Source of the DNA: an uncultured Eubacteriales bacterium
Lineage (GTDB): Bacteria; Acidobacteriota; Aminicenantia; Aminicenantales; Aminicenantaceae
Direction: 5' to 3'
Length of the DNA: 64,000 bases
Assembly (NCBI GenBank): GCA_964400735.1
Contig: CAYNVQ010000006.1
Span: 46,800-110,799, forward strand
Shown here: piece after piece, positions 1 through 64,000 of the stretch
How positions within the stretch are numbered: the first letter of the stretch is position 1
How the letters are laid out: each line of letters begins with the position of its first letter
Made by a program: the position numbers and the translations under genes
Notes under the pieces: model-generated
What the model was told of the DNA's origin: nothing
What the model saw: the letters and a program-made list of their open reading frames with translations, nothing else
The model's database searches: none

Positions 1-2
1 GG

Positions 3-797
3 ACCATCTACATGGAACAGGGCATGCGCGATCGAGCGGTCGAGGAGTTCCTGAAATCTTTAGAATTGGACTCCGGATACACGCAGGCCCATTATAATCT
101 GGGGCGGGTCTATTTGCTGGAGGGAAGGATAGAGGAGGCCATCGAAAAATTCAAAGAGGCGGTTCGCCTCAGGCCGCGTTATTTAAAGGCCCTCTCCAAT
201 CTTGGGTCGGCTTATTTGAAAGCGGGCATGATCGACAAGGCAATCGAAGAGTGCCAGAGGGTGCTGGATATCGATCCTGGATATTCTGTGGCTTATGCCA
301 ATCTGGGTTACGCCTATTTGAAAAAGGAGATGCTGGATAAAGCCAAAGAGGCCGCCCAGAGAGCCAGCTCGCTTGATCCTGCTCTTCCTCAGCCCCATAA
401 CATCATGGGAATTCTGCTCGAGGCCGAAGGTGAATTCGACGAAGCCGGGCAGGAATATAAGATCGCTTTAGATTTGGACCCCGATTATCTGGAGGCCCAT
501 CTCAACCTGGCTAACCTCCATTTCAAGAAGGGAGAAAACCCGAGGGCCTTGATCCATTATAAAGAGGTGCTCAGGATCGATCCCCTTCATGCCCAGGCCC
601 ACAACAACCTGGCTGTGATCTATTATTACCAAGAGAATTACAAAAAATCCTGGGAACATCTCCAAAAGGCAGAAGCGGCCGGTCTCGCTGTCCATCCCGA
701 CTTCAAAAAGGAATTGCTAAAAAAGATTAAAAAAGGGACGTTTCTTTTTTTGCTTCGGATATCCGACAAAATAATAGATAATAATTTAGTTTTTTAG
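3..797 (+). CDS. Tetratricopeptide-repeat protein, C-terminal part; 5' end is outside the window
   Basis: The ORF is open to the window start in frame. It holds repeated 34-aa TPR-like units, each with Y..LG..Y...G..eEAI..f..AL.L.P.Y..A..NLG hallmarks, for example AHYNLGRVYLLEGRIEEAIEKFKEAVRLRPRY and AYANLGYAYLKKEMLDKAKEAAQRASSLDP. Confidence 0.7.
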   Translation, partial: TIYMEQGMRDRAVEEFLKSLELDSGYTQAHYNLGRVYLLEGRIEEAIEKFKEAVRLRPRYLKALSNLGSAYLKAGMIDKAIEECQRVLDIDPGYSVAYANLGYAYLKKEMLDKAKEAAQRASSLDPALPQPHNIMGILLEAEGEFDEAGQEYKIALDLDPDYLEAHLNLANLHFKKGENPRALIHYKEVLRIDPLHAQAHNNLAVIYYYQENYKKSWEHLQKAEAAGLAVHPDFKKELLKKIKKGTFLFLLRISDKIIDNNLVF

Positions 798-1028
798 AAG
801 CGCGGGATTATTATGATTCCTTATTTTTTTTGATTTCGATGCCGGAAAATCAGTAAATGGGATAAAATGGGGAAGGAAAGGTAAATATTTCAAACTGGCC
901 ATCGAGGTCGCAAACATTGATTATAGATGATCGAAAAAGATTATGGGCGGACAACAAGGCAAAAACGGAAGAAAGATGAACCTTTATTTTGAGAAAAACG
1001 TATAAAACTAGTGAGAGGGATTTGTATC

Positions 1029-1484
1029 ATGAAAAAGACATTTTTGGCGGTGATCATAGGTATTTTGTTCCTTTGTGCCGTGTCCTCGGCTCAGGATCAT
1101 GGATTCGGATTGGGTATCATCGTGGGCGAACCCACAGGTGTCAGTCTTAAGACCTGGACAGGGAGCCGGACAGGCCTCGATTTCGCTGTCGCCTGGTCGT
1201 TCGGCCGCAACGATGCTTTACACATTCATGTCGATTATTTATTCCACAATTTCAGCCTTTTTGATGTCGAAAAGGGAGACCTTGTCCTTTATTATGGGGT
1301 AGGAGGCAGGGTTAAAGCAGAAGAAAAAGCCCGAGTTGGAGTCCGCATCCCGATCGGCATAAGCTACTTTTTTAAAAAAGATCCAATTGAGATCTTTTTC
1401 GAGCTCGGCCCCATCCTCGATTTGGCCCCCAGCACCGAGTTTACTGTGACCGGCGGCATCGGCATCCGCTACTTTTTTGATTGA
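1029..1484 (+). CDS. Small outer-membrane beta-barrel-like protein with signal peptide
   Basis: The ATG at 1029 is preceded by GAGAGGGA. The N-terminus MKKTFLAVIIGILFLCAVSSAQD is a signal peptide. The body has alternating amphipathic beta-strand character and ends in an aromatic C-terminus, ...GIGIRYFFD. The track ORF beginning MRGICI would start from an upstream GTG. Confidence 0.5.
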   Translation: MKKTFLAVIIGILFLCAVSSAQDHGFGLGIIVGEPTGVSLKTWTGSRTGLDFAVAWSFGRNDALHIHVDYLFHNFSLFDVEKGDLVLYYGVGGRVKAEEKARVGVRIPIGISYFFKKDPIEIFFELGPILDLAPSTEFTVTGGIGIRYFFD

Positions 1485-1632
1485 AATAAGGTCATCCTTT
1501 CTTTGAAATATGGGGGACGTTTTTCTTTTTTTCTCTTTTTTGCCTACTTTAGTTCTTGAATTTTAGCCTTTCTTATTACTTCTATTAATAAATCCGCCAC
1601 GTTTCATTGATTTTGTTCTTTTCTTCGATAAC

Positions 1633-1661
1633 TTGACAGAATCATTCAACTGCCGTAACGT
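1633..1661 (+). promoter_or_regulatory. Putative promoter of HK1 module: TTGACA-N17-TAACGT
   Basis: cTTGACAgaatcattcaactgccgTAACGTttaagtg lies about 60 nt upstream of the HK1 start. It has nearly the same architecture and spacer sequence as the element upstream of the paralogous HK2 at 11302..11330. Confidence 0.45.
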
Positions 1662-1723
1662 TTAAGTGTAGGTAGGATGATGGTTTAGGTGAGGGAACAG
1701 TATCCCCTTTTCTGTGAAGAAGT

Positions 1724-3871
1724 ATGCTTGATAATCTTATAATCGCCGTCAAAAGGCAAAAAAAGCTGATCATCATTTTCCTGCTCACCATTTTTCTCCC
1801 TTCCATTGCGCTCAGTATTTTTGGAATAAGGGCCATAAGGAATGACAGATTCAGATTGGTTCAACAGCTGGAAGACGAGCACAAAAGGGCAGCCACCTTC
1901 TTGAAGAATCAGATTGACTCCCGGTTCGAGGATGTCGGAATCAAACTGCAGAATCTGGTACAGAATACAGCTTTCGGGCAAAAAAATTACGCCCTTATCA
2001 AAGAGGCACTCAACAATCAGTCTCAAAATGATCCGCTCATCGAACTCGTTTTTCTGGCCTATAAGAATGAGGAGCCGTTGTTTCCTCTTTTTCTGCCAAT
2101 TTCTCCAATTAGAGCGTCTCCAGTCTTATCTCCTCCGGGCAGCGCCCTGAGAGAGAGGCTGGAAAGGGCCCAGAGAATGGAATTCGGCCAGAAGAATTTC
2201 TCTGAAGCAGCGACCCTGTATGAGCAGATTCTCTCCCGCTCTGAAGACAAAGACATCCAGGCACAAATGCTCAACAATATGGCCCGATGTTACACGAAGT
2301 TGGAAAATTATGACAAGGCCATCCGCTGCTATTCACGAATCTGTGAGGAGTATCCTCAGTGTATGACCTCTTCTTCATTACCCTTGGACCTGATAGCCAA
2401 GATTCAGATTGTCAAATGCTACAGAAGCATGGGGGCTTACGATATCTTCTTAACATCCGCTCTAGATTTATACAGGAAGCTTCTCCAGAGGAAGTGGTGT
2501 CTGGACGCCGACCAATTCAATACCTATGCTTTAATGGTCGAAAAGGATCTTTCGGACCTTTTATCGATGGAAGAAAGAAAATCGGACAACGATGGCTACT
2601 ATCAAGAATTTGCGGAACTGAAAGAACTCCATCGCCAATTGGATGAGCAGTGGGAGGTGGTCAGAAATGTAAAAAACTCTATCCTACCCGAGCTCCAGGG
2701 AAGATTTACTCTGAATCCCGCTTATCCCTTCGCTCCTATCCGTCATTCAAAGACTATAGGCCAAAAAAATTACCTTGTTGTTGCCTCAGCTGTCCCTCAA
2801 AATGAAAATGAGGAGTTTATCGGCTTGCTCGGTGTCAAAATCGATGACCGGCATCTTCTCGACAGCGAAATTATCAGCATATTGGGTGATTTCCCCTTTT
2901 CACAAGAAGCGTCTTTATCCGTTTCCACTCTTTCAGGGAGAACTCTTTTAGAATATGGGAATCATTCTTATCATGATCCTAGCGCAACAACTTATTTCAA
3001 CGAAAGCTTCCCTCCCTGGAGAGTAGATTTTTTTCCGGCTGATAATGGAGGTTTAGGTGTCCTGAACCTGAGAAAAAGTTTCTATTTCTGGACTATTCTG
3101 ACTGTCCTGGTCCTCCTCACCTTTGGAGCTGTGCTCGTGGTCAGGACCGTCGCTCACGAGATGGAAGTCCTCAGGGTCAAGTCGGATTTTGTCTCCTCGG
3201 TTTCCCATGAGTTTCAAACTCCCATAACAGCCATTAAAGCTTCGATAGAGAGACTTCAGCAGGGAAAAGTCAGGACTCCTGAAAAAAGGGAGGAGTATTA
3301 TTCGATCATATCCAAAGATGCCGATAAATTGGGCAGCCTGGTGCGGAACATTCTGGATTATTCTAAAGTCGACGCTGGACGCAAACAGTATTTCTTCCAT
3401 GAAACAGATTTGGCTCAACTGGTCAAGGAAGAAATCATGAACTTTGAAAGAGACAAAATTTTCGCCAGGATTAAGATCGAAACCCAGATATCACCGGGTG
3501 TTCCAGTTATCGATGTAGACAAAGAAGCTTTTTCTTTAGCCTTCAATAATCTTTTGGAAAATGCTGTTAAATTTTCCCCTGGTCAAAAAAAGGTCTATGT
3601 GGAGGTCCGAGAGGAGGCAGAAAGTGTCAGGGTGGATGTCAGGGACAAAGGCTCGGGCATTACCTCCAGCGAAACGGATAAAATTTTCGATAAATTTTAT
3701 CAGGGAAAAAATGCAGCCCGGCAGTCCTTTAGAGGGACAGGTCTTGGATTGACATTGGTCAAGCATGTGATGGAAGCCCATGGGGGAAAGGTTCTAGTAG
3801 AAAGCGAAATTGGAAAGGGGAGCACATTTTCACTTATCTTTCCCCAAAAACATAGAGGGAGTAAGCCTTGA
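1724..3871 (+). CDS. Sensor histidine kinase, module 1: TM1, ~420-aa extracytoplasmic TPR-like sensor domain, TM2, HisKA, HATPase; no HAMP
   Basis: TM helices are LIIIFLLTIFLPSIALSIFGI and FYFWTILTVLVLLTFGAVLVV. The H-box SVSHEFQTPITAI follows TM2 directly. N, G1 and G2 boxes are present: [17 protein letters not shown] and GTGLGLTLV. Conserved FPPW and AExEFxQKN motifs are shared with the six paralogs in the window. Confidence 0.85.
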   Translation: MLDNLIIAVKRQKKLIIIFLLTIFLPSIALSIFGIRAIRNDRFRLVQQLEDEHKRAATFLKNQIDSRFEDVGIKLQNLVQNTAFGQKNYALIKEALNNQSQNDPLIELVFLAYKNEEPLFPLFLPISPIRASPVLSPPGSALRERLERAQRMEFGQKNFSEAATLYEQILSRSEDKDIQAQMLNNMARCYTKLENYDKAIRCYSRICEEYPQCMTSSSLPLDLIAKIQIVKCYRSMGAYDIFLTSALDLYRKLLQRKWCLDADQFNTYALMVEKDLSDLLSMEERKSDNDGYYQEFAELKELHRQLDEQWEVVRNVKNSILPELQGRFTLNPAYPFAPIRHSKTIGQKNYLVVASAVPQNENEEFIGLLGVKIDDRHLLDSEIISILGDFPFSQEASLSVSTLSGRTLLEYGNHSYHDPSATTYFNESFPPWRVDFFPADNGGLGVLNLRKSFYFWTILTVLVLLTFGAVLVVRTVAHEMEVLRVKSDFVSSVSHEFQTPITAIKASIERLQQGKVRTPEKREEYYSIISKDADKLGSLVRNILDYSKVDAGRKQYFFHETDLAQLVKEEIMNFERDKIFARIKIETQISPGVPVIDVDKEAFSLAFNNLLENAVKFSPGQKKVYVEVREEAESVRVDVRDKGSGITSSETDKIFDKFYQGKNAARQSFRGTGLGLTLVKHVMEAHGGKVLVESEIGKGSTFSLIFPQKHRGSKP

Positions 3872-4566
3872 TGAGAATAAGGGTGCTCATTGTAGAGGAT
3901 GATCAGGGTATCCTATTAAACCTCAAGGACGAATTCGAATCCTATGGGTGCACGGTTTTTTCAGCCGAAGATGGAAACGAGGGGCTGACCTTGGCAAGGG
4001 AAAAAAGGCCGGATCTGATCATATTGGACCTGATGCTTCCCGGCAAGGATGGCTATGAGGTGTGCCGAGAGTTGAGGAGCGAGGGCAGCAAGACGCCCAT
4101 CATCATGCTGACGGCCAAGACTCAAGAGATCGATAAGGTGCTGGGCTTGGAGCTGGGAGCCGACGACTATGTGACCAAGCCTTTCAGCCTCAGGGAGCTC
4201 ATGGCAAGGGTGAAAGCGGTGTTGAGAAGAACAGGAGAGCGGACAGAGGATCAAAAGGCCCTCGATACCTACAGCTTTGGCCGGATTGAGCTGGACTTTA
4301 AAAGATATGAGGCCAAAAAAAAGGGGAAAAAATTAAAGCTCACTCCTTTACAATTCCATATGCTAAGACTTCTCATTCAGAACAAGGGAGAAGTCCTTTC
4401 CAGAAATGAGCTGCTCGATGAAATCTGGGGAAAGGACAATGTTTGGATTTCGCACCGTACCATAGATAGCCATATGGCCAATATCCGAAGGAAGATAGAG
4501 GCCGATCCTGCCAACCCCAAACACATCCTCAGCATTAGAGGGGTGGGGTATAAGTTTGTGGATTGA
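3871..4566 (+). CDS. OmpR-family response regulator, module 1: receiver plus winged-helix
   Basis: Receiver motifs are present: LIVEDD, phospho-acceptor D in IILDLMLPGKDG, the T in LMLTA and the K in YVTKPF. The C-terminus carries a trans_reg_C domain, ...SIRGVGYKFVD. The ATG overlaps the HK1 stop as TGATG. The track start at 3868 is an upstream TTG. Confidence 0.9.
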   Translation: MRIRVLIVEDDQGILLNLKDEFESYGCTVFSAEDGNEGLTLAREKRPDLIILDLMLPGKDGYEVCRELRSEGSKTPIIMLTAKTQEIDKVLGLELGADDYVTKPFSLRELMARVKAVLRRTGERTEDQKALDTYSFGRIELDFKRYEAKKKGKKLKLTPLQFHMLRLLIQNKGEVLSRNELLDEIWGKDNVWISHRTIDSHMANIRRKIEADPANPKHILSIRGVGYKFVD

Positions 4567-4643
4567 CGGCTTGTGCGCGTAAAATGCAGTGTATTTGCAC
4601 ATTTCCTGAACACATATGCCCTTCGATAGACATATATTAAATT

Positions 4644-6827
4644 GTGGGAGAAAGAAAGAGCTTAAATAGCATAAGACAGGTGAGAAAATTGGACATGTAT
4701 AAAAGATTCCTGCTCCCTTCTTTCGTATTATGCTTTAGCTTTCTCATTCTCACCACTTATTTAGCGGCACAGCAAACCGCAGGAGAGATGTTCCAGGAGG
4801 CGCTCTACTTGGAAGAGGCCGAAGGAGACCTGGAGCGGGCCATCGAGCTTTACCAGAAGATTTTGGAGCAGTTTGCAGGAGAAAGGGAGGTGGCTGTCAA
4901 GGCCCAACTCCACATCGGCCTCTGCTATGAAAAATTGGGCTTGAAGGAGGCTCAGGAAGCTTTCGAGAAGGTTATCGAAAATTTTCCGGATCAAGAAGAA
5001 GAGGTGAAGATCGCGCGGCAAAAATTGGCCCGTCTGGTGAAGGCGAAAGCCGTGATCGAGGATAAAAAAACAGAGCTGAGTATGCAGAAGGTATTCACTG
5101 GTATCAACAGGGATTTTGTCGGTACGCCATCTCCTGATGGGCGATACCTTTCCACGGTGGATTGGGAGACCGGAGACCTGGCTATCAAGGAGATCCCTTC
5201 CGGCAAACTGCGCCGCCTCACCCATAAGCACAACTGGGTAGAGTCGCAGGAGTATGCTCTCGTCTCCGTTTGGTCTCCTGATGGGAAAAAATTGGCCTAT
5301 TCATGGATGAATGAGGATCGCTTTTTTGAGCTTCGTACTATTGGCTTGGATGGCTCAGAGCCGCAAGTCCTTTATCGAAATAAAGAAAATTTTTATGTTC
5401 ATCCATTTGACTGGTCCCCAGATGGAAGATATGTCTTAGCAGGACTGGGAAAAGGCCAGAGGATCACTCAGATAACGACGATCTCAGTAAAGGACGGAGC
5501 AGTCAGGATTCTAAAAAAACACAAGGTTAATACCGGTTTAAAAGATGACATTTATGAGTCTGGATTTTACCTGCCCGATGGGAAGACCATTATCTTCGGT
5601 TTTGTCGCAGAAATACCAGGCTCTCGAGGAAGTGATATTGCGCTTCTTTCAGCCGAAGGTGGTGGTGAGCAAGTCATTCTTGTCGAGGACCCTGCACATG
5701 ACGTGCCGCTCGTTTGGGACCCTCATGGCGAAAGGCTTCTTTTCATGAGCGACCGGACAGGGAATATGGATCTATGGGCCCTGGAGATGAAACAAGGCAA
5801 ACCTCAGGGAAAGCCTTACCTCCTCAAAAAAGATATAGGAAGGATAACCGCTCTAGGATTCACGGATGATGAGGACCTGTATTATGTGCAGTACGCAGGT
5901 ATGAACGATGTTTACACGGCAACTCTAGACCCCATGACAAATTCTTTTTCAGCACCTCCACAGAGGGCCACGAAGCTGTTTATCGGAGCCAATAGGTCAC
6001 CTGATTTTTCTCCGGACGGGAAATCCCTGGCCTATATTTCTGAGAGATCATACGGACCCGGACGTTTCACAACGCCGGTCATATGTATTCAATCTTTGGG
6101 CTCTGGCGAAAAGCGCGAACTCGTTACGAAACTCGATCGCATATATTTTATCCGCTGGTCGGCTGATGGGAAAAATTTCTATTCTCATGGATTCGACGGA
6201 AAAGGACGGACAGGCCTTTTTTCCATCGACGGCAAAACAGGTGACCTAGATTTATTATTGGATTGTGGAGAAGAGGAGTACATTCCTGAGCTCGATGTGT
6301 TTCCAGATGGGAAAAGGATCGTGTACAAGATGTGGGAGCAAAAGAGGCAGGGAGATGGATATATCATGAGCATTAGGGTTCGAGATATCCAGAGTGGGAA
6401 AGAAGAAGAGATCTATCGCCACGAGAATGCCAGTCAGACCGATTGTGTGACCTTATCTTCGGATAGCCAATGGATAGCCTTCGATGACCGGGTTCGCTTC
6501 CCGACATTAAACGTCATTCCTGCCACAGGAGGAGAAGCTGAGGAGCTGTATCGAATGGAGTTTGGAGAGAGTATCCTTTCATTGGCTTGGAGGCCGGGGG
6601 AACAAGAAATATTTTTTGTTAAAGGAGCAGAACTTAATCAACTGTGGAGGGTAAATTTAGAGGATAAAGAACCGCAGAGGATGGACTTTTCGATGAGAAG
6701 TCTGGGTGATTTACGCTTCCATCCGGATGGGAGGCATATTGCCTTCCATGCAGGGTATGTAGAAGTCGAGGTCTGGGTGATGGAAAATTTGCTGCACTTG
6801 GAAAGAAAAGACAAAGTTTTTAGATAA
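4644..6827 (+). CDS. Secreted TPR-like plus PD40/TolB-like beta-propeller protein, module 1
   Basis: The probable true start is the ATG near 4695, giving MYKRFLLPSFVLCFSFLILTTYLAAQQ as signal peptide. The N-terminal helical domain carries the family motif AVKAQLHIGLCYEKLG. There are multiple PD40 repeats: SPDGRY, WSPDGKK, WSPDGRY, FSPDGKS, FPDGKR and HPDGRH. The family C-terminal motif is VWVMENLLH. Confidence 0.8.
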   Translation: MGERKSLNSIRQVRKLDMYKRFLLPSFVLCFSFLILTTYLAAQQTAGEMFQEALYLEEAEGDLERAIELYQKILEQFAGEREVAVKAQLHIGLCYEKLGLKEAQEAFEKVIENFPDQEEEVKIARQKLARLVKAKAVIEDKKTELSMQKVFTGINRDFVGTPSPDGRYLSTVDWETGDLAIKEIPSGKLRRLTHKHNWVESQEYALVSVWSPDGKKLAYSWMNEDRFFELRTIGLDGSEPQVLYRNKENFYVHPFDWSPDGRYVLAGLGKGQRITQITTISVKDGAVRILKKHKVNTGLKDDIYESGFYLPDGKTIIFGFVAEIPGSRGSDIALLSAEGGGEQVILVEDPAHDVPLVWDPHGERLLFMSDRTGNMDLWALEMKQGKPQGKPYLLKKDIGRITALGFTDDEDLYYVQYAGMNDVYTATLDPMTNSFSAPPQRATKLFIGANRSPDFSPDGKSLAYISERSYGPGRFTTPVICIQSLGSGEKRELVTKLDRIYFIRWSADGKNFYSHGFDGKGRTGLFSIDGKTGDLDLLLDCGEEEYIPELDVFPDGKRIVYKMWEQKRQGDGYIMSIRVRDIQSGKEEEIYRHENASQTDCVTLSSDSQWIAFDDRVRFPTLNVIPATGGEAEELYRMEFGESILSLAWRPGEQEIFFVKGAELNQLWRVNLEDKEPQRMDFSMRSLGDLRFHPDGRHIAFHAGYVEVEVWVMENLLHLERKDKVFR

Positions 6828-7059
6828 TACAAGTCACCTCACTTTGATAGCCTTTCAAAATATCTCCCAAATTTTCATAAAATTGATAATTGCATAATAT
6901 GTACAATTTAAGGATTTTCGGGTCATTCACAGATGATCAAGAATAATCATCGATTGATGGAAATGGTATGGGAGTTATATACTCATGGACGATGAGCGGA
7001 TCGCCGCTTTATAAATAAGGGCTGGAGCAACGACCCGCTCTTTATAAAGCTTGAATATT

Positions 7060-8058
7060 TTACTGAGTAACGGGATTTTTGATGAAGTCGATGTAGAAAT
7101 AGAAATCGCCTTTTGCTTCCATGGAATAGTACCATGTCGCTCTACCTTTATTGCGCTCACAGTACCGCTCTTGGACCTTAAGGTTAATGTATTCTGGAAG
7201 ACTAAGACTTGCAGGGAAAGTTCTGTTTAATAAATCATAATCAAGCACCCTTATTCTCCACACCCCGTCACTTCCTATTCCGTATTCTGCTTCATATAAT
7301 CCTTCGTTTAACCTCTCTATCGCAATATTCATAGGCTCACCTTTTTCCACCAGAGCTTCATAATTGATATTTCTGTAGAATTCAATATCATGATAGGCCG
7401 GGTTGGCTTCGCATTTATCCCGATAACGAGCTACCATTATAAAATAATCTCCGTTTCCTCCAGGAGCACAAGCACTTCCAAATCCATAAATTTCTCCAGG
7501 TATCATGCTTTCAATATCTTTGTCGGAGGTAATCCAAACATAAATGTAGAAAGACACATAGTCAGGGTGAGGGTGAGTGCTGTTCAAGAAATCGGCCATA
7601 CAACCAGGGTCGCAATCAAGACCTATACAATCTCCTCCTGCACATAAATCATCAGGGAATTGGCAGCAAGGCCTGCCCTCATCAGGATACGCTATATCAT
7701 CCCAATTACCAACGTTTACACCCTGAAAGCGTACATATTTAGATGGAGGGCTTCCGAGATTTTCGTTTTTAAGTACAAAACTAAAGTCGTTCTTTTCGAC
7801 TTTCACCTCGGTAGAAGAGCCATTTTCATACAAACCATCAGTACTTTCCATTCCATAAAGCATATTACCTGAATCTTCGATTGGAATTCGAACCGCCCAG
7901 GTGGCTTGTGGTTCACTCGGTTTATCGGGTTTCCCTGGATTTTCAGGTTTTTTCTGGATTTGGACCTGAGCCTGCATAAGGCTGATGCCGGCCAGAAACA
8001 CAACCATCACAAAGACACTTAAAATCCCCAAAAAACTTAGTTTTCGGACTTTTCTCAA
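7060..8058 (-). CDS. Hypothetical secreted cysteine-rich protein
   Basis: The N-terminus MRKVRKLSFLGILSVFVMVVFLAGISLMQAQ is a signal peptide, followed by a Pro/Lys-rich linker, KPENPGKPDKPSEP. A Cys cluster, CCQFPDDLCAGGDCIGLDCDPGC, is present. No family recognised. Confidence 0.5.
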   Translation of the reverse strand: MRKVRKLSFLGILSVFVMVVFLAGISLMQAQVQIQKKPENPGKPDKPSEPQATWAVRIPIEDSGNMLYGMESTDGLYENGSSTEVKVEKNDFSFVLKNENLGSPPSKYVRFQGVNVGNWDDIAYPDEGRPCCQFPDDLCAGGDCIGLDCDPGCMADFLNSTHPHPDYVSFYIYVWITSDKDIESMIPGEIYGFGSACAPGGNGDYFIMVARYRDKCEANPAYHDIEFYRNINYEALVEKGEPMNIAIERLNEGLYEAEYGIGSDGVWRIRVLDYDLLNRTFPASLSLPEYINLKVQERYCERNKGRATWYYSMEAKGDFYFYIDFIKNPVTQ

Positions 8059-8393
8059 TTTAACCTCCTTTTCTGATTTTTACTGATTTTAGATTGCCAG
8101 GTTTAAAAAATTTTTATTTTCCATCACCTCCTCTCTTTTTGTTCAGATGTCGCTGTGGTTGTTTTTAATATAGGAATTTTCTGAATGGCTTGTGTTAAAG
8201 AACTGTGCAAATTTCCCACATATTCCGTGGAAGCTATATCGAAAGACCACCTTCTTCCAGAGGATCTGTAGAAATCAGAGGAAGGCGTTTGATTAGTAGG
8301 GGAGCCTGCCCAAGAAGGGAGCCGACCTGAAATGGTTATTAAAGTTAAACAATTTTTAGTTTCTGTTCCTGGTCTGGTGGATCCGGATAACCG

Positions 8394-11198
8394 CTAAAAG
8401 CGATAGCGGATGCCAAAGCGGATCACGCGCGGGTTGAGGATTTTTGTGATTTCGTCGTATCGTTCGGAGTTGATTCTGCTGAAGCGCCCAAGAGTATGGC
8501 CGAAATTAAAGACATTGAAGGCATCTATCGAAAGGTTCAATATTCCGTATCGATCAAGACGGATCTCCTTTGCCAGGCTGACATCCATATTGTAAAAATT
8601 GGGCAGGTGTGTCGTGCCAGGTTTTTCGGTATAAATGGCCACGGTCGCTCCCCCTCCTACTTTCGCCCTCTCGGGTGCAGGGACAATAATGCCACGCGAT
8701 CTGACATACCCCTGTCTGGCATTGGCAAAACAGCTAAAGTTCAATCCCCAAGGAAGCTGATACAAAAAACTCAGCTTGACGATCCAATCAGACCCTAACC
8801 AATCATACCTGGATCCTTCTAATACGTCTATGTTCGTGGGATCCAGGTATCCCTTCTCCCCAAAATGGACGTTATGGACTTGATAGGTGAATGAGGCGTT
8901 TATCATCCATTTGTGACGGAGTCTTTTTTTGGCTGCAACTTCAAAGCCTCTATAGTTTGTGTGGTAATCAGGCCGATTTTCCACATACACTCCTGCAGGT
9001 CTGTAGCGGTCGAGCGTCCAGTATTCATAATCATATGTAACGCCCTCATGGGTAATCGATCCTTCAAAGGGGCCGATTGAATCCACGAGCGTTTGTTTCC
9101 ATCCCGTATCTTTATCATAGTAAGGGTCCCACCAGCTATGGTGATTGCGCCTGTAGATGAAATGGGCACCTAATGAAAAGTCTGCAAATACTTCCCTCTC
9201 CAAACCCAGGATGAACTCATCCGTTAACCTGTTTTTCAAGTCTGGATCGATGGCGTTAGGGGTGTCCGCATCTGTTGGATTCCAAGGGTCGAAGCCATAA
9301 AACCAGAGGATCCCATCTAGGGGATAGCCCACTAGTTCATCCGTGGATACCCGATTATCTCCGTTTAAATCATTCCAATAGTATCCGGCCGATGGTTGTG
9401 AAGATGTGGAGACCCAAAAAGCGAGGTCCATACCGGTTTGACCTCCATATCTAGCGATATTGCCGCGCAGAATAGTCTTCCCATCTCCCGTGATATCGTA
9501 TGTGAATCCGAGTCTGGGGGAAAAGGTCAGGAGGCTGACTCCCGGGTCTATGCCTGGATAAGTCATGGCAGGCAACAGCTCTGGCGCCACCCGGCTTGCT
9601 TCGACCGAAGCATCATTATTCCTGCTATTCTCTTTATCCAGCCTTGCCCCGATATTGATAGTCCATCTTCCTTTGGTGTAAGCATCGTTGAGATAAATGC
9701 TGTATCTGTTCCCCTGTGAATCCCATATGCCTTCGCGGGAAACCTCAGCGTAAAGGGGTTGTCCGTCCCAATAATGCCTCCAGGCATCCCCCGCCATGGC
9801 TTGGTAACACCAGTCTGAAATAGAGCGGTATGTCACACCGAATGCGAGCTCGTGGTTTCCGCCAAAAAAATCCTCGACAAAATAATTGCCGTCCAATTTG
9901 AGCACGAAGGAAGGCCGTTTTTCCTGGACAAGAGAGCAAGAGCCGAAGGTCATTTGGGTGTAGTAATCATAGCCTGGCTGGACATCCATTCCGCCCTTGG
10001 GCACAAGCTCGAACATTCCCCAAGAATAAGAAATTTTCGTGTTGAGCAGGAAATTATCCGAAAAAGTATGCTGATCTTCGAATTTAAGAAAATTAATAGG
10101 GCCGTCTTGATCTTGAGTCGCTTCAGGAGCCCGGTTTGGAGCCGATCCCCTTCCGAATGCACGCTTGTCGTGGCGAATAAAAGCCAGCTCCATTCTGTTG
10201 TTTCGGCTTATATGGAAATTGAGTTTGGCATTGAAACCCTCGAGTTTTGTGTCTTCCGGGTATCCATCGATGGTGAGCTTTCTTATATCTTGAACACCAT
10301 AGCCGAGCCAGAACCAGAGTCTGTCTTTCTGGATAGGTCCTCCGGCTTGAAGGCCATAGTCCATGATCTGGTTGATTTGATTTCCCGCATAGTCCAAATT
10401 GATGAGCTCCTGGGTGCGGTTATCGCCCTGAAGTTTGTCGTTGGTGAAATAAGCTCGGCCCATAACCTGGAATTTATTCGTTCCTCTTCTGGTCACGAGA
10501 TCGATGGAAGCCCCGCCTGTCTGCTTGGAAGCGCCCTGCCCGCTGGTCGTGATCTGGATCTCCTCGAAGGTGTCGAAATCGTAATACATGGATGAGGTGC
10601 CTGTGACAACCATGTCTGTGATGGGAATTCCGTCCATATTCCACATGGTGTCCCAACTTCCTTTTGACATGAATAAAGACTGCTGTCCGGATTCGCTGCC
10701 GCCGACATTCTCCCGGTCCATCAGCAAACCAGCCGTATGCTGGAGGATAACCCAGGGATCCCGAGCCGAGGGGACTTCCTGAAGCATTTCCTGGGTAAAG
10801 GTCGTGGATGTGCTTGTCTTCTTCATGTCCACTGTAGGGTAATCCGCCACGACAACAACTTTTTCCTCGATAGCGGCAGGTTCCATCGCAATCTTCAAGT
10901 CGATATTGAGTCCGACAACTAGGGAAATATCTTCCTGAATATATGTTTTGAAACCAGATAATTCACATGTGAGATGGTAGTTCCCGACCGGGACATTGAT
11001 GAAACGGAATATACCGCCTTCTGTCGTGGTGACTGAACGCGGATTGTAAAGGTCTGAGTCGAGGGTGACTACGATTCCCGGGAGAGGATGGCCTTGTTCG
11101 TCGAGGACGACCCCGCGTATATTCCCGTACTGTTCCTGGGAGAAGTCGAGACCTGAGAAGAAAAAAAGGGCAATAAATAAAATGGCAAGTTTCCGCAT
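8394..11198 (-). CDS. TonB-dependent outer-membrane receptor with N-terminal carboxypeptidase-regulatory-like (CarboxypepD_reg) domain
   Basis: The signal peptide is MRKLAILFIALFFFSG. The N-terminal segment GNIRGVVLDEQGHPLPGIVVTL...GGIFRFINVPVGNYHLTCELSGFKTY is typical of the carboxypeptidase-regulatory-like beta-sandwich domain. It is followed by a plug region and a long beta-barrel. The terminal residue is aromatic (...FGIRYRF), as in OM barrels. Confidence 0.75.
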   Translation of the reverse strand: MRKLAILFIALFFFSGLDFSQEQYGNIRGVVLDEQGHPLPGIVVTLDSDLYNPRSVTTTEGGIFRFINVPVGNYHLTCELSGFKTYIQEDISLVVGLNIDLKIAMEPAAIEEKVVVVADYPTVDMKKTSTSTTFTQEMLQEVPSARDPWVILQHTAGLLMDRENVGGSESGQQSLFMSKGSWDTMWNMDGIPITDMVVTGTSSMYYDFDTFEEIQITTSGQGASKQTGGASIDLVTRRGTNKFQVMGRAYFTNDKLQGDNRTQELINLDYAGNQINQIMDYGLQAGGPIQKDRLWFWLGYGVQDIRKLTIDGYPEDTKLEGFNAKLNFHISRNNRMELAFIRHDKRAFGRGSAPNRAPEATQDQDGPINFLKFEDQHTFSDNFLLNTKISYSWGMFELVPKGGMDVQPGYDYYTQMTFGSCSLVQEKRPSFVLKLDGNYFVEDFFGGNHELAFGVTYRSISDWCYQAMAGDAWRHYWDGQPLYAEVSREGIWDSQGNRYSIYLNDAYTKGRWTINIGARLDKENSRNNDASVEASRVAPELLPAMTYPGIDPGVSLLTFSPRLGFTYDITGDGKTILRGNIARYGGQTGMDLAFWVSTSSQPSAGYYWNDLNGDNRVSTDELVGYPLDGILWFYGFDPWNPTDADTPNAIDPDLKNRLTDEFILGLEREVFADFSLGAHFIYRRNHHSWWDPYYDKDTGWKQTLVDSIGPFEGSITHEGVTYDYEYWTLDRYRPAGVYVENRPDYHTNYRGFEVAAKKRLRHKWMINASFTYQVHNVHFGEKGYLDPTNIDVLEGSRYDWLGSDWIVKLSFLYQLPWGLNFSCFANARQGYVRSRGIIVPAPERAKVGGGATVAIYTEKPGTTHLPNFYNMDVSLAKEIRLDRYGILNLSIDAFNVFNFGHTLGRFSRINSERYDEITKILNPRVIRFGIRYRF

Positions 11199-11301
11199 TT
11201 TCCCTACCTTGCTGAGTCCTTTGTAAAGATAATTGTCGAAATGGGCATTGTCAAGGTTTCATGTCTTTTTATTTCCTTGCTCCCTATTTCTCCATGCTGC
11301 C

Positions 11302-11330
11302 TTGACAGAATCTTCACACTTCCTTAACGT
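11302..11330 (+). promoter_or_regulatory. Putative promoter of HK2 module: TTGACA-N17-TAACGT
   Basis: cTTGACAgaatcttcacacttcctTAACGTtaaat matches the HK1-upstream element. It shares the -35 hexamer TTGACA, the gaatc following it and the TAACGTT -10 region. It lies divergent from the TonB receptor gene. Confidence 0.45.
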
Positions 11331-11390
11331 TAAATCCTAACGAGTATGGTAAACTAGCAGTGGGAGAATCGCTTCATTTCGGGATCGGGC

Positions 11391-13529
11391 ATGCTTGAAA
11401 ACCTCAGAATCGCTGTTAAAAGACAAAAGAGAATGATCCTGATTTTTTTCCTGACCATTTTCATCCCATCGATTTTTCTTGGCATTTTCGGTATTCGGGC
11501 TATCAGGAACGAAAGATACAGAGCAGCCAAACAACTGGAGAACGAATACCGAAGAGCAGCCGAGTATTTGAAATCCCAGGTCCATGGTCACTTTAGAGAA
11601 CTTGGATCAGGCTTCCAAAAATTGGCGCATTCCTCATTTTTAGCAGATAAGGATTATTCCAGGATCAAAAATGAGATTGTCAATCAGCTCGCTGACAATC
11701 CTCTGATGGAATTCGTATTTATCGCTTATGAAGATAGTGAGCCGTTTTTTCCTCAGTTTCAACCGGTCCCGAAAGATAGGATATCTTCGCTCCCCAAATT
11801 TACGAGTTCCCAGCTCGCCCGGTTGAGAAGAGCTGAGGGATACGAGTTCGAACAGAAAAGATACGACATGGCCATCTCTGTGTATGGCGAACTTTTCGGC
11901 CAATTGGAAGATCAAAATCTTAAAGCACAAATGCTTGCCGACATGGCACGGGCTCAAGTAAAGATGAAGGATTATGGAAAGGCGGTAAACAACTACAAGA
12001 CCGTTATCGATAATTATAAATTCAGTTTGAGCTCTTTAGGTTTGCCGCTGGCCGTGTTCAGTGGATTGCAAGTTATAAACTGCTACAAAGAATTAGGTGA
12101 TCTCGAGAGTGCCCTGAAGGCAGCATTGACTCTATACCGTGATATTTGCGACATGACCTGGGATTTAACCGAAGCGCAGTTCAAAACCTATTGTTCTCTG
12201 CTCGATGAGGCCATTGCGGAAATCGGTGCTGGCGTACAAAAGGAGCCCCTCGGGAGAGATTTTTCCAAGGGATTGGATCGATTGAAAGTCTCCTACGGAG
12301 AAAGAATCGAACAATGGCGGGCCATGAAGGATATCGAACAGGATATCATTCCCGAGTTGAGGAATGGAGCCGCTCGTTCTTCTGATTTCGCCTCTTTTCC
12401 CCATTTTTATGCAAAAGTGATCGGTAACACTCCTTACCTTATTGCATCTGTTTCGATTCGAAACGTCGAAGATGCCGGATTTTCCGGCATTGTCGGGGCC
12501 AGAACAGATCATGAATATTTGACAGAAAATATACTGCATCGGTTGATCGAAAACATGGATTTCAGTGAAGAGACCAATATCGTTATATCCACTCTCGATG
12601 GTAGGCCCTTGTTGGGGAAAAAAGACCCATCAGATGAGCAGGCATCCATCACGGAATTTTTTGTTGATAATTTTCCTCCGTGGAAGATCGAATTTTTCCG
12701 CAGCAGCGCTTCCGGCTTTGCAGGAGTGGATCTAAGAAAAAGCTTTTATTTTTGGACGGTCGTCGTACTCCTGATCGTTCTGATATTCGGCTCTGCTTTG
12801 ATCATGAGAACGGTCTCTCAAGAAATGGGAGTGCTCAAGATGAAATCCGATTTTGTCACTTCTGTCTCCCACGAGTTCAAAACCCCTCTGACTTCGATAA
12901 AGGCTTTAATCGAAAGAATCCAATGGGGTAAGGTCAAGGACGAGGCGAAGATGGATCAGTATATTTCCGTCATCGCTCAGGATACGGATAAATTGACTCG
13001 CTTGGTGGGGAATATCCTGGATTTTTCCAAAATGGAAGAAGGAAAAAGAGAATTCGATTTTGCGGAAACGGATGTGGCGCAGTTGGTGGCCTCTCAAGTC
13101 AAGGAATTCCAAAAGGACAAATTCCGGAAGGATTTTTCTATCCTAACTTTCATTCAGGAGGACATGCCCAAATTGACTGTTGATAGAGAGGCTTTTTCCC
13201 AGGCCTTGATTAATCTACTGGACAACGCAGTGAAATTTTCCCCACAGGAAAAAGAAATCCATGTCCATCTGGGCGCAGATGAGGAAAACGTTATCCTGGA
13301 GGTCAAAGATAAAGGAATCGGAATCCTTCCAGATGATCTGTATAAAATATTCGAAAAATTCTACCAGGGAAAAAATGCACTCAAGCAGACGGTCAAAGGC
13401 GCGGGTTTAGGATTGACTTTGGTCAAGCATACGGTCGAAGCCCATGGGGGAAGAGTATCCGTCAAGAGCAAGGTTGATGAGGGGAGTACTTTTTCTCTAA
13501 TTTTTCCTGTAAAAAGAGAATCGAAGTGA
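11391..13529 (+). CDS. Sensor histidine kinase, module 2; closest paralog of HK1
   Basis: The N-terminus MLENLRIAVKRQKRMILIFFLTIFIPSIFLGIFGIRAIRNERYR is nearly collinear with HK1. FPPW precedes TM2, FYFWTVVVLLIVLIFGSALIM. The H-box is SVSHEFKTPLTSI. An HATPase domain with GAGLGLTLV is present. Confidence 0.85.
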   Translation: MLENLRIAVKRQKRMILIFFLTIFIPSIFLGIFGIRAIRNERYRAAKQLENEYRRAAEYLKSQVHGHFRELGSGFQKLAHSSFLADKDYSRIKNEIVNQLADNPLMEFVFIAYEDSEPFFPQFQPVPKDRISSLPKFTSSQLARLRRAEGYEFEQKRYDMAISVYGELFGQLEDQNLKAQMLADMARAQVKMKDYGKAVNNYKTVIDNYKFSLSSLGLPLAVFSGLQVINCYKELGDLESALKAALTLYRDICDMTWDLTEAQFKTYCSLLDEAIAEIGAGVQKEPLGRDFSKGLDRLKVSYGERIEQWRAMKDIEQDIIPELRNGAARSSDFASFPHFYAKVIGNTPYLIASVSIRNVEDAGFSGIVGARTDHEYLTENILHRLIENMDFSEETNIVISTLDGRPLLGKKDPSDEQASITEFFVDNFPPWKIEFFRSSASGFAGVDLRKSFYFWTVVVLLIVLIFGSALIMRTVSQEMGVLKMKSDFVTSVSHEFKTPLTSIKALIERIQWGKVKDEAKMDQYISVIAQDTDKLTRLVGNILDFSKMEEGKREFDFAETDVAQLVASQVKEFQKDKFRKDFSILTFIQEDMPKLTVDREAFSQALINLLDNAVKFSPQEKEIHVHLGADEENVILEVKDKGIGILPDDLYKIFEKFYQGKNALKQTVKGAGLGLTLVKHTVEAHGGRVSVKSKVDEGSTFSLIFPVKRESK

Positions 13530-13536
13530 GGTCCGC

Positions 13537-14223
13537 ATGGCGAAGAAAATCTTGATCGTCGAAGACGATCCGGGAATATCTCTCGGGCTCAAGGATGAAT
13601 TCGAATCCGAAGGGTACGAGGTTTTTGCTGCGGAAGATGGAGAGAAAGGATTGGAAGCGGCCAAGACCCAAAAGCCAGACATCATCATCCTGGACATCAT
13701 GCTTCCTGTTCAGGATGGGTACGAAGTATGCAGAAGATTGAGGATGGAGGGAAACCGAACGCCTATTATCATGCTGACGGTCAAGGATAAGGAAATCGAC
13801 AAAATATTAGGGTTGGAGTTGGGAGCGGACGATTATGTCACCAAACCCTTTAGCCTCCGGGAACTTGTCGCCCGGGCAAAAGCCATCTTTCGGAGAACAG
13901 AGGCTCATGTTGAAGATTTGGATATGTATTCCTTCGGTGAAATCGAACTGGACTTTAAAAAATACGAAGCCATGAAAACGGGGAAAAAACTGGAGTTGAC
14001 TCCTCTCGAATTTCATTTGTTGAAGCTGATGATCCAACGAAAGGGGGAAGTTCTTACCAGGCACGATTTTTTGAATGGCATTTGGGGAAAGAACAACATA
14101 TCCGTGACCGATAGAACAGTGGACAGCCATATCGCTAATATCCGGAAGAAGCTTGAGGACGATCCCGCCCATCCCAGGCATATCGTCAGTGTCCGTGGCG
14201 TGGGGTATAAATTTGTGGATTAA
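13537..14223 (+). CDS. OmpR-family response regulator, module 2
   Basis: [30 protein letters not shown] and the C-terminus SVRGVGYKFVD are present. It starts 8 nt after the HK2 stop. Confidence 0.9.
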   Translation: MAKKILIVEDDPGISLGLKDEFESEGYEVFAAEDGEKGLEAAKTQKPDIIILDIMLPVQDGYEVCRRLRMEGNRTPIIMLTVKDKEIDKILGLELGADDYVTKPFSLRELVARAKAIFRRTEAHVEDLDMYSFGEIELDFKKYEAMKTGKKLELTPLEFHLLKLMIQRKGEVLTRHDFLNGIWGKNNISVTDRTVDSHIANIRKKLEDDPAHPRHIVSVRGVGYKFVD

Positions 14224-14365
14224 AATGCCATTGCGAGGAATGTGATCACGAAGCAATTTTCTAAAAATGACTGCGTGGTATTTTCATGGAATCTCCATAC
14301 TTCCTTGACACGCCCCGTTTCAAGAATCGTTATATTGAGATTAACGAAATGAAACGGAGGTTATC

Positions 14366-16510
14366 ATGAGAAAAACGAAAAAAACATCATTGATGCTTAT
14401 TTTCACGACGATCGTCCTTCTTATCCTTTTTGTTGATTTATCGTCCCAGCAAACCGGAGAAGAACTTTTCGAAAAAGCCATGTATATGGAAGAAGCTCAG
14501 GGTGACCTACAAAAAGCCATCGAACTCTACAAGCAGATCTTGAAGCAATTCCCTGAAAACCGTGAGATAGCCGCCAAAGCCCAGCTCCACATCGGCCTCT
14601 GCTATGAAAAGATCGGACTGAAGGATGCAGAGGAGGCCTATTTGAGTGTAATCAAGAATTTTCCAGAGCAGACCAATGAAGTCGCGGTGGCCCGGGACAG
14701 ACTCGCTGGAATCGAACGTTCTTTTTCCAAGCTCGAACGGCAGCCAAAGTTCCGGAAGATTGAGATTGCCAGCAAGCCGCAAAATGGAGTCCTTTCGCCT
14801 GATGGCAAAAAGCTGGCCCTTATCTCCGAGGGTGCCGTGTGGGTGGTGCCTCTCCATGGTAGAGTAGACTCTAATATCGCCGGCGAGCCGGTCCGACTAG
14901 CCGATGTTGACGGGGTTTGGGATAACGGGAGCCTGATGGCCTGGTCAGCGAACGGAAAGTGGATTGCGGTCAATAGCTTTGCCGATGACAAGGACATCGT
15001 TCACATCATTCCGGCAGCTGGAGGTAAGCCTCGGCTGATTCAAATGCCCGATCGCGGCGGTCATGCTTGGAGCTATCGGCTGAGTCTTTCTCCAGATGGA
15101 CAGTCAGTGGCGGTCTCGGCGTTAGCACTCGGCAAACACGAGGAAGCACAAGAGAACCAAAGCCGCTACATCTACACAATCGCGACAGCAGGAGGGGAGC
15201 CCAATCAGGTCTCGTCTGGCCTGGATCGGGAACCCTCCTTCTCCCCCGATGGCAAGTTTATTGCCTATGTGGGCTTTCGTGAAAGAGATGATTGGCGAAA
15301 GCGCTCCCGTTTTGACGGTGACCTATGGGTTGTTCCTTCGACGGGAGGAACACCTTTGAAGCTTGCCAATGTGGATGGCCGGTTGAGAGGGCCACTTTGG
15401 TCGCCTGATGGAAGGTTCATCGCTGCACACTATGAGCCAGGAGGGACCAACGACAGCAAGGCAATATGGGTGTACCCCGTTGCACCTGATGTATCAAGTG
15501 CAAGTGAACCCATCAAGATTTCGCTTCCTCGGTCAAGCTGGAACATGCTGGCAGGCTGGACACCGCAAAACGAGCTCGGGGTTTTCATTCAATCGGAAGG
15601 TCACAGTGCGATTTACACCGTGCCTGCCTCTGGAGGTAAGGCAGTGCAGGTGACCCCTGAGCCCGGAGGTTATTACCCGAGATGGTCACCAGATGGAGAG
15701 CGCATCTACTTCAGAGCGTTCAATGAGGAAAACGAAAAGGTCACCACACTCTATGTCCCTGCTGTGGGAGGCAACCCCATCGAGATTCCTGTGGAAGCAG
15801 AACGGCGGCTTGTGTCTAGAGTGCCAGGCGGCGGCCTCGATGTTTCGCCTGATGGCGAGAGAATCGTTGTCAGCGCTTATCAGGATCCATATGACCGCGT
15901 AGAGGGTGTCGATATTTGGACGATTCCTATAACCGGTGGACGCCCAACTCGACTGACCAGCGATGGGTCTTTCGAAGGCTATCCCTGCTGGTCTCCTGAT
16001 GGACGGTGGATTGCGTTTACCGATTGGCATGAAAAGTCCGAGGACGAAGGTTTTGATGCCATATATATAATTCCTGCAGGAGGGGGCGAGATCAGACAAA
16101 TCACCTCAGAAGCAGATAGCCTTGGGGGTGGCGCTATCGCGTTCTCGCCTGATGGAGAACGGATCGCATTCTTCTCGGAGGGTGCTATCAAGACAATTCC
16201 GTTCGAAGGAGGTCAACCCGTGGTGCTCGTTGCAGAGGTTAAATCCGGCAGGCACAGTCAGTTGGCCTATTCCCCGGATGGCTCGAAGATTGCCTACAAC
16301 GCAGAGGGAAAAGTCTGGATAACTAAGTTAGATGGAGGAGTACCGGAAGAGCTGCGCACGGGTCTCCCCGAAGATGCTGAGCTCAATGAATTCGACTGGT
16401 CGCCGGACGGAAAAAAAATCGCTTTTATGGTAGAGATCGGCAACGTACCCCAGTTCTGGTTCATCAGTAACTTTTTACAAGAGGAGAGACAGCTGCCTCA
16501 GCCTTTTTGA
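14366..16510 (+). CDS. Secreted TPR-like plus PD40 beta-propeller protein, module 2
   Basis: The RBS is ggaggttatcATG. The signal peptide is MRKTKKTSLMLIFTTIVLLILFVDLSSQQ. The family motif is AKAQLHIGLCYEKIG. More than 10 SPDG-type repeats are present. The C-terminus is FWFISNFLQ. Confidence 0.8.
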   Translation: MRKTKKTSLMLIFTTIVLLILFVDLSSQQTGEELFEKAMYMEEAQGDLQKAIELYKQILKQFPENREIAAKAQLHIGLCYEKIGLKDAEEAYLSVIKNFPEQTNEVAVARDRLAGIERSFSKLERQPKFRKIEIASKPQNGVLSPDGKKLALISEGAVWVVPLHGRVDSNIAGEPVRLADVDGVWDNGSLMAWSANGKWIAVNSFADDKDIVHIIPAAGGKPRLIQMPDRGGHAWSYRLSLSPDGQSVAVSALALGKHEEAQENQSRYIYTIATAGGEPNQVSSGLDREPSFSPDGKFIAYVGFRERDDWRKRSRFDGDLWVVPSTGGTPLKLANVDGRLRGPLWSPDGRFIAAHYEPGGTNDSKAIWVYPVAPDVSSASEPIKISLPRSSWNMLAGWTPQNELGVFIQSEGHSAIYTVPASGGKAVQVTPEPGGYYPRWSPDGERIYFRAFNEENEKVTTLYVPAVGGNPIEIPVEAERRLVSRVPGGGLDVSPDGERIVVSAYQDPYDRVEGVDIWTIPITGGRPTRLTSDGSFEGYPCWSPDGRWIAFTDWHEKSEDEGFDAIYIIPAGGGEIRQITSEADSLGGGAIAFSPDGERIAFFSEGAIKTIPFEGGQPVVLVAEVKSGRHSQLAYSPDGSKIAYNAEGKVWITKLDGGVPEELRTGLPEDAELNEFDWSPDGKKIAFMVEIGNVPQFWFISNFLQEERQLPQPF

Positions 16511-16671
16511 TGAAAAGAATTGGGACGTTTCTATTTTTTCTTGCGTCCAAGCCTACTGAAAAACAAACTCTAACCATTTACTTAAAAAAAATGAACCGTC
16601 TCCTTTTTCTTTCAGGAAAAATCTTTACAATTCCATGACAACTGAGTAGCCATAGATGATAAAATGAATAC

Positions 16672-18648
16672 ATGCATTCTCTTCCTTCCAGCAGATTGAA
16701 GAGAAGTCTGCGCAAACAGGTCATCCTTTTCGGCATATCTGTCCTTTTGCCCGCCCTCGTTCTTTTCGTTTTTATCGTCCGTTTGAACAAGCAGGATAAT
16801 GAGCTGAGAAAAAAGAGAGCGGTTGAGGCTCAGCAGCAGAAGGCCGAAGAGATAGGAAGGCACCTAGCAGAAAGACTGGAGAAAACGGAAAGGATTATTC
16901 TGCAGGAATTGGCTTCGGATTCCGGCAATAGCCAAAACGTCTATCGAATGCATCCTGAATTGGTCTTTATAGGAAGCATTATCAATGAAAAACTTCTGAT
17001 GCCTTGGGAGGAATCCAAAGAAAAGAAACTGACCTCAGAAGGCAGCCGCTCCGAACACCTCTTAATTCAGGCCCAGCAGGCTGAGTTTGAAAAGAACGAT
17101 CTGCGGCTTGCCCTATCGATATTAAAAAGAGCTCAATCTTTAACGGATTCCTCTTTCCAAAGGTGTTTTATACAGGTTCAGCAAGGAAGGGTTCTCTTAA
17201 AATTGGGCGATGAGGAAGGGGCCCGTCGTGTTTATCGTGAGATTCTCGATCAGCCGGGTGATCTTGCTGATGAGTATGGCATCCCTTTTTTCCTTTATGC
17301 CGCTGATCGTCTTTCGGAATTGGACCCAGAGTTCGAGCCCATCCTGTACCGGCTGGAAGGTTTGATGGAAGAAATCCGCTGGCTTCCCTCCAGTGCGTTT
17401 TATTTTATCCGGGACATTGCCGTGAAGATTCAAGAGCGGTCACAGGATTCAGCTCTTTTGGAGAGAATAGAGAACCTGGGACAAACAGTGGAGAGTTCCC
17501 TTTTAGATCTTGAAAGACTAGAGTCGCTTAAAGGTTTTGTATCGAGCTGGAGGCTGCGTCATCGTTCCCTTAATAGGTCCGAAGATTCAAAGACCTGGAG
17601 ATCCCACGGAGATATTCCCTGGATCGTCGGCCTTAGTGAGTTGAACGAAGGCCAACCGCAGGTCCTCCTCTCCTTCCATGGGCCTCGTATCTTAAGCACG
17701 GTGATCGAGGAGACTGGTTTGGCTGTGACTTTTCCAGGTTCTTGTCGGATAGCTATAAGCCCTACCGGAGAGGGCATTTCTCCAGGTGGATCTTTCGAGG
17801 GATTCCAGCTCCACTTCGATGAAACCGATGTTTCTGCCTGGTCCAAGTCTTCTCTCCCTTTTCCCATCCTGTACTGGTCGATCCTTATTCTTGTCATCGG
17901 ATTTACCGCTTTCGGAGGTTATCTGCTCTGGCGGGATATCGGCCGGGAATTGGCGATCGCGGAAATGAGATCGCAGTTTACAGCCACTGTTTCCCACGAA
18001 CTCAAAACCCCGCTGACTTCCATACGCATGTTTGCCGAAGCCTTGACTATGGGAGTGCATAAGCAACCTGAGGCCCAAAAGGAATATCTGCAAACGATCA
18101 TCAGCGAGAGCGAACGCCTGAGCCGGCTGCTCAACAATGTCCTCGATTTCTCCAAAATCGAACAGGGAACCAGGACTTACCGATTAGAGCCTACATCACT
18201 CGAAGAAGTCATCCATGCGGCAGAAAAAGCTATGGCCTTTCCGATGAATCAAAAGGGATTTAGTCTCCAGGTTGAGGTCGAGGAAGGAATCCCCGAGATC
18301 CGAGCCGACAGAGATGCCCTCGAACAGGCCGTCCTCAACCTCCTTCACAACGCCATGAAGTATTCGGGAGATAGCCGGAAAATCCGACTTAAGCTTCACA
18401 GAAATGGAGATACGGCCTCCATCGATGTCATCGACCACGGCATCGGCATATCGGAGGAGAACAAAGGTCGAATTTTCTGCAAATTCTTCAGAATTCCAGG
18501 GATCGAAAACCAAACCATTCCTGGCACGGGATTGGGTCTGACCATTGTTTTCCACATCGCAGAATCACACGGAGGCAGGGTAGAAGTTTCCAGCCAGCCC
18601 GGAGCAGGAAGCACCTTTTCTATTGTTCTTCCCCTGGAGGCCAGATGA
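16672..18648 (+). CDS. Sensor histidine kinase, module 3; closest paralog of HK6
   Basis: The N-terminus is TM1 followed by a coiled region. The sensor domain carries AEFEKN and YGIPFFLYAADRL motifs. TM2 is FPILYWSILILVIGFTAFGGYLLW. The H-box is [12 protein letters not shown]. The HATPase region includes GTGLGLTIV. Confidence 0.85.
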   Translation: MHSLPSSRLKRSLRKQVILFGISVLLPALVLFVFIVRLNKQDNELRKKRAVEAQQQKAEEIGRHLAERLEKTERIILQELASDSGNSQNVYRMHPELVFIGSIINEKLLMPWEESKEKKLTSEGSRSEHLLIQAQQAEFEKNDLRLALSILKRAQSLTDSSFQRCFIQVQQGRVLLKLGDEEGARRVYREILDQPGDLADEYGIPFFLYAADRLSELDPEFEPILYRLEGLMEEIRWLPSSAFYFIRDIAVKIQERSQDSALLERIENLGQTVESSLLDLERLESLKGFVSSWRLRHRSLNRSEDSKTWRSHGDIPWIVGLSELNEGQPQVLLSFHGPRILSTVIEETGLAVTFPGSCRIAISPTGEGISPGGSFEGFQLHFDETDVSAWSKSSLPFPILYWSILILVIGFTAFGGYLLWRDIGRELAIAEMRSQFTATVSHELKTPLTSIRMFAEALTMGVHKQPEAQKEYLQTIISESERLSRLLNNVLDFSKIEQGTRTYRLEPTSLEEVIHAAEKAMAFPMNQKGFSLQVEVEEGIPEIRADRDALEQAVLNLLHNAMKYSGDSRKIRLKLHRNGDTASIDVIDHGIGISEENKGRIFCKFFRIPGIENQTIPGTGLGLTIVFHIAESHGGRVEVSSQPGAGSTFSIVLPLEAR

Positions 18649-19349
18649 AACAGATTTTGATCATCGAAGACGACATTTCCATCCTGAAAGGGCTGAAAGA
18701 TGTGCTGACCTTCAAATCCTATGAGGTTCTCGTGGCAACAGATGGAGAATCGGGATATGAAATGGCTGTTGAGAAAAACCCAGATCTCATCATCCTAGAC
18801 ATCATGCTTCCCAAAATGGATGGTTTCACTCTCTGCAAAAAGCTAAGGGACGCAGGAAATATGACTCCTGTTTTGATGCTGACCGCCAGGGGAGAAGAGC
18901 CGGATAAGGTGCAGGGACTGGACATTGGTGCGGATGACTATGTGACCAAGCCCTTCTCTCTGCCGGAGCTCCTTGCCCGGGTCAGGGCCCTGCTCAGACG
19001 AAGCCCGGGAGAGGAAAAAGAGAAAACCCCTCCGGATTCGCTCAGATTGGGGAATGTTTTTCTGGATTTTAGGAAATACGAGGCCTCGAAGGAGGGATTG
19101 CCCTTGAGTCTTACTCCCAAAGAGTTCGGCGTTTTAAGGTGTCTTGCCTCCCGAGCGGGTGATGTGGTCACCCGGGATGAGCTCCTGGATGAAGTCTGGG
19201 GATATGAAAAGTTTCCTACTACCCGCACGGTGGATAATCATTTGGCCCAGATCCGTTCCAAGATAGAGGAGAATCCCTCTGATCCTCGATATCTGATCAC
19301 CGTCCATGGAGTCGGATACAAACTGGTTTGGGATGAAGAAAAAACATGA
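18645..19349 (+). CDS. OmpR-family response regulator, module 3
   Basis: MKQILIIEDD is present. An ATGA overlap joins it to HK3. The C-terminus is TVHGVGYKLVWDEEKT. Confidence 0.9.
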   Translation: MKQILIIEDDISILKGLKDVLTFKSYEVLVATDGESGYEMAVEKNPDLIILDIMLPKMDGFTLCKKLRDAGNMTPVLMLTARGEEPDKVQGLDIGADDYVTKPFSLPELLARVRALLRRSPGEEKEKTPPDSLRLGNVFLDFRKYEASKEGLPLSLTPKEFGVLRCLASRAGDVVTRDELLDEVWGYEKFPTTRTVDNHLAQIRSKIEENPSDPRYLITVHGVGYKLVWDEEKT

Positions 19350-19455
19350 TGTTGGGATCTTTACAAAATAATTACAAATTTCTTACATGGCCATGACAAC
19401 CCAGAGATTTAAAAAGCTTATCTTCGGAGTGAAACAAAATCCGAGGAGGCAAACG

Positions 19456-21546
19456 ATGAGAAAAATAACATCTTGGTTCGGCGCGATAGGGATTCTTGTT
19501 TTTGCGGTTTTATTGGGAGCGTTCTCTCAATCAGGAGAGGACCTGTTTCAGAAAGCGCTCCGGCTGGAAAGGAACGAAGGGAAACTCATTGAAGCCATCG
19601 AGCTTTACAACAGGGTGGTGGCTGAAGAGGGAAACAAGGAAATCGCTGCCCAGGCCCAACTGAGAATCGGCCTGTGCCATGAAAAGCTTGGAGAAAAAAA
19701 CACAAAACAGGCGCAGGAGGCATTCCAGAAAGTCCTCGACAATTTTCCTGGACAGATGAATGTTGTCAAAGTAGCAAAAGAAAAATTGTCAATCCTTCTG
19801 AGTGCCAAAAAAACCGCTCAAAAAGGAGCCGAAGAATTAAGCATCCGAAAGGTTATGTCACTAAGTATTCTGGGGGGGGCGTCTCCAGACGGGCGCCTGC
19901 TCTCCTATGTGGACTGGGAGACCGGTAATGGTGAACTTGCCACAATGGAGATAGCTACCGGAAAAAAAAGGCGCCTCACGCATAAGGACTCTGAGGATGA
20001 TCCTTGGCATATGGTCAGTCGTTCCATATTCTCTCCTGATGGAAAGAAACTCGCATTCACCCGATGGAAAGCCGATGATACGTTTGACTTCCGCATTATC
20101 AATGCGGATGGATCAGGACAGAGAGTTCTCTTAGACCATGAAGAAATATACTCTTTCCTGCCGAATGATTGGACAAAGGATGGGAAATATATTCTAGGGG
20201 TACTCCAAGAAATTGATAAAAAGAAAAATATCGCTTATGTATCTTCTGTTGATGGGAGTCTTCAAATCATTAAGGAGCTTGATAAAAGTTCCCCAGGAAT
20301 ATTGAGCATTTCTCCAGATGGACACTGGATCGCTTATGATTTTCCTCAGGATGAAAAATCAGATAGGCGGAATATCTTCCTTTTATCACAGGACGGAAGC
20401 CGCGAGATTCCTCTGTTAAAACACCCTTCCGATGACCGCTTGCTTGGCTGGGCCCCTGGAGGCGACTGGATTCTTTTTTCCAGCGATCGATCAGGAATCT
20501 GGGATGCTTGGATTATTCCTGTCAGTGAAGGAAAAACAAAAGGCGATCCCATTTTGGTCAAACAGGACTTTGGCCAGATGAAAGGAATAGGATTGCAGCC
20601 AATGGGATTTACTCAGGATGGTTCTTTTTACTTCGGCGATCTGGTGTGGCTGGAGAATATCTATCTGGCAGAAGTCGATATAGAAAAGATCGAAGTCTTG
20701 AAGCCACCTGAAAAAATGGCTCAACGGTTCGAAGGTTCCAATTGTGACCCGGTCTGGTCTCCTGATGGCCGGTCTCTGGCTTATCTTTCCAGACGGGAGC
20801 GTCATGGTCTGGAATCTAGCGCTATCTGTATCATGAAAATAGATTCAGGAGAGGAAATTGAGCTCTTGCCAAAGCTTAGAAATCTTGGGGGATTGAGATG
20901 GCTGCCTGATGGAAAATCCTTTATTGTTTTGGGAACGGATGAGAACGACGAGACCGGACTTTTCAGAATGGATGCCAGAACTGGTGAAATAGCTTTGGTA
21001 GTGACAGGAGATTCTGGATATCACGCTCTGAGATGTTCTCCTGACGGAAAAAAAGTCTTTTATGAAGCAGATGTTTGGAGGGAAAAGACTTTTCGTATCC
21101 TGATGTTTGACCTAGATACCCAACAAAAAAAGGAGGTTTACAGGAGCGAAGGGCAGATCCTTCGTATGGACATTTCTCCGGATGGAGAACAGCTGGTATT
21201 TTATGAGGGGATGGACAACACTATAAAGCTCATCTCCGTCGAGGGAGGACAACCAAAGAAGCTTTTGAAGATAGAAGACGGTGGTATCAATGGCGTGGCT
21301 TGGTCTCCAGGCGGGAAATATATATTGTTGTCTAAGATAATAAAAGGGGGCAAGACCGGAAAATGCGAACTGTGGCGGATTACGAGTGAAGGAGGAGAGC
21401 CCGAAAAGTTTGATCTTACAGGAGACGGCCTGATAGACTTGAATATCCATCCCGGAGGATCTCGTATTGCATTTACCCTGTGGCATGTAGATGAGGAAGT
21501 CTGGGTCATGGAGAACTTCCTGCCCAGAAACGAAAATAATAAATAG
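19456..21546 (+). CDS. Secreted TPR-like plus PD40 beta-propeller protein, module 3
   Basis: The preferred ATG at 19456 sits behind GGAGG and gives MRKITSWFGAIGILVFAVLLGAFSQ as signal peptide. The track start at 19387 is an upstream alternative. The family motif is AAQAQLRIGLCHEKLG. Repeats include SPDGK, WSPDGR and SPDGH. The C-terminus is VWVMENFLPRNENNK. Confidence 0.8.
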   Translation: MRKITSWFGAIGILVFAVLLGAFSQSGEDLFQKALRLERNEGKLIEAIELYNRVVAEEGNKEIAAQAQLRIGLCHEKLGEKNTKQAQEAFQKVLDNFPGQMNVVKVAKEKLSILLSAKKTAQKGAEELSIRKVMSLSILGGASPDGRLLSYVDWETGNGELATMEIATGKKRRLTHKDSEDDPWHMVSRSIFSPDGKKLAFTRWKADDTFDFRIINADGSGQRVLLDHEEIYSFLPNDWTKDGKYILGVLQEIDKKKNIAYVSSVDGSLQIIKELDKSSPGILSISPDGHWIAYDFPQDEKSDRRNIFLLSQDGSREIPLLKHPSDDRLLGWAPGGDWILFSSDRSGIWDAWIIPVSEGKTKGDPILVKQDFGQMKGIGLQPMGFTQDGSFYFGDLVWLENIYLAEVDIEKIEVLKPPEKMAQRFEGSNCDPVWSPDGRSLAYLSRRERHGLESSAICIMKIDSGEEIELLPKLRNLGGLRWLPDGKSFIVLGTDENDETGLFRMDARTGEIALVVTGDSGYHALRCSPDGKKVFYEADVWREKTFRILMFDLDTQQKKEVYRSEGQILRMDISPDGEQLVFYEGMDNTIKLISVEGGQPKKLLKIEDGGINGVAWSPGGKYILLSKIIKGGKTGKCELWRITSEGGEPEKFDLTGDGLIDLNIHPGGSRIAFTLWHVDEEVWVMENFLPRNENNK

Positions 21547-21631
21547 GGCATCAAAAAGCAGTAAAATCCACCTAAAATCAACCTGTTCTCAACACATATG
21601 GTATGGATTTGTACTATAATGTTAGCCGAGG

Positions 21632-23770
21632 ATGGGTTTTAGACTGAACTGGCAGCGAAGATCCACTGTTATTCTGGCCGGAGTCACTCTGGTTATTGGC
21701 TTTATATTGATCATGTTGGCTATCCGGGAGGCCGAGCGGGAAAAGCTGGCCAGGGAAACAGATTTAGCAAAAGAAAAGCAGAGATACGCCACTTTGTTTA
21801 GGGATGAGATCGACTCTCTTTTTTCAGGCATTGAAAAAGAAATAGCTACATCCATAGCCAATTCAGAAAAACAGCAAAATGTACAAAATCTGCCGGATGT
21901 CTGCCGCCAGATTGCCGCCAACCAAAACCTCATTGACGACGTTTTTCTAGCCGGTGCGAAAGGTGAATTGATATTTCCCCTCAAAGATCCTTTGTTCCTC
22001 GCATCGGAGAGGAGGCGACTTGCCGCTAAAAATCTAGGGAAAATCGAGGGTATCAGTCTTTTTAGGGCAGCGGAATCGGCCGAGCTCGCAGCCCAAAATC
22101 TGCCTCTGGCCATCGAGTCCTACAAGAATTTGCTCGATTCCGTACCGGATGATTCTTCCAGGGCCCTGGTTTTAAACCGTCTTGCCAGAACCTACCTGAA
22201 ATCGGGAAATTTGAACCAAGCCCTGAATATATACAATACGATCCTCGATAAACATGCCCATGAACTGAGCTCGGAAGGTATTCCCCTAGGGGTCATCTCC
22301 TTTTTCCAGATAGGGACTATCACCTTGAAGACCGAGCCGGAGAGGGCCGGGCAGACCATTCTGGAATTCTACTCTCACCTGATCAGCTCTGAATGGCCTT
22401 TGGATAAAGGCCAGTTTCAATTTTACCGAAATGTCATTCGAGAAATGGAGGAAACCTGGAGATCCGAAGGCGGCGCTGCCGAAGAGAACGACAATTTCCG
22501 GAACCGCTGGGAGGAGCTCGAAAAACAAGCGGATGCCAAGCTCGAAATTTTGACTGCGGGGGAAGACTTTATCGATAAGATCGTTCCCCTCGTTCAAGCC
22601 AGAGTATTCGAATTCGACAGAAATGACTCAGGATTTTCTCGCTTCTCCAAAATCATCGGAAATACCCTGTTCCTCATATCTGCCACGACTGTTCAACAGG
22701 ATATTGTCCTGGGAATCCGTATCGATGAAAACGTTCTGGTTCAAGATCGACTACCCATGATACAGGAGAGAATTCCGGTCCCTGAGGATTGGATCGTTCG
22801 GATCGTCGATCTCGCCGGCCGAGTTATCTTTGGAGAGGAAGAACCGGCATCTATGAAAGCTGATCTTGATTCAGCTTTCATCCTGGGATTCGCTCGAGAT
22901 TTTCCACCCTGGCAGATCCGCATTTTCCAGCAGTCCCCTCATTCCCTCGAGAAGCAGTACAATATGAAGCGCAATATCTATATCCTGATCGTGGCAGTGG
23001 TGATGGCAGTTTTATTCTTGGGTGGTTTTATGGCCATCAGGAGCACAGCAAAGGTGGTGGAGCTGGCCAGGTTGAAATCGGAGTTCGTCGCCACAGTCTC
23101 CCATGAGTTCAGGACTCCTCTGATGTCTATCCGGTATCTATCCGAAATGCTCGACGGGGGGCGCGTGAAAGGGGAGGACAAGAAAAAGCTTTATTACAGC
23201 AAGATCAACAAGGAAAGCGAGCGCTTGAGCCGGCTCATCGAGAATATGCTCGATTTTTCGAAAATCGAAGCCGGGATGAAGGAGTACAAGTTTGAAGATT
23301 TGTCTATCGAAGAGATGACTGAGGAAGTTTTGACCAGGTTCAAGGAATACATGACCGATAAAAAAATGACCTTGGAATGTGAGATTCAGGGTGCCCTGCC
23401 TGTCATTCACGCGGACAGAGAAGCGATCTCCAGGGCGCTGTTCAACCTGCTCGACAACGCTGTGAAATATTCGGGAAAGAATCCTGTGATTCATTTGAGA
23501 GCCTTCCGAGACGGAGAGGCTGTGTTTCTGGAAGTCCAGGACGCAGGTGCCGGAATCAGCAAGGACGACCAGAAAAAAGTGTTCGAGAAATTTTACCGTT
23601 CCTCCCACTCCGCCCCTAAAAGTGTCGAAGGAAGTGGCATCGGCCTTACCCTGGTCGACCACATCGTCAAAGCCCACGGCGGTCAGGTGATGTTGGAGAG
23701 CGATTTGGGTCAGGGGACCACGGTGACAATCAAGCTTCCGGTTTTGCCGAAAGGACAAAAAGATGACTAA
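21632..23770 (+). CDS. Sensor histidine kinase, module 4; closest paralog of HK5
   Basis: The N-terminus MGFRLNWQRRSTVILAGVTLVIGFILIMLAIREAEREK is collinear with HK5. FPPW precedes TM2, IYILIVAVVMAVLFLGGFMAI. The H-box is VSHEFRTPLMSI. GSGIGLTLV is present. Confidence 0.85.
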   Translation: MGFRLNWQRRSTVILAGVTLVIGFILIMLAIREAEREKLARETDLAKEKQRYATLFRDEIDSLFSGIEKEIATSIANSEKQQNVQNLPDVCRQIAANQNLIDDVFLAGAKGELIFPLKDPLFLASERRRLAAKNLGKIEGISLFRAAESAELAAQNLPLAIESYKNLLDSVPDDSSRALVLNRLARTYLKSGNLNQALNIYNTILDKHAHELSSEGIPLGVISFFQIGTITLKTEPERAGQTILEFYSHLISSEWPLDKGQFQFYRNVIREMEETWRSEGGAAEENDNFRNRWEELEKQADAKLEILTAGEDFIDKIVPLVQARVFEFDRNDSGFSRFSKIIGNTLFLISATTVQQDIVLGIRIDENVLVQDRLPMIQERIPVPEDWIVRIVDLAGRVIFGEEEPASMKADLDSAFILGFARDFPPWQIRIFQQSPHSLEKQYNMKRNIYILIVAVVMAVLFLGGFMAIRSTAKVVELARLKSEFVATVSHEFRTPLMSIRYLSEMLDGGRVKGEDKKKLYYSKINKESERLSRLIENMLDFSKIEAGMKEYKFEDLSIEEMTEEVLTRFKEYMTDKKMTLECEIQGALPVIHADREAISRALFNLLDNAVKYSGKNPVIHLRAFRDGEAVFLEVQDAGAGISKDDQKKVFEKFYRSSHSAPKSVEGSGIGLTLVDHIVKAHGGQVMLESDLGQGTTVTIKLPVLPKGQKDD

Positions 23771-24455
23771 CAAGATGGCTAAAATATTGATCGTCGAAGA
23801 CGACGAGACCATCCTTATGGGTTTGAAAGATGACCTGGAGTTCGAGGGATACGAAGTCGCTGTGGCTGATAATGGGAGGAGTGGATACATGATGGCTAAA
23901 AGTGGAGATTTTCAACTGATCATTCTCGATATCCTGCTTCCGGAGCTCAACGGCTTTGAAATCTGCAAAAAGCTAAGAGAGGAAGATGTGAATACCCCCA
24001 TTTTGATGCTCACCGCGGCCAGAACAGAGGAGATAGACAAGATCATGGGATTGGAGCTGGGAGCCGATGACTACGTCACAAAACCTGTGGGTTCGCGGGA
24101 GATGGTGGCCCGGGTGAAGGCCATCCTGAGACGGGCAGGGGAAGAGAGGAAGGCCGGGGGTATCTTCACATTCGGAGAGGTGTCGGTCGATTTCAGACGC
24201 CATGAGGTCCTCAGATCCGGAGAAGTTGTCCATCTCACCGCTCTGGAATTCAAGCTGCTGGAGTTCTTTATTAAAAGAAAAGGGGAGGTGGTGAGCCGGA
24301 ATGATCTTCTCGATGAGGCCTGGGGAGACGCCATCATCTCTCCGCGGACGCTCGATTCTCACATCGTCCATCTGAGGAAGAAGATTGAACCAGATCCCTC
24401 CCAGCCTCGGCACCTCGTCAGTATCAGGGGAGTCGGGTACAGATTCGAATGTTGA
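23763..24455 (+). CDS. OmpR-family response regulator, module 4
   Basis: Receiver and winged-helix domains are present, with C-terminus SIRGVGYRFEC. The start is either the ATG at 23763, which overlaps the HK4 end, or the ATG at 23775 giving MAKILIVEDD. Confidence 0.85.
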   Translation: MTNKMAKILIVEDDETILMGLKDDLEFEGYEVAVADNGRSGYMMAKSGDFQLIILDILLPELNGFEICKKLREEDVNTPILMLTAARTEEIDKIMGLELGADDYVTKPVGSREMVARVKAILRRAGEERKAGGIFTFGEVSVDFRRHEVLRSGEVVHLTALEFKLLEFFIKRKGEVVSRNDLLDEAWGDAIISPRTLDSHIVHLRKKIEPDPSQPRHLVSIRGVGYRFEC

Positions 24456-24559
24456 GAAAGGCTCCACGGAAAATCCATGCAATATCCGATCAATCGTAAC
24501 CACAAAGCGAAAAAAAAGCATTATTATCCTCCTGTAAATAAAATTAAGGGAGGAATTCG

Positions 24560-26734
24560 ATGAAAAAAATCAAAATTTCAAGGAGTTTCTTGGGAGTCCT
24601 TTTACTGGCGGTTTCGCTTGGCTTGATTCTTGCGGCAAGTGCGCAGCAGTCCGCCGAGGAAATGTATGAAGCGGCCATTTTTAAAAAAGATGCTGATGGC
24701 GACATGGCAGGCGCCATTAAGATTTTCCGCGAAATCGTGGAGCGGTTTCCAGACAACCTGGCAATCGCTGCCAAAGCGCAGCTCCAGATAGGGATCTGTT
24801 ACGAAAAATTGGGACAAAAAAACATAAAGCAGGCACAGGAAGCTTTCCAGAAGGTGATCGATAAATATCCCGCTCAATCTGATGAAGTCAAGATCGCCAG
24901 AGAAAAATTATCTGCTATCCTAAAACCCAGACAAGCGACTGATATGAAAGTTCAGGGGTTTCAAATGAATCCCATATGGTCTGATCAAAAAATGAAAAAT
25001 CTTCCCGGGAAAGGGGACGGGATCGATAACCCCCGGCCTTCGCCTGACGGTAAGTACATTGCTTTTATTGATTGGAACTCGGGTTTCGGAAATCTCTATG
25101 TTCAAGAAACGACTTCAGGAAAGATCGAATGTCTGACAGAACCCAGGCCTCCAAAAGAAAGCAAGGCCAATGTTTATGATTCAAGATGGTCTCGGGACAG
25201 CCATCTTCTGGCCTACATCTGGGAAAATGATGAGGAGAATTATGTTGATCTGTGCGTTGTCGGATTGGCAGAACCCAAACCGCGTACGCTCTACCGGGGC
25301 AGCTACGCAGAAGGTTGGATGTCACCTTTGGATTGGTCGCCGGATGGAAAAAACATTTTTGCCTTGATGGAGAAGGATGTCTTTCATTTCGCGCTCGTCC
25401 CTGTGAATGGGGGCGGCCATCACATCATCAAAACATTTGGGCCTGGAGACAATCCAGGGGGAGGACTTTTTTCTCCAGACGGACGCTATATCGCCTATGA
25501 CTCACAACAGGATAAAGAATCGATTAGTCATGATATCTGTATTTTGGCTCTCGACAGCGGAAAGGAAACGGCTGCAGCTTCCCACCCCTCGCATGACTAT
25601 CTTCTGGGCTGGGCACCAGACGGAAGCAGACTGGTGTTCGCCAGCGACCGGACAGGCACCGTGGATTGTTGGACCATACCCGTTCACAATGGCGGGCCTG
25701 CGGGAAAACCCTCTCTGGCGATAAGAAACATCGGCTTTATCGGTCCCTTGGGAATGACACGGGAGGGAACTCTGTACTTCGATAGGAATCCCGGTGGAAC
25801 CGCAATGAATATTTATACGGCGGCCTTTGATCCGGATTCAGGTAAGCCCGAATCTCCACCTGAGATCCTTCCCCTGCCTTTCGAAGGAAGAAATATTTTT
25901 CCCGACTGGTCGCCCGACGGCTCGACTCTTGCTTATATTTCCCTGAGGATGCCCCCTGGAAGGAGAATTCTCTGCCTTTATTCCACTGGTACAGGAAAGG
26001 TTCGAGAGATGCCATTCCGCCAGATGCTCAGTGATCCCAAATGGTCAGGTGACGGACGGTTTCTATTTGTTATGTCCAGAGATTCCAGTCGTATATTTCG
26101 AATCGATACGGAGACCTCAGACATTCAAACGCTCGTTGAAGGAGACGTCTATTCACCGGACATCTCTCCGGATATGAATTTTCTCTACTATTGCAGTCAG
26201 GATGAAAAGACCAAAGAGTACTTCCTCATGAGGAGGGACCTTAAAACTGGTCGCGACCAGGAAATCTACCGCAATCCTTGGGTCATATCCGACTTTGAGC
26301 TCTCGCCCGACGGCCGCAGGGTCGGCGTGATGCTTTCAGAAAATCCATATGTGCCGCCCTTTGGTGAACGTAGCAAAAATATTTTGGGAGTCATTTCCTC
26401 TTCCGGCGGGGATCTCAAAACTCTTCATGAATTCGTTCACCCGGTTGGGTCGGGTTTGGTGGCCATCGACTGGTCTCCGGACGGCCGCTATATCCTGTTT
26501 TCCAAGATTAGAACCGAGGGGTCACAGGAGGTAGGGCCACTGTCCGGACCGTGGCAGTTATGGCGGGTCCCTGCCGACGGCGGACAGGCTGAGTACTTGG
26601 GGCTTGAGTGCCGAAGATTCCGCTCTCTTTCCGTCCATCCGGATGGCCATAGGGTCGCTTTTTTCAGTCACGGAACCGAAGGTCCACAGCCGCCCAGCTT
26701 CTGGCTTGTCGAAAACTTCCTCCCCAAAAAATAA
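24560..26734 (+). CDS. Secreted TPR-like plus PD40 beta-propeller protein, module 4
   Basis: The RBS is aagggaggaattcgATG. The signal peptide is MKKIKISRSFLGVLLLAVSLGLILAASAQQ. The family motif is AKAQLQIGICYEKLG. WSPDGK, SPDGR, WAPDGS and HPDGH repeats are present. The C-terminus is FWLVENFLPKK. Confidence 0.8.
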   Translation: MKKIKISRSFLGVLLLAVSLGLILAASAQQSAEEMYEAAIFKKDADGDMAGAIKIFREIVERFPDNLAIAAKAQLQIGICYEKLGQKNIKQAQEAFQKVIDKYPAQSDEVKIAREKLSAILKPRQATDMKVQGFQMNPIWSDQKMKNLPGKGDGIDNPRPSPDGKYIAFIDWNSGFGNLYVQETTSGKIECLTEPRPPKESKANVYDSRWSRDSHLLAYIWENDEENYVDLCVVGLAEPKPRTLYRGSYAEGWMSPLDWSPDGKNIFALMEKDVFHFALVPVNGGGHHIIKTFGPGDNPGGGLFSPDGRYIAYDSQQDKESISHDICILALDSGKETAAASHPSHDYLLGWAPDGSRLVFASDRTGTVDCWTIPVHNGGPAGKPSLAIRNIGFIGPLGMTREGTLYFDRNPGGTAMNIYTAAFDPDSGKPESPPEILPLPFEGRNIFPDWSPDGSTLAYISLRMPPGRRILCLYSTGTGKVREMPFRQMLSDPKWSGDGRFLFVMSRDSSRIFRIDTETSDIQTLVEGDVYSPDISPDMNFLYYCSQDEKTKEYFLMRRDLKTGRDQEIYRNPWVISDFELSPDGRRVGVMLSENPYVPPFGERSKNILGVISSSGGDLKTLHEFVHPVGSGLVAIDWSPDGRYILFSKIRTEGSQEVGPLSGPWQLWRVPADGGQAEYLGLECRRFRSLSVHPDGHRVAFFSHGTEGPQPPSFWLVENFLPKK

Positions 26735-26848
26735 GGGGCGGTTCTGTATATGCTAATCTGGAATCTTTACGAGTTTCTATAGGAGAAATTCTTAACGCAG
26801 ACCAATGAATGGTCCTAGCTCATAGGCTCGGGGCAGGAGAATAATCAG

Positions 26849-27037
26849 CTACTTGCAGATATCGCCCCGGGTGTCTATATCGAGAATTTTGAGTGTCTCC
26901 TCCTCTTGGATATAGAGAACCCGGTGCTTCCCGGCTCTCAGCCAGTAGATGTTCTGAATGGACTGCCCTTTCATTTTGCGGATATCCCCCATGTCGGGCA
27001 GTCCCTCAATGGCCTTAATGATATTCGTTCTTACCTG
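26849..27037 (-). pseudogene. RelE/ParE-family toxin remnant: N-terminally truncated, no cognate antitoxin
   Basis: The minus-strand reading frame between two in-frame stops encodes QVRTNIIKAIEGLPDMGDIRKMKGQSIQNIYWLRAGKHRVLYIQEEETLKILDIDTRGDICK. This matches the central and C-terminal regions of RelE/ParE toxins, including the ...yrlRvGkyRviY.i....l.il.i.hR..iY pattern. No start codon or N-terminal ~25 aa is present. The locus abuts the 3' end of the Mo-hydroxylase gene. Confidence 0.5.
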
Positions 27038-27092
27038 CTACTCGAGTTTGGATAATTACTTTGGCGAGGGATGTGAACCGTCGGTTGAGTAT

Positions 27093-29213
27093 TCAGCTTA
27101 GAGCTTCCTTTATCCGGTCAGGAGACATGGGCAGCGTAAAGAGCCTTTTGCCGATGGCATCGCAGACGGCGTTGGCGATGACCGCCCCCATGGAGGTGAT
27201 AGCCGGTTCCCCGCATCCCTGGGGAGGCATTTCGGGATTGTCTACCAGCACTGTTTCTATTTGGGGTGTCCATGAAAACCGGGGGATCTCGTAGGTGTCG
27301 AAGTTATCATCCAGGATCCTGCCTTGAGAGAAGCGGATTTCTTCTGTGAAACAGTAGCCCAATCCCATCGTGATACAGCCTTCGATTTGCAGCCTTACAC
27401 CCTCCGGATTGATCACCTCACCTGTATCCTGGGCGCAAACCACGCGTTTCACCTGAACCCGGCCGCTATTCTTGTTCACAGCGACTTCGGCTATGGTGGC
27501 CAGGTATGTGCCCAGATAATCCGTGCAGGCGAGCCCGTAGCCCTTTCCGCTTGGCGCCCGCGAAAAAGCTTTCCCGAACTTTTCGGCGGCTGCCGTCAGC
27601 ACTCTTTTCATCCTCTCATCCTTTAAGTTGTGCAGCCGGAACTCCAAAGGATCCATCCCGGCCGCTTCGGCCATCACGTCGATTTGGGATTCGATGGCGA
27701 ATACGTTCGTGTTGCTTCCCGGACCGCGCCATGCTCCTGTCCCGAAGGGGTGAACGCTTCCACCTCGACCCCTTCCGCCCCATCCGCCACCCATAGATAG
27801 GACCTTGAAGTGGGGGATGTCGTAGAAAGGCTGAGAGCTTCTGTCGCCGGCGAAATAATTGTTGTACTCCCAGAAGGCGATTTTATTCGAGCCATCCAAT
27901 CCGGATTCGATGTCGATTATGGCCGCAGGCCGGAAGGTGTCGTAAAAAAATTCTTCTTTCCGGCTCCAGGCCACTTGGACCGGCTTTCCGGCTAGCTTGG
28001 CCAACCGGGCGGCCTCAACGATCTGGTATCCCTGATTTTTTCCGCCGAAACCGCAGCCCACAAAAGGTGTGATCACCCGGACTTTCTCCTGGGGAAAGCC
28101 CAGCACCTGCGCCACTTCTGATTGAGCCCGGAACGGGGATTGGGTAGAGGCCCAGACAGTGGCTTTGTTTCCCTCGATGTTGACCAAAGCCGTATGAGGT
28201 TCCGAGGGTGCGTGAGCAACATAATGGTTGTAATAGGTCTTGTCGAACGTTTTGGCCGATAGACGTTTTCCCTCTTCGATGTTCCCCTTCTCGGTCACCA
28301 CCTCTTCTTCTTGAGCCGAATCTTTGAGATGCCGGAATATGGTTCGATTGTCCAATTTCGATTTAGAGGGTTCGAATTGGGCTTTGATCAAACCCAGAGC
28401 TTTTTCGGCCACATCGGGATGTTTATGGAGGACGGCAATCAGGTCTTCGTTCTGGATGATCTTTATCCCTTCTATATCTTTGGCAGCGGATACATCCACA
28501 CTTTTGAGCGTCGCTCCATGAGCCGGAGGCCTCAATATTTTGGCGTGAAGCATTCCGGCCAAACGGATGTCTCCGGAGAATTTGGCCTCTCCGGTGACCT
28601 TCTGCCGGGCATCCATCCGGTCAGTCGGTCGGCCTGAGATGGTATGATCCCGATAGGGTTTGATAGGCGGTTTTTCTTCCAAATGGCGTTCGATCTTTTG
28701 GCCTTGGGCAAGCTGGGCATAAGTGATCTTTTTCTCCGGGTTTTGCCGATGGAAGATCACGCCTTCCTTGGAAACCAGGTTTTGTTGGTCGACTCGAAGC
28801 CTATCCGAAGCCAGTTGGATAAGAATGGCCCTCGCTTCTGCTGCAGCCTGGCGCAGGGGGGGCCCGAAATATTTCGTGCTGCGCGATCCGAAAGTCCCGC
28901 TATCATACATGCAGAGATCGGTGTCTCCCATGACCATGTCGACCTTGTCCAGGGGCACATCCAGCTCCTCGGCCAGCATCTGCGCGAGCGATGTGTGGAT
29001 GCCCTGTCCCATTTCGATCTTCCCCGTGAAACAGGACACCCGGCCATCCTCGCCTATCCGGAGATAGGCATTGAAATCCTCAGGATATCCGCGGTCCCGC
29101 CTCTGCGGTAGGAGAAGCGGGTCACCGGTGGCAAAGAATATGACGATGCCGCTGCCCACAAACTTGAGGAATTCCCGGCGGTCGAGAGTGAAACGATATT
29201 CGTCCTCTTTCAT
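27093..29213 (-). CDS. Molybdopterin-binding large subunit of a xanthine-dehydrogenase/aldehyde-oxidase-family hydroxylase, IorB/PaoC-like, with Tat signal
   Basis: The start ATG at 29213..29211 forms an ATGA overlap with the stop of the upstream (2Fe-2S) subunit. The Tat motif is DRREFLKFVGSGIVIFF. Typical family regions include GEAKFSGDI and the C-terminal Mo-binding CAQDTGEVINPEGVRLQIEGCITMGLGY. The longer track ORF reaching 29510 is an upstream extension that overlaps the small-subunit gene. Confidence 0.85.
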   Translation of the reverse strand: MKEDEYRFTLDRREFLKFVGSGIVIFFATGDPLLLPQRRDRGYPEDFNAYLRIGEDGRVSCFTGKIEMGQGIHTSLAQMLAEELDVPLDKVDMVMGDTDLCMYDSGTFGSRSTKYFGPPLRQAAAEARAILIQLASDRLRVDQQNLVSKEGVIFHRQNPEKKITYAQLAQGQKIERHLEEKPPIKPYRDHTISGRPTDRMDARQKVTGEAKFSGDIRLAGMLHAKILRPPAHGATLKSVDVSAAKDIEGIKIIQNEDLIAVLHKHPDVAEKALGLIKAQFEPSKSKLDNRTIFRHLKDSAQEEEVVTEKGNIEEGKRLSAKTFDKTYYNHYVAHAPSEPHTALVNIEGNKATVWASTQSPFRAQSEVAQVLGFPQEKVRVITPFVGCGFGGKNQGYQIVEAARLAKLAGKPVQVAWSRKEEFFYDTFRPAAIIDIESGLDGSNKIAFWEYNNYFAGDRSSQPFYDIPHFKVLSMGGGWGGRGRGGSVHPFGTGAWRGPGSNTNVFAIESQIDVMAEAAGMDPLEFRLHNLKDERMKRVLTAAAEKFGKAFSRAPSGKGYGLACTDYLGTYLATIAEVAVNKNSGRVQVKRVVCAQDTGEVINPEGVRLQIEGCITMGLGYCFTEEIRFSQGRILDDNFDTYEIPRFSWTPQIETVLVDNPEMPPQGCGEPAITSMGAVIANAVCDAIGKRLFTLPMSPDRIKEALS

Positions 29214-29689
29214 GGTCTTTCTCCTCTCATCGTCCGTGCTGCGGTCTGGATGGCCTGGATGATCCGGGTATAGTTTCCGCAACGGCATAGATTTCCTTCC
29301 ATGGTCTCGACGATATTCTTCATGGAAGGTTCGGGATTTTTCAAAAGCATAGCGTAGGCTCCCAGGAGCATTCCAGGCGTGCAATAGCCGCACTGAAGTG
29401 CATTGTGCTGCATAAAGGCATTTTGCAAAGGATGAAGCTTCCCGTTTTTGCCCAAACCTTCGATAGTCAAAATTTCCTTGCCCTCCGCTTCCTTGAGAGG
29501 GAATTGGCAAGACTGGACCGGCTCGTTATCGACCAGTACAGTGCAGGCCCCGCAGAATCCTTCACCGCAGCCGTATTTGGTGCCGGTCAGCTCGAGATCG
29601 GAACGCAGAACCCATAACAGCATCCGGTCCGGGGATGAAGTCATGTCGACTGTTTTCCCGTTGAGTTTGAATCGAAAAATTTTTTCCAT
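29210..29689 (-). CDS. (2Fe-2S)-binding small subunit of the molybdenum hydroxylase
   Basis: Two Cys clusters are present. One is a plant-ferredoxin-like CGEGFCGACTV. The other is the helical CGYCTPG...CRCGNYTRI motif typical of CoxS/IorA-type subunits. Confidence 0.9.
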   Translation of the reverse strand: MEKIFRFKLNGKTVDMTSSPDRMLLWVLRSDLELTGTKYGCGEGFCGACTVLVDNEPVQSCQFPLKEAEGKEILTIEGLGKNGKLHPLQNAFMQHNALQCGYCTPGMLLGAYAMLLKNPEPSMKNIVETMEGNLCRCGNYTRIIQAIQTAARTMRGERP

Positions 29690-30281
29690 TTGTATTCCCT
29701 ATATTGAAAGTAATTTTTAGCTTATCTTAAGTTAACACAGACCATTTTCCCTGTCAAAAGAATCAATTCCTGCGAGTTGTCGCCACTAAATCTTCACCGA
29801 ATCATTACATTTCCTAAACACAAGTCGTATGGAAAAATCATATATTTTCATCAGGTATGATTGAGGGATGGATATCGGTCGGCCCATGGTACGTGAAACT
29901 TTTACAATTTCTTTACAATATCATGACGTTTCGGAGGAAAATAGAACATAATTTATCAAATATCCGCTGGAAAGAAGTCACATCAGAGCCGGTTAACCAA
30001 AACACAATAGAATCGCAACTTTAACTCAACCTTCCATCTTTCAATACATATAAAATTGTTTTTGTGATTTTCCATCTTGAAAAAAGTCCCGTCCTATATT
30101 TAAAGAATTTCCAGGATTTCCAAAAATTTCTATCCTCTTGTATCTCTCGTTTCTCGCGAGATCATTCCCTGCTCTGTTTGACTTCGGGATTTGCCTGTAT
30201 TACATTTCATTATAAGGAAGGGGAAGATATTGATGATCCCCAATGGCTCATGATTTTTACGTAATACCAAGAGCACACAAA

Positions 30282-32429
30282 ATGAAAACGAAACTGGACT
30301 GGCAGAAAAGAGCGCTGATTTTATTCGCCGCCCTAATACTGATTCTCAGCGTCATCCTCACCATATTCGCCATTCGGGAAGCTGAAAGAGAAAAAATCCT
30401 AAGGCAGAGAGAAATAAACCAAGAGCAGCAGAGAACGGCAGACGCGATCGTCGATCAGGTTAGAGAAAATATCTCGGAGGCAGAAAAGCGGATACTCAGG
30501 CTGCTTGGCCAATCACAAGATCGGTTTAGTGAAGACACGCTGAGCGAAACCGCTGGCAGGATAGATGAGAATGAACCTTTGGTCTCCGACGTCTTTTATA
30601 TCGTGGATGATGGACAAATCTACTTTCCTCTTTTCAAACCACTTTACATCCTCTCTGAAAAATCAGAATACTTGGGGGAAATCCCGACTGAAATCGAGAA
30701 AGATCCACTTTTAAAAGCCGCGGAGGCTGAGGAATTCAAAAGGAGAAATTATTCTCAGGCCATCAGAAATTATAGACAATTGCTGACTTCGACTTCCGAT
30801 AGAACCGCTGGCGCACTGCTCCTGAACCGGATGGCGCGGTGTTATTTGAACTCGGGGGATCCACTCAGGGCTGTCGATACATATAAAAAGATTGTAAACG
30901 GCTATGAAAAGGAGGTCGGTTCCGACGGAATTCCCTTTGCCTTGATGGCTCTTTTCCAAATGGGGTCGATATATGACCGTATGGATAGGAAGCCAGAAAG
31001 TGCGGAAGCCTTCCTAGAACTTTATGATGGTCTATTGGAAGCTGAATGGTCTTTGAGCCGGTCCCAGTTCGATTTCTACATGAGGAAGGTCAAAGCGGAG
31101 CTGTCCGGAGTGAGTGCGGAAATAGATGATGAGGAGACCAAAAAGGCCCTCGCTGAAAAACAGGCGGTCCTACGACAGCTGGAAAAGGAAAAATTGAAAA
31201 GGATGGCCACAATTGAAGATCTCCACCAAAGGGTTCTTCCAGTATTGATGACAAGAAAAAAAACTGCTCCCGTAATTCCTGAGATGTTTTCTCATTTTTC
31301 TGACACAAGCGGAGAAAATACGCATCTTGTCTCTTATGTTATGGATGAAGCAAATTCGATTATAGGATTCACTATTGATGAGAACTATTTGAAAAATGAA
31401 CTTCTTGCCTCAATAGAGGAAAAGGATACATCCAGAGATGGCTGCTCCGTTGAAGTCGTTGATAATAAACACAATTTGGTGCTAGGCAAGGATATTTCTC
31501 GAGCGGAGAACAACGGGCCTCCGCTGCGTTATTCGAAGGATTTTGAAGAAAATTTTCCTCCCTGGACAGTTAGGATTTACCAGACCGCTCCCAATGCGGC
31601 TCAGCGAGAATTCAATATGCGGCGCAATATCTATATTTCCCTGGTTGCGGTTGTCATCGCGGCCCTTCTTTTCGGCGGCTTGTTGGCGATCAGAAGCACG
31701 GCCAAGGAATTGAAACTGGCCAGGTTGAAATCCGAGTTTGTCTCCACCGTTTCCCATGAGTTCAGGACGCCGCTGACCTCCATCCGATATTTGGCCGACC
31801 TGCTCCAGAGGGGGCGTGTGGGAAAAGAGAAAAGGAAGCAACAGTATTACGAGACTATCACGCAAGAGAGCGAGCGGCTCAGCCGCTTTATCGAGAACAT
31901 CCTTGATTTCTCGAAGATCGAAGCCGGAGTGAAGGAATATAAGTTTGCCGAGGTGGATGCGGTCGAGATGTGCCGGGATATCGTCTCCAGATTTCAGCAG
32001 CAGGTGGATCCTCAGGAGTTCATCATAGAAAGTGAAGTCCGATCGGAATTGCCCCAAATTTTTGCGGATAGGGAGGCCCTTTCCAGGGCAATTTTCAACT
32101 TACTCGATAATGCCGTGAAGTATTCTGGTGACAGCCGGAAGATTTCTGTACGGGCATGGCCGGATGAGTCGAATGTATTTATAGAAGTGGAAGATGAAGG
32201 AGTCGGTATCGGGAAAGAAGAGCAGCAAAGGGTTTTCGATAAATTCTACCGGTCGGAAACTATCCACGAGAGCAGTGTCAAGGGAAGCGGGATCGGCCTG
32301 ACCATCGTGGACCATATCGTCAAAGCTCATGGGGGAGAAGTGTTCCTGGAAAGCGTATTAGGAAAAGGCACCAAAGTAAGGCTCCGTCTTCCCAGAGATA
32401 AAGAAATAAAGGTGGATGAAAATGGATAG
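30282..32429 (+). CDS. Sensor histidine kinase, module 5; paralog of HK4
   Basis: The preferred start is the ATG at 30282, MKTKLDWQKRALILF..., which is collinear with HK4 MGFRLNWQRRSTVIL. The track start at 30243 is upstream in frame. FPPW precedes TM2, IYISLVAVVIAALLFGGLLAI. The H-box is VSHEFRTPLTSI. GSGIGLTIV is present. Confidence 0.85.
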   Translation: MKTKLDWQKRALILFAALILILSVILTIFAIREAEREKILRQREINQEQQRTADAIVDQVRENISEAEKRILRLLGQSQDRFSEDTLSETAGRIDENEPLVSDVFYIVDDGQIYFPLFKPLYILSEKSEYLGEIPTEIEKDPLLKAAEAEEFKRRNYSQAIRNYRQLLTSTSDRTAGALLLNRMARCYLNSGDPLRAVDTYKKIVNGYEKEVGSDGIPFALMALFQMGSIYDRMDRKPESAEAFLELYDGLLEAEWSLSRSQFDFYMRKVKAELSGVSAEIDDEETKKALAEKQAVLRQLEKEKLKRMATIEDLHQRVLPVLMTRKKTAPVIPEMFSHFSDTSGENTHLVSYVMDEANSIIGFTIDENYLKNELLASIEEKDTSRDGCSVEVVDNKHNLVLGKDISRAENNGPPLRYSKDFEENFPPWTVRIYQTAPNAAQREFNMRRNIYISLVAVVIAALLFGGLLAIRSTAKELKLARLKSEFVSTVSHEFRTPLTSIRYLADLLQRGRVGKEKRKQQYYETITQESERLSRFIENILDFSKIEAGVKEYKFAEVDAVEMCRDIVSRFQQQVDPQEFIIESEVRSELPQIFADREALSRAIFNLLDNAVKYSGDSRKISVRAWPDESNVFIEVEDEGVGIGKEEQQRVFDKFYRSETIHESSVKGSGIGLTIVDHIVKAHGGEVFLESVLGKGTKVRLRLPRDKEIKVDENG

Positions 32430-33102
32430 AATATTGATCATCGAGGACGACAAAGCCATCCTCATGGGATTAAAAGATGATCTGGAATACGAGGGATACA
32501 AGGTCGCAATAGCCTTGAACGGGAAAGAGGGGCTTAAAATGGCCATGGAAGGGAAATTCCAGATGATTATCCTGGATATCCTGCTTCCCTGTTTGAACGG
32601 TTTCGAGGTGTGTAAGAAATTGAGGGAAGCAGGCGTCGGCACGCCTATTTTGATGCTGACGGCCGCCAAGACCGAGGAGATGGACAAGGTGACCGGGCTG
32701 GAACTGGGGGCAGACGATTATGTCACCAAGCCCATAGGGTCGCGGGAGATGGTGGCAAGAGTGAAAGCAATTTTGAGGAGAGTCAATCACAAGGGGGAAA
32801 CCGCAGATTTTCATGAATTCGGTGATATCACTGTTCATTTCAAAAGCCGGGAAGTTCAGAAGGCCGGGAAAAGAGTCCATCTGACCGCTTTGGAGTTCGA
32901 TCTCCTCACGTTTTTTATTGAGCATAAAGGAGAAGTGGTGACCAGAGATGCCATGCTGGATGAGGCGTGGGGGGATGCCATCGTCTCCCCCCGGACTATC
33001 GATCCTCACATCGTCCATTTGAGGCAAAAATTAGAAGATAATCCGGCCAACCCGAAGCATATCGTCAGCATCAGAGGGGTAGGGTATAAATTCAATGGAT
33101 GA
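32416..33102 (+). CDS. OmpR-family response regulator, module 5
   Basis: Starts in frame at 32416 (MKMDRILIIEDD) or at 32422 (MDRILIIEDD); both overlap the HK5 end. The C-terminus is SIRGVGYKFNG. It is about 60% identical to RR4 over the full length. Confidence 0.9.
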   Translation: MKMDRILIIEDDKAILMGLKDDLEYEGYKVAIALNGKEGLKMAMEGKFQMIILDILLPCLNGFEVCKKLREAGVGTPILMLTAAKTEEMDKVTGLELGADDYVTKPIGSREMVARVKAILRRVNHKGETADFHEFGDITVHFKSREVQKAGKRVHLTALEFDLLTFFIEHKGEVVTRDAMLDEAWGDAIVSPRTIDPHIVHLRQKLEDNPANPKHIVSIRGVGYKFNG

Positions 33103-33210
33103 AATTTTCACAACAAAAGCGCATCTCAATCGCAACAGAAGCTTAACCACGGGCTTTATGAGTTTTGATACGATTCCCTATGAAATGAAATTTTATAGGG
33201 AGGTCGAATA

Positions 33211-35313
33211 ATGAGACAACAAAAAATTTATTTCTTGGCTTCTGCGGTCTTTTTGACTGCGATGGTATTGGTCTCTTTTCAGCATGCGTTCACCCAGGAA
33301 TCAGCCGAGGATCTCTACCAAGCCGCCCTGTTCAAAAAGAACGCAGACGGAGATTTGAAGGGAGCGATCGCACTCTTCAACAAGATATTAAAGGAGTTTC
33401 CTGACGACAGAAAGATCTGTGCGCAAGCCCATCTTCAACTGGGCATGTGTTACGAGAAATTGGGAATGGAACAGGCCCAAAGGTCTTACAAGCAGGTGAT
33501 CGAGGGGTATCCGGAACAAACTGATGCGGTCAGAGCCGCAAGAGAAAAATTATCGACTCTTTTGAGTGCCAAGAAAGCCGCTGAGAAAGTCGAGGAGGGA
33601 TTCCAAATCCGTTTAGTTGAACAAGGCTTAGATAGCTCTGGCGAGATTTCGCCGGATGACAAATATCTGTGCTGTGTGGACTGGGAGACTTCGAATTTGG
33701 CTGTTAGGGACATGGCATCCGGAGAATTGCTACGCCTCACAAGTCATAAGCGCTCCGCGTCCGATTCTCCTGACTTCTATGAAGCTCCGTTTGGCTGCGT
33801 ATGGGCACCGGACCAAAAACGGATCGCTTACACTTGGTATGGTCTTAAACCCCTAATCTGTGAGCTCCGCATAATTGGAATCGATGACAAAAAGCCACGC
33901 ATTCTCTACCATGGGAATTATTATAATGATTGGGTGATGCCCCACGATTGGTCGCCTGATGGTAAACACATTCTGACCGGATTCCTGGGTGAGAAAGGCT
34001 GGAAATTAGGATTGCTCTCTGTTGAAGATTCGTCTATCCGTCACTTAAAAACCATCCCGTTAGTGGAATCTCACGCACGTTATGCTCAGTTTTCGCCTGA
34101 TGGCCGGTATGTTGTGTACAATCATCCTCAAGAGATAGACTCGGGAAAAAGCGACATCTCCCTTCTTTCAATAGAAGACAAACAGGAAATCCCACTCGTC
34201 CAGCATCCTGCTGATGACAGATTGATGGGTTGCTCTCCGGACGGGAACGGGGTTCTATTTTTAAGCGACCGAACGGGCACCTGGGATGCCTGGATCATGC
34301 CTGTCTCTAAAGGAAAGCCGCAGGGGGATCCTCAGCTCATAAGAAGAGAAATAGGATTGATTCATCCTATGGGAATTTCCCGCACAGGTTCTTTTTACTA
34401 CAGCACTCCTGGATTCAGGACCGATATTTTTTATGCTTCAATCGACCCAATATCAGGGGCAGTCATAGAGCCAGCCAAGAAATATCCTCTCTCTTATGAA
34501 GGACACAACCATCGCCCCGATTTATCGCCCGATGGAAAAAATCTCGTTTATGTCTCTGATCGAGGTCAAAGAGCTCTCTGTATTTATTCTTTGGAGACGG
34601 GTGAGGAGCGTAAAATCTCGCTTAAAGGAAAATTTAGTGGCTTTGGGCGTTCTCGATGGGCTCCTGATGGGAGGTCTATTCTTATAGAAGGGAATGAAAA
34701 AGAAAGAGGTCGTGGTTGGTATAAAGTGGATTTACAAACTGGCGATACTACTCTTATAATCCCTCATGGTTCGTGGTCGCTGGCAGCAGCTCCCGATGGA
34801 AAGACAGTTTATTACGACAAGTTAACATCGAAAAAGTTTTCCCAGATCATGAAAAGAGATATTGAAACGGGAGAAGAGCAGGAATTGTATCGCATTCCGC
34901 CCTATGATAATACGACTCTTGCTCTTTCACCTGACGGGAAGCGCTTGGCCTTGATGATGAGGGAAAATGAAACGACAAGAGGACTTAAAGTCTTACCTGC
35001 TGCAGGGGGGGAGCCGACTGCATTACACAGCTTTGAAAAAGACCGCCAGGTTAAGTATATAGGTATTACCTGGTCTCCTGACGGCCGTTATATCTACTTC
35101 TCCAAACAGAAACCCAACAGCGGTGGAATTTGGGAGCTGTGGCGGATACCCTCTGAAGGTGGTGAAGCTAAGAATCTTGGGTTAGCCATGCACAGTATCA
35201 TGCAGCCGAACATTCATCCCGATGGCAGCCGGATTACCTTTGCTTCACTGACTATGCACGAAAAGGTGGGTGCCGTCTGGGTCATGGAAAATTTCCTGCA
35301 AAAAAAAAAATAG
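33211..35313 (+). CDS. Secreted TPR-like plus PD40 beta-propeller protein, module 5
   Basis: The RBS is atagggaggtcgaataATG. The signal peptide is MRQQKIYFLASAVFLTAMVLVSFQHAFTQ. The family motif is AQAHLQLGMCYEKLG. SPDGK, WAPDGR and HPDGS repeats are present. The C-terminus is VWVMENFLQKKK. Confidence 0.8.
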   Translation: MRQQKIYFLASAVFLTAMVLVSFQHAFTQESAEDLYQAALFKKNADGDLKGAIALFNKILKEFPDDRKICAQAHLQLGMCYEKLGMEQAQRSYKQVIEGYPEQTDAVRAAREKLSTLLSAKKAAEKVEEGFQIRLVEQGLDSSGEISPDDKYLCCVDWETSNLAVRDMASGELLRLTSHKRSASDSPDFYEAPFGCVWAPDQKRIAYTWYGLKPLICELRIIGIDDKKPRILYHGNYYNDWVMPHDWSPDGKHILTGFLGEKGWKLGLLSVEDSSIRHLKTIPLVESHARYAQFSPDGRYVVYNHPQEIDSGKSDISLLSIEDKQEIPLVQHPADDRLMGCSPDGNGVLFLSDRTGTWDAWIMPVSKGKPQGDPQLIRREIGLIHPMGISRTGSFYYSTPGFRTDIFYASIDPISGAVIEPAKKYPLSYEGHNHRPDLSPDGKNLVYVSDRGQRALCIYSLETGEERKISLKGKFSGFGRSRWAPDGRSILIEGNEKERGRGWYKVDLQTGDTTLIIPHGSWSLAAAPDGKTVYYDKLTSKKFSQIMKRDIETGEEQELYRIPPYDNTTLALSPDGKRLALMMRENETTRGLKVLPAAGGEPTALHSFEKDRQVKYIGITWSPDGRYIYFSKQKPNSGGIWELWRIPSEGGEAKNLGLAMHSIMQPNIHPDGSRITFASLTMHEKVGAVWVMENFLQKKK

Positions 35314-35404
35314 AACTATCCTCTTTTCTGCTCCATGTTCGCTTTTTTTGACGTGGATTTGTGGCTGTGGTATATGTGTGGTTGAGAATGGGTGAGAGAG
35401 GAGG

Positions 35405-36361
35405 GTGCCCATGCTGGTAAAAAAGGGCCAGAAAATTAAATCATCGGAGATCACTCCCAAGAAGCTCTACATGAACCGCCGCGAGTTCATCGCAGGGTCG
35501 GCTGCGGTTGCAGGGATAGGGCTAATCAAGCCCGTCGCGCTATTTTCATCTCAGGAACAGCAGGAAAAGAAGCTGAGGATCGAAAAAACAGGAGAATACA
35601 CGGTCCCTGAGAAGCTGACTTCATATGAAGATGCCACAGGTTACACCAATTATTATGAATTTTCCACGAGCAAGTTTGGGCCGACAAAACTGGCGAAAGA
35701 TTTCAAGACCCGTCCCTGGACCGTTTCCATCGAAGGAGAGGTGAAAGAGCCTCTGAAATTCGGTGTCGATGAAATTATCGACATGTTTCCTTTAGAAGAA
35801 CGCGTTTACCGCTGGCGCTGTGTGGAAGCCTGGAGAATGATTATTCCTTGGATAGGATATCCTCTTGCCGGGCTCATCAAAAAATGCAATCCTACCTCTA
35901 AGGCCAATTTCATAGAGTACACGACCGTCATGGATAAAGAACAAATGCCCGGCTTGAAAAAGAATGTACTGGATTGGCCTTATACGGAAGGCCTTCGGAT
36001 GGACGAGGCCATGCATCCTCTGACTTTCCTTGGCGTCGGAATGTATGGGGACTTCCTGCCCAACCAGAACGGGGCGCCCTTGCGGATGGTCATCCCCTGG
36101 AAGTACGGATTCAAGAGCGGTAAGTCTATTGTGAGAATTCGGTTTTTAGAAAAGATGCCCAAAACCTCCTGGAATAGAAAAAGACCGGAGGAATATGGTT
36201 TCTATGCCAACGTCAATCCTAGCGTGGACCACCCAAGATGGACCCAAGCGACCGAACGCCGGATCGGCGAAGAAGGACGCCGCAAAACCCTGATGTTCAA
36301 CGGTTATGGCGATGAAGTCGGTTCCCTTTACTCCGGCATGGACCTTAAAAAGTACTACTGA
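35405..36361 (+). CDS. msrP: Periplasmic protein-methionine-sulfoxide reductase catalytic subunit MsrP (YedY; sulfite-oxidase-family molybdoenzyme)
   Basis: The Tat motif is NRREFIAGSAAVAGIGL. The protein is collinear with E. coli MsrP across the whole length. Shared segments include YNNYYEF, PWTVSIEGEVKEPL, ERVYRWRCVEAWRMIIPWIGYPL, GLRMDEAMHPLTFLGVGMYG, NGAPLRMVIPWKYGFKSGKSIV, EYGFYANVNPSVDHPRWTQATER and LMFNGY. No msrQ-like membrane haem subunit gene follows. Confidence 0.9.
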   Translation: MPMLVKKGQKIKSSEITPKKLYMNRREFIAGSAAVAGIGLIKPVALFSSQEQQEKKLRIEKTGEYTVPEKLTSYEDATGYTNYYEFSTSKFGPTKLAKDFKTRPWTVSIEGEVKEPLKFGVDEIIDMFPLEERVYRWRCVEAWRMIIPWIGYPLAGLIKKCNPTSKANFIEYTTVMDKEQMPGLKKNVLDWPYTEGLRMDEAMHPLTFLGVGMYGDFLPNQNGAPLRMVIPWKYGFKSGKSIVRIRFLEKMPKTSWNRKRPEEYGFYANVNPSVDHPRWTQATERRIGEEGRRKTLMFNGYGDEVGSLYSGMDLKKYY

Positions 36362-36447
36362 TTTATTCTCTCGCAATTTTTGCTCGATATCTTATTTCAT
36401 CCTAGACATCTTTTTTTCTTTGGCATAGATTGGGGGAGGGAGAACCG

Positions 36448-36472
36448 GTGAAATTCTGCAACCTCAAGGAGA
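36448..36472 (+). promoter_or_regulatory. Putative ECF-sigma-type promoter, AAC-N16-CGTT, upstream of the ECF sigma gene
   Basis: tGCAACctcaaggagactggtaCGTTtaagtg ends 19 nt before the sigma gene start. The -10 region ACGTTTAAGTG is identical over 11 nt to the -10 region of the HK1 promoter at 1657..1667. Confidence 0.35.
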
Positions 36473-36496
36473 CTGGTACGTTTAAGTGAGTGATAG

Positions 36497-37087
36497 ATGA
36501 AGATTCAACGAACGGATGAAGAATTGATGCTGAGCTACAAGGACGGAGATAAAGATGCCTTTGAGGTTCTTTACCAGAGATATGAAAAGCCTGTCCTGAA
36601 TCTCGTTTATCGGATGGTGATGGATGCCTCTGAAGCAGAGAGCTTGTGCCAGGAAACATTCTACAGAGTCGTAAAGGCCCGAAAGAAATACAAAGCAACC
36701 GCACAGTTCAAAACATGGCTCTTTCAGATTGCCCTTAATCTAAGCCGTGACAGATTGCGAAGAATGAAACACCGGTCACATCTCTCCCTGAACGCTCCGA
36801 TTCAGTCACAAAACGAGGCGGGAATCGAGCTTCTGGACTGCCTCTCCGATCCTACCCCAAGTGCTGCTGAGAAACTCGAATCAGGACAACTGGAATCTTT
36901 GGTCAAAGCAGCCATCGCTTCTTTACCCGAGGAAGAACACCTAGTGGTCGTCATGAAAGAATATCAGGGGATGCCGTACTCTGAGATAGCCGAAGTCATG
37001 AACTGCCCGGTCAGCACCCTGAAATCCCACAATCACAGGGCTCATCAAAAATTGAAAAAAATTCTATCCAGATATTTAGGGGATTGA
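36497..37087 (+). CDS. ECF-subfamily RNA polymerase sigma-70 factor
   Basis: Region 2 is LYQRYEKPVLNLVYRMVMDASEAESLCQETFYRV...WLFQIALNLSRDRLRR. Region 4 is EEHLVVVMKEYQGMPYSEIAEVMNCPVSTLKSHNHRAHQKL. Its length of 196 aa is typical of ECF sigmas. Confidence 0.85.
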   Translation: MKIQRTDEELMLSYKDGDKDAFEVLYQRYEKPVLNLVYRMVMDASEAESLCQETFYRVVKARKKYKATAQFKTWLFQIALNLSRDRLRRMKHRSHLSLNAPIQSQNEAGIELLDCLSDPTPSAAEKLESGQLESLVKAAIASLPEEEHLVVVMKEYQGMPYSEIAEVMNCPVSTLKSHNHRAHQKLKKILSRYLGD

Positions 37088-37090
37088 ACC

Positions 37091-38074
37091 ATGAAATGTG
37101 AAGATATCCAGAAAGAATTAAAGGCTTTTCTCGACGACGATATGGACGCTAGAAAAAAGTCCGAGATAAAGCAACACCTTGACCGCTGCTCGAATTGCTC
37201 AGAGAATTTGGAGCAACTCAAAAAACTGTCGGGAGTTCTTCACGTCTGGGAAGGAATCGAACCCTCTGTTCATTCTTATGAGAAGCTGAAAGCAAGGGTC
37301 GAATCCAAGAAATCGATCTGGGAAAGGGTTTTCACCTATTCCTTTGTAAAAAAGGCAGCGTTTCGGTTCGCAGAAATTGCAGCGGTTGTGGTTTTGACGC
37401 TGATCATCAGCCACTCGCTGCAAAAGCCGGCACCGGTCACCGGGAGCGATACGGACACGATCAATCTCTATCTGACAGAACACAGGGGGGCCGTGCTGAA
37501 TACCGTATCCGAGGAGCTTGCGCCCCAGACAGAAACCCGGATATCTGTACCTCCAGAGGACTTCTTGTACTACGAACACATAGAGGGTTTCCCTCGATAC
37601 ATAAGGCCCGGCGTGATCCTTAGAGGGCCATCCGAATACCAAAGGGAAATTCCAAAGCCTGATTCTCCTTCCATTTCAAAGGGAGAGATCCTCGATCTCC
37701 CTCAGGCGCGGAAAGCGGTGGATTTCGTACCCGTGGCCCCAATTAGACTTCATCCCGGTTACATTCTTGACAGCATCAGAAAAATCGAGGACTACAACAG
37801 TCTGCATCTGATTTACACCAATGGAATAAACACCTTATCGTTATTCGAACAGTCCCTCGATGGGAAGAAAGGCCTTGCTGCGCAGGACTTCAGGGAATAT
37901 GCCGTATACCGCAGTATCGAGACCGATGAGTTACCAATGTCAGGATCGGATAAAGCCACCATTCTCGCCTGGAGAAATGGTTCTGTTTCTTTTGTTTTGA
38001 TCGGGAATGAAGGAATGACCCGGTTGATGGACTTTGCACAGGCTATCAGCGCTGAGAGTAAAAATAGCCGCTGA
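37091..38074 (+). CDS. Putative zinc-finger (zf-HC2) anti-sigma factor, single TM helix
   Basis: It starts 4 nt after the sigma gene. The N-terminal anti-sigma domain carries an H-x3-C-x2-C motif, HLDRCSNCSENL. The TM helix is FAEIAAVVVLTLIISHSL. A periplasmic domain of about 200 aa follows. Confidence 0.7.
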   Translation: MKCEDIQKELKAFLDDDMDARKKSEIKQHLDRCSNCSENLEQLKKLSGVLHVWEGIEPSVHSYEKLKARVESKKSIWERVFTYSFVKKAAFRFAEIAAVVVLTLIISHSLQKPAPVTGSDTDTINLYLTEHRGAVLNTVSEELAPQTETRISVPPEDFLYYEHIEGFPRYIRPGVILRGPSEYQREIPKPDSPSISKGEILDLPQARKAVDFVPVAPIRLHPGYILDSIRKIEDYNSLHLIYTNGINTLSLFEQSLDGKKGLAAQDFREYAVYRSIETDELPMSGSDKATILAWRNGSVSFVLIGNEGMTRLMDFAQAISAESKNSR

Positions 38075-38150
38075 ATGCATGAATGATCATTGACTGCTGA
38101 TCATTTGTGGATTCCGTGAGAGCGAAACTTCCGTAAAGGAGAGGACAATT

Positions 38151-40445
38151 ATGTGCAAAAGATGTTTAATTCTGTCTATAATAAGTTTAGCTGCAGGCTT
38201 TTTTTTGTTGGCACAACCGGCCACATTTTGTTTTGGAGCCCAGAGTTTTGAGAGTCCCCTTCAAGATCTGGATAAATTAGCGAATCAGCACTTCAAAAAG
38301 GCTATAGACCTTCTCAAGCAGACCCAGTACCAGGATGCCATTGCCGAGTATGAAAAGGTTATCAGCCTGCTTCCGGACAGCGAGATCGCTCTGGATGCCT
38401 GGTATTGGATCGGACAGTCTTACTTCCAGATGGGAAAACATGATGAGGCGCTATCCATCTTTCAAAAGCTCATCCAGGAATATCCTTCGAGTGCGATCGC
38501 TCCTGTCACGCAATTGATGGTCGCTCGCGTTGAGAAAGAGAAAGAGCTCAGCAAGGTCAGAGAAAACAGAGAGTCATCTTCCGATATAAAAGTTATCACC
38601 GATCCCAAAACCGGAGTGGAATATCATAAAATCGGAGCACTCACAGGAAAAAAGGATGTGATCGACCATTCATGGGTACTTAGCCTTTCTCCCAATGGCA
38701 GGTTTTTGCTTTATGAAAATCTTGTGATCCCGCTAAATGAAGAAGAGCCCTTCAATCTTGTGGACATGGACGCTGCGCGCGGGATCTGGTCTCCCGACGG
38801 AAAAAAGGCCGCATTCTACACACCAGATGGGCCCATCTGGATCGTTCCTGTCTCTCCAGAGACGGGGCGGGCAACAGGTTCCCCAAAAAAGCTCCTCGAC
38901 ATTAATTTCGGATGGCAGGGACCTGTTTCTTGGTCGCCTGATTCGGAAAAAATCGTTTTCTTTGGGACAGGGGGAGAATACAAGGGTAACATTTGGACTA
39001 TCTCGGTCGAGGATGGAACGCTGACACAGATCACGGATGATCCTGTGTTTGAGATGAATCCCAGATGGTCGCCAGATGGAAAAACTATCGCCTACAACAA
39101 AAGCCGTTCTGAGATATGGGCAGTCTCTCCTGATGGGGGAAACCCGCGGAAAATTATTGATATCGGTCGTGGGAGTCCTGTTGCCTGGTCACCAGACAGC
39201 AACTGGCTATTATTTTTGGCCCCTGAAATGAAGTACCGTCTCTACCGTTTCGCTGATGGGAGAGTGTTTGATATAAATCAACCCATTGGATTTCGGGCTT
39301 TTTTTTCCTGGTCGCCAGATGGAAAAAATTTACTTTTTTATCGCTCATCCTATGAATATTCTTGTGTTCTCAGGGTCGTTTCAACCTCCGGTGGCCCATC
39401 CTTCGAGCTTGGTAGAGAACTCAAGCTTTGGCCTTATGTCCACCACTGGTCTCCTGATAGCAGGATGATTATCACAAAAGGGGGCTATCCTATTGAAAAA
39501 AGATATTCGGACGATCTTGCCTTCTGGATGGTTCCTCTTGCAGGCGGTGAGGCCAGATACATAGAGCTGGATGTTCCAGGTGTGGGCAAACCTCAGCCTC
39601 ATTCTCTATCGCACGACTGCAAGAAGCTTCTTTTATTTGAGAAGCAGAGTGAGGATAAAGAAGATCTTTACGTGGTGCCGGTTTCGCTCAAGGATGCGCG
39701 GCCCACCGGGAATGCAATCAAAGTTTTCGAAGGACGGGATAAAAAACCTGTTGGCTTCGGCAGGAGGGACGAATGGGCCTGGTCTCCAGATGGGAAAAAA
39801 CTCGCGGTGGTTCATGGAGGAGATATCTGGGTCACATCTGCAGAAAAAGGGAATCCGGCAAATATCACACAATCCCCGGAACACGAGTCCTTCCCAGTAT
39901 GGTCGCCTGATGGCAAGATGATTGCCTATACCGCCAGTTCTGGTGAAGAAGGAGAAGATAGCCTTCATATCATCCCCGCATCCGGCGGGAAGGCGAAGAA
40001 AATATTGGACAAATCTGATAAGGATGAGTTTGACTGGTCACCAGATGGAAAGGAGCTGGCCGTTATCTCTGAAGGGAAGATCTCAATCATTCCAATTTCT
40101 GGAGGGAAAACCCAGGAGATTTTTGATCTTGAGAAATTCCACATTAAGCGCGTCCAAACGCTTAGTTGGCTGCCAAACGGGAAGCACTTTGCCTTTATCG
40201 GCGAGAAAGAAAAAGAATATGGAATCAGAAATCGGATATACTTGGTCTCTGAAAAGGGAGGCAGAGTCATAGAGTTGGCCGCAGATGATAACAACACAAA
40301 GGATTGGCTCTATCCCTCTCCGGATGGGAAATGGATTTCCTATGATTCCGAAGGTGAAGCAAAGGTTCGTTCCGAAGGAACCATCTGGGAAGTCGATCTC
40401 GAAGAGCTCATTAAGGCAAAAAAGAAACAAGAAAATTTAAAATAG
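38151..40445 (+). CDS. Secreted TPR plus PD40 beta-propeller protein downstream of the ECF sigma/anti-sigma pair; divergent family member
   Basis: The RBS is aaggagaggacaattATG and a signal peptide is present. The N-terminal TPR units include YQDAIAEYEKVISLLPDSEIALDAWYWIGQSYFQMGKHDEALSIFQKLIQEYP. Many WSPDGK, SPDGG and SPNGR repeats are present. It lacks the AKAQLxIGxCYEKLG and MENFLP motifs of the module-linked paralogs. Confidence 0.75.
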   Translation: MCKRCLILSIISLAAGFFLLAQPATFCFGAQSFESPLQDLDKLANQHFKKAIDLLKQTQYQDAIAEYEKVISLLPDSEIALDAWYWIGQSYFQMGKHDEALSIFQKLIQEYPSSAIAPVTQLMVARVEKEKELSKVRENRESSSDIKVITDPKTGVEYHKIGALTGKKDVIDHSWVLSLSPNGRFLLYENLVIPLNEEEPFNLVDMDAARGIWSPDGKKAAFYTPDGPIWIVPVSPETGRATGSPKKLLDINFGWQGPVSWSPDSEKIVFFGTGGEYKGNIWTISVEDGTLTQITDDPVFEMNPRWSPDGKTIAYNKSRSEIWAVSPDGGNPRKIIDIGRGSPVAWSPDSNWLLFLAPEMKYRLYRFADGRVFDINQPIGFRAFFSWSPDGKNLLFYRSSYEYSCVLRVVSTSGGPSFELGRELKLWPYVHHWSPDSRMIITKGGYPIEKRYSDDLAFWMVPLAGGEARYIELDVPGVGKPQPHSLSHDCKKLLLFEKQSEDKEDLYVVPVSLKDARPTGNAIKVFEGRDKKPVGFGRRDEWAWSPDGKKLAVVHGGDIWVTSAEKGNPANITQSPEHESFPVWSPDGKMIAYTASSGEEGEDSLHIIPASGGKAKKILDKSDKDEFDWSPDGKELAVISEGKISIIPISGGKTQEIFDLEKFHIKRVQTLSWLPNGKHFAFIGEKEKEYGIRNRIYLVSEKGGRVIELAADDNNTKDWLYPSPDGKWISYDSEGEAKVRSEGTIWEVDLEELIKAKKKQENLK

Positions 40446-40484
40446 ATCCATCTCGCTAGATATTTGGTGATTCAAAGCAGGCTC

Positions 40485-40508
40485 ATGACATTTTCGTGAC
40501 ATTTTGAC
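40485..40508 (+). promoter_or_regulatory. Direct-repeat element ATGACATTTTCG-TGACATTTTGAC upstream of HK6
   Basis: This is a TGACATTTT direct repeat with 11-bp periodicity, about 65 nt upstream of the HK6 start. The same 17-mer ATGACATTTTCGTGACA recurs at 43274..43290, upstream of the module-6 PD40 gene. The 11-bp spacing is typical of OmpR/PhoB-family binding sites. Confidence 0.35.
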
Positions 40509-40571
40509 TTCTGCCTTTTATTAGAATATTCTTGTTACCAGGGTTAACTAGCTAGAGACATCCGTTTCGAC

Positions 40572-42542
40572 ATGAAAAGCCGGAGTCACCGCAAACAAAT
40601 CCTTCTCTTCTTAGTCACAGTACTTTTGCCTAGTTTGGTGCTAATCGGCTTGACGGTGCGGATGATCGGGCAGGAGAAGGAGCTGGCGCAAAAGCGGATG
40701 GCAGAGGAGCGCCGACGCATTGCCCGTGAAATCGGCCAACACTTCCTGGTAAGGTTGGAAAACATCAAACTTCAAGAGGTGAGTGCTTTATCAGAACTTC
40801 AGCTCTTATCTACTGAAATAAATTACGTAAATCCGGAAGTGGTTCTTATCTGTCAGGTTGATGGACGTCAACTCGTCCTGCCCTGGGAGAGAAATCGAGA
40901 GACAGAAAATGCCGGGCGATACTTGAGTGACACTTCGTTTGCCCAAAAGATTCGGCAAGCCGAAGCAGAGGAATTCGCACAGAAAAATTACACTCGGGCG
41001 GCCAGCTTGTATCAGCAGGCCTTGAACTCTGCGAAATTTCCCATCCAGAAGGAATATGCAAGGCTTTTGTTCGCGCGTGCACTTTCCAAATCGTCCCAAA
41101 AAGCCAAGGCTTTGGAAAATTACCGGGAAATTTTGAAGCTGCCATTCATTCTATCGGATGAGTACGGAATACCTTTATCATTGTATGCTGCCGGGCGCCT
41201 TCTCGAATATGAAGAGGATTATGAAGACGTTTTAGGCCATATCCAAAAAGAAATCCAAAAGGAACATTGGCTGTCTCCTTCAGGATCTTATCTTCTTCTG
41301 GATCTGCTTGAGGATTTTCTCCGGACTGATCCAGAGGCTGAGATACGAAAAGCGGCAAACGACTGCAAGGAGCTGATTCAAAAACACATTCGAAAATTGG
41401 AACAGGCCATGGCCCTCCAGAGTGATTTTCTAACCTTAGGAGTGGCAGCTAGTCAAAATGATCAGACAGAGAGAGAAAATCCTCTCTGGGTCTTGTACGG
41501 AAGCAATCCATGGCTGGTCAGTCTTTCAGCCTCTATGTCCGATAGGCCCCCCGTTCTGGTTGCTGTATCTTCCAAAGAGATCATGGCTTCCCTTAGGGCA
41601 GACAGCGGCTTTGAGGAGGCTTTTCCAGTGGATTTCGACATCGTTTCCGAAAATGACCCTGATGGATTATCATTAGGTCCGAATTTTCAGGGCTTAGCCA
41701 TCTCTTTTATAGGGAATCAAGAGCAAATGTTTTCGACTCCTTGGAGCATCCAACCCTCTTTTTATCTACTCGCCCTGCTTCTCATCCTGGGGATCACCTT
41801 GTTTGGAGCCTATCTGCTGTGGAGAGATGTGCGTCGTGAAGTGCAGATGGCCGAGATGAGATCGCAGTTCGTCTCCAGTGTCTCCCATGAGTTGAAGACA
41901 CCTCTGACCGCCATCCGGATGTTTGCCGAGACTCTCCGCTTGGGCCGTTCAAAGGATACCAAAACCCAGAACGAGTATTTGGACACCATCGTCAACGAAA
42001 GCCAGCGTCTCACCCGGCTTCTCAACAATGTCCTGGATTTTTCGAAGATCGAACAGGGAAAACGTTTATACCGTCCTGAATTGGCTTCGCTGTATGAGAT
42101 CGTCGAATCTGCGGCCCGGGCCATGGAATATCCCCTCAGCCAGCAGGGGTTCAGGCTCGATGTGCAGACCGAGAAGGATTTGCCAAATGTTCATGTGGAT
42201 CGTGATGCCATGGAACAAGCCCTTTTGAATCTCCTCCACAATGCCATGAAATACTCGGGGGAGTCGAAGGAGATCGGCCTTCATCTGAAAAGAAAGGAAA
42301 GCCAAGCTTTGATCCAGGTGATCGACCAGGGAATAGGCATCGACCCACAGGAACAGAAACGTATCTTCAAGAAGTTCTACCGTATTCCTTCGCCCGAAAA
42401 CGAGCGAATCGTGGGCACAGGCTTGGGTTTGGCGCTGGTCTCCCATATCGTCGAAGCCCACGGAGGCCATCTTGAACTGGATAGCACTTTAAATAAAGGG
42501 AGCACCTTCTCTATTTATCTTCCCTTGGAGAAAGAAACATGA
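40572..42542 (+). CDS. Sensor histidine kinase, module 6; paralog of HK3
   Basis: The N-terminus MKSRSHRKQILLFLVTVLLPSLVLIGLTV is collinear with HK3. The sensor domain carries EAEEFAQKNYTRAASLYQQAL and YGIPLSLYAAGRL. TM2 is FYLLALLLILGITLFGAYLLW. The H-box is [21 protein letters not shown] is present. Confidence 0.85.
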   Translation: MKSRSHRKQILLFLVTVLLPSLVLIGLTVRMIGQEKELAQKRMAEERRRIAREIGQHFLVRLENIKLQEVSALSELQLLSTEINYVNPEVVLICQVDGRQLVLPWERNRETENAGRYLSDTSFAQKIRQAEAEEFAQKNYTRAASLYQQALNSAKFPIQKEYARLLFARALSKSSQKAKALENYREILKLPFILSDEYGIPLSLYAAGRLLEYEEDYEDVLGHIQKEIQKEHWLSPSGSYLLLDLLEDFLRTDPEAEIRKAANDCKELIQKHIRKLEQAMALQSDFLTLGVAASQNDQTERENPLWVLYGSNPWLVSLSASMSDRPPVLVAVSSKEIMASLRADSGFEEAFPVDFDIVSENDPDGLSLGPNFQGLAISFIGNQEQMFSTPWSIQPSFYLLALLLILGITLFGAYLLWRDVRREVQMAEMRSQFVSSVSHELKTPLTAIRMFAETLRLGRSKDTKTQNEYLDTIVNESQRLTRLLNNVLDFSKIEQGKRLYRPELASLYEIVESAARAMEYPLSQQGFRLDVQTEKDLPNVHVDRDAMEQALLNLLHNAMKYSGESKEIGLHLKRKESQALIQVIDQGIGIDPQEQKRIFKKFYRIPSPENERIVGTGLGLALVSHIVEAHGGHLELDSTLNKGSTFSIYLPLEKET

Positions 42543-43228
42543 AACGGATTCTGATCGTCGAAGATGATGTGGCGATCCTGCGGGGGCTCAAGGACAACCT
42601 CGAGTATGAATCCTACGAGGTGATGACAGCCACGGATGGAGAACAGGGGTACTGCCTGATCCAGGAGAAAAAACCCGACTTGATCATCTTGGATTTGATG
42701 CTTCCCAAGATGAGCGGATACGAACTCTGCCGGAAAGTCCGTAAGGATGGAATCACGACGCCTATTCTGATGCTGACGGCAAGAGGGGAGGAAGTGGACC
42801 GGGTGCTGGGATTGGATTTGGGTGCCGATGATTATGTCACCAAGCCTTTTTCCGTGCCTGAGTTGCTGGCCAGGATACGGGCTATCATCCGCCGGGTCCA
42901 TCAGGCTAAGACAGGCGATTTGCCCAGCGATTTGCGGTTTGGCGATGTCGTCATAGATTTCAAGTGTTTTGAAGCCCGAAAGGACGAAAAGGTTTTGGAC
43001 TTGTCCCGCAAGGAATACGGCGTGCTCCGGCTTCTGGCTGCACGGGCGGGTGAGGTGGTAACCCGCGATGAGCTGCTGGATGAAGTGTGGGGTTATGACC
43101 AGTATCCCACCACACGAACAGTGGACAACCACATCTCTTTGCTGCGCACAAAACTCGAGGATGACCCATCTAATCCACACCACCTGATTACCGTTCATGG
43201 AGTCGGCTACAAGCTGGTTCTCGATTGA
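42539..43228 (+). CDS. OmpR-family response regulator, module 6
   Basis: MKRILIVEDD is present, with an ATGA overlap to HK6. The C-terminus is TVHGVGYKLVLD. Its closest paralog is RR3. Confidence 0.9.
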   Translation: MKRILIVEDDVAILRGLKDNLEYESYEVMTATDGEQGYCLIQEKKPDLIILDLMLPKMSGYELCRKVRKDGITTPILMLTARGEEVDRVLGLDLGADDYVTKPFSVPELLARIRAIIRRVHQAKTGDLPSDLRFGDVVIDFKCFEARKDEKVLDLSRKEYGVLRLLAARAGEVVTRDELLDEVWGYDQYPTTRTVDNHISLLRTKLEDDPSNPHHLITVHGVGYKLVLD

Positions 43229-43273
43229 TTCAGTTTTATTCTGCGGTTTGCCTCAGGGCAAAATTCGATAGAT

Positions 43274-43290
43274 ATGACATTTTCGTGACA
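43274..43290 (+). promoter_or_regulatory. Second copy of ATGACATTTTCGTGACA plus further GACATTTTG/TTTCGTGA repeats upstream of PD40 gene 43415
   Basis: The 17-mer is an exact match to 40485..40501. Additional TTTCGTGA (43303..43310) and GGACATTTTGCG (43330..43341) lie in the same 185-bp intergenic region. Confidence 0.35.
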
Positions 43291-43414
43291 AAAAACAGAA
43301 GGTTTCGTGAAAAACTTTTTACATAAAAAGGACATTTTGCGGAAAGTCTGATGACACAATTCAAAGCTGAAAGCGCTAGATTAGGGGTGAAAGCAAAATG
43401 AAAGGAGAGACTCC

Positions 43415-45580
43415 ATGAAAAAATTTTCAATCTTAATCGCCATTTTGACCCTATTGGCTTTCAGCTTCGGAAGTCTTGCCGTACAGAACGGATACGATCT
43501 ATTTCAGAAGGCGCTGGCTAAAGAACGTGCGGAAGGGAATCTTGGTGAAGCCATTGCCCTTTACCAAAAGGTCATCCAGGAATCCAAAGACGAATCCTTA
43601 GCCGCCAAGGCCCAGCTCCGCATCGGCATCTGCTACGAGAAGCTGGGCAGAATCGAAGCCCAAAAAGCCTACCAGAAGGTTATCGATAATTATCCTCGAC
43701 AGCTTGATTCTGTCAAAGCCGCAAAGGAAAAATTATCTAATATAATGAGAGTCCAGACAGCTGCAAAAAAAGATATCAAGGGATTAAGTATCCGCAAGAT
43801 TTGGGAGTCTCCTAAATTTGGCAGGGGGAATCTAGGTGAAGTTTCTCCTGATGGCCGGTATTTATCCTTAACGGATTTAGGCGGAAGAATCGCAGCCTAT
43901 GAGTTTTCAACCCATAAAACACATTACATAACAAGCAAATTTTTTGATGAAAAAAAACAAGGCGCTTCTGAAACTGGAAATGAAACATTTATAAAGGGTT
44001 GGCTTCCTTTATGGTCGCCTGATGGAAAAAAAATGGCTTTCAGCAGGGAGAAATCCTCTGAATTATGCATCTTTGGTTCTGACAGCGCTGAACCTATTGT
44101 CCTTTATAAAGCCAAAGGGGAAGAGCAAGTTATTCCCATCGATTGGTCACCCAAGGGTAATACCATTTTGGCCACTTTAGCAAAAGACTATGAGGCCTTT
44201 CAGGCCGTTTTAATTTCTGTTCCGGATGGCTCGGTTCGGATAATAAAAACATATGAAAAACCACCACGCAGCGAACCGAGAAGACTGGGAATATTTTCGC
44301 CTGATGGCCGGTATATTGCGGGGGATTTTAAACCTCAGGAAAACTCTCGATCTCGAGATATCTATATTCTCTCAGCAGATGGAACCAGCGAAATTCCTCT
44401 TGTCGTGCACCCAGGCGATGACCTGGCGCTTGGGTGGTCCCCTGACGGGAAGACAGTTGTTTTTGCCAGCAACCGGAGCGGAACGTGGGACATCTGGACT
44501 ATTGATGTTATCGAAGGGAAACCGCAGGACGATCCGAAATTGATCAAGGGTGAAATAGGCAGTGTGTGGCCTTTGGGTTTCACAGAAAGAGGATCTTTCT
44601 ACTATTTGTTGGAGAGCGATTTAACGGATATTTTTACAGCTGGTCTAGATGCTGGGAATAATTCTCTGTCTTCTCCAAAAAAAGCGACACAACGTTTTGT
44701 GGGCAGAAACGTGTTTCCTGAGTGGTCACCAGACGGGAAATTTTTATCCTATGTTTCGCAACGAGGTGCAGGGTATGATCAGCACGCCTCAAGATCCCCA
44801 CTGTGTATCCGCTCAATGGAGACGGGTGCTGAACATGAAATTGTGCCTGAGCTGAGATATATTTGGGGACCCCGCTGGTCGCCTGATGGACAATCTATTC
44901 TTGTGGTGGGGAGTGAAGAAGAAGGCAGGGAAGGATTTTACAAAATCGATGTCCATACGGGAGAGATTACATCCATATTGCAGTTTGATTTCGGTGATAG
45001 ACTCAGTGAACCCGAGTGGTCCCATGACGGAAGAGAAATTTTCTACACCTATGAGAAGGAGAAACAAAAAGAAGCCCAAATCATAGCCTATAATCTTGAA
45101 ACCAAAGAAAAAAAGGAAATTTACAGGGGCGAGTTCAATCCATCCTATATAGTTGGCCGAAATGCCTTTTTTGCCCATGATTTGGCGCTTTCTCCTGATG
45201 GAAAATCATTAGCGTTTAATAAAGGATGGTCACCTGTACTTATGGTTGTGTCCACCGACGGAAGAGAGGCCCGTGAAGTGTGGCGGATGAAAGGAAAGGG
45301 TGAACAGATTTCAACAGTCGACTGGATGCCCAACGGAGAGGAATTAATTTATGTGTCTACTCAACTACCTTATAGAGAAATAGATGAGACGTGGAAAATA
45401 GCTGTTGATGGTGGTGAGCCAAAGAAACTGGGGTTGTCTATGGAGAGAGTTCACTGGCTGTCTGTTCACCCGGATGGACATCAAATTGTTTTTAGCTCTA
45501 TCCAAAGAATCAAGGATGTTTGGATGATGGAGAATTTCCTTCCAGCAGAAGAAAAAGGGAGCAAAGGAGGGCAGAAATGA
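43415..45580 (+). CDS. Secreted TPR-like plus PD40 beta-propeller protein, module 6 copy A
   Basis: The RBS is gagagactccATG with aaaggagaga upstream. The signal peptide is MKKFSILIAILTLLAFSFGSLA. The family motif is AKAQLRIGICYEKLG. WSPDGK, SPDGR and HPDGH repeats are present. The C-terminus is VWMMENFLPAEEKGSKGGQK. Confidence 0.8.
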   Translation: MKKFSILIAILTLLAFSFGSLAVQNGYDLFQKALAKERAEGNLGEAIALYQKVIQESKDESLAAKAQLRIGICYEKLGRIEAQKAYQKVIDNYPRQLDSVKAAKEKLSNIMRVQTAAKKDIKGLSIRKIWESPKFGRGNLGEVSPDGRYLSLTDLGGRIAAYEFSTHKTHYITSKFFDEKKQGASETGNETFIKGWLPLWSPDGKKMAFSREKSSELCIFGSDSAEPIVLYKAKGEEQVIPIDWSPKGNTILATLAKDYEAFQAVLISVPDGSVRIIKTYEKPPRSEPRRLGIFSPDGRYIAGDFKPQENSRSRDIYILSADGTSEIPLVVHPGDDLALGWSPDGKTVVFASNRSGTWDIWTIDVIEGKPQDDPKLIKGEIGSVWPLGFTERGSFYYLLESDLTDIFTAGLDAGNNSLSSPKKATQRFVGRNVFPEWSPDGKFLSYVSQRGAGYDQHASRSPLCIRSMETGAEHEIVPELRYIWGPRWSPDGQSILVVGSEEEGREGFYKIDVHTGEITSILQFDFGDRLSEPEWSHDGREIFYTYEKEKQKEAQIIAYNLETKEKKEIYRGEFNPSYIVGRNAFFAHDLALSPDGKSLAFNKGWSPVLMVVSTDGREAREVWRMKGKGEQISTVDWMPNGEELIYVSTQLPYREIDETWKIAVDGGEPKKLGLSMERVHWLSVHPDGHQIVFSSIQRIKDVWMMENFLPAEEKGSKGGQK

Positions 45581-47706
45581 GAAAAGCAGAGATTTTGGCA
45601 GCAGTTCTAATTTTAATTGGCTTTAGCGTTACAACTCTCGCCCTCCAAAACGGCTATGACCTCTTCCAGAAAGCTCTAGCCAAGGAACGGGCAGAAGGAA
45701 ACCTTGAGGAAGCCATCGCCCTTTTCCAGAAAGTCATCGAGGAATCCGAAGACGAATCCTTGGCTGCCAAGGCCCAGCTCCGCATCGGCATCTGCTACGA
45801 AAAGCTGGGGCAGGAAAAGGCAAAATTGGCTCAGGAGGCTTTTCAGAAGGTGCTCGAAAATTATCCGCAACAAGTCGATACTGTCAAAGTAGCCAGAGAA
45901 AAGCTGTCGGGTCTCTTGAGAGCTCAAGTGCTTATGGAAAAAAATGTCGAAGGGTTAAGCCTGCGTCATCTATTGATGCCATCGGGAAGAGGGGAAGATT
46001 TTGGCATCGGCGAATTCGTATCTCCCGACGGAAGGTTCTTCGCTTATTTTGATTACAACGCCGGGGCCGTAGGCATCTATGAGCTGGCAACAGGAAAAAA
46101 GCAGCTGTTAAAGAGCAAGATTAAAGAGGATGAGCCGTGGGGAGAGAGTTGGCAATTGATCTGGTCTCCCGACAGCAAAGCGCTCCTCTGCAACTGGTGG
46201 CAGACGCCGGATTACCATTGGTCCGATCTGCGAATCATCCGCCTTGATGGGACAGAACAGCGGTCTGTCTTCCGCTCTGAGGAATATGACGAAGTCTATC
46301 CCATGGATTGGTCCTCAGACGGAAGCCAAATTCTCGCGGTCTTCTACGGAGATTTTCCAGAAGGGAAAAAAATAGGTCTCATCTCTGTTAAAAACGGATC
46401 TGAACGCATCTTGAAAACCAGCGATTACGGATGGGCGCACATGAAATTTTCGCCGAATGACAGGTACATTGCATACGACTATTACTCTCAAGAAGAGCAC
46501 TACAACCGTAATATTGCTATCCTTTCAGCAGATGGAAAAGTGGAAATCCCGCTGGTCACACATCCAGCACAGGACTCTCTTGTGGGCTGGTCTCCCGACG
46601 GAAAGTATGTGCTCTTTACAAGCGACAGGACAGGGACAAATGATCTTTGGCTGATCCCTTTCAAAGATGGGAGAGCTGCAGGGAATGTACGATTGATCAA
46701 AGAGGGATTGGGGAAAATCGATGTGGGCGGAATAACCCAAAATGGATCTTTGTATTATATATCTGGGGGGCAGATGGAGGATATCTATGTTGGCGAATTG
46801 GATTGGGTTTCCGGAAAAGTCGATATAGCCCCGGAAAAAATGACCTTTTCACAGGAAGGGAGCAACTCTTGGCCTCAATATTCTCCGGATGGGAAGTCCA
46901 TCGTTTGTGTTCAGGGAGGCGGAATTATGGCAGAGCAGGCAGAAACATCGCTGTGCGTCCGTTCTTTGGAAAATGGCATAGAACGAAAATTTGCGTTGAA
47001 GATGCAGGCTCGACTTCCGCGATGGTCTCCAGACGGCCGCTTTATTTATTTCACATCATTTGATCGTCCCCGTCATTGGAGCATCTTTCGGGTTGAATTA
47101 AGAACAGGTCAGGTTTCGAAATCCTGGCCAGAAGATTTTGGAAGCAAACCAATCGGCAATGTTTTTGTTGGGATTTCTCCTGACGGCAAGAATTACTACT
47201 ACATTCGTTGCGATGAACAAGACAAATACAGCCGACTTGTTGTCCGGGATCGGGGGACAGGGAGCGAGAAAGAGCTTTTACGCAAAGTTATGACGCTCAT
47301 TGTAGCTTCCTTATCTCCTGATGGGAGATGGCTTGCTGTGACCAGTCGGGAAGAAGAAAGGGCGATCCTGATTGTGCCGTCAGAAGGAGGAGAGCCTCGA
47401 GAACTGTGTCGATTCAACCTCAAAGGAGGGCATCCTACATGGCTCGATTGGACTCCTGACAGCCAATCCATCATTTTCAGCAGAAGGATCGATGAGTCAA
47501 AATCTGGGGTTTCGGGGTGGGGACTGTATCAAGTCTCTATTGATGGAGGAGATCCTCAGTTCCTGGGAATCAGCACAACATATATTTCAGATTTCGATGT
47601 CCACCCCGATGGAAAACAACTCGCTTTCGCCTCTTATGGTCCCGAATGGAAAGAAGCCAAGCTGTGGGTGATGGAGAATTTCCTCCCTGATACTGAGAAA
47701 AAATAG
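45577..47706 (+). CDS. Secreted TPR-like plus PD40 beta-propeller protein, module 6 copy B; tandem paralog
   Basis: The ATG at 45577 sits behind AAGGAGG and forms an ATGA overlap with the stop of the upstream paralog. The signal peptide is MRKAEILAAVLILIGFSVTTLA. The first ~60 residues are almost identical to copy A: QNGYDLFQKALAKERAEGNL.EAIAL.QKVI.ES.DESLAAKAQLRIGICYEKLG. The C-terminus is LWVMENFLPDTEKK. The track start at 45520 is an upstream extension. Confidence 0.8.
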   Translation: MRKAEILAAVLILIGFSVTTLALQNGYDLFQKALAKERAEGNLEEAIALFQKVIEESEDESLAAKAQLRIGICYEKLGQEKAKLAQEAFQKVLENYPQQVDTVKVAREKLSGLLRAQVLMEKNVEGLSLRHLLMPSGRGEDFGIGEFVSPDGRFFAYFDYNAGAVGIYELATGKKQLLKSKIKEDEPWGESWQLIWSPDSKALLCNWWQTPDYHWSDLRIIRLDGTEQRSVFRSEEYDEVYPMDWSSDGSQILAVFYGDFPEGKKIGLISVKNGSERILKTSDYGWAHMKFSPNDRYIAYDYYSQEEHYNRNIAILSADGKVEIPLVTHPAQDSLVGWSPDGKYVLFTSDRTGTNDLWLIPFKDGRAAGNVRLIKEGLGKIDVGGITQNGSLYYISGGQMEDIYVGELDWVSGKVDIAPEKMTFSQEGSNSWPQYSPDGKSIVCVQGGGIMAEQAETSLCVRSLENGIERKFALKMQARLPRWSPDGRFIYFTSFDRPRHWSIFRVELRTGQVSKSWPEDFGSKPIGNVFVGISPDGKNYYYIRCDEQDKYSRLVVRDRGTGSEKELLRKVMTLIVASLSPDGRWLAVTSREEERAILIVPSEGGEPRELCRFNLKGGHPTWLDWTPDSQSIIFSRRIDESKSGVSGWGLYQVSIDGGDPQFLGISTTYISDFDVHPDGKQLAFASYGPEWKEAKLWVMENFLPDTEKK

Positions 47707-47814
47707 AATAGAAGAAATAGAACCGTCCCTTCTAGGGAGAACCCGAGAAAGCGCTGAGTTTTATTGTTGTTTCTGGAAAGCTTCGAAGTATTTCATCGTC
47801 ACCGGATAAGAGTT

Positions 47815-48138
47815 TTATGTTGAGATGTTTGGCAATGCGACATACTCGCAGTCATAAGCTGAGCAGTTGCTGGCCGCTGCCAAATCCAAGACCAGATCGG
47901 AAGGGGGAAGGATTTCTCGATCTTCCAAGGTTTTCAAGGCCGATTTCATAACCAGTTTGGCTTCTTCGAGTTTCAAGATACGGCGGCGGATATAGCCAGT
48001 CATGACGTTTCGAAACTCGCTCTGCCAAACAGGAGGAGCCACCCAGTAAGGATCTTTTTTTAGCGCCTGAAGAGCCAGTGCTGTCCTTTCGCTGTGGACG
48101 TGGATATGAATGATGATGTTCGTATCCACGACGATCAT
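47815..48138 (-). CDS. vapC: PIN-domain toxin (VapC-like); C-terminal region disrupted by an apparent -1 frameshift
   Basis: The N-terminus MIVVDTNIII carries the conserved first Asp. Later acidic residues are present (..SEFRN.., ..SAYDCEYVAL). After ...YVAL the -1 frame continues as AKHLNIKLLSGDDEILRSFPE..., a canonical PIN C-terminus with the fourth conserved Asp, down to a stop near 47732. The annotated frame terminates 7 codons after the shift, as PNIST*. Confidence 0.7.
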   Translation of the reverse strand: MIVVDTNIIIHIHVHSERTALALQALKKDPYWVAPPVWQSEFRNVMTGYIRRRILKLEEAKLVMKSALKTLEDREILPPSDLVLDLAAASNCSAYDCEYVALPNIST

Positions 48139-48377
48139 TTTCGGCCTTCATTCTTCCACAATTCGAGCTCTTCTTCCTGCAGACGATACTGGGCTGTCAG
48201 CTCGCGGATCTTCCGTGTCCGCTCCAATGTGGAGTCGACATCGATGGGTGGTGTTGTGAGTGCTCGTTCGATGATAGCGATAACTTCCTGATTGATGCTT
48301 CTGCGGTTGGCTTTGGCGCGTCGTTTCAGCCTCTCATAGACTTCTAAAGGAATATTTTTTATTGTCAATGTTGCCAT
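48135..48377 (-). CDS. vapB: Ribbon-helix-helix (Arc/FitA/VapB-like) antitoxin
   Basis: It is 80 aa. The N-terminus MATLTIKNIPLEVYERLKRRAKANRRSINQEVIAIIERAL follows the RHH beta-strand plus two-helix pattern. It overlaps the toxin start by 4 nt. Confidence 0.75.
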   Translation of the reverse strand: MATLTIKNIPLEVYERLKRRAKANRRSINQEVIAIIERALTTPPIDVDSTLERTRKIRELTAQYRLQEEELELWKNEGRK

Positions 48378-48549
48378 TTTAGAATCTTTAAGGAGTTATT
48401 ATGAAATCATTATAATTCCAAAATGGAATCATGCCAATTCAGAATTTTTATTTTTTTTATGTTGGAATTGTCTGTATTATCTAAAGGCGATTTTATTGAC
48501 ATCTACCCACTCCTTATATAGTTTATAGGCGCTGAGGTGAAAACGGCAA

Positions 48550-48828
48550 ATGGCAGAAGATGATCCAGTGAAGATTCCGATCGACGGGGTGCTTGATCTG
48601 CATGCGTTCAGCCCGAAAGATGTGAAGGACCTGGTGCCGGAATATTTGAGGGAATGCCGCAACCAGGGAATCTATCATGTCCGAATCATCCACGGAAAGG
48701 GGATAGGAACGCTCCAAAGGATCGTTCACAGCATTCTCGAAAAACATCCCCATGTCATAAGCTTCAAAACCGCCCATTACGGCGGAGGCGGCTGGGGAGC
48801 TACAGAAGTCGAACTGATTTCCAAATAA
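48550..48828 (+). CDS. Smr-domain small protein
   Basis: The Smr motifs are LDLHAFSPKDV...VRIIHGKGIGTLQRIVHSIL. Confidence 0.65.
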   Translation: MAEDDPVKIPIDGVLDLHAFSPKDVKDLVPEYLRECRNQGIYHVRIIHGKGIGTLQRIVHSILEKHPHVISFKTAHYGGGGWGATEVELISK

Positions 48829-48942
48829 TTCCTCCCTTGTTATCTTCACACAATCTTCACACAAACGTTGCGGAAGCGTCGTTCAAGCAATGAATTTTTC
48901 TGGTATTTTTCCTCCTGAAATGTAAAATGAAAGGAGGGAATC

Positions 48943-49032
48943 ATGAAATCACGAATTATTCTTTTTAGTGTGTTGGCCCTTTCGATTAACATCCTCGGCG
49001 TACGGGGTGTCGGCTATAAATTTTGCGAATAG
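48943..49032 (+). other. 29-aa ORF whose 3' third is a response-regulator C-terminal remnant (..RGVGYKF..) behind a strong RBS; probable decayed module
   Basis: gaaaggagggaatcATG encodes MKSRIILFSVLALSINILGVRGVGYKFCE*. The last 14 codons parallel the 3' ends of the window's OmpR-type RR genes; compare HILSIRGVGYKFVD*. Just upstream, 48842..48869 holds ATCTTCACACaATCTTCACACaAACGTT, a duplicated fragment of the HK2 promoter spacer and -10 region. Confidence 0.4.
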
Positions 49033-49055
49033 GAAAAGCTGGACGCTACCAATGC

Positions 49056-51146
49056 CTATTTTTTGCCTTCCGGCAGAAAGTTTTCCATGACCCAGTATTC
49101 CGGGTAGGGCATGGAAAATCCTTCAGATGAAAATACGATCTCGTTGCCATTTGGGTGAACTTGGGGTTCGTCCGGATCGAGCATGGATAAACCAACCTCG
49201 AGCAATTCTCCTCCGTTGAGCGGTATGCGGCAAAACGCTTCTTGTCCCAATACATCTGATTTTTTGAAAAAGAGAATATATTGGCTGTCCGGAGTCCAAG
49301 TTAAGGCAATTGGAGCGCCCCCTCGTTGGTTGAACCGGCAGAGCACGCGCGGCTCTCCTCCTTCCGCAGGAATGATCTTCAGCTCCCGATCCAATTCACG
49401 CCCAATAAAGGCCAGCCATTTTCCATCTGGCGAAAGGGAAATATTCGCATAAGAGTGGGATGTCTGGTGTATTTTTTTCCTTTTTTCCGTTTCAAAATCG
49501 TAACGGCATATGAGGTCATTAGATTTGCCCTTTTCCCCTTGAATGTAAAAGAAAAATTTTCCGTCTGGTGTCCATTCACTGAAACGGTATTCTTCTTTTT
49601 CGGACGGCTTCGGCAACAGGATAGCTTTTATATCTTCTGTCTGAACATCGATCCTGAAGATTCCAGTCAATCTGGATTCGGTGATTCCCGATAAAAGAAT
49701 AGCTCGACCATCCGGAGACCACCGTGGATAGAAGGCTTTCACGTTAAGAGAGAATGTTTTCTCTTTTCCTGATCCCAGAGAGCGAATATGCAGGGATGAG
49801 CTGTAATGTCCAAAAGAACCACGAATGTAAGCCAGGTTTTTTCCATCAGGCGAATAGGCTGGGAAATCGTTGCTCCCCTCAGATGGGAGGTCCATCTTTT
49901 CTGGTGGATTTTGAATCTCTCCGGTCTCTGGATCGAGTGAAGAGGTGTAGATATCTTCCATCTCCTTTGAAGACATAAAATAAAAGGAGCCATCTTTACT
50001 GAAACCCAATGGAGTATTTACCGCTCCTCTTTTTACCAATAGGGGATCCCCTTGTGTTTTTCCATCGCTGATTGAAACTATCCAGGCATCGTCGGATCCC
50101 AATCGGCTGCTTTGAAAAAGAATCCATCGCCCATCAGGTGACCATCCGAGCATTTTTTCATTTGCAGGGTGCTCGATCAGAGGAATCTCTCTGCTTTCCT
50201 CCATAGCATACAGGTAAATATCGCTTTCAGGGCTTTTCTCCTCTTGAGGTTTTTCATAAGCGATATATCGGCCGTCTGGGGATATGTTTGTATTTCTTCC
50301 CAATTTAATTGGAATGGCTTGTGTTGTTTTATCCTTCAGAGACAACACCGCCCTTTGGTTTTCAAGCCCGTCTTTTGATAAAGCGATCAGAATTTGTTCA
50401 CCGTCAGGAAACCAGTCCAGCGGCCAGGCATACGCGATTTCTTCATTCTTATAGACCGTATAAGGTTTTTTATCTTCAATTCCTATGATTCTAATGTCTG
50501 AAAAAGACTTTCCGTGCCACCAATCATAGACAATCTTTTTTCCATCCGGGGACCAGGTGGAATAAAGGGGATAGCCAATTTCATTCTTTTGGTCGGTAAG
50601 AAGCTGTTTCTTTCCGGTGGTGAGATCTCGGATGGCCAGATTGTTCGTTTTCCAATCCACGATCGAGACATATCGTCCATCAGGGGAGACAGCACCCAGC
50701 CACCCGTCATAGAGGGTATCCGGTCCGGATACCAACTGCCTGACTTTTAATCCAGTGTCCCCTCTCTCGACGACTGCTCGAGCTCTAGCAAGAACAGAGA
50801 GTTTTTTGTTGGCCATTTTGACCGCTTCTGCCTGATCGGGATAGTTATCCACGACCTTCTGGAAAGCATTCTGGGCCTGTCTCAAACCCAGTTTTTCGTA
50901 ACATATCCCTACGAAATATTGTGACTTGGCGGCGTATTCTCTTTCGTTCGGATATTTGGCGATGATCTCCTCGAAGAGCTCGATGGCTGCGTTGAGATCT
51001 CCTTTGGTTTCCATGGTGTACTTGGCCTTTTCGAAAAGCACCTTGTGCTCTGAGGAGTTCTGGAACCCAAAGGCTGTGAAGATAAAGGCGGCCGCAAATA
51101 TGGCAAATAATGGAATGATTTGAATTAAAGTTTTTTTCCGGCTCAT
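49056..51146 (-). CDS. Secreted TPR-like plus PD40 beta-propeller protein, module 7, reverse strand
   Basis: The preferred start is the ATG at 51146..51144 behind GAGGAGG, giving MSRKKTLIQIIPLFAIFAAAFIFTAFG as signal peptide. The track start at 51233 is upstream in frame. The TPR-like N-domain includes AKSQYFVGICYEKLG. WSPDGK, SPDGR and HPNGN repeats are present. The C-terminus is YWVMENFLPEGKK. Confidence 0.8.
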   Translation of the reverse strand: MSRKKTLIQIIPLFAIFAAAFIFTAFGFQNSSEHKVLFEKAKYTMETKGDLNAAIELFEEIIAKYPNEREYAAKSQYFVGICYEKLGLRQAQNAFQKVVDNYPDQAEAVKMANKKLSVLARARAVVERGDTGLKVRQLVSGPDTLYDGWLGAVSPDGRYVSIVDWKTNNLAIRDLTTGKKQLLTDQKNEIGYPLYSTWSPDGKKIVYDWWHGKSFSDIRIIGIEDKKPYTVYKNEEIAYAWPLDWFPDGEQILIALSKDGLENQRAVLSLKDKTTQAIPIKLGRNTNISPDGRYIAYEKPQEEKSPESDIYLYAMEESREIPLIEHPANEKMLGWSPDGRWILFQSSRLGSDDAWIVSISDGKTQGDPLLVKRGAVNTPLGFSKDGSFYFMSSKEMEDIYTSSLDPETGEIQNPPEKMDLPSEGSNDFPAYSPDGKNLAYIRGSFGHYSSSLHIRSLGSGKEKTFSLNVKAFYPRWSPDGRAILLSGITESRLTGIFRIDVQTEDIKAILLPKPSEKEEYRFSEWTPDGKFFFYIQGEKGKSNDLICRYDFETEKRKKIHQTSHSYANISLSPDGKWLAFIGRELDRELKIIPAEGGEPRVLCRFNQRGGAPIALTWTPDSQYILFFKKSDVLGQEAFCRIPLNGGELLEVGLSMLDPDEPQVHPNGNEIVFSSEGFSMPYPEYWVMENFLPEGKK

Positions 51147-51242
51147 GGTGAAACCTCCTCGTTTTGATCTTTCACCATTCAATTTAACTCTTTTCCTCCC
51201 GCCTGCTGTCAAACAAACATAAACAAATGTCAAAGAATGTCA

Positions 51243-51929
51243 TCAGTCCATGAATCTGTAGCCTTCTCCGTAAACTGAAAGGATATGCCGGGGACGGGAG
51301 GGGTTCTCTTCGATTTTTTTTCTCAATTTCAAAATATGATTGTCTATGGTGCGGGTGGTGGGGAATTTCTCGTATCCCCAGATTTTATCCAGTAAGTCAT
51401 CCCTTTTGACCACTTCTCCCGGATAGGAAAGAAAATATCTGAGGATTTCCGCTTCCAGCGAAGTCAAATCCCACTCCTTTCCTGCACGCCTTATCTTGAA
51501 ATGGTTGAAGTCGATCTCCACATCTCCGAGAGTGTAGATATCTGGTATGGATCTGGTGCTTCTCTGTTCCCGTCTCAGGTGGGCCTTTATCCGTGCCAGA
51601 AGCTCGCGGATGCTGAAGGGCTTGGTGATGTAATCGTCGGCGCCGATCTCCAGCCCTACCACTTTATCGATCTCTTCTCCTTTGGCCGTGAGCATGATGA
51701 TGGGAGTGCCGATCTTTTTTTCCCTGAGCTGGCGGCAGACCTCCAGCCCGTCCTTTTTGGGGAGCATGATATCCAGGATGATCAATGCCGGTCTTTCTTT
51801 AAAGACTCGCTCGAGCCCCTGCTCTCCATCGGATGCCCAGGCTACATGATACCCCTCATCCTCCAAATTAAGCCTCAGTCCTTTGACCAGGTCCTCTTCA
51901 TCTTCGATGATCAATATCTTTTCTTTCAT
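51243..51929 (-). CDS. OmpR-family response regulator, module 7
   Basis: [13 protein letters not shown] is present. The phospho-acceptor lies in [19 protein letters not shown] is present. The C-terminus is [11 protein letters not shown]. Confidence 0.9.
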
Positions 51930-51938
51930 GGTGTATCC

Positions 51939-54047
51939 TTATCTGCCCTCAAGGGGCAGAATGATAGAAAAAGTGGTTCCTTCTCCCGGCTCGCTCTCCA
52001 CATCCACCCGCCCTCCATGGGCCTCGGTGATGTGCTTGACCAGGGTTAATCCCAGGCCGCTTCCCTTGGCCTCGGGCGAGAGCTTGTTTTTCGACCGGTA
52101 AAACCTGGTGAAGATCTTTTTGATTTCCTTGGGAGTTATACCGATTCCCTTATCTGATACTTGAAGTACGGCTCTCCCATTCTCTTTAAACAGCCTTACC
52201 GCAACTTCCTTTTTATCCGGAGAGAACTTCACCGCATTGTTCAAAAGGTTGATTAGAACGCTGGAGATGGCTTCCCGGTCGAAAAGCATTTCAGGAAGAT
52301 TGGAATCTATTCGGTCGTGAACTGAAAATCCTTTCTTCTCCAGATGGTAACGGTAGGATTCGAGAGTCTCTTTAACCGCCTCAGCCAGGTCGCCTATTTG
52401 AAAATCGAATTCTTTTCGTCCCATGTCGATCCTGGAGAAGTCAAGGACATTGTTGATCAGGTGGGAAAGGCGTTCGCTCTCTTTGGTGATGATCTCGTAA
52501 CATTCAGCTTTTTGGAGGTCTGAGAGGTTTTTTTTCCGCTGGAGGGTTTCTCCGTAGAGGCGGATGAGGGTAAGAGGCGTTTTCAATTCATGGGAAACGT
52601 TGTGGACAAACTCGGTTTTTTGGCGGGTGGCTTCCTTTTCCCGGGTGATATCCCGGGCGATGAGAATGGCCCCCAGAGCCAGGAGCGTCACGATCACGAA
52701 AAATAGAATGCCGTAAGCAAAGACATCTCGTTGGGCTGTTTGCTGGAGGTTTTCCAATCCCGGTTGGGCCACAGCGAGCTGCCAAGAAATAGGAAAATGC
52801 CGAAAAGAAAAGGTCAGAGAAGAAGCCTCAGAGACGTTATCTCTATTTGAAGATCGATCACTCTCATCTGTGATCCTGACCATAAGGCCTGTTTCTTTTT
52901 CGATGTTATTCAGAATTTGAGGGATGAGATTTTCCTTCAATAATCGAAGGTCCCAACAGAATCCTCCATGGCCGCCTCTATCCAGCTGAGAGAGTGCTCT
53001 ATAAGATATCATATAAGATTGATCTAAGTGGTGAGCGAGCAGGCGCTTAGGCTGGTCTTTTTCACTGACTGGAGTCAAGCTGACATTTTCTTTTATCCTG
53101 GGAATGACTTTTGTTTTTAAAAACTCGGCAAACAGCAGGGATTCCAGATAAGGAGATGCCCGGCTTTGGAGCGACCGGAAAGTTGCCTGAAGTTCGGGGA
53201 GATCATTTTCCCTTAGCCTATCTTCGATATCGGCCTCGATTTCTTCGATGAAAAGATCATAGGCCGGAATATCGATCAGCCATTTGCCGTTTTTGATATT
53301 TTCATATAGATGGAGTATGGCTTCGAGGCTTTTTGTCTCCTCTCCCATTTGCTGGCTGATTTCATAAAGCTGGAGAGAGGCCGTTATTCCGAAGGGATGC
53401 CCGGCTTTGTTTTTAAGATGACTGTATTCCCTGAGGAGTTGTTCGTAGACCTCCACAGCCCTATCATATTTTTTCATGGAAGCTAAGCATCTTCCTATTG
53501 CCTCTAAAGCTGTGGCCTTGTGCTGACTGGAAGGCGCCTTTTGATAGTATTCCTGATAGAGCTCAACAGCCTGGGTATAGTTTTTATCAGAGAACTCGAA
53601 GTTTTCGGCCTTCTGATATGATTCGCCGAGTGGTTGCTGAGACGAATCCATTTCTTCAAGAAATTCAGGTTTCTCATCTATTCCCGTCCGGGGAAAAAGG
53701 ATGAGGAAGTCCTCATCCAACAAAAAATATTTCCCCTTTTCTGAGCCGAATGGAATTTCTGTTTTCAAAGGAACGAATCTGCCTTTGTTTTCTTTAATCA
53801 AACTTGCGAAATTTTCTAAGCTCAATGTCTCACGTTCGTTTTCAAGAAGAGAGTTCTCGAGTGATTTAAGAGCGGTATTTCCTGATACCCAGAGATTTGA
53901 TTCCACAATCTGTTGAACCGTTTCTCTCCGCTGCGAAAAGGTCTTCATGCTCAGATAGGCGATGAGAAGGGAGGGAAAAATGATGGCGAGCAGAAAAATA
54001 ACAACGATTTTTTTTCCGCCGAAAGGACCAAAAAAGGACCTGTTCAT
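51939..54047 (-). CDS. Sensor histidine kinase, module 7, same two-TM architecture
   Basis: TM1 is [19 protein letters not shown]. The sensor domain carries [20 protein letters not shown] and [15 protein letters not shown]2 is [22 protein letters not shown]. The H-box is [21 protein letters not shown] is present. Confidence 0.85.
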
Positions 54048-54341
54048 GGTCTATTTACGATTTAATCCCTAAGCCTTGTCTGTGAGACGCCGTTAACACA
54101 TATCATTTATCCTGTAAAAAAGGAAGATTGTATTCACGGCCACCTTTTTTCATTATACCTGACGCCAAAAGGCAAATGTCAAAAAAATGTAAAAATCTTG
54201 ATCCGCTTTTTCGCTTTTTTGCATGTTGCATTTTTTTTGTTGAATTGATATTCTTTAACAGAATTTAAAGGGTGAGATTCTCATTCGACTAAAACAACAT
54301 AGTCCGAGAGATAAGTATGTACTGACGATCGAGATAAAAAG

Positions 54342-57300
54342 ATGGAAGCACATAAGGTAAAATGCCCGCACTGTAATCACGAAAATCCTCCGAATATGAT
54401 CTATTGTGAAGAATGCGGGGAAATGCTCATCCACGTTAAGTACTCCCGAGAGCAGCCTTCCAAGTCCGGAGAAGAACCGGCTGCTTCTCCCGAACCTTCC
54501 GAGGTTTCCGATTCCTCTAAGGATACCTCCCAGCCTTCTTCCGAAGAACTGAAGTCCGGCGGTATGTTCGCTGGCCGCTATAAGATTTTGGGTAAGCTCG
54601 GCGAAGGGAAAACCAGCCACGTCTATAAAGTCATCGATTCAAAGACCGGCCAGGAAGTGGCCCTCAAATTGATCAAATCCGATAGCGCGCCGGATGATAG
54701 GACTTTCAAGCGCATACAAAAAGAATTCAAAACTGTAAGAAAATTGTCCCATAAGCATATCTGCCGGATGGTTCACCTGGGTACCTTCAAGGGAACCCGC
54801 TACGTCACCATGGAATATTTAGCCGGCGAGCCATTAAAGGATGCCATAAAAAGAATGGGGCAGTTCACCTTCAGAAAGTCCCTGTTTACGGCCAAGCAGA
54901 TTTGCGAAGGGCTTGCCGAGGCCCACCGAATGGGTGTTATCCACGGGAACCTTAAGCCGCAGAATATCAAGGTCGACGAATTCGGGAACGTCCACATCAT
55001 GGACTTCGGATTGACCGGTTTTACAAAAGGTGAAAAAAAGAATGATGCAGCCTACAGATCCCCGGAGCAAATGAGAGGAGAGGAGATCGACCGAAGGACG
55101 GATATCTATTCATTAGGTATCATTCTCTATGAGATGTTGACAACCAGGTTGCCTATATCCGGAGAAATCCCCATAAGCCTTGCGCAGGAACAACAAATCC
55201 CCGGAAGCTTCAGCCGGATGATTCTCAAATGCCTCGTGAAAGAAAAGGAAAACAGGATACAGAGCGCCGAGGAGATTCTTGAAGTATTGAACAATCTCGA
55301 TACGGAAGCCCCTTCCACCGAAAAGGTTGTGCCGGAGAGAAAACCTGCCTTCACAAAAAAGAGAGCTGTCAGATTCGATGGGCGGAAATTCCTGGTTCCC
55401 GGATTGATCGCTGTGGGTGTGGTTGTTGTCGCTATCCTCGTCTGGCAATTCATGATTGTTCAAAAGATAGGTTCCGTACCTGAAGGAAAACCCTCCCTGG
55501 CTGTCGTGTATTTCGAAAACAGCACTGCCGATAAAAGTATCGATTACTGGGGAAGAATGATTGCGGAATCCTTCACAGCCGATTTAGGTCAGTCGAAGTA
55601 TTTGGATGTATCGAGCAGCGAAAAATTGTATGCTGTTCTGGACGAGCTGGGTCTGCTGAAGGCAAAGACCTATACCCCGCCAGTACTAAAAAATGTGGCA
55701 AGAATAGCGGGCGTCGATTATATCATTTTCGGAAATTACGCTAAAAAGGGTGAGCTCGTAAGCCTTCAAATCTTTCTCAGAAAAATACAAAAGGAAAAGC
55801 CTGTGGCTTCTTGGTCGGAAGATTTTAGTGGAGGGGATAGCCTTTTCACGGCCGTGGACGGGCTGACGAAAAAGATCAAGCAGCGATTCAAGCTCAAAAA
55901 GGAACAGCTTGCCGATGATTTGGACAGAGAGGTGTCTCAGATCACGACAGGTTCGCCTGAGGCATTTAGGTACTATCTTGAAGGACAAAGGAGTTATCTC
56001 GAGAGGAATTACCAGCAGAGTATGGAGTCGATGAAAAAAGCGGTCGCTATCGATCCAGAGTTCGCTCTGGCCTATAAATACCTGACCATGGCCTATGTTC
56101 GTCTGGGCCTTTCTTCGGAACGAGAGGAGGCTTTCCAGAAAGTCATGGACTTGAGCGATCGAATAGCGGAAAAAGAGCTGTACACCTTGGAAGGAGATTA
56201 TTTCCTGGAGTCGGAGGAGACCTATGATAAGGCCATTGAGGCCTTTACAAAATTAACCCAGCTTTATCCCGACGATTCCACCGCCCGTCTCAATCTAGGC
56301 GGCATTTATTTCACGATCGAAGAATTGGATAAGGCTCTGGAACAGTTCGAACAGATCAAAGGAGACCAGGCTGAAACCTTCAACACTTTCGCTTTGATAG
56401 CCGATATCTACATGATGGAGGGCTTATACGACAGGGCGGAGGAAGGCCTCAGGAATTATTTGAACAATTTTTCCGATAAAGGTTGGACCCATCATTTTCT
56501 GGCCTTCACCTACATCGCGGAAGGAAATTCTTATTTTGCTCAAAATGAAATCGATGAGGCATCTGTCCTTGATCCCCAAAATCCTTTGAGCCCTTATCTC
56601 AAAGGCGTGTATTTTACATTGACCGGTTCCTTTGTCGATGCAGAGAAAGAATACCAGAGGCTACTGAAGAGAAAAGACATCTCTGGTTCTTATTTAGGAT
56701 ACCATGGCCTAGCCAATTTAAAGCTGGTGCAGGGGCGGCTCCGTGAGTCCAGAGAGTATCTTAACGAAGTGATAGCATTGTCCAGGAAAATAGGAGTGCA
56801 GTGGATAGAGTCTCAGGCGCTTTCGATATTGGCTTTGCGGCTCTTAGAAGCGGGGAGCCCCCAGAATGCGTTGAGAGTGTGCAACCTGGCGTCGGATGCC
56901 GCTACCAGTGCAGGGAGACTCGATCTTCAGAGGCTGGCACTGCATTACAAAGGGCTGGCCTATGTTGTCTTGAGGTCTTTCTCAAGAGCAAATAGAACGG
57001 CCGAACAGCTGAAAGAGCTTATCGAGAAAGGGAGTCATGAGAAAGAAATAAGGCGCTACCATCATCTTATAGGAATGATTGAGCTGGAAAGAAAGGACTA
57101 TTCCAAGGCCATCGAAAACCTGGAGCTGGCTTTGTCTCTTCTCCCCCATCAATCATCGCTGGGGAATGAGGCCCATATAAGGAATTCCCAAGCTTTGTTC
57201 ATCAATTCTTTGGCTCTGGCTTATTACAGGTCTGGGGACCTGGAAAGAGCTGTCGAACAGTATGAGCGGATCAACAGCCTGACCTCGGGGAGGCTTTTTT

Positions 57301-57482
57301 TCGGGTATATCTTTGCCAAGAGTTTTTATACGCTCGGCAGGATATACCAGAATCTTGGCAACAATGCCAAAGCTGAAGAGAATTACAACAAATTTCTGGC
57401 TCTCTGGTTCAATGCCGATCCTGGCATTTCTGAGGTCAATGATGCTAAAAATCGTCTAACCCGGCTGAATAGGACGCCTTGA
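54342..57482 (+). CDS. Membrane Ser/Thr-protein-kinase-like protein (predicted pseudokinase): N-terminal zinc ribbon, kinase-like domain with HGN in place of HRD, one TM helix, large extracytoplasmic TPR domain
   Basis: The zinc ribbon is KCPHCNHENPPNMIYCEECG. A Ser/Pro/Glu-rich linker follows. The kinase subdomains are the Gly loop LGEGKTSHVY, VAIK as VALKLIK, and a catalytic loop VIHGNLKPQNI in place of HRDLKPxNI. DFG and SPE are present. The TM helix is LVPGLIAVGVVVVAILVW. About 650 aa of TPR-like repeats follow. Confidence 0.8.
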   Translation: MEAHKVKCPHCNHENPPNMIYCEECGEMLIHVKYSREQPSKSGEEPAASPEPSEVSDSSKDTSQPSSEELKSGGMFAGRYKILGKLGEGKTSHVYKVIDSKTGQEVALKLIKSDSAPDDRTFKRIQKEFKTVRKLSHKHICRMVHLGTFKGTRYVTMEYLAGEPLKDAIKRMGQFTFRKSLFTAKQICEGLAEAHRMGVIHGNLKPQNIKVDEFGNVHIMDFGLTGFTKGEKKNDAAYRSPEQMRGEEIDRRTDIYSLGIILYEMLTTRLPISGEIPISLAQEQQIPGSFSRMILKCLVKEKENRIQSAEEILEVLNNLDTEAPSTEKVVPERKPAFTKKRAVRFDGRKFLVPGLIAVGVVVVAILVWQFMIVQKIGSVPEGKPSLAVVYFENSTADKSIDYWGRMIAESFTADLGQSKYLDVSSSEKLYAVLDELGLLKAKTYTPPVLKNVARIAGVDYIIFGNYAKKGELVSLQIFLRKIQKEKPVASWSEDFSGGDSLFTAVDGLTKKIKQRFKLKKEQLADDLDREVSQITTGSPEAFRYYLEGQRSYLERNYQQSMESMKKAVAIDPEFALAYKYLTMAYVRLGLSSEREEAFQKVMDLSDRIAEKELYTLEGDYFLESEETYDKAIEAFTKLTQLYPDDSTARLNLGGIYFTIEELDKALEQFEQIKGDQAETFNTFALIADIYMMEGLYDRAEEGLRNYLNNFSDKGWTHHFLAFTYIAEGNSYFAQNEIDEASVLDPQNPLSPYLKGVYFTLTGSFVDAEKEYQRLLKRKDISGSYLGYHGLANLKLVQGRLRESREYLNEVIALSRKIGVQWIESQALSILALRLLEAGSPQNALRVCNLASDAATSAGRLDLQRLALHYKGLAYVVLRSFSRANRTAEQLKELIEKGSHEKEIRRYHHLIGMIELERKDYSKAIENLELALSLLPHQSSLGNEAHIRNSQALFINSLALAYYRSGDLERAVEQYERINSLTSGRLFFGYIFAKSFYTLGRIYQNLGNNAKAEENYNKFLALWFNADPGISEVNDAKNRLTRLNRTP

Positions 57483-57595
57483 TATCGATTAATAATAAAT
57501 TTGGATTGTTAAAAAAAAATGCTGATAACCTTAATCTTGAATCGTGAATGATCCGAATGAATTTTTTTGAAAGGTAATCAATTAGGAGGGTTTTT

Positions 57596-57889
57596 ATGTT
57601 TGCACGCGTGACTTCCGCCAGGATAGATAAGGATAAGATCGAGCAATTGAAAAAAATTTATGAAGAGAACGTGGTTCCTGCAGCAAAAAAGCAGAAGGGA
57701 TTCAAGGGAATTTGCCTAATGGTCGATCGAAAGACTGGAGAGGCTTTATCCATCAGTTACTGGGCCACCCAGGAAGATGTTCTGACAACCGAGAAAAATC
57801 TGTACTACCAGCAACAGGTGGCCAGGTTCCTTCCTTATTACACCCGCGATCCCATCCGCGAAGGCTACGAAGTGCTCATCCAGGAATAG
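57596..57889 (+). CDS. Small ABM/Dabb-like (ferredoxin-fold) protein, copy 1
   Basis: It is 97 aa and behind the RBS taggagggtttttATG. Its beta-alpha-beta pattern, MFARVTSARIDKD..GFKGICLMVDRKTGEALSISYWATQEDVLT, resembles antibiotic-biosynthesis-monooxygenase-type domains. It is 45-50% identical to copy 2. Confidence 0.55.
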   Translation: MFARVTSARIDKDKIEQLKKIYEENVVPAAKKQKGFKGICLMVDRKTGEALSISYWATQEDVLTTEKNLYYQQQVARFLPYYTRDPIREGYEVLIQE

Positions 57890-58039
57890 GGGACGTTCCT
57901 TTAGGAACCACCCCATTTTTTGAATGAGTTCTGGATTCATCCACTCTGAGTTGGGATCCCCCATTTGATACATCCTTCCTGTTTGATGCTCACCAATATT
58001 ATTTTTGTGAGATAGGGTGGTTCCTAAAGGAACGTCCCC
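57889..58039. repeat. ~150-bp element bounded by perfect 24-bp inverted repeats, GGGGACGTTCCTTTAGGAACCACC and GGTGGTTCCTAAAGGAACGTCCCC, copy 1
   Basis: The left arm at 57889..57912 begins in the stop codon, within TAGGGGACG. The right arm lies at 58016..58039. Each arm contains the sub-palindrome GTTCC-TTTA-GGAAC. The ~100-bp interior is about 85% identical to copy 2. Confidence 0.7.
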
Positions 58040-58180
58040 CTTGTTCTATCAGGGGCTTTGACATATTGTGATTTTATTATAAGATAGAAATAAGGAAAAT
58101 TGTTTCATGGGGTGCACCATAAGCCAAGGAAGGCATGGGGGGCAAACCCCAAGGATAGAGGAATGATGGAGGGATAAATC

Positions 58181-58474
58181 ATGTTTGCACGCTGCACGAC
58201 TATGCGATTCAAGATCGCTTTTATAGATAAAGCTATCGATATTTATAACCAAAGCATCCTTCCTGCTGCGAAATCACAGAAAGGATTCATGGGGCTCAAT
58301 TTTTTCCTGGACAGAAAGACGGGAAGAGCGGTTTCCATCGCTATCTGGGAAAGCGAAGAAGATGCCTTAGCCAATGAAAAGAGTCATTACTACCAGGAGC
58401 AGCACATCAAATTGATGAGCCTTTATTCCATGCCGCCCATTCGCGAAGGCTTCGAAGTTATCGTCAGAATATAG
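58181..58474 (+). CDS. Small ABM/Dabb-like protein, copy 2
   Basis: It is 97 aa and behind the RBS gatggagggataaatcATG. Its own putative promoter, TTGACA-N16-TAAGAT, lies at about 58056..58084. Shared segments with copy 1 include MFAR.T..R......D......I.PAAK.QKGF.G........TG.A.SI..W...ED.L..EK..YYQ......L.....PIREG.EV. Confidence 0.55.
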   Translation: MFARCTTMRFKIAFIDKAIDIYNQSILPAAKSQKGFMGLNFFLDRKTGRAVSIAIWESEEDALANEKSHYYQEQHIKLMSLYSMPPIREGFEVIVRI

Positions 58475-58624
58475 GGGACGTTCCTTTAGGAACCACCTCA
58501 TTTTTGAAAGGAGTTCTGGAAGCATCCCTGTCTGAGTTGGGATCCCTCATTTGATACTATCCTTCCTTTTTACGGTCACCAATATAATTTTGTGAGATAG
58601 GGTGGTTCCTAAAGGAACGTCCCC
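58474..58624. repeat. Second copy of the 24-bp-IR-bounded element
   Basis: The left arm is at 58474..58497 and the right arm at 58601..58624. Both are identical to the copy-1 arms. Flanks are conserved: ...TAGGGGACG on the left and CGTCCCCCTTGT on the right. Confidence 0.7.
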
Positions 58625-58720
58625 CTTGTCATTTTTTTTATGATATGATATTGCATTTCTTTAAAAGTCATTGCTCGAATCAAAAAAAACAAGGGGAATA
58701 ATTATGATAGGAGGTCTGCT

Positions 58721-61165
58721 ATGAGACGGTCGATATGTCTTCTTTTCGTATTGATTGCAACGGCTTCATTTTTATCGGCTGAACTTCCCGCCATCAGCCA
58801 GAAAACAGCCGGCATGAAAAAATATTCCGGCTTCTTTAACTTTTATTGGGATGCCGGTGCCGGCAAGATTTGGCTGGAGGTCGATAAATTCGATACCGAA
58901 TTTCTGTATGTGAGCTCTTTGCCAGCCGGCATCGGATCGAATGAAATTGGGCTGGATGGCCGCCAGATGGGAGAAACCCGCGTCGTTTATTTCCAGCGCA
59001 TGGGCCCGAAAATTCTGCTCGTTCAACCGAATTATTCCTTCCGGGCGACCTCTGACAATCCTGCTGAACGAAGGGCTGTGGAGGAAGCCTTTGCCCAGTC
59101 GATTATTTGGGGATTCAAAGCCGAGGCAGAAGAAGGAGACCGGGTCATGGTGGACGCCACACCGTTCTTGATGGAGGATGCTCATGGGGTAATCCCTAGA
59201 CTCCAACGAGCCGGTCAGGGAAATTTCAGAGTCGACTCGACACGCTCCTCAATCTATTTGCCCCGAACCAGAAACTTTCCCCGAAATACAGAGATTGAGA
59301 CCATTCTGACTTTCACCGGCCAGAATCCGGGAATGTTGCTCCGCCAGGTTGTGCCTGATCCGAGCTCGCTCACTGTCAGGCAGCACCACTCCTTCATCCA
59401 ACTTCCTGATGATGGCTACGAGCTTCGCATGTACGATCCACGTTCCAACTTCTTCGGGATGACCTATCTGGATTTCTCGGCACCCATCGACCAGCCTTTG
59501 ACTAAAGCCTTTATCGCGCGCCACAGGCTTAAAAAGAAGGACCCGAACGCCGAAGTGAGCGACCCTGTCGAGCCCATCGTCTATTATGTGGATCCCGGAG
59601 TTCTGGAGCCCATACGGTCGGCTCTAATCGAGGGAGCGAGCTGGTGGAATCAGGCTTTCGAGGCCATAGGATACCATAACGCCTTTCAGGTTAAAGTCCT
59701 TCCCGAAGATGCCAATCCCATGGATATCCGTTACAACATGATCAACTGGGTACACCGCTCTGCCCGGGGTTGGTCTTACGGATCGTCGGTCACGGACCCC
59801 AGAACTGGAGAGATCCTGAAAGGGCACGTGGCCCTCGGGTCACAGCGCCTACGCCAGGATTTCTTGATTGCCCAGGGCTTGGTGGCCGAATACGATGGAA
59901 GCCCAGAAGCTTCCCAGGAAATGGTGGAGCTGGCCCTGGCCCGCATCCGGCAGCTATCCTGCCACGAAGTCGGCCACACCCTCGGAATGGGGCACAACTA
60001 TGCGGCCAGCGTCAATGACCGGGCATCGGTCATGGATTATCCCCACCCCTTGGTCAAGATTGATGCGGATGGCTCGCTGGATCTTTCCGATGCTTATGCT
60101 ACGGGAATAGGCGAATGGGACAAGGTTTCTATAGCCTATGGGTACCAAGATTTTCCTGAAGGCGTCGATGAAGAAAAAGAACTGAGAAAGATTCTCGACG
60201 ATGCCTTCTCCAGAGGACTGGTTTTTCTGGCCAGCCAGGATGCCGGTCCTTCCAGCGCCCATCCGCTCGCGGCGACATGGGATAACGGAAAGGACCCTGT
60301 GAACGAGCTGGAACGGCTGATGAAAATAAGGGCCATTGCCCTTCAGGATTTTTCACAAAAAAGAATCCCCATGTGGGCGCCCATGGCCACTCTGGAAGAG
60401 GTTTTGGTGACAACCTATCTCTTTCATCGATACCAGGTAGAGGCGGCCGCCAGCGTTCTGGGAGGCCTCATCTACAATCACAGGCTCCGGGGAGATATCC
60501 AGAAGAACCCTCAGATCGTCCCGTCGGAGGAGCAGAGACGGGCCCTGGATGTGATTCTCAAGACCGTTGCTCCGGCGAATTTGGCTATCGACGAGAAAAT
60601 TCTGGGCATCATTCCGCCCCGGCCTCCGGGATACCGGCAAACGCGGGAGCTTTTTTCCGGGTATACCGGTATGACCTTCGATCCTCTGGGGGCTGCCGAA
60701 GCAGCTGCTAATCTGACCATAGGATTGATCCTCCGCCCGGAAAGGTCCGCCCGGCTCGTGGATTATCATGCCAGGAACAGCGATTATCCCGGTTTTGGAG
60801 AGGTTTTGGACAAGATTATCGAATTTACCTGGAAGAAGACCTACGAATCCGGGAAATTGGCGGAGATCCAGCGGGTAGTCAACAATGTGGTTTTGTATCA
60901 TCTGATGAGCCTGGCTGCAGATGAGAGGAACGCCCCACAAGTCAGGGCCATCGCTTTCGCCAAACTGGATGGACTGAATAGGTGGCTCAAAGGGCAAATA
61001 AACCGTAAAATCGATAGTCTGTCTTTTACAGAAGATGCCAATCAAAGGGCCCATTTTATCTATGCCAGCGGAAAGATCGATCTGTTTCAGAAAGACCCCA
61101 CAAAAATCACGCTTCCGGCTCCCCTTTATCCTCCGCCCGGACCCCCCATCGGGATGGTCGATTGA
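58721..61165 (+). CDS. Secreted zinc metalloprotease, metzincin-like HExxHxxGxxH
   Basis: The signal peptide is MRRSICLLFVLIATASFLSA. The extended zinc-binding motif is HEVGHTLGMGHN. A candidate Met-turn, SVMDY, follows. It is 814 aa with long flanking domains. Confidence 0.75.
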   Translation: MRRSICLLFVLIATASFLSAELPAISQKTAGMKKYSGFFNFYWDAGAGKIWLEVDKFDTEFLYVSSLPAGIGSNEIGLDGRQMGETRVVYFQRMGPKILLVQPNYSFRATSDNPAERRAVEEAFAQSIIWGFKAEAEEGDRVMVDATPFLMEDAHGVIPRLQRAGQGNFRVDSTRSSIYLPRTRNFPRNTEIETILTFTGQNPGMLLRQVVPDPSSLTVRQHHSFIQLPDDGYELRMYDPRSNFFGMTYLDFSAPIDQPLTKAFIARHRLKKKDPNAEVSDPVEPIVYYVDPGVLEPIRSALIEGASWWNQAFEAIGYHNAFQVKVLPEDANPMDIRYNMINWVHRSARGWSYGSSVTDPRTGEILKGHVALGSQRLRQDFLIAQGLVAEYDGSPEASQEMVELALARIRQLSCHEVGHTLGMGHNYAASVNDRASVMDYPHPLVKIDADGSLDLSDAYATGIGEWDKVSIAYGYQDFPEGVDEEKELRKILDDAFSRGLVFLASQDAGPSSAHPLAATWDNGKDPVNELERLMKIRAIALQDFSQKRIPMWAPMATLEEVLVTTYLFHRYQVEAAASVLGGLIYNHRLRGDIQKNPQIVPSEEQRRALDVILKTVAPANLAIDEKILGIIPPRPPGYRQTRELFSGYTGMTFDPLGAAEAAANLTIGLILRPERSARLVDYHARNSDYPGFGEVLDKIIEFTWKKTYESGKLAEIQRVVNNVVLYHLMSLAADERNAPQVRAIAFAKLDGLNRWLKGQINRKIDSLSFTEDANQRAHFIYASGKIDLFQKDPTKITLPAPLYPPPGPPIGMVD

Positions 61166-61427
61166 TGTATTTCTCTTGTTCTGTGCAATGCTGTTGTGTT
61201 TGAGGTTGTTCTGAAGTGACTGGAATGACGTATGACTCTAAGAAACAGGGAAATGTCTCCGCTCTAATTCAGATTTTTTCCTGTTCCTTCACAATTGTTT
61301 CATTCCCAATCATTCTGTGATAAAGACTCAAGTTCATTCGTTTTTATTGCGAGAGGAGAGAGGGTAAAGGCGTATGATTTTCTTCGGTTTTTTGAAAATA
61401 AATGAGATTCAGTCATAAGGAGGTCCT

Positions 61428-64000
61428 ATGATCAAAAAAATGATACCGGTATTTTGTCTTGCTATGTGTCTTGTTTTCCTGGTTTCATCCTTGTCGGCAC
61501 AGGACGAAAACCTTTTCAATGAGGAGCTTCTGAAGTTTTTCACCTTCCGTGAACTGGGTCCGGCCGTGCAGGGATCGCGGATCCTGGATATCGAGGTTCC
61601 TTCGGAAAAGCCTTATACTTTTTACGTTTCGTTCGCAACAGGAGGGTTGTGGAAGACGGAAAACAACGGGACCACCTTTACTTCCCTATTCGACCATCAA
61701 GCCGCACCGGCAATAGGGGATGTGGCCATCGCTCCTTCCAATCCTGATATAGTATGGATAGGGACGGGAACAGCAGCTTCGGGACGTTTGACCATAAAGG
61801 GGGCCGGCGTTTTCAAATCCGTGGATGGAGGGAAGTCCTGGAAATATCAGGGACTGCGGGAAACCCGACACATAGGCCGGATCTCCATCCATCCCCATAA
61901 CCCGGACATCGTGTATGTGGCGGCCCTGGGATATCACTTCAGCTACAATCAAGAACGAGGCCTCTTCAAGACCACAGACGGAGGAGTGACCTGGGAGAAG
62001 GTCCTCTACATCAGCGATAAAGTCGGGGTGGTGGAGGTGGTCCTGGACCCCAAAAATCCGGATACGGTGTATGCAGCCTCCTACGACAAATGGCGGCTTC
62101 CCTGGCATTTCGAGGAATCCGGCCCGGAAACCGCCATCTATAAATCCTCGGATGCGGGCAAAACCTGGAAAAAATTGAGCAACGGCCTTCCCATAGGAAA
62201 ACTTGGGCGGATCGGTCTGGCTATATACCCTAAGAATCCAAATATCCTGTATGCCATTATCGAAAATGCCAACATGCGCCCTCCCACCGAGGAAGAGGCG
62301 AAGAGAGACGAAGAGCGCGGCGAGGAGCCCCAGGAGAGGAGAATCGGAGGTGAGCTCTACCGCACCGAAGATGCCGGGGAGACCTGGAAAAAAATAAATT
62401 CCACTGAAGATAATCTGGGCGGAGGCAAGTGGTACGGACAAGTCAGGGTGGATCCCAACAACGACCAAGTGGTCTATGTCTTGAACACCCCTCTCCAGAG
62501 GTCGGCGGACGGAGGCGAAACCTGGGGAAAAAGGGGAGTCGAAAATATCGCCCGTAACGTCCACGTGGACCATCATGTGGTGTGGATAGATCCGGAAAAT
62601 TCGGATCATATCATCCTGGGAAACGATGGAGGCCTGGCGGTGACCTATGACTGGGGAAAGACCTGGGATGTTTATGAAAATATTCCAGGAGCCCAGTTCT
62701 ATGCCATTGGCGTAGACATGGATGAACCCTACCATATCTACGGCGGGACCCAGGACACTGGATCGATGAAGATTCCGAGCAACAGCGTCTACGGAGAGAT
62801 CACGCGGGAGGACTGGGCCTCGGTCGGAGGTGGAGACGGTATGTACAATCAGGTGGATCCCAATGACAGCCGATGGCTGTATAACGATTACCAATTGGGA
62901 GCCATCCAGCGTTTCGATCAAAAGTTGGGGCGGGGAACCAGCATCCGTCCTAGAAGAGAAAGCGGGGAAAAACCCTACAGGTTCAACTGGACAGCACCGA
63001 TTCATATCTCTCCCCATAACAGCCGGATCATCTATCTGGGCGCCGAAGTGCTTCTCCGGTCTATCAACCGGGGAGCCGACTGGCAGGAGATAAGCGCGGA
63101 CCTGACCACCAACGACCCCGAGAAACTCAAAGGAAACATCGAGCACTGCAACATCACCACGATTTCCGAATCTCCTTTGACACCGGGAATTATCTGGGTC
63201 GGAACGGATGACGGTAAGGTGCAGCTCACCAGAGATGGCGGGGGGAACTGGACCGATACTACGGCCAACCTCACCCAGGCCGGAGCTCCGGAGGATTTCT
63301 GCGTGAGCCGGGTCTTCGCCTCCCATCACGATGAGGGAACGGCCTATGTGGTCAAGACAGGATTCCAGAGAGACGATTTCCGGCCCTTCATCCACAAAAC
63401 CACGGATTTCGGTCAAACCTGGATTTCCATCTCTGGAGACCTGCCCGACGGAGTGGTCCATGTTATCGTAGAAGACAGAAAAAATCCAAACCTTCTCTTT
63501 GTGGGCAAGGAATTCGGTGTTTGGGTGTCTATAGAAGGGGGCGACAGATGGGTGCGCCTGATGAACAACATCCCCACCCAGGATATCTATGACCTCGTGA
63601 TCCATCCACGGGAGAATGATCTCGTGGTCGGGACCTACGGCCGGGGGATATATGTAGCGGACATCACGCCCCTTCAAGAGATGAGCGAAGAAGTATTGGC
63701 GAAAGAGATGCATCTTTTCGATGTGGAGCCTAAAATACAGTGGATATACAAGCAGAGGCAGAATTCTGCCGGACAAAGACACTTCACCGCTTCCAACGAA
63801 ACGAACGGGATCGTGGTCAATTACTATCTGAAAGAGAAGATAAAAGATTCCGTACGGGTATTGATCAAAGATCTGGTGGGAAACGAATTGGCGGCTTTGA
63901 AGGGCATGTCTGGTTCGGGGTTGCATAAGGTGGTCTGGGACATGCGCAAACAGTTGACCAAGGAAGAGATGGATCAAATGGACGCTGCTTCCCGGTTTCG
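61428..64000 (+). CDS. Secreted BNR/Asp-box repeat protein (sortilin/Vps10-like or sialidase-like beta-propeller); 3' end outside the window
   Basis: An uninterrupted + strand frame runs from the ATG at 61428 to the window end, over 857 codons, and the ORF track omits it. The RBS is aaggaggtcctATG. The signal peptide is MIKKMIPVFCLAMCLVFLVSSLSAQ. Nine or more Asp-box motifs (S/T-x-D-x-G-x-T/S-W) are present: SVDGGKSWK, TTDGGVTWEK, SSDAGKTWKK, TEDAGETWKK, SADGGETWGK, TYDWGKTWD, TRDGGGNWTD, TTDFGQTWIS and SIEGGDRWVR. The listed 763-aa minus-strand ORF 61686..63977 is its antisense shadow. Confidence 0.8.
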   Translation, partial: MIKKMIPVFCLAMCLVFLVSSLSAQDENLFNEELLKFFTFRELGPAVQGSRILDIEVPSEKPYTFYVSFATGGLWKTENNGTTFTSLFDHQAAPAIGDVAIAPSNPDIVWIGTGTAASGRLTIKGAGVFKSVDGGKSWKYQGLRETRHIGRISIHPHNPDIVYVAALGYHFSYNQERGLFKTTDGGVTWEKVLYISDKVGVVEVVLDPKNPDTVYAASYDKWRLPWHFEESGPETAIYKSSDAGKTWKKLSNGLPIGKLGRIGLAIYPKNPNILYAIIENANMRPPTEEEAKRDEERGEEPQERRIGGELYRTEDAGETWKKINSTEDNLGGGKWYGQVRVDPNNDQVVYVLNTPLQRSADGGETWGKRGVENIARNVHVDHHVVWIDPENSDHIILGNDGGLAVTYDWGKTWDVYENIPGAQFYAIGVDMDEPYHIYGGTQDTGSMKIPSNSVYGEITREDWASVGGGDGMYNQVDPNDSRWLYNDYQLGAIQRFDQKLGRGTSIRPRRESGEKPYRFNWTAPIHISPHNSRIIYLGAEVLLRSINRGADWQEISADLTTNDPEKLKGNIEHCNITTISESPLTPGIIWVGTDDGKVQLTRDGGGNWTDTTANLTQAGAPEDFCVSRVFASHHDEGTAYVVKTGFQRDDFRPFIHKTTDFGQTWISISGDLPDGVVHVIVEDRKNPNLLFVGKEFGVWVSIEGGDRWVRLMNNIPTQDIYDLVIHPRENDLVVGTYGRGIYVADITPLQEMSEEVLAKEMHLFDVEPKIQWIYKQRQNSAGQRHFTASNETNGIVVNYYLKEKIKDSVRVLIKDLVGNELAALKGMSGSGLHKVVWDMRKQLTKEEMDQMDAASRF

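Follow-up and report, generated by a model that had tools for sequence, protein, structure and literature searches.

The window analysed here, a stretch of 64,000 nt, carries HK-RR-PD40 modules in which the region upstream of the HK gene shares short words with the RR-PD40 spacer of the same module, and the question is what these words are. Those listed by a sequence-only reading were all found, by position in the window, where it had put them. The module 6 17-mer ATGACATTTTCGTGACA lies at 40485-40501 and 43274-43290 and has no further copy in the window; its continuation before HK6 as a direct repeat with 11-bp phase was borne out (TGACATTTT at 40486 and 40497), and the RR6-PD40 spacer holds TTTCGTGA at 43303 and GACATTTTG at 43331. 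Module 3 has the 10-mer CCATGACAAC at 16633 and 19391, module 5 the 9-mer AATCGCAAC at 30011 and 33128, and module 4 the word TCAATCGTAACCACAAAGC at 24490. A mechanically listed open reading frame (19387-21546) contains the copy of CCATGACAAC at 19391; because the true PD40-3 start is ATG 19456, with a GGAGG Shine-Dalgarno sequence and a signal peptide, this copy is intergenic, as the reading had placed it.

For each module, the longest word common to the HK-upstream region and the RR-PD40 spacer was compared with 1000 first-order Markov shuffles. The module 6 17-mer (0/1000 shuffles) lies far beyond chance, and the module 7 11-mer was matched in 20/1000. Taken alone, the 10-mer of module 3 (62/1000) and the 9-mer of module 5 (206/1000) were not significant, nor were the longest common words of modules 1, 2 and 4 in the same 1000-shuffle test, and HK-upstream/spacer pairs from different modules also share 10-11-mers. 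From these scores and cross-module matches, the module 6 word alone is significant by itself. Exact-word sharing was rejected as sole statistic because it works for module 6 only. Module 6 is laid out as follows.

40486..40507, plus strand: putative operator upstream of HK6, made up of the 11-bp direct-repeat units TGACATTTTCG and TGACATTTTGA
40504..40532, plus strand: HK6 core promoter candidates from a promoter scan, in two registers
40572-42542, plus strand: HK6, with HisKA and HATPase_c, two transmembrane helices and an extracytoplasmic domain of about 370 aa
42539-43228, plus strand: RR6, with a receiver domain and a Trans_reg_C winged helix
43229..43273, plus strand: optional insert separating the array from the RR6 stop codon, missing from most orthologs
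43275..43362, plus strand: putative RR6-PD40 operator array, eight 11-bp units
43377..43417, plus strand: predicted internal PD40-6 promoter and translation start, from conserved columns
43415..47706, plus strand: cargo genes PD40-6 and PD40-6b, predicted to be exported, TPR/beta-propeller

The HK6-upstream site lies upstream of, and abuts, the -35 region. One promoter candidate has TAGAAT at 40522-40527, 19 nt after TGACAT; the other has TTGACT at 40504-40509, 17 nt and TATTCT at 40527-40532; TA[GA]AAT is kept among HK6 orthologs, and the HK6 ATG is at 40572. The eight array units start at 43275, 43286, 43297, 43308, 43319, 43330, 43341 and 43352, with TGACA, TGACA, AGAAG, TGAAA, TTACA, GGACA, GGAAA and TGACA as their first five bases; units 1, 2, 6 and 8 are strong, and units 3, 4, 5 and 7 are degenerate, resembling extension units, and weak in the window alone. 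Downstream follow a -10-like TAGATT (43377-43382, 19 nt after TGACAC), the Shine-Dalgarno sequence GGAGAG (43404-43409) and the ATG at 43415. PD40-6 occupies 43415-45580, and the true start of PD40-6b is ATG 45577, in an ATGA overlap with the PD40-6 stop; each has a signal peptide, TPR repeats and a TolB-like beta-propeller.

The optional insert contains a small hairpin, TTTGCCTCAGGGCAAA (43247-43262). As a terminator it was rejected: the scan finds none, it has no T-run and most orthologs lack it, the array in most RR6 orthologs beginning at the stop codon or a few bases from it. No Rfam family reached its gathering score anywhere in the window, so the RR6-PD40 spacer was also rejected as a known RNA element. 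A recurrent 18-nt element, GGGGACGGTTCTATTTTT, was not convincing as a folded terminator (z-scores -0.4 and -0.8).

Behind the shared words are direct repeats with 11-bp phase, of which the words are pieces. The window has 8 matches to TKACA-N6-TKACA where 0.14 are expected, a count that no shuffle attained (0/100), and all 8 are intergenic and on the same strand as the downstream gene; CAAC-N6-TYAAC has 3 matches against 0.76 expected, upstream of HK4, upstream of HK5 and in the RR5-PD40-5 spacer. Across 875 kb, 158/183 TKACA pairs fall within control regions of HK-RR-PD40 modules, and most of the others are modules overlooked by the parser. The repeats are direct, not inverted, as in OmpR/PhoB-type operators, whose half-sites span 5-7 bp; they lie on one strand and number two to eight units per site. 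The autocorrelation at lags 11 and 22 is weak in the window sequence alone (p about 0.05-0.07) and not significant once corrected for the number of lags tried; as proof of an eight-unit array it was rejected as too weak.

Chance sharing of short, functionless AT-rich intergenic words would account for the words of modules 5, 3, 1, 2 and 4 that did not reach significance, for the 10-11-mers shared by unrelated module pairs and for the weak periodicity in a single sequence. It does not account for the 17-mer or for the excess of the phased pattern, and it is refuted by conservation among orthologs. We compared about 80 related metagenome loci from Candidatus Aminicenantes, with 14-29 distinct orthologous loci per module; these orthologs are related lineages, so counts among them are not independent events. 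The fetched loci are not near-identical strains (HK identity 52-93%), and the RR6 orthologs, 78-97% identical, are labelled Candidatus Aminicenantes in their source records. In the 14-29 loci per module the motifs are the best-conserved non-coding columns, and flanks and neighbouring genes vary. Over 22 distinct HK6 orthologs (consensus ATGACAtTTTCrTGACAT) the pairwise identity of the upstream site is 0.93, against 0.34 for the upstream flank and 0.51 for the spacer, and the gene upstream is variously a PD40 gene, a molybdopterin oxidoreductase or a PIN/RHH pair. Elsewhere the site identity is 0.95 in module 3 (14 distinct orthologs), 0.93 in module 4 and 0.96 in module 2. Because near-invariance extends over dozens of diverged orthologs with unalignable flanks, chance is ruled out, and we give it practically no credence.

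The same comparison covers the degenerate part of the array. In 29 distinct orthologs the six non-anchoring units, 3-8, match TKACA at 4.59/6 in phase 0 and at most 0.52 off that phase, one mismatch being allowed. The 11-bp register, close to one helical turn (10-11 bp), is gap-free across all eight units in these orthologs, the spacer consensus has no gaps or indels over 110 nt, and conservation centres on the pentamers while the intervening spacers vary (units 2 and 5-7). The eight-unit array, a predicted operator, is established through these orthologs. Downstream of the array and at a set distance from it, RR-PD40 spacers conserve a -10-like hexamer, then a Shine-Dalgarno sequence and the ATG; in module 6 these are the columns cTA.aTTa, GGAG and ATG. 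The PD40 genes behind orthologous RR6 genes are not orthologous to each other. A contig scan with RR6 had returned 80 OmpR-family loci at 53% identity or less, none beside a PD40 gene or a related HK sensor; dominated by the universal DDYVTKPF word, it was dropped for footprinting.

The orthologs also bear on whether the 17-mer arose by recent duplication or gene conversion and not through selection for a binding site. Both window copies are 100% identical over 17 nt, but the identity stops abruptly at both edges, extended flank homology is absent, and both sites are present in orthologs at 78-97% RR6 identity. The ortholog spacer copy usually reads TTTTCA against TTTTCG upstream of HK, so the two sites persist independently, which leaves a copying event extremely improbable.

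Modules 3, 4, 5, 7 and 1/2 have the same layout, each with its own half-sites.

16625..16665, plus strand: putative HK3-upstream operator, TTACAATTCCA and TGACAACTGAG at 16625-16646, with an extended -10 TGATAAAAT (TAAAAT 16660-16665) 18 nt after TGACAA and the HK3 ATG (16672) just 6 nt past the -10
19361..19458, plus strand: RR3-PD40-3 array of four units (TTACA 19361, TTACA 19372, TTACA 19383, TGACA 19394), then -10-like TATCTT 19419-19424, Shine-Dalgarno GGAGG 19445 and ATG 19456
21567..21620, plus strand: putative HK4-upstream operator, TCCAC 21567, TCAAC 21578 and TCAAC 21589, with -10 TATAAT 21615-21620 and ATG 21632
24463..24527, plus strand: RR4-PD40-4 spacer, TCCAC 24463, TCCAT 24474, a weak unit at 24485 and GTAAC 24496, including the previously listed TCAATCGTAACCAC, with -10-like TATTAT 24522-24527
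30015..30054, plus strand: putative HK5-upstream operator, GCAACTTTAAC and TCAACCTTCCA (30015-30036), then TATAAA 30049-30054, about 190 nt ahead of the HK5 ATG 30243
33110..33174, plus strand: RR5-PD40-5 array, ACAAC 33110, GCATC 33121, GCAAC 33132 and TTAAC 33143, then -10-like TACGAT 33169-33174, with the PD40-5 ATG at 33211
54152..54192, minus strand: putative HK7-upstream operator, TTACATTTTTT and TGACATTTGCC (TTACA 54192-54188, TGACA 54181-54177), then, 18 nt after the repeats, TATAAT 54157-54152
51144..51245, minus strand: RR7-PD40-7 array, starting at the RR7 stop codon (TGATGACA), with TGACA 51242-51238, TGACA 51232-51228, a weak unit and TGACA 51211-51207 in steps of 10/10/11 bp, then TTAAAT, Shine-Dalgarno GAGGAGG and the true start ATG 51146

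Orthologs keep these sites too: TTCAATCGTAACCACAAAG is found in 4/5 RR4 orthologs (the fifth, L108, has TTTAAT), HK5 orthologs carry a similarly placed TCAAC-N6-TTAAC-N6-TCAA, and the HK7-upstream site is identical in 4 orthologs. Two further sites were noted: an M3-like triple site upstream of module 5 (29902-29928), which hints at some cross-wiring, and M6-type sites at relatives' loci, ahead of an unrelated 46-aa membrane peptide gene that is absent from the window.

Every module has a conserved hexamer, TAxAAT or TAxxTT, 18-20 nt past the last half-site, with two possible registers at HK6. The repeats might be nothing more than elements of a core promoter (TTGACA as the sigma-70 -35 hexamer, UP-like A/T tracts, phased bends) or alternative sigma factor sites, not operators. 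TTGACA does include TGACA, the proximal unit sits at the -35 place, the T- or A-rich spacers are phased and potentially DNA-bending, and an ECF sigma and anti-sigma pair is encoded just upstream (36497-38074). Up to eight units, however, reach about 90 bp upstream of the -10, past any -35; it is the pentamers that are conserved and the spacers that vary; the CAAC-type units of modules 4 and 5 resemble no -35; and the motif class changes with the recognition helix of the neighbouring regulator. We consider this explanation very unlikely.

RR6 and its six paralogues have the OmpR/PhoB-family architecture of a receiver and a C-terminal winged-helix Trans_reg_C domain. PF00072 (111.6 bits) and PF00486 (94.7 bits) both score above gathering in RR6 and RR3, and the seven regulators align over their full length, with a common invariant wing GxGY and receiver ILD...LP stretch, which we take to be the location of the acceptor Asp. 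HK6 and HK3 both have HisKA and HATPase_c, all seven HKs have two transmembrane helices flanking an outside domain of 370-420 aa, and the HK stop codon overlaps or directly adjoins the RR start. RR6 reached the curated NCBIfam cut-off of none of the named equivalogs, OmpR and KdpE included; it scored 232.5 for YycF (cut-off 340), 224.6 for RpaB (330), 219.5 for MtrA (300) and 216.7 for PhoB (296). RpaB and YycF are its best-scoring named families, and identification as PhoB, WalR or RpaB was rejected; with scores under every named cut-off, RR6 falls into an unnamed subfamily.

E. coli PhoB reportedly binds the pho box head to tail, on direct repeats (Blanco et al. 2002, Structure 10:701). The RR6 recognition helix aligns residue for residue with that of PhoB, and the residues equivalent to V197/R200/R201 are N/S/L, so the base contacts must differ. 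The R201 equivalent is Q in RR3, K in RR7, N in RR1/2 and H in RR4/5, and this difference is paralleled in modules 3, 6 and 7 by fixed half-site differences (TTACAA, TGACAT and TTACAT/TGACAT). We set motif class against recognition-helix class for 94 non-redundant regulators, the A/B/C patterns being derived from the same sequence family used for testing. Motif A occurred only with the DNH helix (40/41 HK-upstream regions, 43/52 spacers), motif B only with HIVHLR (7/9 and 3/9) and motif C only with DSHxxNIR (7/12 and 7/11), with zero off-diagonal cases. The suggestion that the paralogues have diverged in specificity thus gains support, as far as motif and helix classes can indicate.

Another protein could still occupy real operators here, either one OmpR-family master or RR3, RR6 and RR7 in heavy cross-regulation. 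The half-sites of modules 3, 6 and 7 differ slightly, and their similarity makes cross-binding possible; the M3-like site before module 5 and the M6-type sites before the 46-aa gene at other loci fit as well. Yet TTACAA, TGACAT and the spacers TTCC and TTTTCG stay module-specific within each orthologous group, the module-specific R201-equivalent residue is kept alongside the sites, the class matrix has no off-diagonal entries, and each site moves with its own HK-RR pair across genomic contexts. We therefore regard a different regulator as unlikely.

Given the observed sequence, phasing, conservation, co-orientation and helix co-variation, we hold it to be highly probable that each shared word is a fragment of an operator at which the module's own OmpR/PhoB-family response regulator binds. 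Such operators would consist of 11-bp direct-repeat units whose half-sites, 5-6 bp long, depend on the module: modules 3, 6 and 7 carry T(G/T)ACA, modules 4 and 5 a (T/G)CAAC-like sequence, and modules 1 and 2 TTCACA/TGAACA. Binding would be head to tail, one monomer per unit, which would place all monomers on the same helix face. We infer binding by the cognate regulator, transcription starts, cooperativity and activation over repression. Upstream of HK6, the lone two-unit site, which we infer to hold one head-to-tail RR6 dimer, would abut or replace the -35 position of the operon promoter and so imply autoregulation, most likely positive; the alternative TTGACT-17-TATTCT promoter candidate overlaps the site, which makes repression possible. 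In the RR-PD40 spacers, eight units in module 6 and four in 3, 4, 5 and 7 end 18-20 nt before a -10-like hexamer, a distance long for a true -35, and tandem dimers of phosphorylated regulator may recruit RNA polymerase there to an internal promoter. From this promoter, expression of the exported TPR/beta-propeller genes would be stronger than by HK-promoter read-through and would probably have a different threshold. Both proposals of the sequence-only reading, autoregulation of the operon and an internal PD40 promoter, agree with the comparative evidence, the former with the conserved HK6-upstream site and the latter with the array, hexamer, Shine-Dalgarno sequence and ATG.

Comparable TTACA-type direct-repeat systems are those of OmpR and RstA (E. 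coli), Bacillus subtilis PhoP and cyanobacterial RpaB (HLR1). Operators of Streptomyces PhoP are built of 11-nt direct-repeat units, of which at least two are needed; the PHO boxes of Streptomyces coelicolor, located near the -35, include simple two-unit operators and complex ones with as many as six units, in which conserved core units nucleate binding to poorly conserved extension units (PMC2275107). The module 6 array, whose units 1, 2, 6 and 8 are strong and whose units 3, 4, 5 and 7 are weak, resembles such a complex operator, with eight units instead of up to six. The S. coelicolor half-site is GTTCACC, unlike the T(G/T)ACA or CAAC type here; phosphate genes are not linked to the modules here, RR6 is no equivalog of PhoP/PhoB, and binding, demonstrated for S. 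coelicolor PhoP, is here predicted from sequence. Mycobacterium tuberculosis PhoP binds direct repeats as one to three tandem head-to-tail dimers, of which the promoter-proximal one overlaps and displaces the -35 contact (PMC11825685). Acinetobacter baumannii BfmR recognises TTACA direct repeats, has a motif cluster in its own promoter and shows positive autoregulation (PMC11806355). Its spacer is 5 bp (10-bp period) against 6 bp (11-bp period) in modules 3 and 6, and the module 7 spacer array, unlike BfmR, mixes 10 and 11 bp; BfmR is a global regulator, whereas each regulator here seemingly serves mainly its own three- or four-gene module.

No new regulatory principle is revealed: the predicted operators follow a known textbook design, of which this uncultured Aminicenantes bacterium has at least seven copies. 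Among the papers covered by a literature search, none relevant to these modules in Aminicenantes was found. Candidatus Aminicenantes is a widespread uncultured sediment lineage, and we know of no regulator studied in it; our results provide testable, sequence-level operator predictions for at least seven of its two-component systems. The contrast between a two-unit site for the operon and an eight-unit site for the cargo leads us to predict threshold or hierarchy behaviour, and the paralogue set, with matched changes of helix and half-site, is a panel for studying the avoidance of DNA-level cross-talk among OmpR-family regulators. More tentatively, and less likely than not, the modules (at least seven) may make up a sensor array that is expandable and mutually insulated, with co-divergence of half-site and recognition helix and limited cross-wiring. 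The key residue would then be the PhoB R201 equivalent (L, Q, K, N or H), and the M3-like site before module 5 and the M6-type sites before the 46-aa gene would be deliberate, limited cross-wiring; if true, the array would serve as a natural 'recognition code' series for DNA binding by OmpR-family regulators. Because the PD40 genes behind orthologous RR6 genes are not orthologous, the cargo would be freely exchanged, and a conserved sensor-regulator-operator chassis would be re-used for fast-evolving exported TPR/beta-propeller proteins.

Seven modules of one design lie in the 64-kb window. A histidine kinase (HK, 656-728 aa) and an OmpR/PhoB-type response regulator (RR, 228-234 aa) are encoded in each, together with one or two TPR/PD40 beta-propeller proteins (~700 aa).

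Modules in the window (coordinates, strand)
1724-6827, +, module 1 (M1)
11391-16510, +, module 2 (M2)
16672-21546, +, module 3 (M3)
21632-26734, +, module 4 (M4)
30243-35313, +, module 5 (M5)
40572-47706, +, module 6 (M6)
54047-49056, -, module 7 (M7)

The kinases have a 370-420-aa outside domain between two transmembrane helices, and the PD40 proteins carry N-terminal signal peptides and TolB-like propellers. PD40-6 and PD40-6b overlap by ATGA (45577-45580) and are translationally coupled through it. RR6 matches none of the named regulator families tested at equivalog level. Two start codons in the ORF list were over-extended: PD40-3 (listed 19387) starts at ATG 19456, with a strong SD (GGAGG) and a signal peptide, and PD40-7 (listed TTG 51233, minus strand) at ATG 51146, likewise with a strong SD and a signal peptide. 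Because of these corrections, the operator arrays lie in true intergenic DNA (19387-19458; 51144-51245, minus strand); CCATGACAAC, which would fall within PD40-3 under the listed start, is outside the gene. The region directly 5' of module 6 (36497-40445) encodes a sigma factor of the ECF type, a zf-HC2 anti-sigma factor and another TPR/PD40 protein, an arrangement that recurs in the related locus L082. It may therefore be an ECF pair, and not a two-component system, that controls some of the PD40 paralogues.

The sequence-only reading had picked out short words shared between HK-upstream regions and RR-PD40 spacers, and all of these strings are present as described. We compared the longest word common to each HK-upstream region and its own spacer with 1000 Markov shuffles. 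The 17-mer of module 6 was matched in length by 0/1000 shuffles, the 11-mer of M7 by 20/1000, the 10-mer of M3 by 62/1000 and the 9-mer of M5 by 206/1000; the 8-mers of M1, M2 and M4 were not significant against shuffles, and mismatched module pairs likewise share words of 10-11. As isolated words, then, only those of module 6 withstand the shuffle control, although the words of modules 3, 4 and 5 are genuine parts of conserved sites. The shared words are fragments of direct repeats in an 11-bp register. TKACA-N6-TKACA occurs eight times in the window against 0.14 expected (upstream of HK3, HK6 and HK7, three times in the RR3-PD40-3 spacer, once in the RR6-PD40-6 spacer, and at 29902 upstream of M5), each time co-oriented with the gene that follows. 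CAAC-N6-TYAAC occurs three times against 0.76 expected, precisely upstream of HK4 and HK5 and in the RR5-PD40-5 spacer.

A scan of the genome collection with RR6 returned generic family matches only. Contigs encoding RR6 orthologs, together with a metagenome scan with HK3, gave ~80 useful loci, holding 109 modules and 94 non-redundant regulators. Metagenomes hold RR6 orthologs (78-97% identity) in abundance, named Candidatus Aminicenantes by their sources. The gene upstream of the module 6 HK-RR pair varies (a PD40 gene, a molybdopterin oxidoreductase or a PIN/RHH toxin pair), and the block ATGACAtTTTCrTGACAT followed by TA[GA]AAT is kept in every context. Across 22 distinct HK6-upstream sequences, mean pairwise identity is 0.93 in the 17-nt site, compared with 0.34 in the 25 nt upstream and 0.51 in the spacer. 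An alternative candidate promoter, TTGACT-17-TATTCT, overlaps the HK6 site, so regulation there may be positive or negative. In 28-29 distinct orthologs the RR6-PD40 spacer can be aligned gap-free across ~110 nt; it consists of eight 11-bp units, after which come a conserved cTA.aTTa hexamer, GGAG and ATG.

Module 6 spacer
Consensus units: TGACATTTTCa / TGACAaaaa.c / AGAcaatTtca / TGAaA.aa.Tt / TT.Ca.AaAAA / tgACATTtt.. /.gAca...t.a / TGACACATtct
43275, 43286 ... 43352, +, starts of array units in the window
43377, +, -10-like TAGATT, candidate
43404, +, SD, candidate
43415, +, ATG of PD40-6, candidate
Candidate RR6 target DNA with TGACA bases: TGACATTTTCGTGACAT

With the two anchoring units excluded, 4.59 of 6 units match TKACA (<=1 mismatch) at phase 0 and at most 0.52 at other phases. 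The further copies that had been noted, TTTCGTGA (43303) and GACATTTTG (43331), correspond to units 3/4 and unit 6. In many orthologs the array begins at the RR6 stop codon, whose TGA opens half-site 1 (TGA-CA); an optional ~45-nt insert with a small hairpin separates the two in the window (43229-43273) and in loci L117, L134, L135, L138, L143 and L147. Chance sharing of sequence is excluded by this conservation in orthologs. Recent duplication of one control region into the other is likewise excluded, since identity stops abruptly at the site edges and both sites persist independently in orthologs. The PD40 genes downstream of RR6 orthologs (L082-L089, L112-L156) are non-orthologous between loci, although HK6, RR6 and the two operators have been conserved; identity of these PD40 genes to PD40-6 is 25-90%, with PD40-6, PD40-6b or PD40-4 as best match in the window. 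The exported propeller cargo seems either to be swapped or to change much more quickly during evolution than the control unit.

The remaining modules share the layout plan of module 6.

Sites of the other modules
M3, HK-upstream: TTACAATTCCA-TGACAAC, 18 nt, extended -10
M3, spacer: TTACA x3 + TGACA, then TATCTT, SD, ATG
M7, HK-upstream: TTACATTTTTT-TGACATTT, 18 nt, TATAAT
M7, spacer: four units from the RR7 stop codon onward
M4, HK-upstream: TCCAC/TCAAC/TCAAC, then TATAAT
M4, spacer: phased units, the last GTAACCAC
M5, HK-upstream: GCAAC-N6-TCAAC
M5, spacer: ACAAC/GCATC/GCAAC/TTAAC
M1/M2, HK-upstream: TTGACAGAATC-TTCACACTTCC-TTAAC
M1/M2, spacer: TCTTCACACTTCCTGAACACAT, of the type T(G/C)CA(C/T)A-N5-T(G/T)(A/G)ACA, then TATATT
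1633-1643, 4596-4612, 11302-11328, 14294-14310: conserved M1/M2 operator type, outside the sequence-only reading

The -10 hexamers of HK3 (TAAAAT, 6 nt before ATG; 16660-16674) and HK4 (TATAAT, 11 nt before ATG; 21615-21634) are conserved in orthologs, and at these distances the mRNAs would be leaderless or nearly so. The PD40 genes, by contrast, have long leaders with GGAGG. Near-leaderless kinase mRNAs could keep the sensor low relative to its cargo.

By recognition helix, the seven regulators form three classes, each with its own motif.

Recognition helix and motif
TTRTxDNH (modules 3, 6, 7): TKACA with the DNH helix only; HK-upstream 40/41, spacers 43/52
SPRTxDxHIVHLR (modules 4, 5): CAAC with the HIVHLR helix only; HK-upstream 7/9, spacers 3/9
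RTxDSHxANIR (modules 1, 2): TTCAYA with the DSHxxNIR helix only; HK-upstream 7/12, spacers 7/11

Off-diagonal combinations number zero among the 94 non-redundant regulators, a comparison that is circular in that the motif-class patterns were hand-derived. Within the DNH class, half-sites are fixed per orthologous group (M3 TTACAA/TGACAA; M6 TGACAT; M7 TTACAT/TGACAT). R201 of PhoB is a base-contacting residue in the PhoB-DNA structure, and the residue aligned with it is also fixed per group (RR6 L, RR3 Q, RR7 K, RR1/2 N, RR4/5 H). Across 875 kb, 158 of 183 TKACA pairs (spacer 5 or 6) lie within these control regions, and most of the others belong to modules that the parser overlooked. What is observed directly is the sequence of the sites, their register and orientation, their conservation and the way they co-vary with the helix. 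A reading of the sites as pure core promoter, UP element or bent DNA fails: the arrays reach 90 bp upstream, the pentamers and not the A/T spacers are conserved, CAAC-type modules lack anything -35-like, and the motif changes with the helix class of the neighbouring regulator.

Partial cross-regulation within the DNH class is a live alternative to strictly separate control, and two kinds of site hint at it. The 730-nt spacer 5' of module 5 contains an M1/2-like site (TTACATTTCCTAAACACA, 29805-29822) followed by TATATT; it also has an M3-like triple half-site (TTACAATTTCTTTACAATATCATGACG, 29902-29928), with CATAAT (29947) after it. Both lie upstream of the module's own operator at 30015, and the M3-like site is the hint. 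These extra sites may represent cross-wiring between modules or relic promoters. The second hint is an M6-type site found in relatives, with a TCTTCACAC/TCAAC-N6-TCAAC composite site, 5' of a gene for a predicted 46-aa membrane peptide (MSQDVVLMDMLGSAFRIITFSAIALFAVALIVVLWLCCTDQKYPDN; L111:5011-5356, L104:6230-6575, also L097 and L113), which has no counterpart in the window. Near the HK5 start (30150-30243), the window and L097 share a conserved TTGACT-17 nt-TACATT, which could be a second, regulator-independent promoter 3' of the operator-linked one at 30049.

An 18-nt element, GGGGACGGTTCTATTTTT, has six copies in the window (<=3 mismatches; 0.13 expected), at 734, 1513, 16521, 16586(-), 35306(-) and 47713(-), each immediately 3' of a gene or module; it is frequent at module borders in related loci. 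Its folding is unconvincing for a terminator, and no Rfam family matched in the window.

Streptomyces PhoP binds 11-nt direct-repeat units, of which at least two are required, and in complex operators binding extends cooperatively from well-conserved core units to weak ones (PMC2275107). In M. tuberculosis, PhoP occupies such boxes as one to three tandem dimers, of which the proximal one takes the place of the contact that sigma region 4 makes with the -35 (PMC11825685). TTACA direct repeats are bound by BfmR, whose own promoter carries several of them and which autoregulates positively (PMC11806355). Because the anatomy of the sites fits this established family behaviour, we read the two-unit HK-upstream site as a predicted autoregulatory operator, and the 4-8-unit spacer arrays as predicted operators of an internal promoter that depends on the regulator and serves the exported PD40 genes. 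The identity of the binding protein, the positions of transcription starts, activation over repression and cooperativity are what we infer. One dimer site for the operon versus four tandem sites for the cargo suggests different occupancy thresholds for the two. Comparative evidence supports the earlier proposal of RR autoregulation, an internal PD40 promoter and diverged specificity. The system would belong to a known kind: direct-repeat operators of the OmpR/PhoB type that combine autoregulation with a promoter for the cargo. A literature search found nothing on these modules, and the main point of note is that they form a clean series of paralogues in a phylum that is unstudied.

Follow-up and report, generated by a model that had tools for sequence, protein, structure and literature searches.

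To our knowledge, experimental work has so far covered very few bacterial pseudokinases. A pseudokinase is defined by sequence as a kinase-fold protein in which at least one of three residues, the VAIK Lys, the HRD Asp or the DFG Asp, is missing (PMC4718504; preprint 10.1101/2025.01.12.632604). HER3, in which catalytic Asp166 is replaced by Asn815, and the JH2 domain of JAK2 keep the K, N and D residues, bind ATP with about micromolar Kd, autophosphorylate weakly, and act allosterically through pairing with active relatives (PMC4718504). Seven conserved bacterial pseudokinase families have been described, ActPs1, ActPs2, ActPs3 (MviN), GLW, CP1, DYD and DLHK (10.1101/2025.01.12.632604; PMC12599244); in all seven the VAIK Lys is substituted (in 34–100% of members), and most also lack the DFG Asp (10.1101/2025.01.12.632604). 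EssB/YukC of T7SSb is a single-pass protein with a cytoplasmic pseudokinase domain, which in EssB is a scaffold or dimerisation module (PMC12599244). Receptor kinases of the PknB/StkP type have a cytoplasmic N-terminal kinase, one transmembrane (TM) helix and an extracytoplasmic sensor. Here we describe a gene of this topology, within a 64,000-nucleotide stretch of bacterial DNA (the window), whose product lacks the catalytic base.

Gene model and domain architecture

The ORF at 54342..57482 (+ strand, as are all features within it) has an ATG start and encodes 1046 aa plus a stop, exactly as in the original prediction. The ORF listing, the Pfam layout and relatives that match at full length (100% coverage in a homolog search) identify it as a receptor-type Ser/Thr pseudokinase gene, and residue numbers for the query protein are counted from the ATG at 54342. 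We take this to be the correct start, because an N-terminal, cytoplasmic C4 zinc ribbon (C8-x2-C11...C22-x2-C25; 54363..54416) recurs in 115 of the best 120 relatives. The ribbon is recognised by its CxxC...CxxC pattern and by Pfam, in which Zn_Ribbon_1 matches aa 7–27 slightly short of its cutoff (24.1 bits against 25), and the region is 84–94% identical inside the closest sub-clade. The public gene call (P0001, 1028 aa) begins at M19, 18 codons late, and splits the zinc ribbon in half.

A low-complexity, Ser/Pro/Glu-rich linker (aa 33–75; 54438..54566), poorly conserved at 16–53% identity to relatives, separates the ribbon from a Hanks-type kinase fold (aa 80–313; 54579..55280). Pfam PF00069 (Pkinase) matches the latter with E=1.6e-45 and 156 bits (cutoff 31.7) over model positions 1–258 of 263. 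The best matches to this domain in the PDB are StkP and PknB (phmmer, E~1e-38), with PknB/StkP-type receptor kinases 9ruj, 4eqm and 1mru spanning E~1e-38 to 1e-35. A single TM helix at aa ~350–373 (55389..55460) is the sole hydrophobic segment, with a Kyte-Doolittle maximum of 2.84 in a 19-residue window, and six K/R among the 15 residues that precede it, against one after it, fit an N-in, C-out topology. The zinc ribbon, the lone helix and the N-in orientation are all as originally predicted.

The ectodomain (aa 376–1046) is 671 aa long and had been described as a 650-aa TPR domain. This holds for about 510 aa, a periplasmic TPR solenoid at aa 536–1046 (55947..57479), in which many models from multiple Pfam TPR families match aa ~540–1025 (e.g. 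TPR_2, E=8.7e-25) and which is 73–81% identical inside the closest sub-clade; the first ~157 aa form a non-TPR alpha/beta domain. This juxtamembrane, periplasmic segment (aa 379–535; 55476..55946) has no Pfam or NCBIfam match. We therefore describe it from an AlphaFold2 model (mean pLDDT 80), for which a Foldseek search of the PDB gave the LpoB C-terminal domain 4q6l first (E=5.5e-8, probability 1.00), followed by GNA1162, the TolB N-domain, PelC and CsgG; the LpoB-like matches range from E=5.5e-8 to 1e-5, with TM-scores of 0.49–0.65 and sequence identities of 12–19%. The segment is thus predicted to adopt an LpoB-C/TolB-N-like fold. LpoB-C, TolB-N, GNA1162 and PelC are likewise periplasmic, cell-envelope protein-binding modules, whereas the domain here is joined to a TM helix and a TPR solenoid and not to a lipid anchor or beta-propeller. 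The protein also differs from PknB/StkP in having this LpoB-like plus TPR sensor instead of PASTA repeats, and an additional N-terminal zinc ribbon. Two established models were considered and rejected: the Stk1/PknB PASTA kinase NF033483 scores 220 bits against a cutoff of 450, on the kinase part only and with no PASTA, and the peptide-modification-system cyclase TIGR04510 scores 101.6 bits against 400, matching only ectodomain aa 392–734.

The catalytic base is replaced by Asn

The catalytic loop, V-I-H201-G202-N203-L-K-P-Q-N208, lies at 54936..54965. VIHGNLKPQNI aligns gap-free with IVHRDLKPQNI of StkP (9ruj) and with the PknB-like kinase 4eqm (phmmer against the PDB), which puts the true HRD position at H201-G202-N203; the original placement of the loop, with its Asp missing, was correct. 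The DNA (codons CAC GGG AAC at 54942–54950) gives Asn203 (AAC) for the catalytic Asp and Gly202 (GGG) for the RD Arg, and the homolog table places the loop at the same position. No second H-x-[DN]-[LIV]-K-[PAS]-x-N motif is present across the six frames of the window. The protein thus lacks the HRD Asp of a catalytically competent Hanks-type kinase and falls within the sequence definition of a pseudokinase. In genome annotation the gene should, as far as its sequence can tell, not count as an active 'protein kinase'. We confirmed that the corresponding JAK2 JH2 motif is LIHGNVCAKN, with an identical HGN triplet.

Other Hanks motifs are retained: K109 (VALK, beta3; 54666..54668), E128 (alphaC), K205, N208, D221-F-G and S240-P-E. 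The protein therefore has the beta3 Lys, alphaC Glu, catalytic-loop Asn and DFG Asp together, and as in HER3 and JAK2 JH2 an Asn at the catalytic base accompanies a retained Lys, Asn and Asp. This resemblance is an analogy and convergent, with common descent only at the level of the kinase superfamily. HER3 is also a single-pass receptor, but it lacks the alphaC Glu that is present here, and the membrane orientation is reversed, the kinase here being N-terminal to the TM helix.

The claim that the Hanks motifs are kept holds for the VALK Lys, the alphaC Glu and DFG, and only partly for the Gly loop. This loop (G87-E-G-K-T-S-H-V94; 54600..54623) reads GEGKTS (GxGxxS) against a family consensus of GxGGMGxV, so that its third Gly is Ser and GxGxxG is not intact; the three changes, G90K, M91T and G92S, fall where all 110 canonical relatives are identical (100% invariant). 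The activation segment, D221-F-G to S240-P-E (55002..55067 by family alignment), is 7 aa shorter than in relatives, a shortening that is present in this genome and its closest relative, and R226 and the G234-T235 P+1 motif are gone. Among the 96 kinase positions that are at least 95% invariant in the 110 canonical relatives, 68 are kept, and the losses cluster at G90/M91/G92, F125, R202, D203, F222-R226 and G234/T235/M239. The RF motif, the G-loop Met and the DFGIAR Arg are shared by PknB/StkP and the canonical relatives, and the pairing of G-loop Met with RF-Phe is a described packing feature of bacterial STKs (10.1101/2025.01.12.632604). Relative to PknB/StkP, the protein has Asn for the catalytic Asp and has lost the RD Arg, the DFGIAR Arg, the P+1 Thr, the G-loop Met and the RF-Phe.

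Loss of the HRD Asp marks a single clade under purifying selection

The family is large, with 4640 matches at E<=1e-10, and conservation was counted over the best 120 of these plus the query. The HRD position reads HRD in 110, HRN in 6, HGN in 4 and HGD in 1. All of the nine closest protein clusters (54–74% identity, from independent metagenomes) have Asn, as HRN or HGN, and 110 of the 111 more distant relatives among the best 120 have HRD. The Asn forms constitute one clade in simple neighbour-joining distance trees, with bootstraps of 100/100 from ectodomain columns only and 99/100 from kinase columns. The Gly of HGN is limited to three lineages (the query, P0002 and P0004), which do not group together as nearest neighbours; R202G is therefore a secondary change with two origins. 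The question of whether HGN is conserved or private to this genome is thus answered in favour of a selected pseudokinase, with the Asn clade-wide and the Gly not.

In all nine Asn members K109, R124, E128, H201, N208, D/E221, G223, SPE, D254 and R305 are kept. Within the sub-clade the P+1 Thr235, R226 and the G-loop Met are each lost in 6/6, and DFG is altered to ELG, DIG or EFG in three clade members, including the closest relative, P0002 (ELG). Kinase-domain identity is 76.6% in the Asn sub-clade as against 89.3% in the HRD sister clade, while ectodomain divergence is similar (73–76%). In the Asn clade the kinase dN (0.15) equals that of the TPR region (0.15–0.17), whereas in an HRD pair it is about half (0.066 versus 0.121). 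The dN/dS of the pseudokinase domain is 0.075–0.11, a rough value since dS (0.9–2.0) nears saturation. Constraint on the kinase domain thus appears relaxed but real. With Asn in 9/9 of the closest clusters, monophyly at 100/100 and purifying selection, the substitution is selected and not private, and these comparisons make the protein a genuine bacterial pseudokinase maintained by selection, though its type is in principle already known.

The seven described bacterial families are likewise Hanks-type with degraded catalytic motifs, and many are membrane-associated. Compared by published signatures, the protein belongs to none of ActPs1–3, GLW, CP1, DYD or DLHK, as K109 and an acidic residue 221 are present in 9/9 members: loss of the ATP-binding Lys is common to every family described to date, whereas in this clade Lys, Glu and an acidic DFG residue persist and only the HRD Asp and the regulatory elements, including activation-loop control, have gone. 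EssB differs in that neither the Gly loop nor any of the three catalytic motifs survives; it also lacks close active orthologs, has another ectodomain and belongs to a secretion machine. Acidobacteria are mentioned neither in the Atlas preprint (10.1101/2025.01.12.632604) nor in the review PMC12599244, and the latter does not mention TPR or HGN/HRN.

The locus is shared with HRD-containing orthologs

Two genes for ABM-like proteins of 97 aa each lie downstream of the pseudokinase gene on the + strand, at 57596..57889 (Pfam ABM, E=9.6e-5, slightly below cutoff) and 58181..58474 (a paralog with 46% identity to the first), and both have orthologs in 5/5 related loci. They are followed at 58721..61165 (+) by a Met-zincin (Pfam DUF5118/DUF5117/DUF4953), whose N-terminus is hydrophobic and, by eye, signal-peptide-like; it is syntenic in 4/5 related loci, with an unannotated 846-aa gene at its position in L003. 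We compared three loci with Asn forms (L001–L003) and two with HRD forms (L004 and L005), and all share the order [Smr]-kinase-ABM-ABM-(DUF4953 zincin)-(Sortilin/BNR)-amine oxidase-M24. The query protein is thus, on synteny and sequence similarity, the apparent positional ortholog of a receptor Ser/Thr kinase with HRD that is very abundant in Aminicenantes-like bacteria. Because the Asn clade shares its locus with the HRD sister clade, the D-to-N change arose inside one ortholog lineage, and loss of the HRD Asp was inherited across a small Aminicenantes-like clade of uncultured bacteria. Paralogs belonging to the more distant HRD group are found at other sites, within tandem kinase arrays (L006). 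Within the 64-kb window the query is the only kinase of its kind.

Discussion

We consider that the protein is probably a non-catalytic receptor pseudokinase that may well bind nucleotide, comparable to HER3 or JAK2 JH2. The family architecture is fixed: a zinc ribbon and a kinase domain in the cytoplasm, a single TM helix, and in the periplasm an LpoB/TolB-N-like domain followed by a TPR solenoid. Substitution of the catalytic-base Asp by Asn in the ancestor of one small clade was the first step, followed by stepwise erosion of elements serving only phosphotransfer or its activation-loop control. The RD pocket, the coupling of G-loop and alphaC (the G-loop Met and RF-Phe packing pair) and the P+1 Gly-Thr would have been lost next, together with both arginines, R202 and R226, that would hold an activation-loop phosphate, and shortening of the activation loop by seven residues in this genome and its closest relative would have come last. 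Purifying selection still acts on the fold, on the residues of the nucleotide pocket (K109, E128, N208, D/E221) and on the ectodomain. Signalling would no longer proceed via substrate phosphorylation; a periplasmic partner would bind the LpoB-like/TPR ectodomain, and a conformational or oligomeric change would be relayed across the membrane to a probably nucleotide-bound pseudokinase domain, which could act as a scaffold, dimerisation partner, allosteric regulator, or substrate of active paralogous kinases of the same family. HER3 works in this way with EGFR and HER2. That active paralogous partners exist is assumed from the size of the family.

Replacing the catalytic Asp by Asn does not eliminate activity in every case, and since every residue needed for ATP and Mg binding is kept, low-level cis-autophosphorylation could still occur, so that the label 'catalytically dead' of the original prediction may be too strong. 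Such autophosphorylation would be central if the protein were a low-activity or atypical kinase, in which Asn203 orients the substrate hydroxyl, juxtamembrane or linker Ser/Thr are slowly autophosphorylated in cis, and signalling is phosphorylation-based. The intact K109, E128, K205, N208 and D221, the acidic residue 221 in all nine members and strong purifying selection on the domain are consistent with this, as is the weak autophosphorylation of HER3 and JAK2 JH2, which have the same Asn substitution (PMC4718504). We nonetheless regard it as unlikely, given the sub-clade-wide loss of elements for efficient catalysis and regulation (Thr235, R226 and the G-loop Met), the altered DFG of three members, and an evolutionary rate of the kinase domain roughly double that in HRD orthologs. 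The retained pocket could alternatively use ATP for other chemistry, such as AMPylation (as in SelO) or glutamylation (SidJ), and pseudokinases with retained K, N and D can run other reactions (PMC12599244). SelO and SidJ are deeply divergent families, however, whereas this domain is 50–60% identical to ordinary PknB-like kinases and has neither insertions nor novel conserved motifs; within the clade the Asp and Phe of DFG are variable, and no clade-specific gain of a candidate catalytic residue was established, making a repurposed fold scarcely credible. Faster evolution and stepwise motif erosion would also be seen in a decaying relic whose kinase domain is disappearing and which plays no part in signalling, but this is very improbable with a full-length ORF (1043–1062 aa) intact in nine diverged lineages, dN/dS at the low values given above, preserved synteny and an invariant structural core (D254, R305, SPE and H201).

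The original prediction also suggested that the protein could serve the adjacent module 7, an HK-RR-propeller two-component module, as an allosteric partner. The histidine kinase gene of this module (51939..54047, - strand; Pfam HisKA and HATPase_c) and the pseudokinase gene diverge from a shared 294-bp spacer, TPR elements are common to the histidine kinase, the propeller protein and the pseudokinase, and in L004 (divergent) and L001 (same strand) the kinase gene likewise has an HK-RR pair immediately upstream. This adjacency varies among orthologous loci, and synteny gives the coupling no support: the upstream neighbour is Smr in L002 and L003, and in L005 Smr and one small ORF, with HK-RR absent within 10 kb. 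In the window, a Smr-domain gene (48550..48828, + strand; ORF listing, and tblastn with the L001 Smr protein, 88% identity) lies beyond the inverted module 7 (49056–54047), which separates it from the pseudokinase gene and points to interposition of the module in this lineage. Only one of seven such modules in the window adjoins the pseudokinase gene, and we regard a dedicated partnership as quite improbable. What stays constant around the kinase gene is the downstream pair of genes for ABM-like proteins and, in most loci, the Met-zincin, not the HK-RR module.

Returning to the non-catalytic receptor reading, an extension that we offer tentatively, leaning against it ourselves, is that the clade is a bacterial counterpart of HER3, in which catalysis was given up and the nucleotide-binding domain would allosterically control active paralogous receptor kinases. 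If so, the lineage would provide a natural stepwise series from kinase to pseudokinase that can be reconstructed and biochemically tested. Same-locus HRD orthologs, putatively active, survive in sister lineages, and the HRD to HRN to HGN progression offers a clean comparative system for the changes that follow loss of catalysis and for the parts of the fold that are kept for non-catalytic signalling. Positional orthologs with HRD, with HRN, and with HGN plus the activation-loop deletion are all extant in related genomes.

Gene model, domains and membrane topology

The ORF at 54342–57482 on the forward strand begins with ATG in the ORF listing of the window and encodes 1046 residues. Pfam recognizes a PF00069 kinase domain at residues 80–313 (E=1.6e-45, 156 bits against a cutoff of 31.7, model positions 1–258 of 263) and numerous TPR matches at residues ~540–1025, with a zinc ribbon at residues 7–27 scoring slightly below threshold. 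The only hydrophobic segment is at residues ~350–373, and because it is preceded by six Lys or Arg in 15 residues and followed by one, the arrangement is consistent with an N-terminus in the cytoplasm and a C-terminus in the periplasm. The CxxC...CxxC pattern of the ribbon is found in 115 of 120 relatives, which establishes 54342 as the correct start. The public copy of the protein, P0001 (1028 residues, 100% identical), starts at Met19, midway through the ribbon; it omits the first 18 codons (54342–54395) and with them the first CxxC, and the orthologs favor the 1046-residue model. Scans around the gene for promoters (6 found, 7.0 expected in shuffled sequence) and terminators (7 found, 5.8 expected) did no better than shuffled sequence.

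The extracytoplasmic part had been described as a TPR domain throughout, but only about 510 residues (536–1046) are TPR. The 157 residues after the transmembrane helix have no Pfam match in isolation, and their fold is assigned through predicted structure only (AlphaFold2 with a 26-sequence family alignment, mean pLDDT 80, pTM 0.76). Foldseek matches this model to the LpoB C-terminal domain (4q6l, E=5.5e-8), GNA1162, the TolB N-terminal domain, PelC and CsgG, all of which are periplasmic protein-binding modules of the cell envelope.

The catalytic loop reads HGN

The top PDB matches of the protein are StkP, a PknB-like kinase and PknB (phmmer, E 2e-38 to 8e-35). VIHGNLKPQNI aligns without gaps to IVHRDLKPQNI in the PDB sequences of StkP and the PknB-like kinase, and this alignment and the codons (CAC GGG AAC) confirm HGN (H201-G202-N203) at the HRD position, as originally predicted. 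The gap-free alignment also rules out a true catalytic loop elsewhere, and there is no second H-x-[DN]-[LIV]-K-[PAS]-x-N motif in the window. The VALK lysine (K109), the αC glutamate (E128) and DFG (D221-F-G) are present as proposed, together with N208 and S-P-E, but the Gly loop, also thought to be kept, reads GEGKTS and has lost its third glycine. The activation segment is seven residues shorter than in relatives. The closest sub-clade has an acidic residue near the former P+1 Gly-Thr (a KDA or NDA motif); the alignment is ambiguous at this site, and for that reason we dropped a role for this residue as a relocated base or pseudosubstrate lock.

The Asn forms are a single clade

A search of 5.8 billion protein sequences gave 4640 matches at E≤1e-10, and the best 120 were compared. 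Nearly all of these have the same full-length architecture, and those with named organisms are all Aminicenantes MAGs except one labelled Hodarchaeota; scanning the GTDB species genomes yielded the P0021 genome, one fragment and one spurious TPR match, and nothing else. In the 120 matches plus the query the triplet is HRD in 110, HRN in six, HGN in four (the query, its database copy, P0002 and P0004) and HGD in one. Among the best 120 of 4640 Asn is found in the nine closest relatives (54–74% identity) and in no others, and its occurrence in nine independent clusters rules out a private mutation or sequencing error. Neighbor-joining trees unite the Asn forms in a single clade whose sister group is the canonical HRD clade P0010–P0035, and bootstrap values for the Asn clade are 100/100 from ectodomain columns only and 99/100 from kinase columns only. 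The ectodomain-only value excludes an artificial grouping through convergent active-site changes such as Asp-to-Asn. The clade comprises sub-clade A (the query and P0002–P0006) and sub-clade B (P0007–P0009). Within it the query and P0002 are sisters (99/100) and P0004 groups with HRN sequences; the R202G change therefore occurred twice, later than loss of the Asp. A lysine-rich tail of 15–50 residues (MKKKPAKK...) precedes the zinc ribbon in the HRD sister clade, is short in the HRN sub-clade B, and is absent from sub-clade A including the query (compare 54342–54362).

Locus conservation and the adjacent histidine kinase module

The neighborhoods L001, L002 and L003, which contain Asn forms, and L004 and L005, with HRD forms from the sister clade, share the order [Smr]–kinase–ABM-like (97 residues)–ABM-like (97 residues)–DUF4953 Met-zincin–(Sortilin/BNR)–amine oxidase–M24 peptidase–(RraA-like), and the downstream gene order in the window matches. 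P0042, from a more distant HRD group, is in a tandem kinase-paralog array beside an FHA-GAF-PP2C gene. Given the shared locus, and P0042 being elsewhere, the Asn clade and its HRD sister clade are positional orthologs; the Asp-to-Asn change arose inside one ortholog lineage and not in a redundant copy located elsewhere.

The most constant neighbors are the two tandem ABM-like genes (57596–57889 and 58181–58474; 97 residues each, 46% identical, slightly below the Pfam ABM threshold), which in each of the five orthologous loci immediately follow the kinase or pseudokinase gene, HRD or HxN alike. A DUF5118/DUF5117/DUF4953 Met-zincin (58721–61165, forward strand), with a hydrophobic N-terminus that by eye resembles a signal peptide, is downstream in four of the five, an unannotated 846-residue gene taking its place in L003. 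It is usually followed by Sortilin/BNR, amine oxidase and M24 peptidase genes, with which it may form an extracellular protein- or peptide-processing set. The 762-residue ORF at 61686–63977 (reverse strand) matches nothing in Pfam or NCBIfam at the thresholds applied, and NCBIfam names neither it, the ABM-like proteins nor the zincin.

Upstream, a histidine kinase gene (51939–54047, reverse strand) is divergent from the pseudokinase gene across 294 bp. It belongs to the last of seven modules in the window (1724–6827, 11391–16510, 16672–21546, 21632–26734, 30243–35313, 40572–47706, and 49056–54047 on the minus strand), each encoding a histidine kinase (~710 residues, with a periplasmic TPR), an OmpR-type response regulator (~230 residues) and a TPR protein with a PD40/Tricorn-like beta-propeller (~720 residues); the sixth has one additional propeller gene. 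Comparable modules flank the orthologous locus in other MAGs (L001, L003). The divergent adjacency on which a link to module 7 had been suggested is real, but it is not conserved: the Smr gene is the upstream neighbor in L002 and L003, Smr and one small ORF are upstream in L005 with no HK-RR genes within 10 kb, L001 has a same-strand HK-RR pair between Smr and the kinase gene, and L004 has a divergent pair like the window. In the window the Smr gene (48550–48828, forward strand; 88% identical to that of L001) is beyond the inverted module, near a PIN/RHH toxin-antitoxin pair (47815–48138 and 48135–48377, both reverse strand). In this lineage an inverted HK-RR-propeller module is thus situated between Smr and the kinase gene, whereas in other genomes Smr directly precedes it. 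The non-conserved adjacency and the interposed module argue against an ancestral functional pairing. Cross-talk may still occur, and we assign little likelihood to a dedicated partnership of the pseudokinase with the module 7 histidine kinase.

On L006, the contig of P0042, the tandem array spans 2517–23108 and contains at least seven kinase-TPR genes adjoining an FHA-GAF-SpoIIE (PP2C) gene. The array shows this kinase family to be part of a large network of Ser/Thr phospho-signalling in these bacteria.

Erosion of catalytic elements under continued constraint

At 96 kinase-domain positions the 110 canonical relatives are at least 95% invariant. The query keeps 68 of these, sub-clade B 72, and sub-clade A as a whole 51. 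Losses cluster in the Gly loop (G90, M91, G92), the αC 'RF' motif (F125), R202 and D203, the post-DFG segment (F222, I224, A225, R226) and the P+1 loop (G234, T235, M239). Kept in all nine are K109, R124, E128, H201, N208, an acidic residue at 221 (Asp or Glu), G223, S-P-E, D254 and R305, which constitute the nucleotide/Mg pocket and structural core. From PknB structures we take R202 (the HRD Arg) and R226 (the DFGIAR Arg) to be the binders of the activation-loop phosphothreonine, and PKA-type kinases have a hydrogen bond from the P+1 Thr to the catalytic Asp; joint loss of R202, R226 and the P+1 Thr is as expected once phosphotransfer and activation-loop control cease to matter. The erosion is graded, with sub-clade B having the Asp-to-Asn change and few others, sub-clade A losing the rest, and the query and P0002 adding the seven-residue deletion. 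DFG is replaced by ELG in P0002, DIG in P0003 and EFG in P0005. The G-loop Met and the RF-Phe that packs on it, a hallmark of bacterial STKs (10.1101/2025.01.12.632604), are replaced together in sub-clade A. The catalytic base has thus been lost in a clade of positional orthologs, and catalysis-linked and activation-linked elements have been lost stepwise.

Members of sub-clade A share 76.6% identity in the kinase domain and those of the HRD sister clade 89.3%, at comparable ectodomain identity (73–76%) in the two groups. By the Nei-Gojobori method sub-clade A pairs have dN of 0.15 in the kinase domain and 0.15–0.17 in the TPR region, compared with 0.066 and 0.121 for an HRD pair; pseudokinase-domain dN/dS is 0.075–0.11, at dS values (0.9–2.0) that approach saturation. 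The kinase domain is under a constraint that is relaxed roughly two-fold and still strong, and the fold, nucleotide-pocket residues, zinc ribbon and ectodomain are retained under purifying selection. The pseudokinase domain is in use, and decay has a small likelihood. Ectodomain conservation in the Asn clade is at least that of the kinase domain, which fits a retained role in sensing or binding.

Comparison with known pseudokinases

The closest functional analogies are HER3 and the JAK2 JH2 domain. HER3 has Asn in place of Asp166, binds ATP with a Kd of about 1 µM and is an allosteric activator of EGFR/HER2 (PMC4718504); the JAK2 JH2 loop, LIHGNVCAKN, has the same HGN triplet as the query. Weak autophosphorylation persists in both (PMC4718504), and the sequence therefore does not justify calling the protein dead, as the original prediction did. 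These analogues lend some plausibility to a functionally relevant residual activity, which we nonetheless regard as unlikely, and there is a small chance that the fold has acquired new chemistry. We judge from its sequence that the protein is probably non-catalytic. Signalling would then also be non-catalytic: binding of a periplasmic partner would cause a conformational or oligomeric change in the probably nucleotide-bound pseudokinase domain, which might then scaffold, pair with, regulate, or be phosphorylated by active paralogs.

Bacterial pseudokinases are an established category, with seven conserved families (ActPs1-3, GLW, CP1, DYD and DLHK) that all have the VAIK Lys substituted and mostly also lack the DFG Asp; other pseudokinase sequences are scattered within canonical families (10.1101/2025.01.12.632604; PMC12599244). 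In the Asn clade, by contrast, Lys, Glu and an acidic DFG residue persist, which places it outside the seven family signatures. Acidobacteria are not mentioned in the Atlas preprint (10.1101/2025.01.12.632604) or the review (PMC12599244), nor TPR or HGN/HRN in the latter, and our literature search found no paper joining Aminicenantes and this receptor-kinase family. On sequence grounds the most fitting description of the Asn clade is a young group of lineage-specific pseudokinases within a canonical family of receptor STKs, from a phylum that is uncultured. The value of the clade is that active positional orthologs and intermediate stages are all open to comparison, although to a specialist the evolutionary series will be neat and not surprising.

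A second, independent degeneration is seen in P0025, which belongs to the HRD sister clade and is not encoded in the window; it has HGD for HRD, NFG for DFG, LNPHN for LKPQN, a Gly loop reading LDEGSIG and a shortened activation loop. The kinase family appears prone to yielding pseudokinase-like members.

Follow-up and report, generated by a model that had tools for sequence, protein, structure and literature searches.

A palindromic element of probable REPIN/MITE type inserted and copied within a tandem ABM gene pair of Aminicenantes

Two 151-nt non-coding elements, E1 (57889-58039) and E2 (58474-58624), follow the two genes of a tandem ABM-like pair in the window, the 64-kb stretch of DNA analyzed here. 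As shown by comparison with about ten related Aminicenantes loci, both are insertions into an older gene pair; E2 arose first, and E1, a later copy of E2 that takes in its interior as well, is confined to the closest relatives. On balance, E1 and E2 are probably a low-copy palindromic element of the REPIN/MITE type whose left hairpin has been exapted as a terminator, with the history given below. No new mechanism is indicated, and the locus represents a new example of a familiar kind of element.

The genes of the pair, ABM1 (57596..57889, + strand) and ABM2 (58181..58474, + strand), start 585 bp apart, and the last base of the TAG stop codon is common to gene and element in both cases. ABM1 encodes an ABM/HmoA-like small protein of 97 aa and ABM2 its 97-aa paralogue, with 45 of the 97 aligned residues being identical (46%). 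Matches to the Pfam ABM family were borderline (22.9 bits for ABM1 and 18.6 bits for ABM2, with a cutoff of 23.1), and 114 homologues of ABM1 were retrieved, many of them with PF03992 or the name 'HmoA', under Aminicenantes source names. The pair is flanked upstream by a zinc-ribbon Ser/Thr kinase gene with TPR repeats (54342..57482, + strand) and downstream by a DUF5118/DUF5117/DUF4953 Met-zincin gene (58721..61165, + strand), both assigned by Pfam and synteny. Response regulators are abundant in the window.

Both downstream genes are preceded by promoter-like sequences located outside the elements. That of ABM2 (TTGACA-16-TAAGAT; 58058..58085, + strand) lies directly after E1, is kept in relatives that carry no E1, and has homologues (TTGAYA...TAAGAT/TAGGAT) in L007, L069, L074 and L077. 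The putative promoter of the Met-zincin gene (58626..58654, + strand), read from the sequence, adjoins the right end of E2 and is composed of a -35 box TTGTCA (58626-58631), a T-rich 17-nt spacer and TGaTATTGC (58646-58654). A simple promoter scan gave the former site and not the latter; the pattern CTTGYCATTTG...TGTGATATTSC is conserved in all relatives, including the element-free L013 and L015. The T-run of this spacer could possibly double as a terminator tail.

Both elements start at the G of the TAG stop (TAGGGGACG) and consist of a 103-nt interior enclosed by two inverted arms of 24 nt. On the + strand, the left arm, interior and right arm span 57889..57912, 57913..58015 and 58016..58039 in E1, and 58474..58497, 58498..58600 and 58601..58624 in E2. 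In each element, the right arm is the perfect reverse complement of the left one, and all four arms are identical; in E1, complementarity reaches 28 nt at 96%. The arm, GGGGACGTTCCTTTAGGAACCACC, is present in exactly four copies in the window (57889+, 58016-, 58474+, 58601-), which are also the only positions where GTTCC-N4-GGAAC occurs, while shuffles of the window yielded 0 matches with up to 3 mismatches allowed. Each arm is itself a hairpin, here called H (GGGGAC-GTTCC-N4-GGAAC-CA-CCCC), whose stem carries a 2x2 internal loop with an AC/CA mismatch. Moreover, the whole element is predicted to fold into one long hairpin on either strand, with minimum free energies of -64 to -73 kcal/mol as RNA and -35 to -39 kcal/mol as DNA, and z-scores of -6 to -9 with respect to dinucleotide shuffles.

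An initial sequence-only reading of this region had described two 97-aa paralogues, 585 bp apart and 45-50% identical, each with an element beginning inside its stop codon and closed by perfect 24-nt arms shared between copies, and had placed the ABM2 promoter directly after E1; the open reading frames, coordinates and alignments bore this out. Its estimate of about 85% identity between the interiors was too high, since 79-80% was measured over the 103 nt, and the value of 89% applied only to the elements together with their flanks (163 aligned positions).

Logan assemblies L005 and L006, which are independent of the window, matched the ABM1+E1 junction without a single difference over 146 nt, and hence the junction is not an assembly artefact. 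E1 and E2 share an identical stretch of 42 nt, at which short-read assemblies break. The elements are bordered by ...AATA-E1-CTTGTT and ...TATA-E2-CTTGTC, and no direct repeat indicative of a target-site duplication flanked either of them. No small ORF was conserved between E1 and E2, and neither the arm nor the element had a match in viral contigs, plasmids or phages. A permissive Rfam search of positions 57400-58800 gave no family match; the sub-threshold hits were of the plant-miRNA type, owing to the long stem, and a weak PYLIS_2 hit lay on the wrong strand.

The order kinase-ABM1-ABM2-zincin was invariant in every relative with a contig spanning the locus, irrespective of the elements. 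It was found without any element in L013/14 and L015-17, and without E1 in L007, L009, L069-71, L074 and L076-78, with E1 being present only in the window, L005/6 and L067/68 (94% ABM1). Because the old gene order also exists without an element, the locus is neither a duplicated gene-plus-terminator, the fallback explanation of the sequence-only reading, which is thereby refuted, nor a pair of integron cassettes. The latter possibility, i.e., two units of ORF plus attC forming an integrase-free attC cluster (CALIN), had its attractions: the locus has, in two tandem copies, a small ORF with an imperfect-palindrome site of cassette-like length directly behind it, and half of the known CALINs sit in integrase-less genomes (PMC4889954). 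However, a regular-expression search of both strands of the elements and 20 nt of flank detected neither an RYYYAAC (R'') nor a GTTRRRY (R') core site, the arms pair perfectly over 24 nt with neither extrahelical bases nor an unpaired central spacer, the candidate ORFs of the window showed no integrase domain, and the two small ORFs and their neighbours keep a fixed order in all relatives, the element-free ones included. The integron cassette interpretation, also disfavoured at the outset, is thus refuted for practical purposes.

The proposal that a MITE-like element had inserted independently behind both genes held in part. The element-free relatives support insertion into an older pair; independence fared less well, since E1 copies the whole of E2 and its interior was found nowhere else searched, so that secondary copying describes the two elements better than 'independent insertion at the same place' does. 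Among the relatives, E2 was observed intact, decayed, enlarged or reduced to a simple hairpin. Its arms are complementary at 24/24 positions in the window, 20/24 in L074, 21-22/24 in L009/L076, which also carry about 175 nt of extra sequence, and at most 16/24 in L069/L077, where the right arm decays freely. In L007, E2 has collapsed to GGGGATGTTCC-TAAA-GGAACGTCCTC, and in L078 to GAGGAC|GTCCCC. At both junctions the left side reads ATAG and the right side CTT(G), and CTT directly follows the stop codon at the empty ABM1 site of most relatives. The last 16 nt of the ABM1 coding sequence are unconverted, which implies that the copying had essentially no homology available.

The interior and the arms evolve at very different rates. 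Identity of the E2 interior to its orthologues was 57-67%, compared with 59-68% at third codon positions, and that of the window E1 to the E1 of L068 was 80.6%, compared with 84.5% at third positions; the interior thus drifts neutrally, at the rate of third codon positions. Conservation of the arms, unlike that of the interior, greatly exceeds that of neutral sites. No difference was found between E1 and E2 in 48 arm positions at an interior divergence of 21% (P about 1e-5), and 0 arm substitutions were seen since the split from L068, where approximately 7.7 were expected (P about 5e-4). In orthologues ascertained by protein, the left (stop-proximal) arm of E2 retained 21-23 of its 24 positions (88-96%; P = 0.008 for the 21/24 cases and 8e-5 for the 23/24 cases); loci retrieved by exact-pattern scans were ascertained for intact arms and are therefore uninformative in this regard. 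Two compensatory double changes, one in L009/76 (T>C/A>G) and one in L069/77 (A-U>G-C), preserve the pairing of the arms. Furthermore, the identity between E1 and E2 in the window (89%) exceeded that between the window E1 and its L068 orthologue (80.6%), a pattern which points to concerted evolution of E1 and E2 in the window lineage.

These rates also bear on whether the element is a functional RNA, be it a 3'-UTR-derived sRNA or a cis structure, or whether its arms are palindromic operators for a regulator of ABM2 and the zincin gene. The very stable predicted fold, the constraint on the arms, the location of the right arms 19 nt (E1) and 1 nt (E2) upstream of the next -35 box, and the many response regulators of the window would all fit such a role. 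Nevertheless, RNAalifold returned an unfavourable alignment-wide covariation term, the predicted pairs of the neutral interior were poorly conserved, and Rfam yielded no family. As for operators, E1 and E2 differ by 17-18 nt in the spacing of right arm and promoter and thus share no phasing; in addition, the promoters appear to work without elements in relatives, and the right arm has decayed in some lineages. We consider this explanation decidedly improbable. The earlier suggestion of a structured 3' element more strongly constrained than the coding sequence consequently holds for the arms and fails for the interior, for which the covariation analysis gave no sign of constrained RNA structure. 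By eye, 6 transitions preserved pairing through wobble, versus 2 that preserved it on the opposite strand only; such a G-U bias is suggestive only as a sign of pairing in the sense-strand RNA, and is given no weight here.

With regard to a role for the left arm, it forms a GC-rich stem-loop followed by a U-run on the sense strand. In E1, this arm (GGGGAC-GTTCC-TTTA-GGAAC-CA-CC(CC)) has a local fold of -13.6 kcal/mol, with A + T6 behind it at 57915-57921, and in E2 the fold is -10.6 kcal/mol, with A + T5 behind it. The U-run is retained in L068, L074 and L076, and in the collapsed hairpin of L007 pairing on the sense strand is held only via G-U pairs. A simple terminator scan did not flag the arms. 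The left hairpin with its U-run probably serves as a 3' terminator or stabilizer. Outside the ABM locus, H often occurs without a U-run, as in L034 and L047, and 'terminator' is therefore not a general property of H. Hairpin-driven read-through of UAG or pyrrolysine recoding was also considered and rejected, given a second in-frame TAG four codons later and the occurrence of H after TAA and TGA as well. A protein search with the antisense ORF crossing the element, aimed at spurious ORF calls at other copies, yielded no candidates.

Beyond the ABM locus, at least six other Aminicenantes-like loci carry H, either as a single copy or as two inverted copies around an unrelated spacer, and the hairpin often directly adjoins a stop codon. 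These contexts comprise L004, L002/19/20, the L003/52/57/58/60/66 type, L034, L044 and L047. The TAG of L004 overlaps the first G of H, and other copies lie 5-6 nt past TAA or TGA stops. Inverted partner arms were located at 20 nt in L047, 36 nt in L003 and 71 nt in L034, and a second H-like arm was present in L057, 4.7 kb from the first. No contig of the GTDB representatives carried more than one exact arm, and an nhmmer profile of the interior matched ABM loci only (window plus 78 loci, 444 kb). In the literature searched, no entry paired Aminicenantes with 'inverted repeat', and the arm sequence appeared in two unrelated papers only.

An alternative is a purely local origin without any mobility, whereby an ordinary ABM2 terminator hairpin grew into a long palindrome through a replication template-switch or inverted-duplication accident and was later transferred to ABM1 by microhomology-mediated ectopic conversion between the tandem paralogous loci, similar hairpins elsewhere being convergent GC-rich terminator stems. 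In line with this are the restriction of the interior to ABM loci, the ATAG and CTT(G) common to both junctions together with the stop-CTT at most empty ABM1 sites, and the failure to find a target duplication or a transposase. Perfectly palindromic metagenome matches of the form GGGGACGTTCC-N4-GGAACGTCC, at about 24 unrelated-looking and mostly high-GC loci, would likewise fit chance reuse of a stable 11-bp stem; they were judged to be unrelated terminator-like stems and are not counted as evidence for further copies of H. On the other hand, the asymmetric 24-mer, with its AC/CA mismatch and CACC tail, is identical in at least six unrelated low-GC loci, and in the metagenome scan the CA-type tail was found at about 9 loci versus 1-2 loci for each of the control tails GA and CT, i.e., approximately 5-fold over the controls. 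Repeated palindrome accidents on one and the same sequence are hardly to be expected, and yet inverted partners with unrelated spacers occur in L034, L047 and L003. The unconverted end of the ABM1 coding sequence also speaks against conversion. A local origin is unlikely in our view.

Inverted arms of this kind could alternatively be recombination sites. In an inverton, a recombinase encoded elsewhere would act on inverted 26-bp imperfect-palindrome sites (hix/gix-like) and flip the 103-bp segment, which would act as a switch of termination or promotion for ABM2 and the zincin gene. The element resembles invertons of the hix/gix type or the Bacteroides Mpi type in having inverted repeats of approximately 25 bp around a 100-bp-scale segment upstream of a gene, in the asymmetric centre of its sites (TTTA/TAAA) just upstream of the next promoter, and in the perfection of its arms in the window lineage. 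It differs from them in showing a single orientation, with 14 of 14 interior nhmmer matches, in the window and in related contigs from several samples, lying on the + strand. The contig breaks of L005 and L006 inside the right arm fall exactly where 31-mers lose the ability to tell E1 from E2, and are hence a repeat effect and no evidence of inversion. Moreover, the downstream promoters are outside the elements and older than them, partner arms elsewhere lie too close together (20 and 36 nt) to invert, L069/L077 show free decay of the right arm, and no recombinase was found among the window ORFs examined. Global invertases may be encoded at a distant site. Taken together, an inverton is highly improbable.

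REPIN/MITE-type elements are those that E1 and E2 resemble most. REPINs are hairpin-forming pairs of inverted imperfect palindromes whose spacer varies and is poorly conserved; A/T runs border some of them, possibly because they serve in transcription attenuation (PMC3337134). E1 and E2 share with the REPIN/REP/BIME elements of Proteobacteria the paired inverted imperfect palindromes with a spacer less conserved than the ends (PMC3337134), the asymmetric centre that orients each palindrome, the intergenic location at gene 3' ends, and singlets as apparent decay products. In contrast, REPINs number tens to hundreds per genome, compared with two full copies in 64 kb here; they go with a single RAYT gene flanked by them, and none was found in the sequence searched here; their conserved GTAG-type 5' tetranucleotide is absent; and the phylum here is Aminicenantes/Acidobacteriota.

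The likeness to prokaryotic MITEs such as Correia/CREE of Neisseria, ERIC and QMITE2 of Coxiella lies in a non-coding unit of 100-200 bp with terminal inverted repeats of 23-29 bp and a core of 100-145 bp, placed in intergenic regions or 3'-UTRs, with a transcript folding into a long stem (PMC10969869). The element, at 151 nt (<500 bp), with inverted ends of 24-28 nt and no conserved ORF, falls within MITE dimensions. MITE copy number can be as low as 1-22, and the flanking repeats of these elements wane with age (PMC10969869). It differs in having arms that are themselves hairpins, in the absence of a target-site duplication (Correia makes TA), in a core not common to other loci with the same arms, and in lacking a detectable parent insertion sequence, as no similar DNA with these ends was found in plasmid/phage collections. 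SPRITE, as far as a review describes it (PMC10969869), is similar in being a small dispersed repeat with an intrinsic-terminator-like sequence behind genes, and differs in that its sequence and phylum are unrelated to those here.

Against assignment to the REPIN/MITE class count the low copy number, with only two elements in 64 kb, the absence of a target duplication, and the absence of a second locus with the same interior. The window ORFs examined included no transposase, RAYT or recombinase, and tblastn with E. coli RAYT and IS608 TnpA, a weak test, gave nothing at E<1 in the window plus 78 loci (444 kb). Ends of the Tn3 type (GGGG..., 5-bp duplication) and a TA duplication of the IS630/Tc1 type were also tried and rejected, as the flanks did not fit.

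Under the REPIN/MITE-type interpretation, the element consists of two inverted imperfect-palindrome H hairpins of 24-28 nt around a freely evolving 103-nt spacer. Comparison of the loci shows that the ABM1-ABM2 tandem pair is ancient and predates it. E2 inserted between the ABM2 stop codon and the zincin -35 box in an ancestor of one Aminicenantes subclade and, depending on the lineage, afterwards decayed, grew or collapsed to a simple hairpin. In the window lineage, E2 remained intact, and the whole unit was copied once more to the equivalent ABM1 spot (TAG^CTT), after which the four arms stayed identical and E1 and E2 evolved in concert. Copying may have occurred by trans-mobilization through an enzyme encoded elsewhere that recognizes the hairpin arms (RAYT/IS200-like or other) or, alternatively, through the ATAG/CTT(G) microhomologies of the two tandem paralogous loci, by template switching or ectopic conversion between them. 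H with its U-run would act as an intrinsic terminator or as a stem-loop protecting the 3' end of each ABM transcript, and three separately promoted genes would thereby be insulated from each other's transcription. The spacer, like the right arm, would be baggage of the copying of the unit.

A further-reaching idea is that H and its inverted doublets are substrates of a dedicated Aminicenantes system for hairpin-recognizing mobilization or maintenance, with insertion favouring positions at which the first G of the element completes a TAG stop codon, as observed independently at ABM1, ABM2 and L004. We regard this as quite unlikely; if true, it would mean a REPIN-RAYT-like partnership, or one with another enzyme, in a phylum without a described one, a link between translation termination and folding of the 3' hairpin, and a mechanism that keeps all arms of a genome identical. 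As a probable low-copy element of REPIN/MITE type, the locus adds an example from an uncultured and poorly studied phylum to the class that includes REP/REPIN, MITE, ERIC and Correia elements. It also offers an unusually clear natural 'time series' at a single locus, in which different lineages show the element being born, copied to a paralogous site, evolving in concert, losing one arm to mutation, growing internally and collapsing symmetrically to a plain terminator hairpin. This series is relevant to the exaptation of such elements as terminators and to the possible descent of plain terminator hairpins from them.

ABM1 (57596-57889) and ABM2 (58181-58474), the two paralogous 97-aa genes ending in TAG, lie 585 bp apart, and 45 of their 97 aligned residues are the same (46%), within the range of 45–50% given by the sequence-only reading. 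The Pfam ABM match was borderline for both. Among the 114 homologues of ABM1, many have PF03992 or are named "heme-degrading monooxygenase HmoA" at source, with the organism names given being those of Aminicenantes. Each gene is followed by a 151-nt palindromic element, E1 (57889-58039) and E2 (58474-58624), whose first base is the G of the respective stop codon. This arrangement, as previously described, was confirmed in the sequence and in Logan assemblies, since ABM1 and 146 nt of E1 were matched exactly in two independent contigs (L005 and L006). Both contigs end at the equivalent of 58032, exactly 30 nt past the final base at which E1 and E2 can be told apart, the pattern left when a k = 31 assembler breaks at the 42-nt stretch common to the two elements. 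The 24-nt arm, GGGGACGTTCCTTTAGGAACCACC, occurs at four sites in the 64-kb window, two per strand; no further site was found there, even at three mismatches, and none in window shuffles. Similarly, the inner palindrome GTTCC-N4-GGAAC is confined to the four arms within the window, where no comparable inverted repeat was found elsewhere. The interiors of E1 and E2 are similar, as had been noted, but at 79–80% identity rather than about 85%. For each element, one long hairpin was predicted on either strand (z-scores of -6 to -9).

Seven paralogous modules of three genes make up the bulk of the stretch from 1724 to 54047 (1724-6827, 11391-16510, 16672-21546, 21632-26734, 30243-35313, 40572-45580 and, on the minus strand, 49056-54047). 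The products of each module are a histidine kinase with TPR repeats (about 700 aa), a response regulator of the OmpR type (about 230 aa) and a TPR+PD40 beta-propeller protein (about 720 aa). Identity to the members of the first module is 49–68% for the response regulators, 29–42% for the kinases and 27–37% for the propellers. An extra PD40 gene (45520-47706) accompanies the module at 40572-45580, and genes for an ECF sigma factor (36497-37087) and, directly after it, a zf-HC2 anti-sigma factor (37091-38074) lie within this two-component array. Two minus-strand ORFs of 332 aa (7060-8058) and 763 aa (61686-63977) had no Pfam match at E <= 1e-4.

DNA of relatives was retrieved around ABM1 homologues of 94% down to 65% identity. 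The gene order Ser/Thr-kinase(TPR), ABM1, ABM2, Met-zincin(DUF4953) was kept in every relative with a contig long enough, and over the same lineages ABM2 is markedly more conserved than ABM1 (87–92% versus 75–84% amino-acid identity), which indicates that the paralogues are under different constraint. The most distant relatives (L013/14 and L015-17; 65–69% ABM1 identity) have no element behind either gene, and their ABM1-ABM2 spacer is as short as 60 nt. At 75–84% identity (L007, L009/11, L069-71, L074, L076, L077 and L078), E2 or its remnants follow ABM2 and no element follows ABM1. E1 was present in the window, L005/6 and L067/68 (94–100%), with E2 seen in the window and the other contigs stopping before ABM2. 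Therefore, the gene pair is old, E2 was inserted later, and E1 later still. The fallback of a tandem duplication of gene plus terminator is refuted, as element-free relatives carry the same gene pair. A cassette reading of the ABM genes is likewise refuted because they never move among relatives, and an attC site, already regarded as less likely, was rejected given the fixed gene order.

The E2 orthologues form a decay series at a constant position (TA|GGGG ... CCCC|(C)TTGTCA). The arms, perfect in the window (24/24 complementary), show slight decay in L074 (20/24), and in L069 and L077 the right arm is mostly decayed. In L009 (4773-5100) and L076 (2349-2680), the element is about 175 nt larger, with arms 21–22/24 complementary, and the extra sequence is possibly a nested insertion. 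E2 is reduced in L007 to a perfect 11-4-11 hairpin, GGGGATGTTCC-TAAA-GGAACGTCCTC, and in L078 to a 6+6 palindrome, GAGGAC|GTCCCC. Long palindromes are unstable, and since long E2 forms occur in lineages both closer and more distant than these two, the short hairpins would be products of symmetrical deletion.

E1 contains all of E2, interior included, with the ABM1 stop on one side of it and CTT on the other. Where E1 is missing, CTT comes directly after the stop in most relatives (TAG CTTTTAT in L074, L078, L009 and L076; TAA CTTCTTC in L007), and L069/L077 read TAA ATYGAT CTTGATC at this place. ATAG and CTTG also border E2. Ordinary homologous conversion from ABM2 was excluded as the source of E1, given that the final 16 coding bases of ABM1 are still ABM1-like. 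E1 could have been copied either by trans-mobilisation through an arm-recognising enzyme or by template switching between the loci 585 bp apart via 3–5-nt microhomologies. In the window, E1 and E2 are 89% identical, above the 80.6% between E1 and its L068 orthologue, which therefore points to concerted evolution or re-copying.

With regard to constraint, arms and interior behaved differently, so that the proposal of an element under much stronger constraint than the coding sequence was supported in part, for the arms but not for the interior. The E2 interior is 57–67% identical to its orthologues, compared with 59–68% at third codon positions of the adjoining genes, and the 80.6% for E1 compares with 84.5% at third positions; the interior is therefore neutral. 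The covariation check envisaged for a structured 3′ element also went against a constrained interior: RNAalifold recovered the arm stem, with poorly conserved interior pairs and an unfavourable overall covariation term. A functional RNA in the interior, against which both observations speak, is thus poorly supported, as is an operator role for the arms. By contrast, the left (stop-proximal) arm is conserved at 21/24 to 23/24 positions in orthologues (P = 0.008 and 8e-5, respectively) that were located via the protein, so that the arm itself played no part in their selection. E1 and E2 are identical at all 48 arm positions and differ at 21% of those in the interior (P about 1e-5). The four arms show no substitution since the L068 lineage split off, and about 7.7 would be expected (P about 5e-4). 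Furthermore, two compensatory double changes preserve arm complementarity, at position 8 in L009/76 (T>C / A>G) and at position 19 in L069/77.

As sense-strand RNA, the left arm is predicted to fold into a hairpin (-13.6 kcal/mol in E1, -10.6 in E2), after which come A+U6 in E1 and A+U5 in E2. This U-run is retained in L068, L074 and L076, and the collapsed L007 hairpin is fully paired only via sense-strand G-U pairs. Candidate promoters of ABM2 and of the zincin gene sit just past E1 and E2, respectively, the former as anticipated by the sequence-only reading. CTTGTCA adjoins E2 at its right end. All relatives, element-free ones among them, keep TTGYCA, then a T-rich spacer, then TGTGATATTSC, which from their sequence are taken to be the zincin promoter. 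Because of the hairpin with its U-run and the promoters beyond the elements, the constrained left arm most likely acts as an intrinsic terminator, or as a stem-loop protecting the 3′ end, that would keep three transcription units apart. A terminating ribosome would cover this hairpin, as it begins inside the stop codon. More speculatively, the right arm and the T-rich promoter spacer could then serve as a second terminator.

A scan of a single genome for each species, with GGGGACGTTCC-N4-GGAACCACC as the pattern, yielded single arms in the Aminicenantes MAGs L003 and L004, in L002 (a MAG labelled Eubacteriales, with an Aminicenantes-like kinase beside the arm) and in one Streptomyces contig, probably by chance. 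A metagenome scan with the tail free to be CA, GT, GA or CT yielded 49 loci. The CA class, the real arm, comprised about nine distinct loci versus one or two for each control tail (GA, CT). The GT class (perfect palindrome; about 24 loci, mostly high-GC) was set aside as apparently unrelated terminator stems. High-GC soil contigs L022, L030, L049, L056 and L065 have the hairpin GGGGACGTTCC-(AGCT/GGCT/AGCG)-GGAACGTCC in common, adjoining an orthologous gene end (...GCATGCGTTCTGA) in L022, L049, L056 and L065; L056 has a second, closely similar one (GGGACGTTCCAGCTGGAACGTCC) 343 bp from the first, and the 11-bp stem recurs in about 24 loci with varying loops. These hairpins were judged unrelated to the Aminicenantes arm, though the recurrence of one stem is curious.

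Low-GC loci with the real arm were L004, L002/19/20, the L003/52/57/58/60/66 type, L034, L044 and L047, three of which have an inverted partner arm at 20, 36 or 71 nt, with unrelated spacers. L057 carries, 4.7 kb from its intact arm, a second, decayed arm-like element (GGGGGACGTTCCTTAAAGTACCATG...GGGCGTCCCCC; 4770-4835) between convergent genes and preceded by TAG. The dispersed arms follow unrelated genes, whose products are an esterase-like protein, a MalT/LuxR-type regulator and a small lipoprotein. In L004, as in E1 and E2, the arm's first G is also the last base of a TAG stop, and in L034 and L044 the arm begins 5–6 nt past a stop, the upstream ORF of L044 looking spurious. A profile search with the interior matched ABM loci only, in a single orientation throughout. 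The arms therefore constitute a dispersed, low-copy family, and the interior is local. An invertible segment with the arms as its sites was not supported, given that no flipped copy occurred among the interior matches, the promoters lie outside the segment, partner arms at other loci are too near each other and no recombinase was found among the window ORFs examined. A purely local origin of E1 and E2 is considered unlikely.

REPINs consist of two inverted imperfect palindromes around a variable, poorly conserved spacer, form a long hairpin and lie intergenically at gene 3′ ends, with singlets resembling decay products (Bertels and Rainey; PMC3337134). E1 and E2 share the palindrome pair, variable spacer, predicted long hairpin, gene-3′-end position and singlets, and are alike in size to long-TIR MITEs such as QMITE2 and Correia (PMC10969869). 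However, neither element is flanked by a target duplication, a profile search of 444 kb (window plus 78 loci) found no core outside the ABM locus, and no parent element was matched in plasmid and phage collections. The same 444 kb gave no match to RAYT or Y1 transposases with approximate query sequences, and there was no sign of high copy number in the window or the one-genome-per-species scan. For these reasons, E1 and E2 appear to work like a REPIN/MITE-type palindromic repeat, as a likeness rather than an established membership in either family. The kind of element is itself known; what is new is a small palindromic repeat in a phylum for which the literature searched describes none, in the form of a sharply bounded feature whose evolutionary series is informative.
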